A stretch of DNA of 58,873 bases, the filler included, from Sphacelaria rigidula (lineage: Eukaryota), in the NCBI GenBank assembly GCA_964200075.2. It is 5 parts of 5 records of this genome, joined end to end, with 100 filler letters (N's around TTAATTAATTAA, not from the genome) between each part and the next. Parts side by side here need not be neighbours in the genome. Positions count along the whole stretch, not along the records: positions 11,798 to 23,491 come from CAXNAA020004616.1; 4 more parts are not named here. The stretch is one strand, 5' to 3'. The notes under the pieces are model-generated. The model did not search any database. It was not told the origin of the DNA and saw nothing but the letters and a program-made list of their open reading frames with translations. This document shows positions 1-58,873 of the stretch, in pieces (position 1 is the stretch's first letter; every line of letters starts with the position of its first letter). The position numbers and the translations under genes were made by a program.

Positions 1-56
1 GGGCGCGTTGTTGGTTCCTGGGGGGGCTACCGGATGGTGCGGGGTGCGGCGGGGGG

Positions 57-103
<47 letters not shown>

Positions 104-1579
104 GGAGGTGATCCCACGAAAAGCAGGGGCCCATAGGTGTGTCAGAGGACCTAACACACTCGCGGTGCGCTCATAATTTGGTGAAAACGGTGTCAAGCAG
201 TGTGGGTGAATGTGTCTCATCGTAAAAAAAAACGCGTTCGAACAAACGTTCCTCATTTTAACGACGATTTGAATTGGCATTTTTGTGGAAGGAATGGCCC
301 AAACGCCCCCTCCCCCCACCATTGCCACCCTTCATGCGACTCACCGAACACACCACGGCGCTTCGCGCTTGGTGATTGAGTGCGAGCCTGGTCCGGCGAA
401 AACCCGGCGTGCTCCGTCCCCGGCTTTGTAGGGATGCAAGGTCAATTCCCTAAGCAAAGAGACGTTCGAATTCCCTCATCGAGATCGGTTAATGGATACA
501 TCCGTAAGCATCCAACAAAGCCGGGGAATTCCATTGACCTTGCATGGATACATCCGTAAGCAAAGAGACGTTCGAATTCCCTCATCGAGATCGGTTAATG
601 CGTGTCCTCATTTACTGTTCGGAATTAAAGATTCGGCAATAAATCGACAGATGTAAACAGATGGTGCCTTTCCGTAGTAGCCGTGTGTTTGTCACCGTGT
701 AAAGTCACGAGTGTGTCAAGGTGCTGCCATGTAAACATATTCTAAATCATAACCCCAAGTTTCCAGGCCGCACAGTAGGGCTGTGGTACTCGCCGGATCG
801 GTCTTGGCTTGTTCGATTCGGGGCGTTTGAAAACAACATGGAAGAAATTTCGTGTCTACAGTCTGTTTGAGGGTATGATGCCCCGGCCCTCGTATGGAGA
901 GAGTATTTGCCCGCATTCGAGATGTGCTCATGATCGCGCCATGTGCCCCGGGAAGGGCATTCGGAGCAGATGCGTCCACTATGTCGTTGGCGGTACCTCG
1001 CTCGCCGTACAGGAGTCAGCAGCCGCTCTTTGCTCACCACCTGACATTTACGCGGTCACGGCCGCACCGGGTGCAAAATCTTGAGGGCGTTGCTGCTGCA
1101 GCTGTCATCGAGCAGCCCTCGACAGATGTCGAACACACTTGCCGCTGTTTCAGCCTGCAGTAGCACAGGCGCGGACGCGGCACCGAGTAGGTGGTGGTAT
1201 GTCGCAGCAACAATTCGTCGGGAGCAAAACCACAGCGAATGTTTTCATACTATTAGACTACGGCTTTTCAGTTCAGAGGTGGTTTTGCCCAATTTTGTTG
1301 AACGTAGCCAAGAATGCATCTGAACCCCTCTTGGGGGGGCAGAGCGCGTCTCACAAACAAGGCACTCCGCGTCTAAGTCGGCACAATATTTTCAGACGCG
1401 TCTGGACATGCGTCCAAATCACCTTTCAGGGGCAAGGTGCGTCTCAATGGACACATCGCGTCTGAGCGAATCTTGGAAGTGCTCAAGTACGCGCCCATCG
1501 TCGCAGGGCTGCAGAATACATCGGAGGACGTCGGGAGACTCACACAGTAGACGAGTGACAGGTGAGAAGCGTGTAGTAC

Positions 1580-3450
1580 TACCTCGTCAATGGGCCCATA
1601 GCGGACACACTGCATTCGTCCTTTGCTCGACATTTCCTGTTCTTTATCCTCTTACGTTCTGCAGAGTCGTGACGTTGTTCTCGCTGGTTGATTACAGTTT
1701 CGAACGGAAACCAACTGTTCCAGTCACTTGCAATCTCGGCGGTTACAGCGGGGTACATTGCGCTTCCGAGTTGCGGCATCCTGCTGAATCCTAGAAGCAT
1801 CGATGAGTAATAAAACTGCTCGTAATACTCGACGCCTGGAAATACAAGTTTTCTGGGATGTAGTCCGTTCTTTCGAATTAAAGCCCATATGTGAACTAGG
1901 CTTCGCCAGGGGGAGGCAGTAGAGTTACGGGTCCCGAAGAAGAACGCTGCTGCCAAAGGATCTTCAGAGTGAGGCGTAATTCTCTTTCTTGTCATTCGGG
2001 CAAGGATGCGGCCGTGAGCGATGGTAGGCAAGGAGAAGAAGAAGTGAACGAGGCGGTACAGTAGTACTGGCTACGTTCCACCAGGGTTCATGCGGTGACC
2101 CCGTTACTTTGGGCTCTTGTACCGGAGACCCGGTTTGCCTAGGTTGCCGAAGATTCATTCCACAGGTTTAAACGTTTCGGGTCCGCTCATGTGTGTCACT
2201 GGCAGACCCCGTTCCTGAGACTGTTTCTCCGGAATACATGTGTATTTGGATGCCATTACGCTCATACATATGTGGCCTCCACACATGACTAACATTGTAC
2301 AGGCTACAAGGTGGACTCTGGAAAAACCCTCACTACGCTGCATCCACGTCGTGCCTGATACGGTCCGTGACACTACAGCAGACATGAGTAAGACAGTGTA
2401 CTTCGCTGTACTACTGCACTATCCAACGTGTTTTCGACTCAAACCAGACAATTTCTGCGTTGCTGGATCCATGGTAGACATGCTAAGTCACCTACGAACA
2501 CCCTTTCGTCCTTGGGGACCAATTGCTGCTTCCCACCTTCCGTACACACATTTGGTTATTTCCTAGATGGCCTCGAAGTAATTTCTTGGACAGACAACCC
2601 TTGGGCATTTCTGAGATGCCCTTCGCCGGAAACCCTGGGTTAGCTCTCAGGAACTTATACGATTGCACCCGCATATTCCGCGCCTGCTGTGACTGAAGTC
2701 TCATCTCGCTCGGGAAGCTTGGGTGTCGAAACAGGTATGCCAAGAAATGACGCACCCGCAGTCTGGAGGACGAGGGGGATATCATGCCTTAGGCTTCCGC
2801 AGTATTTACTAGACGCTGCTGGAGCGTATTGTACGACAGTCGCTGCGTACATCACGCTAAAAGTCGTACGCAGAATCCATGCGTTCTGTGAATCGAGCCA
2901 TCTCACTGAAAATGCACGAGTTGGGGACAGTAGGAGAGTCGTGCTAAGGTAGGGGTACATATTTTCGCCCAAAACTTGCCTGAGGTATTTCACGCTGTGG
3001 AACAAGACAATGATGTTCTTCATATTTTGTGATGTTCGTCTCGGAGAGAACCGCCTCACGTTCAGACAAAACTTTGTCCTGACTGCACTAATGCAAGTGC
3101 GCGAGAGTGTGCGTCCAACTCCATTACCCCGGCCCAGAAAGTTGCTATGCATCCCTGTCGTAGCACGATTCGACAGTATACCCCGGTAGGCGCATGAGAG
3201 TACATCGAAACAATGACCAACTCGTTCAAGCCAAGACATGCTCACCGCCATACCATTCCGTAGTCACCATCGATGTCATCGATGCATGCAGCACGGGGTA
3301 CGGTAATGCTCGTTGTGCCAATCAGGGCATGGCGTCCTTAACGACCACTTTCCGTTGGATTCATCATAAAAAATACTCTTGCTGGTCATTATTCTTTCAT
3401 GTGGCCACAAACGACAAGGCGCACACCTATTTCGGCCACCGCCCTGTCTG
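1580..3450 (-). pseudogene. Unidentified degenerate coding relic, copy 1
   Basis: Peptides WAKICTP, SLPTIAH, ELRL/EDP and MPQLGSAMYP are collinear with the 48800-50440 copy. Confidence 0.5.
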
Positions 3451-3989
3451 AACATGTGGGGAGCAAAACTTATTTTTGTACACTAACGTGCATAAGTACC
3501 TACACCCGCTCGTCAAGACCTTCACATCCTTTTCCCTGAGCACCCAGTTAATATTCCTTAGTGTGAGCCTAGACACACCCAGCAGGTAGGTAGGGGCGCT
3601 CGTCGCTGCTCACTATCCCCTTCATCTCTCCTGCTTCCGTCACTGCTACTGGAGAATGGGTGTCTACTTGCCCCCCCCTCTTCTGCCTCGGCCGCCTTCG
3701 TTGCTGTTGGCCCCCACCACAAGGACGTGCTATGGATGAAAAGTCGCTTCAACGGTGACCGATCGATTACTTGATCGCTTGCTCGATTACATCGCGTGGA
3801 CGCGAAGTGACCCGAAAGGTAATTGATGTAATCTCTTGTCGCATATAGACGAGATAATAGTTCAACAGAAGCTGATCGATTGGTCGACTCTTGCCCTTGC
3901 CTGTCTTTTCCTGGGCCACAGTGCGTGGATGCTATTTTGTGGTTTTTGCCATACTTCATATCTCTGCGCTACCGTGGAACAAGTCCGTC

Positions 3990-4332
3990 GACTCAAGGGA
4001 TCAATCCTTGCCCGGTATCATTTATTTTATTTTTATGTATTTGTCGCACTTTGAACCCCTCCCCTTTCTCGGGACGAGTCCATGGTCTCAAGGGAGGAAC
4101 CCATCTCTCCCCGGTACACACCTTGCACTTTGGTCTCGCGGATTGGGTCAGCACTTCCGTACCGCGTCAACTATCGTCAAGCAAACTTAGTGAACTACTT
4201 TGTCTTCTCACGCGGTCACGCTTTGCACGGTGAAAATCAGATACTACAAAGAAAGCCCCAACGCATCGGGAATCGAACCCTCGGTCTCTTCACCCTCATG
4301 GCGACAGTCGGACCATTACACCATCGGGGCGC
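3990..4332 (-). mobile_element. Second tRNA-headed SINE-like element
   Basis: Minus strand GCCCCGATGGTGTAATGG (A box)...GGTTCGATTCCC (B box) without a closing acceptor stem. The 3' boundary is approximate. Confidence 0.6.
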
Positions 4333-5033
4333 GGCGGTATATGTCGGACATTTGTGTATCGCGGATTCGGTCAGCACCGCCACACCGGGTCCATTTTCGC
4401 CGAACTCCCCACCTACTTAAGATCTCATGACTGCTGAGACGAAATTGAGATGTTCCCCAGAATAAGGCGGTATCTGTTGAAAGATCGAACCCCTAAACTC
4501 CACACTAACCGGTAGAAAGATGTGCCAGATAGACAGTCGGGGCGCGGCAGCTATTTGCAATGGAAATCATGCGCCGTTGAATTACTGTCGTAACTAGCGA
4601 GATTCACTGCAGAAGGACATGACGCAAGCGAGCGAACACTCGTCAGACGGGAGCGCCGTGTTAGATCGAGGACCATGAACGGGCATCGCTGTAGCAGATG
4701 CTGCGCCTCGGGACTGAGGAGAAACATTAGATGTAGGGTTATTCGTCCGTTGTCCGTTGTTGTACGAAACTTGGCGACAAAATCGCCCGAGGAAAGAAAC
4801 GAGATTCAAGGAGACGACACATCGTACGAATGTGTAACTTTACAGTTTGTAGAGGATCGGGAATCGTGAGAACAAAGTCACGAACGACACATCCCTTGGT
4901 CCATGTGGTAACAGGCGAACTACTGCCACAGACACTGGCACAATAAGAACACAGCGCCGGCTAGGTCGCGGCGTGCGTCATTTAAGAGTGTCTCATAACT
5001 TGTTCGGCCGCCCTCTCCTTCTCTCCCTCTCTT

Positions 5034-5040
<7 letters not shown>

Positions 5041-5095
<55 letters not shown>
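5041..5095. repeat. (CT)n microsatellite
   Basis: Pure dinucleotide run. Confidence 0.98.
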
Positions 5096-5097
<2 letters not shown>

Positions 5098-6630
5098 CTC
5101 GCGCCCCGCCTTTTTGCCCCTTGTTCTCGTCTTCCTCTGCCCGCCCCTTTCGCCCCTCCCCTACTCCCTCTCACTCAACAGTCTGGGTGGGAACTCGACA
5201 TGCTGTCGAACATGTTCACACAAATCCCTTCCGCCGCAAGCGACCTCCATCACCCCGTATCTCGTCACGGACAATCGGGCCGCTATTGAATCGTAAACCG
5301 AATGTTCCTTCAGAAAGCTGAATATCGCCATTGAATATGTGTTCGCGAATACTAGCTGGTATGTAATCGGAGACTTAGCCGATGGCAAGCGCCAGGTAGC
5401 GGTGCTAATCGCAAGCCAGGGCCTTGCTGGCTGTTTATTTACTTGGCTTCTGTGGGTGGCTTTTAGTAACCCCTATGCGACGTGTCGGCGTGCTTTCAGA
5501 CGAAGTACAGCGTTTGTTCTAAGTATGTTCTACCGGGCTGGTGTTTGATCACCGTGTTCCGATCCAGAGTTTTTGATCCAGGGCGACTACCTGAACGCAA
5601 CCCAAAGAGACGAGTAGAAGCCTGGCGGATTTCAGATAGACTCGACCCTCACGCTCCCTCGTTGACCAAATCTCGCCGCATCTGCATTTCCTTGATTCCG
5701 CCGCATTCTCGGGGAAGCGGTTACGTTTGTCGCCTACAATGCAAGAGATCTCACCGCATCTACCCCCAAAATTCTACCGCCAGGACAACGTAACTGCAAT
5801 TATTGTTAAAAAGTCATTACTGGAAGAGGCATGCAGCAAACCACCACCAGCACACACTTGAAGGCACCCACCACACTACGGCGACACCGTTCCTGCACCA
5901 GCACGCTGCGTTTGAGCAACAAAATGCTTGCAAGTGGAGATATCATATGTCGCTGTACAGGGCCAAGGTGCGGCCTCCAGCAGACGCGGTGTTGGAGGTG
6001 AGCACGGCGTGCGAGATATTTCCAGAAGCTCAACTCAACTCAAAGCCACACAACTTGATCAGCATCTTTTCCGATGCCTCATTCATGACTTTTGAGGGGC
6101 TCTTGTCTACACGAAGTCAAGTCAGCAATATATATATACATATATATATTTACACCATCTCATATACCGCAGAACTTCTTGCATGATGAGTTGATCTGAA
6201 AAGTGCGCACAACGGATTTGGACGGTCGCGCCACGTATACATTTCGGCAGTGACAGAGTTCGTAGATTATAGTGAGGAACAGCCAGATCTGTTGTAACCG
6301 CCTTTGGAAGGAAATTGTCGCGAGTTGAGACCATATAGCACAGTCGCCTTGTATTTTAGGGGTGCTGCTGTGCTTGGGTGAGACGCGCGACGAACATACC
6401 ATGCAGCGAGCGAGGGTGTGTAGCCATGCGTGTGCGCATCATACTCACGACGTCTGTACCGCGGCCGCGGTCTTGATAACGCAAGGCGGTGCCCTACCTT
6501 GCTCTTTCCCCTCAGCCTACTAGTCTGTCCTACTCGAAATAGGGCACCCACGCACCCTACGCCCTCCAGAAGAACTCGGACAACGAGTACGTGCATTTTC
6601 GTACAAAGTTGGGCCACACTAATGTAGCAC

Positions 6631-6790
6631 CGATCGTCCCGGCGGCTCGGTCGGTAACCTCGAAACCTGCGAACAGTTGGGATTTGGGTTCGAATGTCGA
6701 TGCATGCATGAAGTTATTTAGTCCGAGATTTTTTCTCACGTCATTCCTAACGGTGGTCGAGCGCGACTATGACGCGAGTACACGACGTTG
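6631..6790 (+). mobile_element. tRNA-derived SINE 5' part (same head as 57948)
   Basis: cgatcgtcccggcggctcggtcggtaacctcgaaa...gggttcgaat. Confidence 0.75.
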
Positions 6791-7275
6791 GTAGTAGTAG
6801 ACTCCTTGGTTGAGGAGGGAACGAGACTGCTGAACCCTGCTCGCGAAAATGAGAATGGCAAGCACCTCAGAAGGAAGTTGGAGCTCTAAAAAAGAGTTTA
6901 GTGAAGTAAAGTTCCTGTGTTGACCTTCCTCCGGCGTGTCCCCGGCTGATGTGCGGCAACACATATTTACCGAACGGTGGAGACCAGCGTCCAGAATGAT
7001 GACAATGCCATTGCGGTTCTCTACACCAAATTTCAAAGCACTATACTCTCAAAACTGGCATGCGAAATCGCAGAGGATTCGGGAAAACAGGGCCGAACAT
7101 TGAAAGGGGTCTCAAGCCTCGTTTCCAAAATCCACAGTTTTTCGGGAATGGCTTTGCAAAAAAGATCAACTATGGCAGGAGTGCCCAAAAAAAAACTCCA
7201 AGCAAGCATTGCAGAGCATTGTGGTATTTGTCTGGTCTTGTTCTTGTCGTTGAAGTGTGATGTGCAATGTATAGA

Positions 7276-7712
7276 CACGGGATCTTACAAATTGGGGATG
7301 GCTCTTTTATTGGGGATGAGAAACCCGGAAGATTAAAGTATTCGTATCCACTCCAAATCTTCGAAATATGGATCCATTTCTTTACCACTGATGGCTATTG
7401 ACAACTGCTACACGCCATAAAATTTGGATTTCGATCACCGAAATGTTGGGGTTCTATATGGAAAATCAATTTCGGAACCACATTGGCGTCCGTTCGGACA
7501 CCCGCAATTCCCGAAAATTATTTATTCGCCTAGGACCCCAACATTTCGGTGATCGAAATCCAAATTTTTATGGCGTGTAGCAGTTGTCAATAGCTATCAG
7601 TGGTAAAGAAATGGATCCATATTTCGAAGATTTGGAGTGGATACGAATACTTTAATCTTCCGGGTTTCTCATTCCCAATGAAAGATCCATCGCCAATTTG
7701 TAAGATCCCGTG
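7276..7712. mobile_element. Foldback MITE family A, full copy (437 bp)
   Basis: Arms of about 180 bp are near-perfect inverted repeats, CACGGGATCTTACAAATTGG...CCAATTTGTAAGATCCCGTG. Confidence 0.9.
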
Positions 7713-7939
7713 TTTATTCCTGAAATTCATGAATATAACTTGGCCTTGACCCCGAAGGTATGCGAAGAATTAAAGCTTCATGCACACGATTTTTTACTCT
7801 TTATATACTTTTATTTTTTATTCATTTATGAGATTTAGTACCCCCCCCCCGACCCCCCTCGAAAACCTCCAGGATTCAAAAAGGGGTATAGCGTCTCGGA
7901 TTTTTTGGGGGGGGGCACTCTCGACTATGGACATATTTT

Positions 7940-8425
7940 TTCTGTTGAAATTTCCCCTAGCTCACCTTGTCGCGCATTGTTGCTCCGCTCCCCAAAGTCA
8001 AATGTGTCTCTTTCGTACATTCGAAACGGCTCTCCAAAGGTGAGACGAGGAGCTTTTGTCTGCTTCCTTCGTGTGCCATGCAATATAGTTCCACCAAGCG
8101 TCTCTGGATATGATGAATAGGGAACACTATTAATGAGAAGTCAAGTGCCGCCGTTCGTTTTTTTGAAAACAAATTCCATTGCTGATAATGTTCTACACAT
8201 GTACATTTTTGTATGTGGAGAAATCCCTGCTCATCGCGAATTCTCATAGGGCTCGGAAAAAACCCTGGCATCACATTTTTAAAAAATGGGGGCATCGGAT
8301 GAAAGCGGCTCCCCCCACCTGGTAAGAGCTGTTTCAAAAGAACGAAAGGAGATATATATGGCTTTAGAGAGTGGAGCAACAATGTGCGACAAGGCAAGCT
8401 AGGGGAAGTTTCGACAAAAAAAACA
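7940..8425. repeat. Imperfect inverted repeat pair (about 110-bp arms), MITE-like
   Basis: ttcccctagctcaccttgtcgcgcattgttgctcc versus ggagcaacaatgtgcgacaaggcaagctaggggaa. Confidence 0.75.
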
Positions 8426-8433
8426 AAGATTAT

Positions 8434-8645
8434 TAGAGAGTTTCGGTAAAAGCATTTCTGTCATTTCAGAGTGCAAATATCTCAGGATCAGAGTGCCAAT
8501 TTAAAAAAATACCTAATCGAAAGAACGTTAAGGGGGTACCACATTTAACGGGGGGGGGGGAGGGGGAAATTTTTTCGTTACACTCTGATCCTGAGATTTT
8601 CGCACTCTGAAATGACAAATAAAAAACTGTTTCCGAAACTCTCTA
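8434..8645. repeat. Inverted repeat pair (about 60-bp arms), MITE-like
   Basis: tgtcatttcagagtgc...tctcaggatcagagtg versus cactctgatcctgaga...gcactctgaaatgaca. Confidence 0.75.
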
Positions 8646-8812
8646 CTGTTACAATCTTTTTCCGGAAAAAATGTGAAATTTGGAAATGAGGTTTGAGCCC
8701 CATTTGAATGTTCAGCCCCATTTCCCAGGATCCTCTGCTAATTCAAGATTCAATGCGTTCAGTGCCTCTGCTCGTAATATATTGAGCTTCGCATGGAATC
8801 TTACGTGACAAA

Positions 8813-10800
8813 GGATCCTGAAAAATGATGTTGGAAATGCAAATGGGGTTGGCTTCGCCTTCCCGAAAGTCATATTATCCGCGACACAGTATTGCCAAAC
8901 GATAGCATTAAAAAAACAACTCGTGTTGCAGTTAAGCAAGTGTGGCTGGCTAGGTGCACCCGATCAATGCGGCGTACACGTGCGTCAATGGCGATACCAC
9001 CGGAGGACCAATGGTGGAGAGGAAGCTCCTCGCCCGCGTCCTCTGTGCGTCTTCGTTCAGTGACTGCCAATTGCTGGAGAGGTGGGCATCATATTACCCG
9101 CACACACGCAATTTGCCATCGTCGACACAACAAGCACGGCGGGCGGCTTGCTGCACAGCCCCCCAAAGAAAATCGAATTGCCCAGGGTTGCCGCGTCTTG
9201 ACTGATATGATCGTCTCTTGTCTGTGGCGCTGATCAATGCAAGGATCGATTTCTCCCTGCATCTCTTTTCGGGCAGGACGCGCCTCTGTGCGCTACAGAC
9301 GATCACGCCGTCGTAACGCCGGGCGATGCCGTCACTGCTAATGTTCTCACACGCGTGCGAGCAAGGACGCCTACGAAAGGATCCTTACGCTTGTCGAAGA
9401 GGTGTTATTATCGTCTTTGATATCGCCCGACGTTTGGCACAAGGAAAAGAGTCTTGCACATCCCAGTTGGGGGGAAGTATGGGAAATCAAACACTCATGG
9501 AGAACTTACTGGCATGCGGAGTGAAAAAATATACCTCTGGTGATGTGACGTAGGAGCTACTAGCGTGACCCATATGGGGGCTGGCACACTGTGCTTTACG
9601 AGCTGATCTGATGCACAGTCGGTCGCGTGCGCCGGGATGTATGTGTGTTTCTTTGAAAAAATCAACTCTGAGGGGGCCATCACAAGCTGAGGCGAGATAT
9701 GGTTTCACCCGGAGCAAGGGTGCTTTATTTTATTAATGGCCACTCGCCGTTTCATATGTGATCCATACCGTCAAGCGCTGACCAGAAAATCTTTCCTGAT
9801 ATTTGCTTTCGAGCAGCGCAGTCGGTAGTATAATAGGTCGAAGAACCCCGAATGATTAGTTGCTGCGCGCACTATCTGTAGCAATTCGATTCTTACAAAT
9901 TGTACAAGAACGAGAAGTACTGCTACTTTGATCTCATTCCATAGAATCAAAACGTCTCTCAAAGGTTGAGAACATGCCCTTCCTCCGCTCCCGCCAGATA
10001 TTGGAAAAGCCGATGCCACTTTTTTCCGAGCTCTACCGACCACTGCCGAGCGCAGGGAGTATTCTTCGAATGAAATTCCGCATTTTCCCACCTGTAAAGC
10101 GTTTTCTAGGGACGAATTCATATTCTAAAGATGACCTGGTGCATTCCACTTAGGTTCTACCCTAATCGCTCTATCCGAACTCCAGAAATTTTGAGCAAAA
10201 CGGCAGCTCCGTGTTTTCTTATATTTAATCGAACTCGAGGCGAACACTTTCTCCTCAGTGTGTGGGTGTGAGAACAAAAGCGGTGACGGGAACATCGCCC
10301 GGCGTTTCAACGCGTTCTGTAGCGCACAAAGGCACGTCCTGTTCGAAGCGAGAGGCAGGGAGGAATCGATCCTTGCATTGCTCAGTGCCACAGACAAGAG
10401 GTGGTCGTATCAGTCAGGACGCGGCAACCCTGGGTAAGCCGATCTTCTTTTGGGGGCCGTGCAGCAAATCACCTGCCACATTTGTGCCGACGATGGCAAA
10501 TTGGGTATGTGCGGGTAACATGGTGTTCATCTCTCACAGCGGTTGGGAATCGACGAACGAGGACACACAGGGGACGTAGGGGCGAAGAGCTTCCTCTCCG
10601 CCATTGTTCCTCTGGTGGCATCGTCATCGACACACTTGCACACGGTATTCATTGGGTGCACCTAGCCACACTTGCTTACTGCAACGGGAACCGTTTTTTC
10701 GCAAAGGCTTTCGTTTGGCAAAAGTGTTTCGCGGAAAATGTGACTTTTGGGGAGGCGAAATTAGTCCCATTCGAATGTCCAGCCTCATTTCTCAAGATCC
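8813..10800. repeat. Long diverged inverted repeat pair (8813-9355 / 10255-10800); third copy at 42780-43080
   Basis: Arms of about 540 bp align along their length, e.g. caatggtggagaggaagctcctcgccc versus gggcgaagagcttcctctccgccattg. Confidence 0.85.
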
Positions 10801-11697
10801 AATGTTATACGTATCATATATCTAGTTAGATGAAAGTGGAGGGTATCGATCGTTTCACCTTCCTCCAGGGAACGTCAGCTCCAATGATCATTATCCACTG
10901 TTTTCGTCCGTCGGGGCGTCACGTAGACTTTAGTATGGCCCCTATCTCCGCAAGAGATAGGAATTACTCGATAGAGAGTTTATTAGTGAGTGAAAATTGA
11001 TCCAGGCTGTTGAGCAGATGGGCATGCTCCCCTTGATTAGATGAGTAACAAGATATGCAAATCACGTCCCAATTTACCTGTGTCGATGAGATATGGCTGT
11101 GTGAGACCTTCAATAAATATGTTTGTAGGCTGGCACAGCTCGTATTATAAGACCGTTTGTTACGGTTGGAATTTGAAACTGTTTTTGGTCTTCAAACAGG
11201 GAATATTGTCACACGTTTTGGACATTTTGCATCCCCTCACCGAAAGGAGTGTAACCCACGTTTCCGAGTCGCTCGACTCCGAGGCTTGGAGAATGGTCTC
11301 TGTACCAAAATACAGCCGAACAAACAAATTGCGGTGCATGCATGTTTGAGCAGCGAAATAACCTGCAGATAGCGCATATGTTGTCCAGCTGTGGTTTCGC
11401 TCAGGCGCCGTTCTCCAATCCTCGAAGCCAAGCGAACCGGGAAAATGAGCTAGACTCCTATCGGTGGGGTGATGCAAGGTGTCCAAGACGTGTGATGAGG
11501 ATATTCACTGTTTGGCGGGCCAAAACCTGTGTCAACTGTCCCCAAACAAGAAACTATCGCAAAACGAATTCAAATACCGGAAGAAATACTCCGAACACGG
11601 GGTTCATACGATTCAGGATTGTTTTTTGGGGTGTACTCATGATCATGCATGCCATAGTCATAACACCATTGACCTCGCATCCCTACAATGGCGGTAC

Positions 11698-11797
11698 NNN
11701 NNNNNNNNNNNNNNNNNNNNNNNNNNNNNNNNNNNNNNNNNTTAATTAATTAANNNNNNNNNNNNNNNNNNNNNNNNNNNNNNNNNNNNNNNNNNNN
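11698..11797. other. Artificial contig-join spacer
   Basis: 44 N + TTAATTAATTAA (stops in all six frames) + 44 N, exactly 100 bp. Confidence 0.98.
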
Positions 11798-11859
11798 GGG
11801 GGGGGGGGCTATCGTAGAAAGTGTCGCGAGTTACTGCCTTTTGTTGTTGTAGCAGCAGT

Positions 11860-14800
11860 GGCGGCTTTTCTAAAGGCTACTTTTAACGCAGTAGCCTCTT
11901 GCCGGTGGCGTAGATCCGATTGGCTGCGGTCTTCGCGTCGCCACGCCTCCTCAAACTGTTCCGCCTCTTTCTCGACCTTCAAGTCTCATTTCCCCCACGT
12001 TCATCGCCACAGTGATGTAGTCTTGCGAGGTTTTGACCTCGATATCGCAGACGAACCACTCCCTTCCCCCTTGCTTGGCACAGTCCCTAGCGCACGCAGG
12101 TCCACCTGAAGGCGTCCCCCGCCCGGTGATTGAAAGCCAGCCAGCGTCTTTGGGCTCTTGTTTGGGCAGCCGTCCGAACATGGTGCGTTTGGAAAGACTT
12201 GTTTCGTCCTGCTGGTTCCCTGCGAACTACAATTGACGCTTTCGGGTGATCGTCTCGGTACGCTCGCAGTTCGTAGACTCGAGCACAGCTCTATGCGAAA
12301 GAGGATTGTGCTCAGTACGATCCTTACTGCGGAAACTGACAGCTCGCAGGAAGGCATGTGGTGGGCAGTGGGGAATTTTTCGAAGTCCTCGGGGCGGAGT
12401 GTCCATATAGCACATCCGTACGACACAGGTTCCACCACTTCCACTTCGAGTTGCCGGAGTGGGAGAGAGAGTCTGGCGTCGAGCCGATCGTATAGCTGGA
12501 GCGCGTGTAATCGAAGGTACGTCCACGCAGGAAGAGCGAAATGTTGTCAGACAACTCTTCGCGTGTTTATTGTTGTACACGACGGGCACCAACTAAATGC
12601 CTCTTCCCCCCCTTTGTAAAAAAAGGAGGCGATTTCGACCACCCTCTATCGTTGAACGGCTCGCAGTGCTGACGGGGCGCTTGATTCCGATAGGAATACT
12701 CGCAATCTGCGCTACAGCACCGCCAAGGTAGACACACTTGGTTATCTGCTTGTACCGTTGATTTGCCGCCTTGACACGCAGTACCGTCTCTGGAGAGCGG
12801 GGTGCTGACCACAGGCGCATGACCTCCCTTACTTTCCTTTTCTTGCGGCACTTTAACAGTGACGCCCTTTCCCTCCGGCGGTATCCCGTCAGACGTTCGA
12901 GCAATGACGATGATACTAAACAAAATCTCCGAGGGCTCCCCGACCAACACAAGCTCGAGGAATTTAGTCCGATCAATCTGGTCCAATCGATTTCCTATTA
13001 CCCATAGCTCTTAGTGTTTTTTCAATTTTAGTGAGGCCTGGCGGATTACGACGTGGCCGCGCTGTCGGCCGTTTCGCGATGTTTTCGATAACGGCTCGAT
13101 CAAGAGTTGCCGATATTGCATCCAGCAAGTTGGAGGAATATCGCGCTCAGCTCTCATAAATTGGACCTTCGTGCTGCAGTAGGTTCTCGTCCCTGTCCTG
13201 AATATACTGCTGACTCTCTACTTCTTTTCCCAGCAGACTCCGCTCTCCTTTCAGATGCTCGTGCCACCCCCTCATATCCCACAGTCTAGTGTACTCTTCT
13301 GGTTCCGTCGCGTACATATTGAGGTGCCCACCTTTCCACCCTCGCCTGGATCACCGCTTTGAGCCCTCCTGCACACTACTCGCAAAGCGCACCATGCGCG
13401 GCTACTTCTCGACCCTATTTCATCGTCAACCTCGCCCTTCACCGTTCATATCAAACCTGCTCGAGCTTTGCTCGGATTGCAGCATCCTCGAACCATCTTG
13501 ATAAATTGCTTTCGGATCGGACAGGGCATCACCGTCTCAGCGGAGCTCAGGAGGATGTCGGCAAAGTTCGCTGCCGTTTGACCGCTTGTATCGCAAGTTA
13601 TACCCCGGCTGAGCTCGCTGATGATGAGCTGCGTGAGTTTCTCATCTCTATCGGTGTCAGACGTTATCGCTCACCTGTCCATGCGTTTATGTCCGGTAGG
13701 GGTCCACCGAGATCTGTTGCGTGCGAGTCGACCAAGAAGGCTCACCGAGGTGCACATGATAGTGTGTTTTGAGTCGTCGGCGAAGTGGGCGCTTGAACGT
13801 AGACGGTGACACGTGCGCAATCATGAACCCAATGCACTTGTGGTCCGCGGGACCTTTGGTAACACCGTTAAACTTATATGCTGTGTTTTCCTTGGGGTTG
13901 GGGGAAAACGTGTTGACCAGGGCAAGTCTGCTCCCACCTGTAGTCTGTAGCAACGCAATGCCATTCGTGCCACTTCTCGGGAGTCCTAGTGGTATGTCCC
14001 CACCATTCCGAAGTCATCCTCTCCCGTTCTAAACCCAGTCCTAGCGTTGGAGTCTATCAAAACAAGCAGATGGTCATCGTTCGGAATGCCGTTGACAGTG
14101 CTGTCCAACTTAGTCAAGCTTAGTCCAGAACATCATTGTGTGTGTGTGTGTCTATGTCTCTCTGTCTCTCTTCTCTCCTTGACGTGTCCGTGGGAGCATG
14201 GACAGCCACAGCCGTAAGGGCACTTGATTTACCTGCTAGGTTGAAAGTCATCGACATGAGGCATTCGCTGATGAACACCTGTATCCACGTTACGTTGTTA
14301 ACGATAGACTCCTTGACCACCAACTCAATTCCTTGTTGCTCAGACCTTCCCTTGCTCCCTTTCACAGAAGAAGCCGTTTTCCGCGGGAGGTCACTCACTT
14401 CTGTCCTGGCCGTGTCGTCTTCGGCAGTCCGAGATTGCCACACCCGACTTTGTACCATTTTTGCAAAACCACTACAGCATGGCCAGCCCCATTCTTTTTC
14501 GTGAGGGACAATGTGCGGGCGTTTGAGAACGCCACTATCGGCCCCCCTATCCGCGATCTAGCTCTACTTTTTCCTACACCTACACTCTTTACACCGCCCT
14601 CCCTATTTGCCCTTTCCCTCCAGAATATCATTTTCTGTTATGCTTTTATTTTTTCCCCTTGGTCTATCTCCCCAGGGAGCTATCCCGCCTTGTATTTGGG
14701 TCTCACGAGGACGGTGAAGCCATTCTAGCCCGCTTCGGCCGCTCGCTCCAGTCTGCCGAATCTCACTCTTACTGACACGTATCTCATCTCCATCGACGTT

Positions 14801-14930
14801 CGTCAGTGACAATGTCTTCACGCTGGATACACATCCGCAGCTGCGGGATTGAGCATGGTCTTAGTACTGGGCGGAGCCCCGCAGCTACTGGCTTTAGCTT
14901 TAGTTCAACAGCATCGACGAGACCGACAGG
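11860..14930 (-). mobile_element. Degenerate RTE-like non-LTR retrotransposon, probably intronic in the KAP gene
   Basis: APE endonuclease fragments (NARTLSL near 14510, VAVHAPT near 14200, LALVNTF near 13920), RT C-terminal CVYLGG near 12730, and YGCAIWTL / KRTMFGRL tail at 12420-12170. Many frameshifts; most of the RT core appears deleted. Boundaries approximate. Confidence 0.8.
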
Positions 14931-15273
14931 CTAGGCTGTGTATTGCACCAGCACTGACGCAGTACACGGACTAGTCTGTAGGCCATATACTACGCGTGTG
15001 GTTGTGTCGTTTGGAGGCTGGTTGGGGGTAGGATACTCGGACACAGCCAGCTCCAGTGTACTACATGCAGAGACGCAGGGGATAAAAATACAGATGCCTA
15101 CGACGTACCTTGGCACCAGAACATTATCCATAAAAACGCTGCTGTACGTGTGGGACACAACCCGTCTTGTATTTTTCCCGATCATTCGACGGAGGCATCC
15201 CAATGTTCGGTGAGATAAATGTCTAGACGTTTTTCTTCTCCTTCATTCCTGCAACCACCGCACGTAGTGGTAC

Positions 15274-15430
15274 CTCTTTGCGCAGAGCTAGGCCGAAACT
15301 GTCCTCGACGGCCGCTTCGATGATGCGTGGGTCGACAGCCAAGAGCACGATGATGGGAGTATCATGGCCGGCTTCGGTCAGGAGGAGATGGACAGCGTGA
15401 AGCATCTGCACTATCTTCTTCTGCTCGCAT
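15274..15430 (-). CDS. KAP NTPase exon 10
   Basis: cccag|A (completes Arg) CEQKKIVQMLHAVHLLLTEAGHDTPIIVLLAVDPRIIEAAVEDSFGLALRKE|gtacca. Confidence 0.92.
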
Positions 15431-18400
15431 CTGGGTTCGGTTGTTTTATGAAAAAACGAGGCATCGTTTACGTGGGAACCAGAAGGTGATATTCGCGACA
15501 GACGACAGTTTTGCACTACTGACCGGGCATTGCGGAATAATATGTGCATCTTTCAGCAAGTGTACCACTTGCGAAACCTCGGGCTTTGCTGCCAGAATCA
15601 TTCTCATTTCCGGAGTACGCAATAAAAATAACAGGTGTTGTACTGGGAAAAAACTTCAGCCTGAGAGCAACACAAAGTTCGACGAATTTTACGTTCTGGT
15701 GAAAAACGAACAAAGCAGCCTCGAATACAAATCCCAGGAAAGCGATTGAAATTATCGTGAGCGATTGAAAGTGATCGATAAAACCGCGGCTGATGGGCAT
15801 CCAGTGAACATTCGCCTTTCGGTATCCCCACGTTTCCAGAGTCATGGTGACGTAGGCGCTGCACATCTGAACCCAGACTTTTCTCATTGAGGGATCCTGA
15901 AGTTAGGAGCTACGCACGAGTTATGGATCAGGACATTCCCGTTTCAAAATTCATTACAAACGTCCCCAGCCCTTTGGAATGCTAATCGCGGCGTGCTTTC
16001 ACATACTTCATACGTCGTTTTATTGGATGGGATAGAGGGTTCCCAAGAACTCAAACCTCGGGAAAAATTAGTGTACCCTATCTTAACACTCCTCCAAGCC
16101 CCGCAAAGAGTCCCTAGTCCTACCCGAGAACATTTCGAACCGATTTTCATATGGTCATCCGCAAGCCTGCTGTCGTGCCATATTTTTCACCGGAATGTTA
16201 GATAACGCGTGAGTGTACTCATTCCACGAGGTGTTCAGCGCACTGTGTGCGCCTTATACAGGGAGTTGGGGCAGTATAGCACAAGGTGAAAAAAACTACG
16301 TTGACAAATTCCTGCATGGTACACCTCTGCCATGGTTCGCCGACGGTATAGTGCGCTGTACCTGTCCAGGTCATCGATCGTGACCACCATTGTTATCTCC
16401 ACATCTCTGTCCTTCTTGTCATTGTGTTTCTTGATCACCTATAACAGTACAATGGGGCATAGTTGAGGGGAATTGTAGAGATTGGTTCGGAAGCTCCGAT
16501 ATTGGATATGGACAGCTTGGATTTACGTGGACATAATTTCGTCCGCTTCGCAGCCATGTCGGTAGTCTGAATGACAATCGAGCGCGATTCCATCAGCCAT
16601 CGGCCCTGCTGGGGCGAGTCCTCCCGTATTGACTCCTTGTGGTGACGTGGGACCAGATACGAGGAGCACGGTACAACTCGTTACTCCTCACACGCAGCCC
16701 CTTGGTATATCCAACGTTTGAACCACGCCAGCACCTCCATTTCAGTCCGCCTGAGTACGACTTTGCGTCGGGCTGTCGGGCACTGTGCCTGGTGCGTTGT
16801 CCGCTATCATGAATGAAAGGATATTGGCTGGCCTCAAGAAGTGTTCAACCTCATAATAAGAGAACTTTGAGACGATAGGATATGTAGGTGCGACCTATAT
16901 GAGCTACGTGCTTCAGCTGTTGAGAAGCGGCTGCACAGCGTCCATTCTTCGAGAGCAGGTTACCCAATGCGGTATCACAGCGAAGGCAGCAGTCCGACTA
17001 GACACGGCGTGTACTATCGCATAACCTGCACCTTAGACATGGAAATATGGGGCGTCCACCTGGAACCTCAAATCTCTATCTGGGACTCCTATCTGGGACT
17101 TCTATTTTCGCCCGTACAGCACACGACATTCAACAAGTAAACGCTAGTAACCGATGCACTGAATACATACAAAATACTTGAAGTTTATAGACGAACCGCT
17201 GCATCCCGTTGGTCTAACTGGTACAACACCGGCCACTTGGGACGGGAAGGTTTGAGTCCGAAATTCGATGGATACGGTCTTTTGGGGCACAATATGACAT
17301 CTATCCATGGAAGCTTGACGACGTGAGTAGCGAAGAAAATTCGACAAAATTCGATGCGGTACAAGATTTGTGATCCAGCCTTCGCTGAGTAAATTTCAGG
17401 CAGTTACCGAGGGAGAGATGGGTCGTTCTCTTGAGACTGCGGACACGACCCGAGGAGTTCGGGAGGGGGGCGTGACGTACGACGAAAAAACAGCAGTAAC
17501 CGCAAACGCGTGCACTGCAATGCACGTTACCAGTGAATGCTTATCCAGATGTGTGCCCTACCATCTCACATTGCACTGCGAACTACCAGCGCATGCTATC
17601 CTAGATCATCAGTACGCAGTGCACTGCTGGTCAACGGACTTTAACACTGGATTTTACAAATTGGGGATGGGTTTTTTATTGAGGATGAGAAACCCGGAGA
17701 ACTAAAATCTCCGTATCCACACCAAATCTTCAAAATATGGTTCCATTTCTTCACTTGCTGGTAGCTAATGACAACTGCCACACGCCATACAAATTTGGAG
17801 TCCGATAACCGAAACGTTGGGGTTCTAGATGAAAAACCAATTTTGGGGAACGTCGGCGATCTGATCGGATCATCTTAATTCCTCAAAATTGTTCCTTCGC
17901 CTAGGACCCCAACATGTCGGTTATCAGGATCCGAATTCGTATGGCGTGTAGTAGTTGCCAATAGCTACCAGTAGGTGAAGGAGTGTAATTGTATTCCGAA
18001 GATTTGGGCTCGAAGATTTCAACTCTCCGGGTTTTTATCGTCAATAAATAATCAATTCCCAATTTGCATATCCCGTGTTCTAGGGCCAGGGTCAGGGCCA
18101 CGGTTGTCTACTTGATTCAGTTGAGTTGGCATGAATCTGCATCCAAGCAGAGTAGCGTCCCGGTCTACTTCCCGCTACATCCCTCATGGCCGAACCTATA
18201 TCCCGCGGCCCGAGGTGGTGGCTGTCGACGCCTCATATGGAGCTTGCGCGACAAAGCAGGGCTTCCCACTCGAAGAAGCACGCTCAATCGCACACTTGAC
18301 TGCACTCATATCTGTTAATCTTACCGCAAAGCATATCTAGATGGGCATGCGACGAGAGCCACTCGAATATCATTTCACAAGCACCTTCGCGCGGAGACGA

Positions 18401-21400
18401 CACTGCAGTACATGTGACTCACACCAAAAAGCATTTCGAGCTCACTGCGCACGGTGGCCATCAACCCTCCGCTCACTTCGCCTGCTTCGCTTCCGGTCTC
18501 CAGCGACACAATTTTTTCCAGAATCTTCCCGCCCTGACTCCGCCAGAGGAGTGGGGCCACCTTAGTCGATGAACGACAGCGCGTGCGAGGATTCATTCCA
18601 TGGACATCAGGCCAAAGATATGTAACGACCACGGCCATCGTTCTTTGCGATCTCGAGCACGAATCAGCCGTGTCCTTGCTTGGCTCATTACAGCTGTTCC
18701 TATCCCTCCCCGCAGGCAGCGCACAATGCAAAGGCATACATGTGCATCATCGCTGTACGGTACGTGGAGGAAGAAGAGGTGCCATCGCCTGTGTAGTTTT
18801 TAGACTCAACGTGTCACCTCTTCTTCCGCTCTCCGAATTATCGAGCAGATGTTGCAGATGTACTTGATGCCAGTCGCTGGAGAAGAGAAGATATACCGCA
18901 AGTTGCGCGTCCAACTCCTCCGACGTATCATATTCGGGTAACTTATGTCCACACGCACATCACGGTAGACTACCGAGCGCATAAAAATGTACTAACGGTG
19001 CTAATTCTTACCTTGTGCATGAGCTATATCTCGTATCCTCACCCTCTCCGCCCCCGCCCTCGATTTTGTGGGACGGACGATCAAACTCTAGCTTTCAGCA
19101 CACATCACTCGGTGGGGAGCCAGCTGACACTGTATCTTTCACCTTGAGAAAAGCGGGAGCTACAACGGCCAAGCTAACTCCGGTATATTTTGCCCAATTC
19201 CAGAGGTCCGACAGCTCGTCTTGCAGCCATATAACCAACACCGCGATCACGGCCGCCACCACAAGCCAGAAACACATGGATGATTGGATCCACGATGATA
19301 GGCTGAGATCGTCGAGCTCCTTCACCAGAAGAATGATGAGAAGGGTCAAAACGTCAACACAACGCAGGCATTTCAAGCAATTGAATGAAAGTGAAACGTG
19401 TCAACAAACAGGACGCCAGGAGGAGAGCCGCTACTATCTTGGAATAAATCGTCGACATCAACATCAAAATGATGAGTATCATCATTCCTATTATATCATC
19501 AGCATCATGTTCACCTTCAGCGCACGCGCATGTCGCACCGTGTCACTGCCGAATTGTGGGCATGCCTCCACCTGTAGAAAAAGTGGAGAGCAGCCGATGG
19601 AAATGTAATGTCGTTAGGCATCCTCGGCGGCACAGCTACCGCCCGCGATGCTCGATTACCCGTAGCCTCACATTCGTGACTTAAGGCGTACCGCCCTTAT
19701 GCACTTTACCATACAGCATCAAAGTCACCGCACACGAAGAGTACCTCGACACCATACGAACCGGAATTGGGGGCAGTGACAAAGGAGCAAGCCATACCGT
19801 AGTCCAATAACGGCCTGCGCCGAGGTGGAGACTCCATAGCACAACAAGCATACGTTCCCAAAGCAGCCTCTGCTTCGGGCTGGCTCACGTCAGCGCTTGC
19901 CTTTTCGGAAGAACATCACATGTTCGCCGTTTGCGAAATTGCACATCGTTCCTCGCGAATGATCGCTATGCTCACCTCCTTGAATATTTTTTCGATAAGA
20001 GCACCCCACAGCACCGTGGAGCCCTGAGTTACGCAGCGAACGAGGGGGGTCGGCGAAAAAGGGTAGTATGAATGCTGCCTTCAACGAAATGCACCTCCGG
20101 GAATCACACTCTAGCATTTGCTAAGCAGGGTTAGACCCACCACCGCCTGAATGGTAAAGTTATGATCCTGAGTATTATCGCCGCCTTGGGGGTATTGGGC
20201 CGCTCAGCTTTACTCAAGAAAAGGGTGGTGATGGAGGGATTTGTGCCCGTATCTCATTCTCATCCCACCGTAGATCTGAAGAGTATACAACCACCTTCCA
20301 CACTCTTCGTTGCACGACTGACCTGAAATTCCCAAGCGCTGTATTCGACGTGGATATACTCGTGTCGCTTCTCGACCTTCGCCTCAGTGGTGGCGTCTGT
20401 TGGCACCGCTGGGACTCGACCTGTCAATTCTTGGTCGTCTTCGTTGCCCTCGAGAAATCTTCTTGAGACCGTCCCTTGTTCTTCGTCTGCCGGTATCACG
20501 TACTTGCTATCGAGGTGTCAAACATAGCGACGGAACGGGGACGTGTGCGGCGCCGATGACATCATCCACACAATCGGAGCTCCATGAATATAGTGCGCTT
20601 TGACACGTAGGCCTGACTCGACACGTTTCTCGAGTAGGAGGTATCTTATCCTACACACTTTTTTTCTCCACTTACTCCCGTCGCCGAACACAACCCGTCA
20701 ACTTCAGAATCACCGGTAACTGCCAGAGAGTTCACTATCAGTGACATCTGGTCAAATTGTTTCCCCGCTAAGGTATCCCATTGTCTCTGACAATCAAATA
20801 CTCCAAATGTAATACACTTCATTGGCCGACCTTTTCCGCCGTGAATATGAGGACCGTCGCATGCGACGTGCCACCTTTGCAAGTACCCGCTCACTACCCG
20901 TTCAAGGATCGCTTGCCACATAAGATTCGTAGGGCTCACCTCTCGCCCCTCATGAACCGTACAATTCTAGCCACACCCACTGCCTTGGGGGCCAACTTTG
21001 GCGGGGCCGAGCCCTTGCGTGATGTGAACCTCTCGGTCGTTATTTTGATCGTGTCGGTGAGCCACTGTGAAGCTCTTGACTTCGAGCAGGCTGTGCCCTC
21101 TACAATCTTCTCCAGTTTGCTCTTGAGTAGCCCAACTGACGTGCCGATAACCGTAAAGGCAAATGTCAGGAATAGCCCTGCCCTGAACAAGTGCATGCAT
21201 GGTGGGGGAGAAATGGGCAGGCTGGATGTGCGGTTCCTTGCCAGGGGGGTGAGGAACATTTTGAGCACTCTCGTTTCGTGGTAGTAGCGCCGCTAGCGGT
21301 TGGGACGCCGACCAACGGCTGTGTGGAAGCATTTGGGGGGGTTGTGAGATTGGGCTAACTTTCATCTAATGCGTACTGTTGTTAACCATGTGAAGAATGG

Positions 21401-22746
21401 CCCATCGCGGGAGACCGTGTGCAGAATTAAGTCGAGATGAATTCGCAAACAATGAATGTTTTCAACCGCTCGAGAAGCGGAAGCTTGGGGTTCTACTGGC
21501 CAAAGGGAATCTGTGATGAGTGGAGACTCACGAAGGCTCGACGATATTTCATGCGCGCGGAGACCTGCCGACATGCGTTGCTCTCGGTGCCGCATGGATT
21601 CTCATGAATGCAACAGTTACTCCTCGGGCATGAAGCACTACTCAACATTACCCAAACCTGGTATTTTTCACGGCTGACCATGCGCCGCGCTTTGTGCTGC
21701 ATTTCGTCAAGCAGCGCTTGACCTCGCGCAGCAAGAATGACTGTGACCAGGCAGAATAGAAGGGGTACCGACCAAAAGGCACGGAAAGGGAGACACGATG
21801 TAGAAGTGAATATTTGAACACTGCAAGATTGTTTCAAAGCGATCTTTTTACGGGGTTTTTGGTCAACAAGACTCTTAGCACGGTTAACGTTTGACCCCAA
21901 GATTCGGTATCGAGATAAATAAGTACCCGTCATCCCTCAACGGACCAAGGTGATTCGCATGGTCGATTTTGGTCGACATACCGACTAGCCGGTTGTCTGG
22001 GGTCCTACGAGTGTACAACCCCATGTTCCCGCTCTTTGACAGACTTAGCTTCGTGCTTTTTTTTTGTAGCTATTCACTGCTATTCATCCGAAGAAACCGT
22101 GTATCTGGACCAAATACGGCGAGAAAAACTTCCTGATAACACGGGGTTGCGCTCCGCACCGCTCCGACAACAAGATATTGCGAAATATATCCTGTGCACG
22201 ATCCGCTTATTCCACTAACGTCCACCGATTCTCGAACCTTCGAATGAAGATGATGAATCATGCGCGAAGAACCTCCACATTACATGGATCAAGTATCTGA
22301 ATGTTGACTACTGCAGGACGTCGATAACATGATACAGGTGGGACATTACCTTGAAGCCAGTTACGGGGTTGAATATTGCCCATCTTGTTCTTCGACTTTT
22401 TTTTTGGAGGGGGGCATTATTCGATTCTGTTGTGCGTGTCTTGCCGTATGTGTGCAGAGGAGATGCGTCTTACGTCCATCTGTGCTGGAATGTGTATGTG
22501 CGCCGGTCATCTCTGATCGTTTTCGTGTAGTACGCCCCAACGTTCACGGTTCGCATCAAAGCTTACCTTTCCGGCGCCCCATGGGGCGAATATGCCTACT
22601 ACGACCGGCTTTTCCATTTGCTCCACGACGTGTGAGAGGGCTTCAGCGAGGTGATCGAAGCTCATTCGGTCGATGCCTTGAATTCCTTCCCGCACGAGAC
22701 GATGTCTTGTTGCCACCGGAGCCACTGATAATCGCGCGATTGTCAT
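15274..22746 (-). CDS. KAP-family P-loop NTPase with inserted hydrophobic helices; spliced gene, at least 10 exons, 3' end not in contig
   Basis: Exons 22746-22567, 21740-21679, 21182-20940, 20506-20323, 20023-19976, 19571-19515, 19319-19143, 18560-18423, 16438-16362 and 15430-15274 join through GT-AG introns with matching phases into 1323 nt (441 codons) without a stop. KAP motifs in order: D-x-MSF, Walker A GIFAPWGAGK|SFLL, VEYSAWEFQ|GSTVLWGAL, hydrophobic pair, GLMATVRSEL, Walker B VVTIDDLDR|C, IVLLAVDPRII. The start codon is uncertain. Confidence 0.9.
16362..16438 (-). CDS. KAP NTPase exon 9 (Walker B)
   Basis: ttatag|VIKKHNDKKDRDVEITMVVTIDDLD+AG|gtacag. Confidence 0.92.
17645..18077. 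mobile_element. Foldback MITE family A in KAP intron 8
   Basis: Collinear with 7276-7712; ttaa|CACTGG...CCCGTG|ttct. Confidence 0.88.
18423..18560 (-). CDS. KAP NTPase exon 8
   Basis: ctaag|VAPLLWRSQGGKILEK...GGLMATVRSELEMLFG|gtgagt; resembles the G-F/L-M-x-x-V-K/R-x-E-L helix that precedes Walker B. Confidence 0.82.
19143..19319 (-). CDS. KAP NTPase exon 7 (predicted transmembrane hairpin)
   Basis: gaag|ELDDLSLSSWIQSSMCFWLVVAAVIAVLVIWLQDELSDLWNWAKYTGVSLAVVAPAFLK|gtgaaa; AAG acceptor follows a long pyrimidine tract. Confidence 0.8.
19515..19571 (-). CDS. KAP NTPase exon 6
   Basis: ttttctacag|VEACPQFGSDTVRHARALK|gtgaac; 57 nt. Confidence 0.8.
19976..20023 (-). CDS. KAP NTPase exon 5
   Basis: actcag|GSTVLWGALIEKIFKE|gtgagc; 48 nt. 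Confidence 0.88.
20323..20506 (-). CDS. KAP NTPase exon 4
   Basis: gatag|C KYVIPADEE...HEYIHVEYSAWEFQ|gtcagt; equivalent of the KAP V-x-FNAW motif. Confidence 0.88.
20940..21182 (-). CDS. KAP NTPase exon 3 (hydrophobic segment)
   Basis: ttgttcag|G (completes TGG) AGLFLTFAFTVIGTSVGLLKSKLEK...MRGE+AG|gtgagc; 243 nt, phase 2 to phase 2. Confidence 0.8.
21679..21740 (-). CDS. KAP NTPase exon 2
   Basis: Pyrimidine tract + cacag|SFLLREVKRCLTKCSTKRGA+TG|gtcagc; completes GK-SFLL and ends in phase 2. Confidence 0.85.
22567..22746 (-). CDS. KAP NTPase exon 1 (Walker A)
   Basis: ...IDRMSFDHLAEALSHVVEQMEKPVVVGIFAPWGAGK then donor gtaagc. The 5' boundary (ATG 22746, or an acceptor near 22725) is uncertain. 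Confidence 0.9.
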
Positions 22747-23491
22747 TCATCCGATTTGTAGTAGCAACAGGCGGGAGCAACGAGGCTTGCGTCAGCTTCG
22801 GGTCGAGAAAGAGCAATCGCTGGCGGCGTCAAAGATCGTTCCAGCGTCCGACCACAGTGCTGTTCAAGGGGCGTGTTGATGGCATCGTGTGGGTAACATT
22901 CGAGGGATATAATTCCTCTGTCCCGTAAGTCAGATGAAATATGGAGTACAGATCGTATCTCCGTAACAAAGGTGCTGACGATGCAATGGTTGGGTCCATA
23001 AGACACGACGCAGACGATGCGACCTATAGCAAAAAAAGAACCCATATTCTCATACATAGGTCAACATATTCCCCATTTGTAATGTTTTTCAATTAGCTGT
23101 TTTGTGACTTTTCGGGTGGAGGAAGTACATGACGGCATGCTGGTTGAGGGCGCGAAAGAGAGCGGCGACGTTGTGAAGGGTGGCAATGTACCACGAGGAG
23201 GCCTTCAAAACGACTTGGGAGTATCTAGCATCAAGACCCGATCACGACGATGACGGTTAAGTAGTTTCACTTGGTTTTCGACGTCATTCAGTCCCCGTAG
23301 CAGGGGTGAGATGCGGCTGTTTTAGGGCTGACTAAAAATGTTTCGGCCGTACGGTCGCATGGTGGAAATGGGTGTACACCCCCCTCCCCCTCCCCCTGGT
23401 TAGACACCCATGAGGCAGTGTAAAAGCCATGGCTGTCTCTCTGGAAGTGGCGATACCACAGAATGAAGCAACTCATTGTTGGCTGTCATCC

Positions 23492-23591
23492 NNNNNNNNN
23501 NNNNNNNNNNNNNNNNNNNNNNNNNNNNNNNNNNNTTAATTAATTAANNNNNNNNNNNNNNNNNNNNNNNNNNNNNNNNNNNNNNNNNNNN
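23492..23591. other. Artificial contig-join spacer
   Basis: Same 100-bp spacer. Confidence 0.98.
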
Positions 23592-23644
23592 CATCACCCC
23601 ACAGAGAGGAGCCTAGTCTGCTTTTCAGATTCGCTTGGCTCCAA

Positions 23645-23895
23645 GGTTTCCAAGGGCAGGTCGAGTAGAGTATAATCAATTGCGAGGTATTTTGAAAGAC
23701 GTACTTGGGGTACTCAAATTAGGGTAGAGTGTTACGAGTCGTGCCCACAAAAGAGATGGGAAGCGATTCCTAGAATTCTACCCCCAGTTTGTGTAAATGA
23801 GTACGCCCCCCCCCCCCCAGTTTGTGTACTCTAAATGCGATTTTTAAAATACCCCGCAATCAAGTATACTCTACTCGACCTACCCTTGAAGGTTT
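23645..23895. repeat. Inverted repeat pair, MITE-like
   Basis: caagggcaggtcgagtagagtata versus tatactctactcgacctacccttg. Confidence 0.7.
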
Positions 23896-25242
23896 CGAGA
23901 TGGCCGCTGAACAAAACTTCGTGCGCAAAAATCTGTGCTTGCCGACCCCCTCCAAAATTCTGTGTGCCGTAACATCCGGCCTGACGACCATTTTTTTCCG
24001 GGAACGCCCGAACCTCTCCCCCCCCCCCCCCAAATTAACGCCCATGTATTTTTTTATTAGCATACCTTATCCCTGCGTGCTGCCAGCCTTGGCTTGTTTG
24101 CGTCCTCTCATCACGGAGAGTCTGCCGCTGCATATTACAGATGAATAATTTTCGAATCGCTCACCGCTTTGAATTGGATTTGAATGTCATCTCTATCATA
24201 GGATGTTCAGCTCCTCAATGTGAGGGGTCACATCTTCTACAATTTCAATATTTTGAAGGAAAAACAAGTCAAATAACGCAATTTTTTCTCGCCTCCGGCA
24301 GCGCTCCGGTGGGCCCCTCTCACCAGCCGGGGGGGGCAGTTTGCGGCGACGCCGATCAACTGAAAAAATATCGATGTGCTGGCCACTGGCGCGGCCAGTT
24401 TAAACTCAACTGGCCGAAGCAGCCAGTTCACAGCCCTGAGAAATTACGTCGAGGCTTCCTGACCTGCAGTCACTGTCTTTTTCTCGTTCGAGCAATCAAC
24501 GTTCCCCTTTCTGGTGGCCGGTAACAAGCTTTACGATATTGGCACTTAATCACGACAGCAGAGGTCTGAAAAATCGCCTTTGAAACTAGGAACCATCTGC
24601 TGCGGAAGTTGTGGTTGTGACGTTGTGACCGGGCTAGAGAGTCTGAAGTACAGCAGGTACGGTGTATACCACCCCCGGGTGCCTCCCCAAGGTGGTGGGT
24701 TTCGGGGGCCCAAAAAGTTAGTCATCACCAGTGGGCGAACCCTCGTCAACAGGGAGTATCTCTTCTGCCGGTGTAATGATATTCATCGTAATCAAGTACC
24801 GTCGGTATAATGGAAAAAAAGCCCAAGATTCACCAACCGGCGGTGTTCCTCGTACTCAGGGAGGGGGTGGTAAACAGCATTCACGTGAAAAACATGCGTG
24901 GTGTACTTATGTACTGCCTACTGTAGTGTACGGTAAAAAAATTGCACCAGAAATGCAGGGTCAAATGTACTTTTGAGTTCTCACCGCTGTCGCCGATGAC
25001 CAGTAGCTTGACGAGATAGTCGAAGTTTGCTGCAGAAAGCATCCTGTATTCACTACCTCCTACCTCCCTCTTGTTCAGTTTAGATCTTCCGCTGATAAAG
25101 GTAGGGCAGACACGGTACAGTAGTTGCTAGCCTGTATTGTTGTCGAGTTTTGGAACGAAATATCCCGATGAAGCTGTGGACCCCGCCCCCACCGGCAATC
25201 TGATGAGGCTCCACAACAGTGTTCCACTCGCCGGCTGGTGTG

Positions 25243-25278
25243 CAGCAACAGTAGCAGCAGCAGCAGCAGCTGCAGCAA
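25243..25278. repeat. Imperfect (CAG)n microsatellite
   Basis: Visible run. Confidence 0.85.
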
Positions 25279-27249
25279 TATTAACAATCTTGGTCTGCTC
25301 CTAGATCCCCCCCCGAGTCTTGGTTCCTGTTGTTAGCACTGCCTGCTGCTGCTGTATCGTGTGTGTGTATGAACCAAGAAGGTCACGCCAATCTGTCCGA
25401 TCACAAGTTCTTCTACTTTAGTTCTCGCGTCAAAACGCCAATGCAATGCAAAGCCAAACCTTGTTAGGCTGCAACCGCAGAGCTGCGTATGATTTATCAA
25501 GGGCGAAAGCACTGATCCCCTGTGAGATTTGGGTGGGTTGTGTAAGAGTGTCGCCTACGAGGGAGCAGCAAGTCAGTGCCTCTGTTCGACCTGAATGGAT
25601 CTGGTCAATCGGGCTTTCGAAGTGAAGGGACACACAAGACCAACACTGGCTGTCGTCGGTGCTACCACTCTACCTTCCCTTTATCTCTAAATCTCAGACA
25701 CTTCTACTATCGCTACACTTGACCTAAGCTGTGGTGCTGCACTTGCCTCCTGTTAAAAGTCAACGCTGTTGACGTGCGATGCTACTGTCACTACTGTTGT
25801 AGCGGGACAGGATCAGCGAACAACAGATGACGGTGTATAACACCCTATTTACCCATGTTACAGCCTCCATTTTCTGGATTAAAATGACATCGATGTCATC
25901 ATGAGCTATTGAATAATTATCATTAAAAAATGAGCATGAATTGAATGTCTCTTTCTTCCTTTTCAGATAATCGTTCACGGAGAAGGTTAAGCTTAAAATA
26001 CTGATCGCTTAGGGGTGTTATATCCCGTCCACGTTGTAGGCGTGCGGGGACTATAGTAATACATTTTTATCTGGGATTCTCCTTAATATTTTATCCAAAC
26101 TGATTTCCGGGCTGGAACAAGCAGGCAAGGCCCAAGGATTTGAAACTAGAAAGGAAATAGGAAGCTTTGCCGGAGAGATAACGCGGGGAGAGAAAGGAAG
26201 AGCAGTGAAAAGGAGAGAGAGGGAAGCAGAGAACGAAAGGAAGATAGAGAGACAGGGAGATTGGAGCAATCACGGAGAGAGATAGCCTATTAACACAGTT
26301 TATCGCAAGAGACATCGGTGAGCCTTTTCCTTTTCTCGGTGCTGCACAGATCAGCTCCCCGAATCACGAACAGGACTGTTGGAAGCACATGTGTTCAGCG
26401 AGTTTTTTTGCATTGCATGTGGCGGTTTCTCTTGACATTCTAAAATCAAGTGTTTTATCTGTGTAAATGATCAACAAAACCCGTTTGTGTTCGCAATGAC
26501 GCTTTCTGTCTCCCTCCAAAGAAATGTGCATGAGATATGTCGACTGTGTGTGCTCGTTTGTGTGCCGACTTGCCCTGTACGAGTTGTACAGATGAACATA
26601 GCCTGATGGTTGGGCTGACGTTAGTTGTGCCATTCCGAAAACACCCACACAGCCTTATGATAATGCCGTCTGTTGATAGGGCGTGTTAAGTCGTTGATGG
26701 TGGCGCCCATCGCGCACCTGATATTCATACGCTTCTTTTTCCCCCGTTGCCATCGTGGAATTTGATCACGTTTACTGTAAATACATCGTGTTGACCTGTA
26801 CTCTGTTCTGTTATTTTACTACTACTACATTGTACCGTATGGCACCGCTCTGTCGTCCGCGTTGTGGTGACTGCTCAACAGTCACCACGAAACAGGGCTT
26901 ACAATCATCAAGCTTGAAAATATACATGACTGAAGAAAGAACGTATACGCCCGAATCACATCCAGGGTTCGTTGTGGGAGCGCGGCCTTTCGTTGTGCTT
27001 TCTCGATATCCATTACAACAGTACAGTACAGACAGTACAGCTGTCCTTTTCCCCTCATTTGGGTCGTCAACGTCTAAAATACATACTCCGAGTACTTTTT
27101 TTTTCAAAAGTCAACACTCTCCGGCTCTACAGTAGTCTGTGCTGTACTATGAAATAGTGTAGTGAAGACGCACTTCCGTACAGGGAGCACATCCTTCCGA
27201 ATATATCCCATCTGGATTCCAGGGTAAACTGCCGTGTAGCACGAACACG

Positions 27250-29620
27250 CAACACGAAGCTTGCTTTGAGTTATGCGGTTTGCAAATATGTGCGTGTGAT
27301 ACAGTTGTCGGTGCGTGATGAGTGCGGAAGGGCACGAGACAAGCAGGTGATTTCTGCTGCCGCCAAAAAGCTACTTCTTCACAATCAGAGGTGCTGATCA
27401 AAGAGAGAAGCCCCCGTTTTCGTGTCTGGATTTCTGAGTAAGAAATCCCACAGAACACAATTCGGGCCTCATCGAGTTTTGCTGTGCGCACCCATTTGCG
27501 TACTCATACGCCACTGTGTTCCGTCGGGCAGGTCGCGCCCCGCCATAGCACAGGGGCCTCCCGGTCTGGTCATCAGCGTACTTTCTTCACCGTCGTCTGA
27601 TTGAGTATGGAGTATGTGCATGTATTACCTTAGTGCAGGGTGTCAGCGTCATGCTCGTAGTTTTTGCAGGAGCGTGTTGTCGAAGATGTGAAGATCGTTG
27701 TTCGAAACACAAACTCTGTTTACTGTTCGCATCGAAAGCTGGTCAATGATTATATTTGGAACAGGGCAGTGGTCGCCAATACCTATGGCGTGGATAGAGA
27801 CAATCGCATCAGTTTAGCAGCACAAAGTGTCTGCTACCACGACAGACCAGACGGTATTCAACTATTCCATGGGCTGTCCTGTACACTACTTTGCTCTTGG
27901 CTCTACCCCAGAGACTGTTGAGGTTTCAAGGCTTCACCAGTACGTACTGCTGTCCTGTATGCAGCCGAGTGAGCGGTAGAAACTGCACGTGACGTCATAG
28001 ATCGTGCAAGGGTCGGGAACATGTGATGTCTCCTGTGTCCCTTGCGATATGGTGTCAAACTCAAAGACATATAGGCCTTTCGTGCTTGCCACAACTCCTT
28101 CTCGATTAGCACACCCCACTTAATCGAAAAACCCAGGTGATATCGTGCAGTGGCCGATAGTACAGGAACGGTGTCAGCTTTCAGCTTCGTACCGCATTGT
28201 ACGGTACAGCGTCACGGTATAAGGTACAAAAGTAACAACAACAACGTCAACAACACCACTAGACAATAGTACGGCACAACAGTTTACGTAGTACTGAAAT
28301 CAAGACTACAAGCATCACATCAGAACAGTATCGTACAATCGTATACAGCTGTGCACACAGGTGTAAGTCGACACTCAGCTCTCGCGTCACCCATGCCCGT
28401 GAGGGCAATCAGGGCGGGCGTTTTGCTCGTACATGAAGCACACATCAAGGAGCACCATGCTCCCGTCTCGCCCTTTTTTTCATTCAACTATTTTAGTTGC
28501 AGATGAGCTTTTGATCCGGCACGATGTGCCTACTGCGATGAGCCGCGAGTACATCGAGGTCACTGGACTCGTCTTGTCTTGGTGATACAGTATGACAGTA
28601 CGACAGGATGACAAAGTCGGTGTAGACGGCTCTTCTCCTTCTCTGCTTATACTTGTACAACGACGTGGCAACTCGACTGGTCATCGAGAATATGTGTTCA
28701 TCGCACGATGTTCTACCTTATACCTGTTTCCACTGCCCGTCCGCTCGTAAGCCATCTGCCCCAATTTAGGCATGTTGGCTCCTTCACCAGTATATGTTTG
28801 TCAGCCCGCGGTTGTTCAGCCTTGCCAGGCTCATCGAGGCTTTTACCTCAAAAACTGGATGGATACTGTAGTTTTTCATAATGACATTCCACATTACACG
28901 CGATTTCGCAGCATCCCTCTTTCTGCCCAGAAAATCAGACACATATATAAATACACCTTGTCACTGCTTTCAATCCCACTTCACCCCCTTTTCGCATGTA
29001 AAGAGTACGGTCTGTCCGTGCACTCCGTTCTTTACTACTGCCTGTCTTGTTGTCTTCTAGCCATCTACATCATCCGTGTACGGAGTATAACACCCTCCTA
29101 ACTGACATGATTTTGTGCTTTTTTTCGACGCCACCTCAGTACCCACGTACAGACAGTCCTGTAGAGGGTAGGGAGTATATCATTTTCCCCATAGCTAAAA
29201 GTATCAGGTTCGGGTGATGAGATTCTGGGTTCCACGGACTCACATTCGCGCGCTGTATAAACCGTGTTTACCCCCCCGTCCGCACGGTACAACATTCGTG
29301 TGGACATGTGTGATACGTGTGGACATGTGTGATGTACACGACAACACTGCGACCTCTCGAAAGTGTGGACGATAGAGTTGGTACGCCCCTACCCGAGGAA
29401 GGCGCTGCTTGGTGAGTATGAAGCAGCTCCTGGATACAGGATACAAAACACTTCAGTGGGTGAGGTACAGCCCAACGGTATTCATGTTCCTCTCAAGTCA
29501 TCTCAGAGTTTACAGACTGTATCGGCGTTTTCGCTTCTTCAATTCCGCTCCGCACAGACAAGCAGTTCACGTGCCAGCTACAACGGCGGCGAGCTCGAGT
29601 AGGACACTGCATCGCCTGAT
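27250..29620 (+). pseudogene. Highly degenerate, apparently intron-containing hAT transposase
   Basis: Motifs in correct order: YAVCKY (BED-like, about 27270), VSATTTD...YSMGCPVHYF (about 27825-27895), LRYGVKLKDI (about 28045), NDVATR/WSS with a 1-nt insertion (about 28658-28690), W...PYPRKALL...IQNTSVGE and KQF...RRRAR (hATC, 29365-29600). Confidence 0.6.
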
Positions 29621-30095
29621 ACGCATTATTCTTTCCTTTTCCAAGACGAGAAATCTCTCATCATACTTGAATCATTGCCCCCATTCATTACTTTCTCTAA
29701 CTGCTCTTCACCACGGGCTGACTTCACCGTTTTAATCCAACCTCTGAAGCATACACGAGCTCACGGTACTTGATTTAGAGACCACCCCCTTTCAAAATGG
29801 GGAAGACCGGAACACCCACGCCCAGGGGCCTTGTATCTAATCGTAAGGGTATCGCGTCCCATCTCTCTAGTTGACATCAATTTCACATGAAGTATGAACT
29901 GGCAGGCTCAGGTGCCCGTGTGCGGACGCCGAGAGCGTCTGCCTTTACTGTATCGCAAGTATTCGTCAGAAGGGCTGGACCGCGATGCGGGTAGTCCGAT
30001 GACTTTCAAGTGAAACTGATGCCGATTCACCAGGTGACCTTCCCTCGCGGTCAAAGGGTTAACGCGTTGACGGCCAGGGTAGGCGATCCGGATTA

Positions 30096-30195
30096 ACCCT
30101 TAGACAGCGAGAGTAGGTCATCTGTTTAATCGGCATCAATTTCACATGAAAAAAGTGCGCATAATCCAGATAAGACTACCCTCGCGGTCTAAGGG
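30096..30195. mobile_element. piggyBac-type MITE (100 bp) in a cluster of related copies (about 29870-30350)
   Basis: TTAA|CCCTTAGACAGCGAG...CTCGCGGTCTAAGGG|TTAA; another right end GGG|TTAA at 30058. Confidence 0.85.
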
Positions 30196-30782
30196 TTAAG
30201 TCACCATTTATTCAAGTTAAAATGATACCGATTCAGCAGATGAAGCACCTTGGCGGTTTTACCGCGAGGGTACGTCGCTGCTGAATCGGCATCAGTTGCA
30301 CTTGAAACCTGAAAATGATCCAGATGAACTACTCCGACGGTCGAAGGGGAGAGGGCGTGACAGTCAGTACGCTACGGAATTGCTGTGTCGTATGGGCCAT
30401 GACGAATCCATCGCACGACGGGCGCTACGCTAGCCCGTACACCATGGCTCTAGTACTGTACTTTTGAGCGCTTTCCATATGTATAATTGTCCTTGAGTAA
30501 TCTTCTTCATGCGGAATTTTCCTCGAGTATGACGGCATGAGGCACTCCTCCACCCCCCCCTCTGTCGCTACCCCCGATGCGGTTGGCGTCGGTTGGCGAT
30601 GACGCTACAAAACACGCCACTCACTGCGTAAGCGAGACAGGCAGATCACCGTGTTTTTTTGCGCGCTTTGCGTTTTTTTTGCGGTGATCATGATGCTAGT
30701 CGAGCTAGATCATGTTGTGCGGCGTGGGAGAACCTCAACTCCGCACAATGGGCATGATGTAATACAAAGTACGTGAGTGGTG

Positions 30783-31090
30783 GGAAACCCATGAGGCAGT
30801 GTGAACGAGTAGCCGTATCTGGACGTGGCGATTCCATATACTAAAGCAACTCATTGCACGCTGTCATCCAAATGCAAGATAATCAGTACGCTTCGGGCCG
30901 AACAATCTTAGCAGGATGCAGCTCACCCTTCATGCGACTCACCGGACACATCACGGCGCTTCGCGCTTGGTGATCGAGTGCGAGCCTGGTCCGGCGGAAA
31001 CCCAGCATACTCCGTTTGGCTTTGTAGGGATGCGAGGTCAATGGTCAGATGACCATGGCATGCCGACAGGATTATGAGTACACCCTCCCT
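30783..31090 (+). mobile_element. Dispersed repeat family B (longest copy)
   Basis: Ends ...gggatgcgaggtcaatggtc...atgagtacaccc. Matching pieces at 327-446, 11627-11697 (minus), 23371-23491, 35411-35520 and 39975-40080; diverged relatives at 40364-40430 and 47634-47705 (minus). Confidence 0.85.
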
Positions 31091-31127
31091 GCGTCGCTGG
31101 TGGAGTGCTTAGAGTGCGATATTCTAG

Positions 31128-31420
31128 TGTTGAATATACCGGGAACCTCGACTTCGAGACACCATCGCTGTCTGTGAGGCGGGTTTTCCCAGTTCGGCTC
31201 ACCGCACATCCGACACTTCGTTTCCGCCATAAAACAACGCTAAGAACCCTCAAACCGACCGACTAAAGCAGTGTGGCTGTGACCTGTGCACGTGAAAGCC
31301 CCTCTAAAACCTTTTGAAGTTTTAAGCATGACTTTTTAATGGACCCCCGTCCTCCGCAAGACCGTCAGGAGAACCCTGATTCATGGCACTACTCTCAAGC
31401 TGCCCCTTTACTCTATGAAG
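31128..31420 (-). mobile_element. Copia LTR + PPT + 3' UTR relic related to the 43091 element
   Basis: Starts TGTTGA at 31128; acctgtgcacgtgaaagcccctctaaaacc (about 31282-31311) matches acctgttcacatgaacatcccctctgaacc (about 43218-43247). Confidence 0.6.
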
Positions 31421-32109
31421 GTAAGGGAAAGAGAGAAGAGAAAGGGGAGGTGGGTTCAAGAAACGGTTTTGTATTCAAGTCACATCCTGTAGAAGTGCGG
31501 GTCAGCGCAAAGGCCGGGGTTAACGCACCTCTGTGCGATAACAAATCAAGTTAGGAATGATTTCGCTCGGTTGTCGCCCTTGGATCAGAGTCATGACACC
31601 CCTCCCTGCGTGATGACCCCGACCAAGATTCCACTTTCGGGTGTGAGGTTCCCTGCCGTCGCCTGTGGCCCCAGAGTAGATACCTAATCAGTATCGCACG
31701 TATCGGAGCGATCACACAGGGGTGACGTTAGAATCAGTGCTGAATCGTCGGTGGTGTCATTTATTCAGATTGCACGTGTAGCAGTTATCGCACAACAGTA
31801 CAGTGGTGGAGATATCATCACCCAGGGGTTATCGTTCTTATTGTGGTTGTTGTTGGTGGTGTTGTCTTCACATTAAAAACTGTTCCGATATCTGCGCGAT
31901 ACTCCGTACTGAGCATCTGATGCGGACGCCTTCCGTGGTCACAGGCCAACCACCCGAAGTAGGATGTTGGCCGCTTCTTACTAATATAGACAAGAATAAA
32001 ATCTGCAGAAGTGCCTTTTTGAAGCTTTCAAGGGTCGGACAAATAATGATTCGTCTGAAAATTACTTGGTTTTAGTATGATGAGTCGACTCGTGACGAAT
32101 CAGTCTCTA

Positions 32110-32345
32110 GGCTTTATTTCAGCGTTGCAACCCAGGTACACGTAGCTCAGACACGTGGAATGGCGCAAAAGCCGCGTGGATACCCCTTGGACCAGCGATC
32201 ATTTTTTTCTCCCTTTTGGGCAGTCAGGCCGATGAAATCGTGAATCTGGTGATTTTGAGTCGTGATGATTTGTCCTAACCGTGGAAGCTTTTGCGTAATT
32301 TTACGCCCCAAAAGAGAGCTAGGCGGAGTTTGACACCTTGGAATG
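32110..32345. repeat. Dispersed repeat shared with about 48465-48710 (inverted)
   Basis: cagcgttgcaacc...cacgtggaatggcgcaaa...gcagtcaggcc versus ggcctgactgc...tttgcgccatttccacgt...ggttgcaacgctg. Confidence 0.75.
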
Positions 32346-32989
32346 ACTTGCTCTACTAGTAGTAGTTGAGGTGGCTCCAGGACATCTTCCCGTTTTGCTG
32401 TGGCCGCAGTTTTTATTTTGGCCAAAAAAGAATTTTTGTCCAAAAACGGTAAAGAACAGTAAAATCTGGATATCGCCGCTACTTATATTATATTAGACAG
32501 GAATAAAAATCTCGGCAGGGGCCTTTTTGGAGCTTTTACGTCATTTTTCGCCCGAAAAAAGAGCTGGGCGGATGTCGACACCTTTGACTATCTTTCTGCA
32601 CTTATTGAGATGATTCCAGCAAACCTGTGCGTTTTCCCCATTGCCACAATTCTTTTCTTGCCCTAACTTGCATTTTTCTCGGAGACCGCTCATTTTCCTT
32701 GGAGATCGGTCGAGTCGACTAACATTCACGACCCGATCTCGAGTACAGCAAGGCATTCCAAGGTGTCAGAATCCACCCACTATAGCTCTGTTTGAGGGCG
32801 TAAAACGACCTAAAAGCTTCAAAAAGGCACCTTTCCCGTTTTTTTTTTGTCTACTATATAAAGAAGCAGAATAAAAATATCATCGGACCCAGAAAGCAGA
32901 TGAGACACGAGGAAGAAAAGAAATAAGATGATGAACAAATAAAAACCATACGTTTTCTCAGAAATCTCTCCAAGTAGTCATGTTGCCAA

Positions 32990-33965
32990 CCATAGGTATA
33001 CCACCAAAGCTTTAGGTCTACTGTTCGAAAGCCCCGAACGGCGCACATGTGAGAATCCTTACAGTACCGCGTACCTGCCGTACACCGCCCAAAATCCGAT
33101 CGGGCAAACGGCATTTGGTCCGCTGCTTCGAAGGTTCAAGATTTGAAGGTCTTGACTGCGACTGCGTTATAGTTCATAACCCTTTGACGGCAAAAACAGG
33201 TAGGTCACCTGTTGAATTCACATCAATATCACCTGAAATCAAGTACCGTTCGCATGCATCGCAGCCTAGGGGTACTCGCCAGACCTTCGCCGGTGGGGGA
33301 AAAAACAGAACTAACGTGAATCTCGCCGATTGCCGAGATGAACGCGACAGCAAGGAATGTGCCGGTAGGGGTACAATGATAACGAACAAGCCTGGGTGCA
33401 GGGTCCCCTTCACTTCAGGAGATGAACTTCAGGAGATGTGGCGGACAACTTGCGCGCTACATCCGTGTCGCGATTCGATCATCTTCAGACCACACGTAGT
33501 AGGTCAGTCGGAGAGGTTGAGGTTCCTACAAGTACTGTCCATCCGTACTGTTGTACGCAGGAGCGACCGTTTAGAGACAGTCAATACCGCACACGATAGA
33601 GGTGCACTGGGATTGGGATACGTCATGCATGGGCTCCAATCGAGGACTGCTTCATATTTGCGTTGAAAATGTTGACTTTTTCGTGAGCGCCTGCGGGAGA
33701 CCTACACCTATGAAAGACTGGTGCCGCGATAGCCCCCACCCCATCGAAACCAACCCCAAAACCTGTCACGAAGAAAATGGTCATACAGCGCATGCACCCG
33801 GTTTGAGAGTGTATGAAGCACCTAACATGGAAAAAAAATTGCGACAACGATCCCAGGCGTGGCAGCTCCCGTCTGCTCGGTGTGCTCGGCGTTTGCAATT
33901 CTGATTCGCATGTAGATTTTGCCTCCTCAAAGCGATGACTTTCCCGTGGCGGGCTATGATGGCGT
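32990..33965 (+). pseudogene. Unidentified degenerate coding relic, copy 2
   Basis: EMWRT, RGALG, VTKKMVIQ, LRVYEAP and DNDPRR...LLGVL...DFASS match the 48800-50440 copy; includes the 205-aa ORF 33049-33666. Confidence 0.6.
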
Positions 33966-34071
33966 CACTCTAAAGTCATTCTCCAGTGAATATAATGCCA
34001 ATTTAACACATCTAGGCTCTTGTTACCGATCACGCTCTCCCCAAACTTCTATACGGTAGGGCTCTGTCTCA

Positions 34072-34463
34072 GGCCCTGTCTCGGCACATGAGGTTTCGAT
34101 CGAAATTGTGCGGTGGAAAACGAAAATCCCGATCTGATCGGCCGTAATTTCAACCATCGCCGAAAGTTTTGACGATGGTTGAAATTACGGCCGATCAGAT
34201 CGGGATCTTATTTTCCACCAAGTTTCCACCGCACAATTTCGATCAAAAACCAATGTGCTAAGACAGAGCCTAAGAGCCTGTCTTACAACATCAGTTTTCG
34301 ATCGAGAACGTGCGGTGGAAAACAAAAATCCCGATTTGATAGGCCATGATTTCAACCATCGTCGTCAATTTTGAAGAGGGTTGAAATCATGGCCTATCAG
34401 ATCGGGATTTTTGTTTCCACCGCACTTTTTCAATCGAAAACTGATGTGCTATAAGACAGGGCC
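34072..34463. mobile_element. Two tandem palindromic Tourist/Harbinger-like MITEs (34072-34270, 34274-34463)
   Basis: GGCCCTGTCT...AGACAG(A/G)GCC termini with tca / taa / taa trinucleotide flanks; each unit is almost fully self-complementary. Confidence 0.82.
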
Positions 34464-34786
34464 TAAGAGCCTAGACACACGAATACTCACCACGGTGGCT
34501 AGAGGGTTTCGAGCAGGGATTGTTGTTACGCGCTACCCTCTGACCCATGGGAATACATTTTCGCCGTAAGTATTATTTTTTTTCTTGCCGCAGCTTGAAG
34601 CATCCCCGATCCACGAAGCCCCTTTTCCCACGGAGCCCCCATTTACGCATCATGTTCAGCACACGTTCCAACATTGGCAGAGCAAACGTACATACACAAA
34701 ACACAGTACAAGACGCGAAATAAACTAAGAATACTTCGATTCCGCTCGGTGATGCTCTGTGCTCGAGGTCACTGTCCGCGATGATT

Positions 34787-34962
34787 CACACCCTGGACAA
34801 TGACAATATATGGTCAATAGATACAATAGGCAACACATGTACTGGATGAAGTTTAAGCTCATTGCAACTACTGACGGCCGACAATAATTCCAATAGGTCT
34901 ATACTTCGCCCAGTACAGTTCTTGTCTATTACATCAATTGATCATATATTGCCCAGGGTGTG
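34787..34962. repeat. Palindromic MITE-like element with CACACCCTGG termini
   Basis: cacaccctggacaa...tgtactggatgaagt versus acttcgcccagtaca...ttgcccagggtgtg; no clear TSD. Confidence 0.7.
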
Positions 34963-35285
34963 CAATGTTTGCCGTAGACCGAAAGAAATGTACGTGAACA
35001 ATGCTTGGTACTCGGTTTTACTTGATTTCAGAATGAAGAAAGTTCTGAGAAAATTCATGATTTGGGGCAGGTGAGCAGTGGTGAGCAGTAGACTCAGCTG
35101 GTCCAGAACGTGTTTTGGTCCAAAATCGGCTCGAAGGCGTCGATGTGAGCTCTCGCAACGCAGACTTCACGTAAGAAACACTCAGCATCCCGCTTGCCCG
35201 AGGGTTCTCGATATGGCTAGGGTTAGGGGTGCACTTTTTTCGCGAAATTTTGTCTGGTTCAGGGGCTCCTAACGATTCTAGACGC

Positions 35286-35385
35286 NNNNNNNNNNNNNNN
35301 NNNNNNNNNNNNNNNNNNNNNNNNNNNNNTTAATTAATTAANNNNNNNNNNNNNNNNNNNNNNNNNNNNNNNNNNNNNNNNNNNN
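35286..35385. other. Artificial contig-join spacer
   Basis: Same 100-bp spacer. Confidence 0.98.
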
Positions 35386-36142
35386 CCCCCCTCAGGTGGG
35401 GGGGAAGGTCGCGAGCCTGGTCCGGCGATTACCCGGCGCACTCCGTCCCGGCTTTGTGGGGATGCGAGGTCAATGGTCTTATGACTATGGTATCCATGAT
35501 CATGAGTACACCCTCCCCCCACTCAGGTTGAAGGGCACTTTGTGGCCCGCTCTCAAAACTGGTTCAAATGATCTCGTGTCGTCGGGCCTTCTATTCTGTA
35601 CCCCTCTGACATCTGCAGGAAAAGCTCTGAGGAACACTAACGGTCGCTCCATTTTCAAGTTTGAATGGACATCATTTGAGCGGGTGCTGACCCTTTCTGT
35701 GCGTGTGCTGTGCGCGCGTCTCCCGCAAAACATCGTTTCTCATTGGATTCTGAAAAAATATTCGTGCAAGGTCACGCACAACGTGCTCAGCTGATGAGCA
35801 GCACCGTCATTGTGTTGGAACTGTGCCATGTGCGATTACGCAACGCACATAGCTATCACCGGTCCTCAAGTATCTTGGAATCCGATCTACTGATCGTGGC
35901 GGCGAAAGCCACCGAAGCCCTTGCAGTAGTAGTATCAATCAGGCACAGGCGGTTGGACACTTTATCCCAGCATATGCGTTGCGGCTCTTTTTTGTCGCGC
36001 AGCTCGCGGTCCCCGATGTCCCTGGCGTGGCGGAGGTGTGGCGCTTGCATTGGGAGGCCGAGCTAGTCAAGCTCAATTCGGACATGGAGGTGTGTCTTGA
36101 GACCAGAAGAAATGCATTCGAGTAGGGTGAATGTAAATTCTT

Positions 36143-36178
36143 TTGTTGTTGTTGTTGTTGTTGTTGTTGTTATTGTTG
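36143..36178. repeat. (TTG)n microsatellite
   Basis: Visible run. Confidence 0.95.
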
Positions 36179-37794
36179 TGTGCAATTTCCCTAGAAGTCA
36201 CAATTATGCCCTCTTGTGTTCGTTGTTGTTTTCTTTTTCGGTCGAGCTGATCATACTCACTACTCGAAGCTTTCGGTTAAGAGCTGATGGCATGTTGCCG
36301 TCGCTGAATGCAGTTGGCGTTTAATTCTTGCTCCTGCTTTTTTTTCTCACCTGACACGACAGACAAGTTCATCAATACCCATAGATGGAGCTAGCCACCA
36401 TCTCGCTTCTTTTTTTCTTGTTGCCAATTTTCTCTCTCAACGAGAGAGCCACCCACGGTTGAGTACGCTAGCAAGCTCAGTAAGGCTATTATCGTGTTAC
36501 AAAGTGTGTGAGAGAGTGTTCGGGCTCTCCGTGTAAATTTGTTTGATATTTCCCATATCCTTTAATGTGCGTCTATTTTGATGTCGCTCGAATATAGCAT
36601 GTTTCTTTTGCAGTGTAGTAGCATTTCGAGCGCATATGGAGGAGAACCGCGTTGTGTGAGTCATGCTCGAGTGAAAATGTAGAAGTCATTCTCCATTGTG
36701 CGCGAGGCATCTTCAGCTTGTGTGTCATACTGTTCCATTTTAGGTCCATCTACAGGCTGGTTCAGGGTGAACGTCCAAAATGTAGTAATCAGCGAATGCC
36801 TTTCGCAGTGTCTGTCCATTAGCCGCATACATGGTGTATCATACTGACCGCCATGGACAATTGGAGAGGGTGACGTAGCCGGGTTGTTGTTCAAGGCCGC
36901 AACGGTAGGATGCTGAGGGCATAAATGTACCTCGACCAAGCAGCGGCCTTCGAATTGTTCTGAATTTGAGTACACGATTTTTAACCCAGTTTTTACCCAC
37001 TCTCGACATGCTTCAAAATCGTAGTAACCGCCATCAGCTCGGAAATATAACGGAGAAAACAGGCTTGAAAACGTTTACTATGGGGTCAACTTATACCCCA
37101 AACCGTTGTATTTTGGCGATGTGAGGTTTTGCGTCGTCGGATACTCACTCCAGCGAAGACGCACAAAGCTTACGGACGGTTTCCCTAGTATCTGTCGTAG
37201 AGCAGCTCAGATCTCAGGTCGCCCTCGAATCTTGCCGGTTCGGTGGGTATGTTGGTGCTCCACATGGAACAAGAAATACTGTTGAAGAAATATTCAAAAC
37301 TTTTGCCCCTCTTTACCGGCTTCCGAGAGTCCAGGCGTGGAGACCCCCGGAAGCCGGTAAAAAATGCCTCAAAGCAAAAAATTGGAAAATGTATTGCCGT
37401 TCCGGGGTAGTCCAAGGAACACTTTGTAGAAAGCGTCATTGCGAAACTCGATAAACCCATGCAACGGGATTATTTACACGTCCAAAAAAGGCGTCTTATA
37501 TTAAAATCAATGACTCACGAGGCTGTACCCGCACGATAAATACACTTCAGCGCACTCATCCGCCAAAAACGCGTCCGCAAAACTTGACGCCGGTTTTTGG
37601 AGTCAGACTCTGAAAATTTGAAAAAATGCACCCATGTGCTTTAGGTCACGGCAATTTTTTTCAAGTTGGGTTGATTTTTCAATTCGCCGGTTTCGGGGGT
37701 CCCAGAACGGCGTGTGATCCTCATGTATCTCACAAAACCCTGGGACCCTCGATAATCGGCGATAATACTGAAAACACGTCCTCATGTAAAGTTT

Positions 37795-38020
37795 TGCAAT
37801 GACCGAAAATTCGACTCAATGGACGACGAGGGAAAGGGACTGCTGAGCCCCTCTCGCGATAAAAAATAAGGCAAGCACCGCAGAAGGGAGGTGAAGAACT
37901 AAAAACAAGATAAAACAGGACTCCTATATTGGCGTTCCTCCTGTGTGACCCCGGCTGGTACGCCCACATATACCGTAAGGTGTAGACCGGCGTCCAGAAT
38001 AGATGGGACAGCAGCACAAA
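37795..38020 (+). mobile_element. SINE 3' part (same family as 56513-57948)
   Basis: cctgtgtgaccccggctgg...aggtgtagaccggcgtccagaatagatgggac is the reverse complement of about 56524-56594. Confidence 0.8.
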
Positions 38021-41000
38021 ACAACGACGTAAAGTACATGTGTGCGTATTTCAGAGTACGACTCCAAAACCGGCGTGAGGTTTTGCGGCGGTGTGCATTT
38101 TTGGGCGTCACCCTGAACCAGCCTGTAGAGAACCGGGGTATGCGAGTCATGCTCAAGTGTATGCTATGCTTCACCGCGAATCATACTCCAATGTGTGTGC
38201 ACGTCAAGGGTATGCGATGCGTCAGACACTGAGATGCAAAGGTACAGCGCATGGCGAAGGTAGCAGGAGCACGATCAGATTGTCAGTTCCATGAGTCGGC
38301 TGTTCTTTCCTTCAATTGAGATGCATGTCCAATAATTGCCTCGCAGACAGCCTCCGCCGACGCTTTAGTCAGCATATCCGACCATAGATGAGCGGGAGGG
38401 GGGGGGGGGGGGGAAGAAAGAAGCTTTGGGGACAGGAAAGGGGGGGCTTAAAAAAAAGGGAGGAGGTAGTAGGCGAAAACAGAAACGTGGGAAGTTTTCT
38501 GTTCATGATATGTTTTTTTCATCGAGGCGTTACGATTGCTGCTGGAAAGGGGCATGACTTATTTTACTTGTTCTGTTGTGTGCGCGCGTACGTTTTTTTT
38601 TTTTTTCTCGAAATACGCGGTTTACTTCTTGTTCGTCTTCGTGACTTTTTTTCGCTGAGACGTTGCGATTCCTGCTACAGTACTGAAAAAAAATGAGTGG
38701 ACTGGCTGCCTGCCTTCCTTCCTTCCTTCTCTGCTCTTGTTTTTTTTCTCCCGTCTTTTTCTAAACGAAGCACGCGAGGTTTCCCTCCGCCCGCCTTTTT
38801 CTATTCTTCATACCTCGTGTATTATTTCGCGCGTATGTGTGCTGTGTGATTGTTTTTATTCTTCGAGCAGAATCGCGTGCAAGATCGACTGTCGGAGGGC
38901 ACATGGATGTTACCCCCGGACCCGGCAGAGCTCCAGGCAGCAGCGGCCAAAAAAAAGATGCCCTGGTGGAAGGGGTGAGCCACAGCATGAATAATCACGA
39001 GATTGTTTTTCTTCTCACGATCGTTTTAGAGCGATTGACTGTCGCATTTTTTATGCCACCCACCCAAGCCATCCAATAGATATAAAATGGACGTGGTCAT
39101 AAGATACAAGATAGAGGTCGTGTAGGTGATGTCAGTAGACGGTAACCCGCTCGTTGAAGGACACTCGAAAAAGGGATGGCGGGGGGGGTAGAAAGGAAGG
39201 AATATAGGATGAACTGAAGAACTGGAGAACAGAAGTGGAAAAGGTGAAGATCCGAGGCTAAGAAGCGGTATAGATTGCGAGAAAAACCCTCCACGTTGAG
39301 GAGGCTGCACTACTAGGGGCAGGACCGGTTTAGCCACCAACTCCTCAGGAGGGAGACACAAGGACTGCTATGGCGGCTCAACGAGAGCGATTGATCGATT
39401 GATTAATTGCTCGCATTTGACTGATGTATGGGCATATTGGGTAGGCTATACCCGATGTTTTGGTACTTTGAAAAGTCGCACGCCATCTGCCTACGTCAGT
39501 CACAATTGAGTGCATGGGCTTTAGAGAGGGGCACAACAGCACTGGGCTGGCTGCTGCTGCGGGAATGGGTTGGATGTCCACTTTCCAAGATACCAACAAT
39601 ATTGGGTATACCCTACTCTACTCGCCGTTGGACTGATCCCCGAGGGGAGTAGCCGTGGTCGCAACGTGGATACATAGGTGAACCCTAGGTAGACAGTAAC
39701 GGGGAGAGTCGCGAAGGTGAATCGAGCAAGGGAGAAGATGAAGAGAAGAGGGAAGATCAACTTAGATTTGATTTTTTTCTTCCTGCCCCCCTCCCCCCCC
39801 CCCCCCTATCCCGCGCGCGCCCCTCCCCTGATTGTGTGTTTCGTGCTTGTTTCTGTCTCTTGACTACAGTACTTGAGTGTGGGTATTTTTGTCTTTGCTT
39901 CGGTTTCTTCTTCGGCAACATTTCGCTTGCTGTGTTTGGCTTCGTCTCTGTGCCCTCCTCACTGCCCCCCTCCCGTGAGCCTGGTCCGGCGAAAACCCGG
40001 CGTGCTCCGTCCCGGCTTTGTAGGGATGCGAGGTCAATGGTCTTACGACTATGGCAAGCATGATCATGAGTACACCCCCCTCCCGTGTCCCCGCCGTTTA
40101 CTGTGTCGTGTTATCTCGTGCGCGGTGTTGTTGACACATAGGCTCGTCCTTCGAGCTGCCGCGATGTACTTCAACTACCTCCAGGCCACACAACACATGC
40201 GACGCGCCAAAAAAGACTCGGAGAAAAGGGAGAAGGCTGTGCCGCGACTCCCGCTCTTCTAAATGAAAAAAAAGGGAGGAAAATCCGAACAAAAATCCCC
40301 CCTGTTGATCTGTCTGATCGGCGCGTTAAGTGTCGGGTGGGGAGGGGGGGAGGGTTAAGGTAGGGGGCGTACTCATTTGTTACGTCCCTTAAGTCGTTTG
40401 ACCATTGACCACGCATCCCTTTCGAGACGGAGCAATGCGGGGGAGAGAGGGGGGGCAGGGGATCTCATCAATTGTTCGCTCGGGAAGGAAGTTAGTGCTC
40501 TAGCTTTGTGTACGGGTGAGGTAGTGGTGTGTAGCTTTTTGTATAGAGTAATACTCGAATTATTAACGTTTCGAACACCAGGCGACAAAGAGAAATGACT
40601 CGAGAGAGGAAACAGGAGTACAGCTTTTTCTGCGGCTGTTGATGCCGTTTTCCCACGCCCATTCGCCCCCCTACAGTACAGTACCTTATGGAACATGAAG
40701 AGACAATTCGGGCACATGACTCAAGCCACCCGCACGACCGGTGAGCCTGTAACTCGTTCAAAGTTGGTCGTACGTATTTTTTTCTTTCAATATTTGTGTG
40801 GGGTATTCATGTCTCTCGATATTCAAAGTTTCGGATCAAACAGGAACCGTAGTGAGTCGTGGTAAACGTTTATCCTAAAAGAATCACCTGACATTGAATT
40901 AGTATGTATACGCTTTGAATGCTTCATATCTGTAGAAACAGGATCCTCCCGAGCTGGTCCGGGGAAGAAACCCCGAGAGTCGTTTGGCCAGAGGATGATG

Positions 41001-41161
41001 CGAAGACAAGCGGAGTATCTTGGCACTTCAAAGTATGTAGAAAATATCGAATTTTGGCGTCCTCATAATTACCGGGGTCGTGGTGAATCGCTAGCTGTGT
41101 GCGAGAAACAAGGGGCTTCCACCCTGGAACCTCTCGGCTAGATTGAGTGTACCGCATTTGA

Positions 41162-41570
41162 CATGAGATGTTGAGAATTGCGGATGGGTTTGTTTTTGAG
41201 GATGAGCCGTGGGGACGTTTAAAAGCATCGAGGCATTGTTTTGAAGATGCAAATGCACTCTCCAGCCGTGATATGTGGCGTTGCTCATCCTCAAGAAAAA
41301 TACATCTGCAATTTGTAAGATCCCCGTGTTGATCTTGAACAATATCGATCTCTCGTTCATATTCCCGTACAAAACGTCCACTCCATTTTTTTAGAATCCC
41401 GTGTTGACACAGGATTTTACAAATCGCGGGTGGATTCGTTAGGACGATCGAGGCCACGCATCACGGCAGGAGAGTATTATTTTTTCTTTTTCGACAACAC
41501 TTCGACGGTTCAAAATGTTTCCAGGCTTTGTCCTCAAAATCGAAACCATCCGCAACTTGTAAATCCCGTG
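41162..41570. mobile_element. Tandem cluster of short family-A MITEs
   Basis: Units 41162-41328 (flanked by ttga on both sides) and 41408-41570, plus a lone right end at 41403. Confidence 0.75.
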
Positions 41571-41707
41571 TTATTTCACTAATGAGTTATCTGATTTGCT
41601 CTATTTTGATGAAATTTCGTTTTTTTCGTGTGTTCTTTGCCCGTAGCAATCTCGTGTGTCTACAGCTACACGTCGATGTGCTACTCAGTAAAATCAAAGG
41701 CTTTGAA

Positions 41708-42321
41708 CAGCCGATCATCGAAATTTAGGAAGGATTTTTTCATTGAGGATGATAACACGGAAAATTAAAATCTCCGCATCCACGCCAATTCTTCGAAATA
41801 TGGTTCCATTCCTTCCATCTGCTGGTAGCTATTGACAACAACTACACGCCATAAAAAGCTTCGATTCTGATGGCCGAAATGTGGGGGTCCCAAGTGCAAA
41901 ACAAATCTTGGGAGTTTAGGTGATCCGGCCGGATCACTTGGATTCCCACCATTTTCTCTTTCACCGAGGACCCCCAGATTTCGGTCATCGGAATCCAAAT
42001 TTTCATGACGTGCAGTCGTTGTCAATAGTTACCAGCGGATACAGGAATGAAACCATATCTCGAAGAAATGGTGTGGATGCGAAAATTTTAATTTTTGGGT
42101 TTATCATACTCAATGAAAAAATGAAAAGCTCAATGTCGATGATCAGCTGTTATTTCGGTTATCGGAATCCAATTTTTATGGCGCGTAGTAGTTGTCTACA
42201 GCTACCAGGAGTTGAAGGAATGCAGCCATATTTCGAAGATTTGATGTGGATACGAAGATTTTAAGTTTCCGGGTTATCATCCTCATTGAAAAGCTCCACC
42301 CTCAACTTTGATGATCGGCTG
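41708..42321. mobile_element. Family-A MITE with variant termini and a duplicated right arm
   Basis: CAGCCGATCATC...GATGATCGGCTG; the right arm ends once at about 42149 and again at 42321. Confidence 0.82.
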
Positions 42322-43090
42322 TTCGAAGAGTAAGTCCTTGCATATATATTCCGTAAACACAGAAAAGCGCCAGTGTACGATTCTTTGAAATTGCGACGGG
42401 TAAATGTCCTGCTCTCGCATTCATACTTGTGGTATTGTTCGGAAAATTATCTTTGCAATATATGGGATTGTGTGCGACCTCTAACGGACGATCCTGAAAA
42501 TGGGAACGAACTATGTTGATGGGGACGAAGAAAATGAAATGGTGCTCAAAGTTGTTCGAAATGGTACATATGCTGTACCTTCCGATGATGTAGAACGAAT
42601 GAATTTCCCCGACCTTCAACAATCCAAACAATTCCGAACAAATGTCAAAGGGTTTATTCGAAAATGGGGTTCAACATCGTGGTGAGGTCGAACCTGCTTT
42701 TGGAATTTCGCCATTCTTATATGGAGAGTGGGAGCGAGGAAAGCGCCTATGCCTTGTATATTTGTGTCAGAAGCGAAGTAAGAGTGGCTGGGTGTACCCA
42801 ACTCATTCGGTGTGCACGTGTGTCGATCGATGACGATGCCACCGGAGGAGCAATGGCGGAGAGAAAGCTCCTCGCCCGCGTACATCGTGCGCCTTCGTTC
42901 GACGATTCCCGACTGGTCGGAAGATTGGCAATTGTATGCCACCGTACAGACCGTTTGCCGGCCCTTCCGTCGGCACAACAAAGGCCGGTGGGTTGTATTC
43001 CGTGGCCCGTGTCGAAGGATAAATAGTTTTTGTCCTTTGTATTATTGGAGAGTGCCTAGACTGAGTCGACCCTATGACTGAGGGATCAGA

Positions 43091-43234
43091 TGTTGAGTGA
43101 GCTCAGCAGGCAGCGTCGTAGCTGCCGTGAGCGGGGCGCTGTAGTCACACACACTCGACTACCAGTACCCGCACGTCTGGATTAATCTATCCGCACATGT
43201 GCATGTTCACTCAGTGTACCTGTTCACATGAACA
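43091..43234 (-). repeat. 3' LTR (144 bp) of the copia element with adjacent polypurine tract
   Basis: Bounded by TGTT...AACA and immediately followed on + by tcccctctg (PPT CAGAGGGGA on the minus strand). Confidence 0.85.
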
Positions 43235-43524
43235 TCCCCTCTGAACCGGTATACAGTCGTCGTGGCTTTCTCTCTAAAAAAAAGTTTCAAGGGTAAAACC
43301 CGGCCATCCGGGCAAAACCCCCCTCCCCTCAACAGCTTGTGCTCCATCTAGATAGTCCATGGACGCCGGTCAAGGCAGATACACGACATGTCAGGAAATG
43401 CCCTACAGAACCCATGCCCCTCAAAGTAGCGTGGGTGGCTTAGCCCAAAATGCGCATAAATGCATCACTTAAACATCTAAAAATACCCGGCACGAGCACA
43501 ATGATATACACATAAAAAACGCAC

Positions 43525-44187
43525 CTACTTGTCACCTTCCAAGTTCATAAAAAGACATCTGTGCCTCGTGAACAGGCTGATCGAAAGAGGCTTCGTCAAA
43601 ATATTTGCATGCTGCCATCCTAAGCCTACCTGTACAACCCTGACCTTTCCCGTCCCCACCAGCTCTCGAATGAAGTGGTATCTCACGTCTATGTGCTTAC
43701 TCCTCTCGGAACTGAGAGGATTTTCGGCTAGAGCTTTTGCTCCCTCGTTGTCCTCGCACAAAAGAACACCTCGGTTCTCCCCGCTTCCCGACACAGTCTG
43801 CGGTCGCAAGAACGTCAACACTGCCTTCACAAACAATTCCTCCTTTGCCCCCTCGGCCATTGCAACATACTCTGCCTCCGTAGTTGACAGAGTTACGCAG
43901 TGTCGCGTGCGGCTCGTTGCCGACACTACCACACCACCGTACATCACGGCTACCCCCGACACCGAACGCCTATCCCTTTCCTTCTTGGCGTAATCTGCAT
44001 CGCAGTAGACTGAAAGCCCGTCATGAGCTTCCTTGAACGTAAGTCCCAAACCCTTCGTCTCATTTAGGTACTTCAACACTTTCATAACAGCTTCGCAGCG
44101 CCTCTCGCATGAATCATGCGACTGCCGAGCAAGCGCTCGTACCGAATTCGCGATGTTGGGTCTGGTGACTGTTGCCAGCCACATCAA
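43525..44187 (-). pseudogene. Copia RT C-terminus and RNase H
   Basis: 220-aa ORF with Ty1 RNase H motifs. Confidence 0.93.
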
Positions 44188-44250
44188 CCCTCCCCACTGC
44201 GTTACGGTATGGGCGATTCACCTTTTGTCTTCGCCCGTTGTCGGCCCCAA

Positions 44251-45123
44251 CTATACAAAAACAGAGGCAGGGATTTCCGAGTACCCCCTCACCTCAAAAC
44301 TCTCTAGGAGCGTGTCCGTGAACGTGGTTTGCGTGACAGACAGCGTGCCTCTATCCCAGTCTCTACCCACTGTGCACCCCATGTACCAGGTTACCTCTCC
44401 GAGATTGTTCGTTGGGAACTTTTTGTTGAGGATTTGACCCACCTTTCCTACATATTCCTCAGAACCACTGATAAGGATGTTGTCCACATGGACGACTAAA
44501 ATCACACGCACGTCTCCTGCATCCTCCATATTGAAAACATATGGATCAGCTTCGCACTGCACCATCCCGACATCCTCCAGTAAAGTTTGACACAGAAGAC
44601 GAGACCACTGCCTGCCTGCTTGCTTGATCCCGTAAATAGATTTTTCAAGCTTTACGGTCACGTCTGTCAAAACCGAGCATCCTTAAGGCAATCTCATGTA
44701 CACTTCAGTATCCATTTCTGCTTGAACAAAAGCCTGTGTCACATCAAAATGGTATAGCGGCCACTCTTCCTGAACTGCCACTGCCATGACCAGTTTGATG
44801 GAGGCCATAGAGGGCGTTGCCGCGAAACTCTCGAAATAGTTGACTGCAAAACGTTGTCCAAATCCTCGCGCTACCAACCTTGCCTTTGCCTTCGTTACAG
44901 TACCGTCTGCGTCAGTCTTCCAACAAAAAACCCACTTCGCTGAAATCACGTTCGCTGCTTCCGGTACAGGGCCAATCGAAAATGTTCCAGCCTTTTCGTG
45001 ACCTCCTAGCTCGGCCTGCATCTCGCCTAACCATGCCTCTCGAAATTCTGACTTGGCAATGTCATCCATACTGGTTGGTGCTACCTCTATTTCGCTCACG
45101 TGTAGACCAACTGGTGAACGCAA
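44251..45123 (-). pseudogene. Copia reverse transcriptase (two ORF pieces)
   Basis: ORFs 44683-45123 and 44251-44670 with RVT_2 motifs, separated by a stop. Confidence 0.93.
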
Positions 45124-46099
45124 ACCGAAGTCAGGCTGCCCTACCCTGTTTTCCTCAGCGACAAAACAAAAAAAACTCGTTTTCAGCTAACTCGTGTTGA
45201 GTCGAAACGATTGCGTCTTGCCCAGCCACCTGTCCTGCTGCCGCGGTGATCATCTCCATGGTTGAGCATCTGTCCTCCGCCATTCCCGTCAGCGCTATCT
45301 CCGCTTCCTTCTTGCTTTCCTCCGCTCCGCCAGCCACCAGCGTTTCGTCTCGTGCGTGCACCGACCCCATTGCCTCGCGCGTTTGGCTCCTCGTACGCCC
45401 CGCCCTTGGTGTTGGTACCCGGTCAGCCCACGCAAGACGGCGTTGCTCGGTCCTCGGGAGTTGAGGAGCGTCGCCGCCCCCCCCGCCATCTTGCGCATCT
45501 TGCGGGACCCGTGGAAGAGGGTGACAGTACGGGCGACGAGGCAGTGTCCGATGCCGATGTGAGCGTCGGCATAGGTGCCCGCGTCGGCGTAGGTGTCGGC
45601 GTTTGCGCTGGTGTCTGCGTCGGCGTAGGTATCGGCGTCTGCGTTGATGTCGGCGTCGGCGTAGGTGTCGGCGTCTGTGCTGGTGTCGGCGTCGGCGCTG
45701 ATGTTAGCGTTGATGATGATGATGATGATTCCGGCTCCACCTCACCCCCTCCGTTGACAAAATCTGGAACGGGGATCTCTGGTCTCCCCCCGCCTTTCAC
45801 CCCCCCTCGCGGGGACGGTGAAGGCAGTTCGCTCCCTCCACTACTGACGGGGATCTGTGGAGCTTCTCCGCCCCTCCCACCGAAGGAACTCGGCGGGGAG
45901 GACGGCGCGCTTGAGGAACCGCTGGGCGAAGTGTCCACTGTCGAGCTTCCCGTCCTGTCTTCACCCACATCCTGGCCTTGATCGACGCTGGAATACTTCA
46001 GCTCGCCCGGCGTCTGGATCGCTTGCTGTAGTGTTCGGGGGGGGGGGAGCGGACGTACGTGCCCATGTTACATGTTGTCTTGTCACGGAGATAGTTCCT

Positions 46100-46930
46100 C
46101 GTATAGTCAGAACTCGCATCGCGTCACGTGGGTAGCCCTCGGCTGGGCTCAAGTATCAGTATTTTTCGGCCTTCGGCTGTAATTTATTTGTCCGCTTCCT
46201 CCTACAAAAATCAGGCTTCAAGAACGGAATGTGAGCACCTTCCGGTGGTGATCCATACCACATCTCATGCGGTGATTTGTGGCGCGGGTTAGCGGAGGTA
46301 GCGGTACAGTTCAGGGCGTGACACGCCCAGTTTGCCTGTTCAGCCCACAGGCTGTCACCATTTGGGATGCGCTCATCGGGGTACAGCTTAGATGCTTGGA
46401 TTCTGGCCGCAAGGCCTGCTGTTTCGATGATACCTAATGCTCGCTCTGCTACACCGTTGAACTGGGGTGAGTCGGCAGTTGTCTTCTCCTACTTGATCTT
46501 TTCCCTGTCGCACAGTTCACCAAATGCACCCTCCGAAAATTCACCCCCGTCATCGCTACGGACTATCTCAATTTTTCTCGGAGAGACCCATGCAATGTAT
46601 TTCGCGAAGTATCTCTCTGCCTCATCCTTCTTACGGAGGAAATACAGCTTTGTGTGCCGTGAGTGATCATCTCGGACAATCATCGTGCACGACTTTCCCC
46701 CTTTAGACTTGACTGGTTTCGGTCCGGAAAGATATACAAACACCCTAGACGCTGACTCAGCTGCTCTCGTGGGCGTCAATCTTGGAATCGGTGACCGCAG
46801 TCCCTTCGCCTCTGAGCAGCCGCGGCAGGGCTGCAGCTCCCCAGTCAGCTGCTTTCCCTGCTGCCTCACCGTCTTCCTCAGTAAATCCTTGTGGACGTGA
46901 GCGTGGGAACAGTAGAACTCGTTGGTGTCA
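46100..46930 (-). pseudogene. Copia integrase
   Basis: ORF 46489-46869 plus downstream SPQFNGVAER and NPRHKSPHEMWYG frames. Confidence 0.9.
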
Positions 46931-47079
46931 GCGGTCTATAGACTCTAGCCATCATTCTTACCTAAGGTCAGGGGCATTTGTAGATGGAGTTGCGGGTCTG
47001 ATTGCCAGACTCTGTGATGGTGACCTCCATGACGAGTAGGCCCGGTTTTGCTACTCTGGTGGAGAGAGGCTATGGTCCT

Positions 47080-47179
47080 NNNNNNNNNNNNNNNNNNNNN
47101 NNNNNNNNNNNNNNNNNNNNNNNTTAATTAATTAANNNNNNNNNNNNNNNNNNNNNNNNNNNNNNNNNNNNNNNNNNNN
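47080..47179. other. Artificial contig-join spacer
   Basis: Same 100-bp spacer. Confidence 0.98.
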
Positions 47180-47839
47180 GGGGTGGTGTTTGTTTTGTGG
47201 TGGGTGTGTGTTTCGTTGGGTGGTGGGGGGGGGGGGTGGTGGGGGGGGGGGGGGGGATGGAGAGACGGATCTCAAGTGGAGTAATATAGTATGGGTGGGA
47301 GAAAGTCGGGGTTATTCTCTGAGGGACGTGGCCATGTTTTCTCGGATGGTAGTGCAGGGGGGGTGTGCCTACGGGAGGGATTCGAATTCGAGGGAAAGGT
47401 CGACAAATGAATCTCGCTCGGCGTAATATAGTATGCATAGAAAAGGGAGGGATTGGTATCTGAAGGGTGTTGTTGTATTCTATCTGAAAGTATCATAGAG
47501 GTATACCTACCAGAGGACTTAGGGTTAAGGGGGATGGCGTACTCATTTCTTGCTTGCCTCAGTAGTTTGACAAATAGTGACAACACATCCGTCGCGAGAC
47601 GGTGCAGGGCACAAGGAGAGGGGGGGGAGGGGGGGGGCGTACTCATTTGTTGCTTGCCTTAGTCGTGTGACAATTGACCACGCATCCCTTTCGAGACGGA
47701 GCACAAGGAGAGGGGGAAAGGAGATGAATCTCGAGTGAAGACAAGCAGACATGAATGAGAAAAGGAGTAATCGTTGAGTTTCGTTGCGGCCATGGCTTGC
47801 AACGTCACCATTTATACCCTTTTCACACAAAAATCAGTA

Positions 47840-48431
47840 CTTCCTCTGTCCCATAAGTCTGGGGAGTTATGGGCGTGTAATTGTTTGCGCACTTATACTT
47901 TTCCGATCATTCTATAGTTAGGTTCGTTGGAAAGATGAAGACTTAACGAAACTGATGCAAAAAAAAAGAAGCCGGTTTTCAATACTACAATGAATCCAAA
48001 ATGTGCCCATATTGGCCCATTTTTGAAATTTTGATTTTAGATTTGTTTTCAGATTTGTTTTGAGAATTCGTGTTTACCACCCCTAGACCTAGCCCACAGT
48101 GTGGGTTCAATATTATACTGGTTTTAGAATGGTGAATTGCGACATGGATCGTTGAGTAGAGGGGGGTTAGGTTTAGGGTTGGGGATTATTTTGGGGGGTT
48201 TTTAGTGTGGTTTTTTTATAGTGTCCCCAGTGGAAAGTGGTCAAAATACGGCCACTTTTGGCTTGACTATTTTTTTGTTAGCCGCTAGCACATGCAGGGT
48301 AGTGCGCAAGAAAAAAAAATGTGTTTCAACCCGAAGAACGCTCAAGATTTCCAGAAATTATCGCCGAAGACATCCGACACCGTTAAAGGCTCGTACAAAC
48401 ATAACTCCCCAGACTTATGGGACAGAGGAAG
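47840..48431. mobile_element. Stowaway-like (Tc1/mariner) MITE, 592 bp
   Basis: Perfect 32-bp TIR CTTCCTCTGTCCCATAAGTCTGGGGAGTTATG, with TA on both flanks. Confidence 0.92.
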
Positions 48432-48799
48432 TATATACAGAGTAGTCTCTGGCACTTCCGAGCGTCGCCAACCTTGTTTCGATGGCGGTTGTTGTACATC
48501 AATGCTTCTTGCTTACGTGGCACTACTACAAGGTTCGGACGAGTTATCATCGGCTCGAATCGCCAACTCCACGACTTTGTAGGCCTGACTGCTCAAAAGA
48601 GATTCTTGTTTTCCCGGCTGGTCAAGAACGTCTCCACAAGATGTTTGCGCCATTTCCACGTACCTGGGGGGCGCGTACCTTACGGACTGGTTGCAACGCT
48701 GAGAATAAATACCAAGAAGATTGGTTCGTGCCGTACGAATCGATTACACTAAAATCAAGCAATTTCCAGACGGATCATTAGTTTGTCCGACCCCTGTAC

Positions 48800-50440
48800 T
48801 ACTATCTGCAGCACAGGGCTAGAATGTCACACATCATCAGATGGCCCTGCTTCGCGTTGTGGCGGTTGTACCCATCTATCCGTCGGGGTGGTTAGAGGGT
48901 CGCCGCTGTTGACCTTCGCAAGTAGAACGGATTATACCATTTCAGCACACCGCATTGTGGAAGCGAGCATGAAGAAGCCTCTGCCTACGAATGAGATGCA
49001 CTGCTCACACAACGTCGCAACAACACATGAGGAACGGATAGACGATGCTTCCAAGTTACCTCATGGTTAGTGCCTTTTCTTCCGGGATGTAGTCTAGAAC
49101 GGACACTTTCTACCATAGCAACCCCCCCAAAAGTGCCTGGTTTGAGTACGCAAAATCCTCACGTAAATCGAAATGAAAAAAAATGAGCACAACGAGCAGC
49201 TGGAATTTCCAACGCTTGGGTTCGTTCTCGCCAATGTCGCCCGTAGGAGGCGCTTCATGCAGCCTTAGCTCAAACACCGGGCTTTGTATGACTATTTTTT
49301 TCGTGACATTTTGGGCTGGTTTTGGGGGGTGGAGTATCGTAGAAAGTGACAACGGTAAACTAACTACTGCCATCTTCGTTTCAGGACGGTATTGATGCGT
49401 GCCAAACACCCCACTGCACCCTCAACATCATGGTGAAGCGAACACGCGGTTCTGTTGGTTTTTGTTGAGTCGACACAGTGCACTTGGCAGAATGCTGGAA
49501 GGGTTTTCACCGCAAGATGAGATAGATCCGTACGCCAAATGCCTGCCTTCAAATATGTCCGGGTAGTATGTGTTCCAATGCGTCATCTCATTCCCTTGTC
49601 GATGGCTTTTGCGTAGGGTAGTATCTCCTGCCGCACGTGAAGTCGTTAGAATGCCCTTCCTTTTTGGACAAAGGGAATCTTGATTACGTATCCCCCACTC
49701 TCCCTAAATCAAGGCTTTTCATGTGACCGCCATGCCTTCACGTATCACATGACGATCCTCGAGTTGAATGTTGGGATTGATGAGCTCACACGCCCACGTC
49801 TGAGTCGGGCACAAGTCTTACATGACCATCTTCAAAGCGGACGACAAAAGTGGAAATCTTACATTGTCATCTTCGAACCAGACATAACTCGTAGATGGTC
49901 ATATTCTAACTCGGTGCAGGAACATATACGCGGGAGAAAGATTTGCAACTTTTGTTGTATGGAACGTCTTCCCAACAATGCATCACGGTCGCGGGGTCGG
50001 CTCGTCTGAGGGATATAAACCAAGCATGAGGATGGCGTGGATGCCTCAGCTACAGTAAAACGCTCGAGACAAAACAATCCCCCCACGTACCCTCACGGTG
50101 CCCTTTTTGTCAAACAAGCGCTACGAAGGGTTCGAGCAACAAGCAGGCGTGCGTTGTCTACACTGACTAGAACATGTGTGTTAAAAGGATGGCGATTGGC
50201 GTCTTCGAAATGCCGTTTTTTCGTTGCAGTTCCATTGAGGTGTTGTTTTCATTTGCCGAACGAACTTCGTACTTCATCTGTGCCAAACGCAAAGTCTGAT
50301 CTGGGGTGCAGATATTACCTCCCCAACGGGGGTGCTTACGATGCTTCAGCTCTGTTTGCTGAGAAAGGCATAGTCATGGAGATTGCCATTGAAAAGCCAC
50401 ATCCGAGCCATACTTACCCACAATTTTCAGAATGAAATGA
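48800..50440 (-). pseudogene. Unidentified degenerate coding relic, copy 3
   Basis: WGGNICTP, GIWRT, EGAVG, SLSTILH, VTKKIVIQ, ELRLHEAP, ENEPKR...LLVVL...DFAYS and MR*LGSIVYP. Confidence 0.6.
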
Positions 50441-50442
50441 CT

Positions 50443-50565
50443 AATATCTTGGGAATATCGTGGGAATATCATGGGTCGAGATATTGTTGGAATATTGTTG
50501 GAATTTTGTTGAAATATTGTTGAAATATTGTTGAAATATTGTTGAAATGTTGTTGGAATATTGTG
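50443..50565. repeat. 11-bp minisatellite (AATATTGTTG[G/A])n
   Basis: About 10 degenerate units. Confidence 0.9.
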
Positions 50566-51613
50566 ATGTATGCTTTTTTTATTTGTCTGCTACCTTTAGA
50601 ATTTTTCCGTTCAATCGCCTACTACCTACCACAACCACGATGGACTCTCGGGAAATCCTCTGTCAGGGGAAGGGAATTTTGGGCCGTTTCTTCCACGAAA
50701 AAGCCACCTCTAATCCTCATTGAAAGCAGCAACTTTGGTTCGAACACGTTTGGTACCAAGGCGCTTTCATTTGTACTGCTTGGAGCCGTTTTCACCCAAA
50801 TACAAGAGCACCACGAGTGTGTTAGATGGTCTATCACACCTATGCGCCCATGTCTTTGGTGAAATCAAGCACCCCTTTCCTATCGTAGGATCGCTCTCTC
50901 CCGTGCACACACCCCCACGTCGTAAACGGGGCGCCGAAGTATAATCGACCCGCCGATACTCCATGGCGGTGGAGATAGCGCTGGTCATTTCGCCAGGCAA
51001 CTCAAGGGTGCCAGAGGGCATTCTAGCTCCGCTCACCGAGACCTGCGGTGTTGGTCCCAAGTACCCGATAACACTATGCAAAAACTGCAAAGTTCGGACA
51101 TACGAGGCCGGGGAGCTCGACCTCTCCAATTAACATCGGAGTGGGCGGCCGTTGCTTCGTACTCCAACGAAGACCGCGGCGCCCCGGGCGGTCAATAAGC
51201 AAAATTGATCATTTGTTTTCACATAACCCCCCCCCCCTCCCTCCCCCCGCCCCCTCACTCTGAACTCTGGGTTGGCGTCGAATCGCATCGGCGCTGTAAA
51301 ACAATTCACGAGGACCTAGACATAAAATGTACAGACTGTCACCGTACCTATACCACAAACCGCCACTAGACGAAACAAAGTCTCGGGTCGACAGACAGAA
51401 TAGGCGTGCAAAAATCTAAACAACCGATTTTGTTTCCCCCCAGAAACACACAAGATGGATATAGACATGATATAAAAAAAGCTGGCCTTTATTTCTTTCT
51501 TTAACTCCTTCCTTTTCCTTATTCTCTGTGCTTTTCCCCTTCCTTTTCGCCTTTTTCTTCTTATTTTTCCTCTTTCTCTACGTTGTTTTCGTTGGGGTTG
51601 GGGGTCTTCTCCG

Positions 51614-51940
51614 CTACCATAACATAGCCCAGACATAGGCATGAAATAAAGAAGCTAACCATCCTTTTTCTCCATCTACCATAACACAGCCCAGACATAG
51701 ACATGAAATGAAGAAGCTAACCATCCTTTTTCTTTAAGCTACCATAACACAGCCCGGACATAGACATGGAATAGAGAAGCTAACCCTGCTTAAAGCTACC
51801 ATAACACAGCCCGGACATAGACATGGAATAGAGAAGCTAACCCTGCTTAAAGCTACCATAACACAGCCCGGACATCGACATGAAATGAAGCAGCTAACGA
51901 TCAGTTTTCCTCAACCTACCATGATACAGCCCGGATATAA
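51614..51940 (+). repeat. Tandem array of 57-63 bp units (5 full + 1 partial)
   Basis: CTACCATAACACAGCCC(A/G)GACATAGACATG...AAGCTAAC units start at 51614, 51676, 51739, 51796, 51853 and 51916. Confidence 0.95.
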
Positions 51941-52859
51941 CAGAGATTCTTAGACGGGAAATAACAGAGATTCTTCCCCCCATGTTGGTAGGACAAGAAT
52001 GAAATCAAAACCTAGACATGTAAGTAATAGCGTGAAGGTTGACCACCTTACATGCAAATCGAGATTACAAAATACAAAACAAGTACGGATAGGGCACGGT
52101 CCTCACCCGCTCCACGTTCAATTCACATGGACGTTGGGGTCTCGTGGTGAGATACCCGCAAATCCTTCCTGGTTTCCATGGGGCGGTGGAAATCTGGTCA
52201 GCCATTTTCCTGAATTTCCGAAGTTAGGTGCAGAAGGCGCTTGATGAAGGGAAGGGGTGGATAGTGCATGACATTAACGTCAAGACCTACCGTATTGATC
52301 AAACGAACACCTTACCGATGACCGACCACATGATCTACGACAACGAGCACCAAGAGCTAGGTAGACTTCCTGAGATCTTGAAGGATAGAAGCTGGTACAA
52401 AGTGTGGGGGAATCGTTGGCCAAGCTTCCGTCAGCGAAGGTCTACTCGGAAGCACCAGTGGGTTGGCGACTCTTGGTGAACCGTACACGGCGTGGGAAGA
52501 AGTGATGCACGGGACATCCCGATGTGAGTAAGGCCTCGTGTTATTCAAGCCGCCCTTGAACCTTGCGGGGTTGAAATGACCTCCCTGGAGGAAAGTAATC
52601 AGTACAGCAGCGGGGTAAGAAAATAGACGATACGATCGCGGGATGCTTGGATGATTTATCATGAAGATCGTCTGGCACAAACGTGGGGTACTTGTGTCAA
52701 AGGTGTTAAAATTGGATTCAGGCTACGAACCCATGTTGGAGGCATTATTTGGTGTCGGTGAGTCAGCAAAAGAACTGAGGAAGAAATTGAAAGGCAACAG
52801 ACCCCAACAAGTATTAGGATCGGGATATCCCAGTACCTTGACTATACCCCTCCAATACG

Positions 52860-53515
52860 TTTGAAACGAACAAGCTGGAGATTCTCTCGAAGGAGATCGG
52901 GAAAGAGACGGTAAGGAAGGGAGGATGAAGGGAGAGTGGTCGGGTAAGGTGTTAGTAGTGCTGGTATTCGGAGTACGTAGCGACATGACGAGAATGGAGT
53001 TGAAAAATAAATGCGATGAGAATGGACTATACTGTTTGGCAAGAGGAAAAACAGAAAGGGAGGGAGAAGACTCCCGAGTCAAGCTAAAACAGAGCGCGAG
53101 GAAGGAGTAGGGAAGGATAGCGACAAGCAAGGTATCGGCATGGGTTCGAAGGGTAGGATGGAGGGCATACATTCGTGATGGAACAGCAAGCCTAAGACGT
53201 AGTCCACGAGAAAATGGAGGGAAAGAGAAGTAGGAACAAGTGAGTGCCCGGAAGGGGATGGGGAGGCGACGAAGCAGCCCGAGGCAAATAGACAAAGAGC
53301 AAACCGGACGCGGCTAGAAGAATCAAGCAAAGGAGAATAGAAATAGAAACGACGGAACGAGGAACATAGATAGAAGAAGAACGAATAATGATTCGGGAAG
53401 GAAAATAAGAGTAGGATCGTGGAACGTGTGTGGCGTTGCCACAGACAAGTGCAAAAGAATGAAGATAGCCCAACAACGAAGTATCGTGATCTAGATATAG
53501 TAGAAATCCAAGAGT
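52860..53515 (+). pseudogene. LINE ORF1-like / N-terminal region, degenerate
   Basis: Purine-rich, basic frame KGEWSGKVLVVLVFGVRSDMTRMELKNKC...VSAWVRRVGWRAYIR lying upstream of LINE ORF2 pieces; assignment is by position only. Confidence 0.5.
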
Positions 53516-53652
53516 CATGAACAGCCGATCATCGACAGCGAGGATGAAGCTTTTCATTGAGGATGAGAGCCTGGAAAACTGAAATCTTCGTATCCACATC
53601 GACCCTTCGAAATATGGTTCCATTTCTTCACCTACGGGTAGCTATTGACAAC
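53162..53652 (+). repeat. Direct duplication of about 490 bp (second copy 55516-56006)
   Basis: Near-identical sequence from agggcat(a/g)cattcgtgatggaacagcaa to attgacaac. Confidence 0.92.
53522..53652 (+). mobile_element. Family-A MITE left-arm fragment
   Basis: cagccgatcatcga...cttcgaaatatggttccatt...gctattgacaac. Confidence 0.8.
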
Positions 53653-53664
53653 AGAGCAGTAAAA

Positions 53665-54733
53665 CCCTACGACCATCTTATTTACTTCCTTTCAACTTTA
53701 GTGTATTCCTCCCATCCTGCCGTAGTTTTACTCGATATATATATATCGCGTGGTCCTCTCTCCTTACTCTTATAGCCTCTTTTACTTCCTCATCCCACCA
53801 TTTTACTGTTCTGTTGCGTACGATCAGTTTCCTCCCTATGACTTTAGTCGCTGTATTCTTGATCAAGTGCTCCCATCCTTCTACAATCTTTGCTCCTGCC
53901 CGATTTCTTTCCCTTTCGGTATCAACTGTCCCTACTCGTTCCAACAGCTTGGGAATATTCACTGCATTCTTTGCCACATCTTCTTGGAACTCTTGCTGTT
54001 TTTCTTCCATATCTAGTTTATCCATTCTTCATCTGTAGAACTTCCTACCCCGCCTATTTCTTCTAGCTCTCGTCTGTCGGATTTCTGTCCATATTAGGCA
54101 ATGATCTATCTGTAGTTCCCACGTTCTCCGCGCATACATGTACTTCCATTTCTTTGCTATTTTCATGCTCTACCACTATGTAGTCAAGAACAGAGTGTTG
54201 TCTCACGTCTTTGCATCTTCTAGTTAATGTTCACTGCGCCTCTGGCTTTTGTGCTCTATCGTACCACGTCTTCATCTCGTTATTCTCGAGGAACTTCAGC
54301 ATACCTACCCCATTTGTGTTCTTCATATCTTCCCCGTATTGCCTAATGATATCATCCGGTCGACCTGTTTTTCTTACCCTTGCATTGATGTCTCCCACTA
54401 ACAATACCTCTCCTTGCCTTTTATATTTATGTACATCTGCTGCCATCTCTCCAAATCTCCGCTGTATATCGTTCACCCTACTCTTCGATTCTGGGGGCAT
54501 GTGAATGTTCCCTCCGAATAAGTCCCTCGTTCTCCGCGCTCCTGGTACCCCTATCAATATCCTTTAGTCAGATTTCGTGCCGTCGATCACTTCTTTAATG
54601 CCACACAGTTATTCCTTTACTAAGAATCCTACTAACCCCACTCGCCCACTTTTGGGATCCTGTCCCTTCCGCTTTTTCCCTATCCATGCGTACTCTTCAA
54701 CTTTGCATCCTATTTCCGCCCCCCCTCTCTCCC
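53665..54733 (-). pseudogene. LINE APE endonuclease and linker, inverted relative to the RT
   Basis: GNIHMPPES, VLLVGDINAR, NTNGVGMLKFL, SVLDYIVV, and KWWDEEVKEAIR. Confidence 0.9.
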
Positions 54734-54738
54734 ATTAA

Positions 54739-54876
54739 CAGCCGGTCATCGAAATTGAGGATGGAGCTTTTCATTGAGGATGAGAACCCGTAGGATTAAA
54801 ATCTTCTTATCCACACCAGATCTTCGAAATATGGTTCCATTCCTTCACCTCCTGGTAGTTATCGACAAGTACTGCG
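54739..54876 (+). mobile_element. Family-A MITE left-arm fragment
   Basis: ttaa|cagccggtcatcgaaa...cttcgaaatatggttccatt. Confidence 0.8.
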
Positions 54877-55876
54877 CATCTATAGTATAGTCTCAGCTGC
54901 AGTGCCGCTGCCAGTAGAAAAGTCGGCCATCGCAGCTAGGTTACCGCACACACAAGTACAGATACCATCACCAGCAACGAGTAGCCTTCATCTAGCAGCG
55001 ACCTACTGGTATAAGCAGCACAAGTAGGGAGAAGTAGGCAAGAACTAGGGCGCTTCGCAGAGGACCGATTGACTTTGCCACCCGCCGCCCCGTCGCTCAA
55101 GAAAGGGTGGAACCAGGGTGCAAAAAGTGGATAGGTGACTGTGCGGAGTAGCACTACCGTAACAGTAGGGGGAGAGGTGGATAGTTCCGCAGGGGATAGT
55201 AATAACATAGATATTAATAGTATGTGGTGGTTGATGGGTTGATGGGGACAAAAAATGCACCGAGGGCATACCGCATTGAGTTCGATTTGTTTTGGTTGCA
55301 GGTATTTTAATTTGTGGTAATGCTAGTGGGACACTGCCGTACGTAAAAACGGGACAACACATGATACCAGCATGCTTAAGCCGAAGCAAAATGTAGCGTT
55401 CAGTATGAAAGCGGTGTTTGCGGAGGCGTGTACGAATCCTGACGATGTGGGACGTACGTACAGAAAAACGGTACGTTGTCTGTCCTTGTTTCTCAGCTTA
55501 TATAATCTTTCGACAAGGGCATGCATTCGTGATGGAACAGCAATCCTAAGATGTAGTCCACGAGAAAATGCAGGGAAAGAGAAGTAGGAACAAGTGAGTG
55601 CCCGGAAGGGAAAGGGGAGGCGACGAAGCAGCCCGAGGCAAATGGACAAAGAGCAAACCGGACGCGGCTAGAAGAATCAAGCAAAGGAGAATAGAAATAA
55701 AAACGACGGGACGAGGAACGTAGAGAGAAGAAGAACGGATAATGATTCGGGAAGGAAGTTAAGAGTAGGATCGTGGAACGTGTGTGGCGTTGCCACAGAC
55801 AAGCGCAAAAGAATGAAGATAGCCCAACAACTAAGTAACCGTGATCTAGATATAGTAGAAATCCAAGAGTCATGAA

Positions 55877-56096
55877 CAGCCGATCATCGAAAGCGAGAAT
55901 GAAGCTTTTCATTGAGGATGAGAGCCTGGAAAACTGAAATCTTCGTATCCACACCGACCCTTCGAAATATGGTTCCATTTCTTCACCTACGGGTAGCCAT
56001 TGACAACTGCTACACGCCCTGCAATTTTGGATTCCGATAACCGAAATGTTGGGATCCTAAGTGGGAAACCAATTTCGGGGAATTTCGGCGATCCGA
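55877..56096 (+). mobile_element. Family-A MITE left half
   Basis: Same left arm, continuing into the central spacer. Confidence 0.8.
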
Positions 56097-56099
56097 CTA

Positions 56100-56512
56100 C
56101 TACGGAAACTGATAGTATGCAACAGAGCAGTAAAATGGTGGGATGAGGAAGTAAAAGAGGCTATAAGAGTAAGGAGAGAGGACCACGCGATATATATATC
56201 GAGTAAAACTACGGCAGGATGAGAGGAATATACTACAGTTAAAAAGAAGGGAGTATGGGAAGATGTAGTGAAAAAAACAAATCAACATTTTGATGGCGGG
56301 TTGAAACAGATGTGGGTAGGGATAAAAGGATTGCGGGAAACTAGGCAGGAAATATGGACAAGGGGATATTCGCACTCCGGGCACAGAATGGTGCAATGGT
56401 CAGTAGTTCGAAGGGGAAGAGAAAAGTGCTGGTCGAGCACTACCGTAAACTCGGAACACCAAAAACTAGCACGAAGTTCCGAAAAAGAGTTCAACACGAG
56501 GGCAGAGGCAAA
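56100..56512 (+). pseudogene. LINE ORF2 linker fragment
   Basis: RAVKWWDEEVKEAIRVRRE...KQMWVGIKG...VLVEHYRKLG; resumes at about 57952 after the nested insertions. Confidence 0.85.
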
Positions 56513-57948
56513 TGTGTGTTGCCGTCCCATCTATTCTGGACGCCGGTCTACACCTTTCGGTATATAGAGGCGGCCCAGCCGGGGTCACACAGGAGAAATG
56601 TCAGCCCAGGAGTTTTTTCTAGAGATGTGCTCCGCTCCGTCCACCTCGGATATCCGCTGTGTTTGATTTCAATTCTAATCCGCTCCGTTTGAACAATAAA
56701 TCCGCGGATAAATCCGTTTATCATCCGGATAACGTGTGACGTGGGAAATTCAAAATCCGGCCACTCCTGCAGCTCACAATCTGGATCAAGGCATCCCGCA
56801 AGCCCCACCGAGCCTCAACTCTGGACATGTGCTCCGCTCCGTCCACTCCCGATATCCGCTCCGTTTGACTCCAATCCTAATTCGTCCCGTTTGAAAACAA
56901 AATCAGCGTTTTGTTTTCTCATGACATTGCGAGGGAATCTGCTCTGTCCATCAGCATCAACGAGAACCCGCCCAAGTGATGGGCGCTGAACGCGCACAAG
57001 TACCCACTCATTGCGCATGTCGCTCGGGACGCCCTGGCTGTTCCGGCATCGTCAGGCCCCTCAGAGCGAACATCCTTGCAGACGGGACATATTTTGACGC
57101 AACGAAGAAACAGATTGGAGCCGTAACAGCTTCTTGGGTAGCGGCCGAGAAGTTTACTCGATCAGCCCGTGACTGAAAATAATCCGGCATAGTCGTTGCC
57201 ACCAGTACTCGGTCTTGAGATCGAAAATTGTGTCTTCGCGGGAAGAGATGGAACAGCCGATGCAGCTGATCATGAAGCACGTTACACGCGTGCTGTGGTT
57301 TGTAGTGGTCCTTCGAAACTTGGGTGTCGTGGTCGGACTTGGTTTCTCCGGTTCGCTATATAAAATGCGTTCATTCTTGCACATCGCTGGCACAATTCGG
57401 GGATAACGACGACAATATTTTTCGCTTCAATCTTCATTTGATTTGTGCATCTGACTCGTGACACGTGATCCAAGGCTCCACTACTGTACCCCTTCCAGAC
57501 ATGCGCAACATGCACGTGGGGAGACTTGAGAAGTATTCATCGCTCGTTTTCCTCGAAATCCGTCTGCAAACTGGATATCCAGATACCCGGATACCCCGAT
57601 ATCCACCACTTTTTTCACTCTGCGGACTGATCCGGATAAGGTTGCCGAAAATCCTGAATCCGCTCCGCTTAAAACATCTGAACGGAGCTCATCTCTAGTT
57701 TTTTTTTCTTGATTGTTTTGCCCCTCCACCTTCCTTTTGCGGTGCTGGCCTTTCGTTTTTATCGAGAGAGAGGTTGAGCAGTCAATTTTCCTCGTCGACC
57801 ATTACGTCGAATTTTGTGTAGCCACGATATAGTCGCTCTCCACTTTTGGGCATTGTGTGAGAACAATCCCAGATCGCACCGAGATTCGAACCCACGACCC
57901 AACCGTCAGGAGATTTCGAGGTTACCAACTGAGCCACCGGGGCGATCG
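56513..57948 (-). mobile_element. tRNA-derived SINE inserted in the LINE and interrupted by the hAT
   Basis: Minus-strand head CGATCGCCCCGGTGGCTCAGTTGG (A box)...GGTTCGAATCTC (B box); the body matches 37795-38020 and the tail ends in a CA-rich run at 56513. Confidence 0.85.
56620..57697 (+). mobile_element. Non-autonomous hAT DNA transposon (1078 bp)
   Basis: TIRs TAGAGATGTGCTCCGCTC / GAACGGAGCTCATCTCTA; 8-bp TSD gttttttc / gttttttt; many subterminal (A)TCCG motifs; hATC dimerisation remnant NPPK*WALNAHKYPLIAHVARDALAVPASSGPSER...RRNRL at about 56962-57125. Confidence 0.92.
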
Positions 57949-57951
57949 TTA

Positions 57952-58873
57952 GTAGAGACGTCAAAACGGGAGGATAGAGGCTCGAAATAATTGCAGAGAG
58001 AAATGATCGGAGATGAAGTAAAAGAGTGCGTAGCAAAAGTCAAGAGGAAAAAGTGAGCAGGGGCAAACGAGAAAGTGGATACATTCACACAGTACGGGGG
58101 AGAGGGAATGATTTCCATGATGGCTATGCTGTATGAATGGGTCTGGGAAAATGAGTACACACCCAAGAGGTGGAGGAAAGAAGCAGTCGTCAACCTTATA
58201 GAAAAAGCAGACAAGGCTGACCCAAGAAGCTGTAGAGGAATAACGCTACTAAGCACGGCAGGGAACACGTTCTGTAAGATTCTGAACGATAGAGTAGGGA
58301 CGATGCTAGAAAAGGAAGACAAAATCAGCGAGGGGCAATAAATCAGGTTCCACACCAAACCGCAGTTGCGTAGACCATGTGTACACACTAAGTAAGGTTA
58401 TTCAGGGTAGGAAAGACGCCGGCCTGACAACGTACTGTTTCTTTCTGGACGTGCAAAAGGCTTATGACACAGTATGGAGAAATGGGTTGTAGAAGAAGTT
58501 GTGGGAAGCTGGGATCAGAGGAAAGATGTGGAGAATGGTGAAGAAAATGACAGAATGTGCCAAAATTTCCATGATGCTAGACGAGGAAATATCGAATAAA
58601 CTTCATATCTACAAGGACCTGCACAAGGATGTACGTCATCACCCACTTGATTCAAGGTTTTGTTATTGACATCAAATTAGCGATAGAAGCAGCAGAGCAA
58701 GGAATCAAGGCTAGTGAAGGTAGGGTATCAGGATTGATGTTTGCCGATTTTGTGGGGGATACCAGGAACAACAGAAGGATAACAGGAACAGATAGGCAAG
58801 GCGCTAGAATACACTAGGAAGTGGAGAGTGACAGCGAACGTCAACAAATGCGCGGTACTCGTCTGTAACGAAG
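57952..58873 (+). pseudogene. LINE reverse transcriptase, degenerate, cut by window end
   Basis: PKRWRKEAVVNL, SCRGITLLS, FFLDVQKAYDTVWR, QGCTSSP, GLMFAD; stops and frameshifts present. Confidence 0.93.

Follow-up and report, generated by a model that had tools for sequence, protein, structure and literature searches.

Evidence for a nuclear, spliced and transcribed KAP-family NTPase gene in Sphacelaria rigidula

Identification of the KAP gene

The window, i.e. the whole 58,873-nucleotide stretch of Sphacelaria rigidula DNA analysed in this study, very probably carries a nuclear algal gene, which contains spliceosomal introns, is transcribed, and encodes a P-loop NTPase of the KAP family. The family, reportedly attributed to Aravind et al. 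2004, is already known, and the gene is a newly added member of it. Judged by its sequence, the descent of the gene from this family is not in doubt; it is the completeness of the KAP module that is questionable, and the window carries only about two thirds of a KAP protein. An explanation combining this identity with a larger gene and with a role as a membrane-held conflict or immune switch is, taken as a whole, somewhat probable.

Exon structure and splicing

Splicing was analysed using contigs from four RNA-type runs of one study (X6-X9), mapped to positions 11798-23491. Within 15274..22746 the RNA contigs revealed nine joints, with CT..AC ends on the plus strand, i.e. GT..AG on the minus strand, which bear out the 10-exon minus-strand gene of the original prediction. 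Joints 18557>19140 and 20506>20940 were found in all four runs, 16434>18419 (cut +4) and 20022>20322 in three, 15430>16362, 19318>19514, 21181>21657 (cut +1) and 21740>22567 (the last in X7 and X8) in two, and 19568>19973 in X9 only. The introns are retained in matching DNA datasets, one of which bears the label "algae metagenome".

A scripted join of the ten exons produced a single open frame containing all five motifs that had been quoted for it (APWGAGKS, YSAW, GLMATVRSEL, IDDLDRC and LAVDP). The frame comprises 448 codons to position 15274, rather than the 441 counted previously, and 464 codons including a read-through tail. Introns split three of its codons, as AG|G, AG|C and AG|A; the latter two had been predicted correctly, while AG|G is found in place of TG|G, which shows that at least one boundary had been placed differently. 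Chance is excluded as the source of this structure by nine GT-AG junctions that have RNA support and leave a single frame open.

Exon 1 (22567..22746 as originally delimited; RNA-backed portion 22567-22724) encodes the beginning of the KAP domain as well as the Walker A motif, of which residues A54-K60 are located at 22567-22587; an in-frame ATG (M28) is present at 22663-22665. The first codon of exon 2 (21658..21740; 83 nt) specifies the Ser of GAGKS, and its 3′ end splits the codon AG|G. Residues 89-107, which form the first hydrophobic segment, and a basic loop are encoded by exon 3 (20940..21182; 243 nt), whose end splits the codon AG|C. Exon 4 (20323..20506; 184 nt), which codes for an acidic loop and for YSAW, shares 82% identity with P0001, a genomic ORF of a relative. 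Exon 5 (19976..20023; 48 nt) is delimited by joints in the RNA contigs. Exon 6 (19515..19571; 57 nt) encodes VEACPQFG, aligned by tblastn and in the alignment to VENxPxFG of the relatives, and exon 7 (19143..19319; 177 nt) encodes two paired hydrophobic segments, at residues 272-304 and 311-330. The joints and the alignment assign the GLMATVRSELEMLFG helix to exon 8 (18423..18560; 138 nt). Walker B (IDDLDR; 16362-16378 plus 15430) is encoded by exon 9 (16362..16438; 77 nt), which ends with the split codon AG|A. The conserved part of exon 10 (15274..15430) extends from CEQKKIVQ to LAVDPRIIEAAVEDSFGLALRKE, with a GT donor at its end (AAAGAG|GTACCA). All of these exons lie on the minus strand.

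Assignment to the KAP family and conserved motifs

The Pfam profile PF07693 (KAP_NTPase; cut-off 20 bits) was scanned exon by exon against eight exons, exons 5 and 6 being too short. Two of the eight matched: exon 10, which alone exceeded the cut-off (21.4 bits, profile positions 163-204), and exon 1 (16.5 bits, positions 1-33), the two matches being collinear. The predicted family membership was thus upheld, also by the similarity of the spliced protein to the algal protein P0013 (E 4.5e-38; all E-values of this kind are given for Z=1e6). The PADLOC models PifA, QatA and PDC-S20 matched exon 1 weakly (E 4.3e-4 for PifA).

Walker A (APWGAGKS, residues 54-61) and Walker B (IDDLDRC, residues 391-397) both match the KAP consensus against which they were tested ([AG]xxxxGK[ST] and hhhhDDLDR(C), respectively), and residues D, L, D, R and C of Walker B are invariant in alignment A1. 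In common with the PF07693 family, which covers Kidins220/ARMS and PifA (PMC13001434, in the part available), the protein contains a pre-Walker A helix, Walker A, (F/Y)xAW, hydrophobic segments close to the P-loop domain, a Walker B of the form hhhhDDLDRC, and then a strand, LAVDP in the window protein. It differs from the family in that, as encoded in the window, it lacks the YLxKI...PF strand and the TPRxxKR helix, and in that its gene is split by nine introns.

Hydropathy analysis (Kyte-Doolittle, 19-residue windows of at least 1.6) placed the three hydrophobic segments (89-107, 272-304 and 311-330) between Walker A and Walker B, in agreement with the membrane NTPase feature originally proposed, and the pair ahead of Walker B is common to 12 relatives. 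The number of segments is odd, while two or four transmembrane helices are expected in the KAP family. An odd number does not fit a location of Walker A and Walker B on one side of the membrane, except where the first segment forms a hairpin or fails to span the membrane.

The open ends of the gene

The 5′ end was assessed using X9 record 28, which matches the genome only at 22567-22725 and leaves it at acceptor 22725/22724 (cag|TG); 131 of its 298 letters lie off the genome stretch, beyond this acceptor. This departure makes the ATG at 22746 doubtful as a start, and the true first exon is probably absent from the window. Leucine-rich repeats (LRRs) were not detected upstream in 140 minus-strand ORFs of at least 40 aa, nor did the LRR pattern match within the window; the N-terminal HMM, run over all six-frame ORFs of the window, gave a best E of 6.1 and no LRR. 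Given the unseen upstream exon in X9 record 28, LRR exons could still be located outside the window.

At the 3′ end, the similarity of P0003, P0005, P0006 and P0007 to exon 10 stops exactly at ...RKE|V. The window protein corresponds to positions 1-204 of the 293 of the KAP profile. The C-terminal module (205-293) comprises YLxKI..PF, approx. 60 residues past Walker B, followed by TPRxxKR. The motif Y/F-L-x-K-I, which had been expected in the 3′ exons, was found as YLxKI in every one of the 12 relatives inspected, 59-63 residues beyond Walker B, and nowhere in the window. A tblastn search for the C-terminal ~290 residues (YLDKIIH motif onward) with five relatives returned nothing anywhere in the window, the downstream 15.2 kb included; the best matches of three HMMs to all six-frame ORFs of the window of at least 8 aa had E-values of 0.31, 0.41 and 6.1; 133 downstream minus-strand ORFs contained no KAP match in Pfam; and motif patterns for the C-terminal KAP part had zero matches in the window. 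The description of the gene as intact consequently holds for the ten exons, but not for the protein, whose C-terminal third is missing, probably together with the true first exon.

Two readings of this end have to be weighed. The ten exons may form the inner part of a larger gene, a reading about evenly balanced against truncation. The 5′ exon would then lie beyond 23491 and the 3′ exons beyond the start of the window, beginning at about VSGxEYLDKIIHxPF. In favour of this reading are the off-genome letters of X9 record 28 and a conserved donor, marked by the common point at which the similarity of the four relatives to exon 10 stops. According to the other reading, a lesser but substantial possibility, the gene is a 3′-truncated copy lacking LRRs, which has lost the C-terminal third of KAP and whose mRNA runs past the old donor at 15274 into a 16-codon tail and a stop at 15223. 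Its product of 464 residues, or 437 from M28, would be a regulatory or decoy fragment, or the gene would be a dying one.

The truncated copy is favoured by X7 record 12 (15090-15319), which spans donor 15274 unspliced, and by the jointless tiling of 13770-15319 in all four runs; among the joints in these runs none leaves this donor. The stretch at 13770..15222, tiled in this way, may be a 3′ UTR, or a long intron may begin here; its ORFs matched no Pfam family. Zero C-terminal homology across the 58.9 kb of the window, the frequent repeats, and the broken Copia element that makes up the other coding remnants point in the same direction. The read-through is, however, confined to a single contig from a single run, and the tail (15223..15273; 16 codons, VPLRAVVAGMKEKKNV, plus stop TAG), which is coding only with donor 15274 unused, is unconserved in P0005, P0006, P0007, and even in the 93%-identical P0003. 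The constant position of YLxKI in the relatives also argues against truncation, as does the predominance of synonymous exon variants (see below), unexpected for a dead gene. Furthermore, a KAP defence protein of bacteria lost its activity when the C-terminal region was deleted (PMC13552941, available part).

Relatives in ochrophyte algae

The named relatives of the window protein come from two ochrophyte classes, Phaeophyceae and Xanthophyceae, which supports the proposal that the spliced gene belongs to a non-animal eukaryote. They include P0015, an "unnamed protein product" (783 aa) of the brown alga Scytosiphon promiscuus, P0013 (EukProt g20951.t1; 752 aa), P0010 (a EukProt transcript), and P0014, a hypothetical protein of Tribonema minus. 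Besides P0013, the spliced protein matched P0015 (E 9e-35), P0010 (1.1e-19) and P0016 (1.4e-13). PF07693 scored 128.4 bits on P0013 (profile positions 2-285) and 116 bits on P0015, both of which also contain LRR families. Trees of algal, prokaryotic and viral KAPs were built with FastTree (48 rows), IQ-TREE LG+G4 (22 rows) and the C20 mixture model, and placed the window protein together with P0010, P0013 and P0015 in a clade apart from prokaryotic and viral KAPs (support 99, 100/99 and 99). It is nearly certain, from these comparisons, that the gene belongs to a KAP clade of ochrophyte algae.

The ochrophyte LRR+KAP proteins share 33-35% identity with the window protein over 214-268 residues, the same order of motifs and hydrophobic segments, and a Walker A starting with Ala. 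They extend ~260-290 residues past its end point, and its loop between the first hydrophobic segment and YSAW is ~70 residues longer than theirs. P0013 and P0015 carry N-terminal plant-type LRRs (their PDB matches are LRR receptor kinases), not found for the window gene.

Viral and bacterial KAP proteins

The nearest non-eukaryotic relatives sampled are KAPs of giant viruses and bacterial TIR-, kinase- and STAND-KAP fusions. Giant-virus KAPs are sister to the algal clade, the support being 81 (FastTree), 81/81 (IQ-TREE) and 96 (C20). The trees do not bear out the suggested bacterial origin; their pairing of the algal clade with giant-virus KAPs is moderately supported. Three giant-virus ORFs (L002, L003 and L004) scored 81-84 bits against the window protein, with 26-29% identity; the contigs of L002 and L003 contain two NCLDV capsid genes each, and that of L004 is named GVMAG. 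In L003, VWA and caspase ORFs follow. The giant-virus KAPs lack introns, their G+C content is 24-29%, as compared with ~50% for the window stretch and nine introns for its gene, their Walker A starts with Ser, in contrast to the Ala of the algal clade, and no match to the algal C-terminus is found in their C-terminal halves.

This sister relationship to KAPs on AT-rich contigs, two of them with NCLDV major capsid genes, might suggest a recently transferred or contaminating bacterial or viral KAP, or an endogenous giant-virus fragment, instead of a host gene. Such an origin is very improbable in view of the nine spliceosomal GT-AG introns removed in RNA, the identity of just 26-29% to viral and bacterial ORFs, the difference in G+C content (~50% vs 19-29% in the viral contigs), and the occurrence of relatives in two ochrophyte classes.

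The bacterial fusions L010 (TIR+KAP), L012 (kinase+KAP) and L013 (nSTAND1+KAP) resemble the window protein in the KAP core and in the hydrophobic pair between Walker A and Walker B; their identity to it is ~27%, and L010 scored 109.8 bits. In its C-terminal domain, the algal clade comes closest to L010, L011 and L012. In contrast to the window gene, the fusions are uninterrupted single ORFs, and their N-terminal domains are other ones. L012 is flanked by a PLD-SNF2 helicase on one side and a Type ISP restriction enzyme on the other. According to the available part of PMC13552941, bacterial KAP NTPases are antiphage proteins that require Walker B and the C-terminal region, defence having been shown for EF_KAP of Enterococcus and three other bacterial KAPs, distinct from the loci of L010, L012 and L013.

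PifA of plasmid F (L001:12446-14671, minus strand), which is devoid of transmembrane helices as far as the accessible text of PMC13001434 describes it, aligns with the window protein in two collinear blocks, around Walker A and Walker B. The relationship is very distant (16.7 bits, E 0.14), with no full-length similarity, and PifA is a long-branch outgroup in the FastTree tree. Orthology with PifA was rejected, as only these two short blocks align; the family is shared.

Possible function

Animal Kidins220 contains ankyrin repeats and SAM and KIM motifs, and counterparts of these are absent from the window. Kidins220/ARMS and NKPD1 have the Pfam family in common with the window protein by name, and are likened to it by description only. 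Both are eukaryotic membrane-embedded KAP NTPases, and Kidins220 is a signalling scaffold (PMC13001434, part available). That this scaffold belongs to the KAP family would suit a housekeeping membrane scaffold or signalling NTPase with no defence role, as would the transcription of the gene in four samples without known challenge and the lack of a recognisable sensor or effector domain in the window copy. We nevertheless consider a housekeeping role unlikely: among the relatives sampled, the nearest either carry TIR, kinase, STAND or LRR domains as fusions or adjoin restriction or caspase genes, and the library search with exon 10 yielded 11 matches whose identity ranges from 93% down to 50%, which hints at a diversified family.

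An immune role of the window gene is plausible by analogy with the domain fusions and neighbours of its relatives. Tentatively, and with bacterial KAP NTPases as the model, the protein may act as a membrane-held switch in a conflict or immune pathway. Hydrophobic hairpins would hold it at the membrane with the NTPase in the cytosol, binding and hydrolysis of NTP would change its state, and this state would in turn switch fused or associated sensor and effector parts.

A broader and rather improbable possibility is that ochrophytes, including brown seaweeds, hold NLR-like immune receptors that are anchored in the membrane and have a KAP NTPase as their core, where NB-ARC or ROCO would otherwise stand, some of them being fused to plant-type LRRs. 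Such receptors would share ancestry with giant-virus KAPs through virus-host exchange in one direction or the other, and defence proteins of the bacterial TIR-, kinase- and STAND-KAP types would surround them in the tree. The window gene would then be one of these receptors, expressed and maintained by selection. It could be complete, its outer introns being very long, or a paralogue with a shortened C-terminus and no LRRs; in the latter case it would modulate full-length KAP receptors. If real, this receptor class has been unrecognised so far.

Probable selection on the exons and surroundings of the gene

Eight of the 12 exon variants are synonymous (pN/pS ~0.16), an excess with a binomial P of 0.002 for all sites and 0.018 for transitions only; the 12 variants come from low-depth contigs, and three of them occur in one run only. 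This independent test points to purifying selection on the gene, as the uninterrupted frame had originally suggested. Apart from this gene, all coding remnants that could be recognised in the window belong to a broken Copia element, and repeats are frequent.

Splicing, transcription and constraint of the gene

The motifs from which the ten-exon KAP-family NTPase gene (15274..22746, minus strand) had been drawn are already visible, before splicing, in separate stop-to-stop ORFs of the minus strand. Two of the four largest ORFs weakly match the Pfam KAP_NTPase profile (PF07693), with 18.9 bits (profile 1-36) and 23.5 bits (profile 162-204). The stretch is present at 0.97 of sampled words in two DNA runs (X1 and X2) and by half in one "algae metagenome" run; four RNA-type runs of one study (X6-X9) cover 0.07-0.12 of it, also by sampled words. 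The RNA nature of these four runs was initially a guess. Alignment of their contigs to positions 11798-23491 of the window revealed nine skipped stretches inside the gene, all of them CT..AC on the plus strand, i.e. GT..AG for a minus-strand gene, with each joint supported by one to four of the four runs. Since these canonical introns are absent from the X6-X9 contigs yet retained in the DNA runs, the contigs represent spliced transcripts, and the guess was borne out at this locus. The gene in the window is both spliced and transcribed.

The RNA-supported joints, together with a scripted join of the sequence, give ten exons on the minus strand, at 22746-22567, 21740-21658, 21182-20940, 20506-20323, 20023-19976, 19571-19515, 19319-19143, 18560-18423, 16438-16362 and 15430-15274, the outer limits 22746 and 15274 being those of the original prediction. 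The ten joined exons form a single open frame of 448 codons, which holds APWGAGKS, YSAW, GLMATVRSEL, IDDLDRC and LAVDP, and the exon number, motifs and phases are as originally drawn. The earlier count was 441 codons, and one of the three split codons differs (TG/G as predicted, AG/G in the RNA-supported model), while the other two stand; at least one exon boundary had therefore been placed differently.

Twelve of the 20 variant rows in the X6-X9 contigs fall in exons, and these comprise eight synonymous and four non-synonymous changes. With 331 synonymous and 1061 non-synonymous sites counted, pN/pS is approximately 0.16 (binomial P 0.002, or 0.018 allowing transitions only), in a small sample of shallow contigs in which nine of the 12 exon variants were seen in two runs. 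The bias is in the direction of a protein under constraint, and this synonymous excess agrees with the purifying selection that had been proposed for the frame.

Family assignment and eukaryotic relatives

Eight of the ten exons were long enough for an exon-by-exon Pfam scan. Run in this way, rather than on the spliced protein as had been suggested, the search for PF07693 gave a match of 21.4 bits on exon 10 (profile 163-204; cut-off 20), collinear with a match of 16.5 bits on exon 1 (profile 1-33). Exon 1 also matched PDC-S20, PifA and QatA weakly in PADLOC, and NCBIfam gave QatA. PifA of plasmid F aligned with the spliced window protein in two collinear blocks, at an E value of 0.14 (Z=1e6). 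The P-loop motifs are intact, with hydrophobic segments between them.

A homologue search with exon 10 for longer proteins gave no match. When exon 10 was compared by HMMER with 1.84 billion representatives, 11 proteins were retrieved at E ≤0.001, including the ORF of the window itself, four short ORFs from genomic DNA of relatives (93, 80, 69 and 62% identity), and four further relatives (P0009-P0012), three of them longer (P0009, P0010 and P0011). P0004 and P0008, from the same search, are repeat proteins with many short stretches (cadherin-like and others), and were dropped as spurious. A search seeded with P0010 led to (i) P0015, from the brown alga Scytosiphon promiscuus and annotated as an "unnamed protein product", (ii) P0014, of the xanthophyte Tribonema minus, and (iii) P0013, from EukProt. 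Both P0013 and P0015 have an LRR+KAP architecture, and in the PDB their LRRs matched ectodomains of plant receptor kinases. Comparison of the spliced window protein with P0013, P0015 and P0010 gave E values of 4.5e-38, 9e-35 and 1.1e-19, respectively (Z=1e6). The algal relatives share 33-35% identity with it over 214-268 residues, and every alignment to them stops at residue 447-449, which corresponds to the donor at 15274.

Bacterial and viral relatives

Pattern scans based on an alignment of KAP proteins (A1) found eight viral and 517 metagenome loci, and 80 of the latter were retained. The highest-scoring ORFs in comparison with the window protein were those of L010 (109.8 bits), L012 (86.6 bits), L002 and L003 (both 84.0 bits) and L004 (81.4 bits). 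L010 (TIR+KAP; L010:868-3333) and L012 (kinase+KAP; L012:1625-11162) lie on bacterial metagenome contigs, and further fusions were found in L013 (nSTAND1+KAP) and L011 (SnoaL/glycosidase+KAP). On either side of the KAP ORF of L012 are a PLD-SNF2 helicase and a restriction-modification enzyme of Type ISP; the kinase+KAP gene of this locus and the TIR+KAP gene of L010 are candidate defence genes. On the giant-virus contig L003 (L003:2863-6955), ORFs with a VWA domain and a caspase domain come immediately after the KAP NTPase, a trio which has the look of a virus-carried conflict or cell-death module. The G+C content of L002-L004, L015 and L019 is 19-29%. The records of L002 and L003 contain two NCLDV major capsid ORFs each, above the Pfam cut-off, and the contig of L004 is named as a giant-virus MAG.

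In three trees of algal, prokaryotic and viral KAPs, the window protein, P0010, P0013 and P0015 formed one clade (support 99, 100/99 and 99), whose sister was the AT-rich/giant-virus group (support 81, 81/81 and 96). An AU test with the algal clade placed with L010, L011 and L012, a group chosen after the tree had been seen, gave p values of 0.087 (LG+G4) and 0.032 (mixture model), neither of them decisive. The C-terminal domain of P0013 is closest to the bacterial loci L010-L012, and not to the viral ORFs. The possible link between viruses and algae is a lead, not a result.

Extent of the gene at its 3′ and 5′ ends

One contig (X7 record 12) spans 15090-15319 unjoined and bridges the donor AAAGAG/GTACCA at 15274, and contigs from all four runs X6-X9 tile 13770-15319. 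Read-through past 15274 adds 16 codons, up to a stop at 15223, for a total of 464 codons. Among the joints listed for the low-cover X6-X9 contigs, none leaves 15274. Another contig (X8 record 20) ends at 15272, just two letters beyond the donor; if the following exon started with GT, such an end would be consistent with a fork in the assembly graph, but this is only a hint. Contig depth was dropped as an argument for exon rather than intron below 15274, since depth cannot rank gene parts.

By sequence comparison, the intron position at 15274 is an old one, because similarity to the short genomic ORFs of four relatives stops exactly there, after ...RKE, and is followed by a Val codon, equivalent to the GT of the donor. 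P0010 and P0011 continue beyond RKE with VSGMEYLDKIIHLPFCIPP... and ITPRKLKRILNIY, and thus carry the motif that had been predicted for the missing 3′ part. YLxKI is located 59-63 residues past Walker B in 12 of 12 relatives checked, and would be expected at about residue 452 of the window protein, just beyond the donor.

Comparison of P0009, P0010, P0011, P0013, P0014 and P0015 with both strands of the whole window by tblastn detected no missing exon. HMMs of the C-terminal part (best E 0.31), of the 32-residue motif (best E 0.41) and of the N-terminal LRR part (best E 6.1) gave no match among all six-frame ORFs of at least 8 aa in the whole window. The missing parts were likewise not found by pattern searches across both strands of the window, or when minus-strand ORFs (133 downstream of the gene and 140 upstream) were scanned with Pfam. 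The window therefore codes for positions 1-204 of the 293 of the KAP profile, without LRRs.

The remaining exons may be situated beyond the window, the 3′ ones more than 15.2 kb downstream, or else the window copy is truncated. Truncation is favoured by the read-through contig X7 record 12 and by the 15 kb downstream, which are empty of missing exons; a larger gene is favoured by the constraint seen in the exons and by the C-terminus, universal in the relatives. The long outer introns of such a larger gene would not be out of place in this gene-poor region, since Pfam scanning of 150 of the 178 ORFs of at least 90 aa in the window (the 28 left out being 20 inside the gene span and 8 at the window end) matched only three Copia fragments. 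A supposed resemblance of ORFs at 13690-14557 to a LINE endonuclease received no support from Pfam or PDB sequences, and was dropped.

At the 5′ end, a contig of 298 letters (X9 record 28) matches over only 159 letters, at 22567-22725, and a further 131 were unplaced on positions 11798-23491. The end of this match and the genome sequence at the junction (...ttatcag/TGGCTCC) make an acceptor at 22725/22724 likely, from this one contig. The contig has an extra matched G, which fits an upstream exon ending in G, the last letter of eight of the nine exons that precede an intron in this gene. The ATG at 22746, taken as the start in the original prediction, is directly preceded by TGA and is probably intronic, as the likely acceptor indicated by this single contig lies downstream of it. 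On the evidence of this contig, the protein either extends further upstream, into another exon, or has its start at 22665, where there is an in-frame ATG.

Possible function and significance of the clade

KAP NTPases are described as membrane-bound ATPases of signalling and defence, among which PifA acts at the membrane in the exclusion of phage T7 (PMC13001434). Anti-phage protection is reported for four bacterial KAP NTPases, and in one of them, EF_KAP, mutation showed that protection needs Walker B as well as the fused C-terminal region (PMC13552941). The algal protein might be a membrane-anchored, NTP-driven switch, and in full-length clade members an LRR sensor would be coupled to an output at the C-terminus, as NLR and ROCO proteins suggest by analogy. 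We regard this reading of the algal protein as a tentative possibility, rather less likely than not; the main alternative is that it serves as a scaffold, as Kidins220 does.

In brown algae and their kin, multicellularity and immunity arose independently of those in plants and animals. In the main text of a large brown-algal genome survey, ROCO GTPases and NB-ARC-TPR genes are the only immunity-related families named as expanded, and KAP NTPases, which the gene-family supplements may list, are not mentioned. Among the papers listed by literature searches (in one case the best 20 of 1,064), none dealt with KAP NTPases of brown algae, of stramenopiles or of giant viruses. The family itself is already known, and automatic annotation tags its algal members with PF07693. 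Because some members carry LRRs, bacterial cousins are fused to TIR, kinase or STAND domains, and the nearest sampled neighbours are giant-virus genes, this transcribed KAP clade can be put forward, as a candidate open to testing, for an additional family of receptors or switches in brown algae and kin. It is also a possible trace of virus-alga gene traffic. The clade as a whole, given its fusions to LRRs and its neighbours in giant viruses, is of more interest than the incomplete locus; the gain from the window alone is smaller, namely a correct ten-exon model, evidence of expression and constraint, and a warning that the locus is incomplete.

Repeats and other features of the window

Runs of 44 N occur in pairs, with 12 bases between them, at 11698-11797, 23492-23591, 35286-35385 and 47080-47179, where the records are joined. 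The pairs recur every 11,794 bases exactly, a regularity that suggests masking and not gaps in the assembly. Next to the first pair, the sequence at 11628-11697 shows 90-91% complementarity to 35445-35513 and 40009-40078. RNA-type contigs pile up at 23108-23491 and 11798-12187, many of them overrunning the ends of the part at 11798-23491, and joints link 11825 to 23396; these pile-ups probably represent a high-copy transcribed repeat beside the masked runs. Rfam gave no matches over the window, including these two regions.

A MITE-like repeat at 7271-7717 is composed of two 155-nt arms (95% complementary) separated by 137 nt. Its family has five or six diverged copies elsewhere, including those at 17608-17972 (in intron 8 of the gene), 41671-42330, 53485-53652, 54702-54869 and 55840-56096. 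The copy in intron 8 is covered by many contigs of all four RNA-type runs, some of which join it to 11820-11826 and 23441.

A degenerate Copia-type retroelement (44254-46935, minus strand) has an RVT_2 domain broken into two ORFs (57.5 and 80.4 bits), a weak match to an integrase core (24.7 bits, below the cut-off) and an internal 18-nt tandem array (45545-45724). Another tandem array, at 51614-51939, consists of five units of approximately 57-63 nt.
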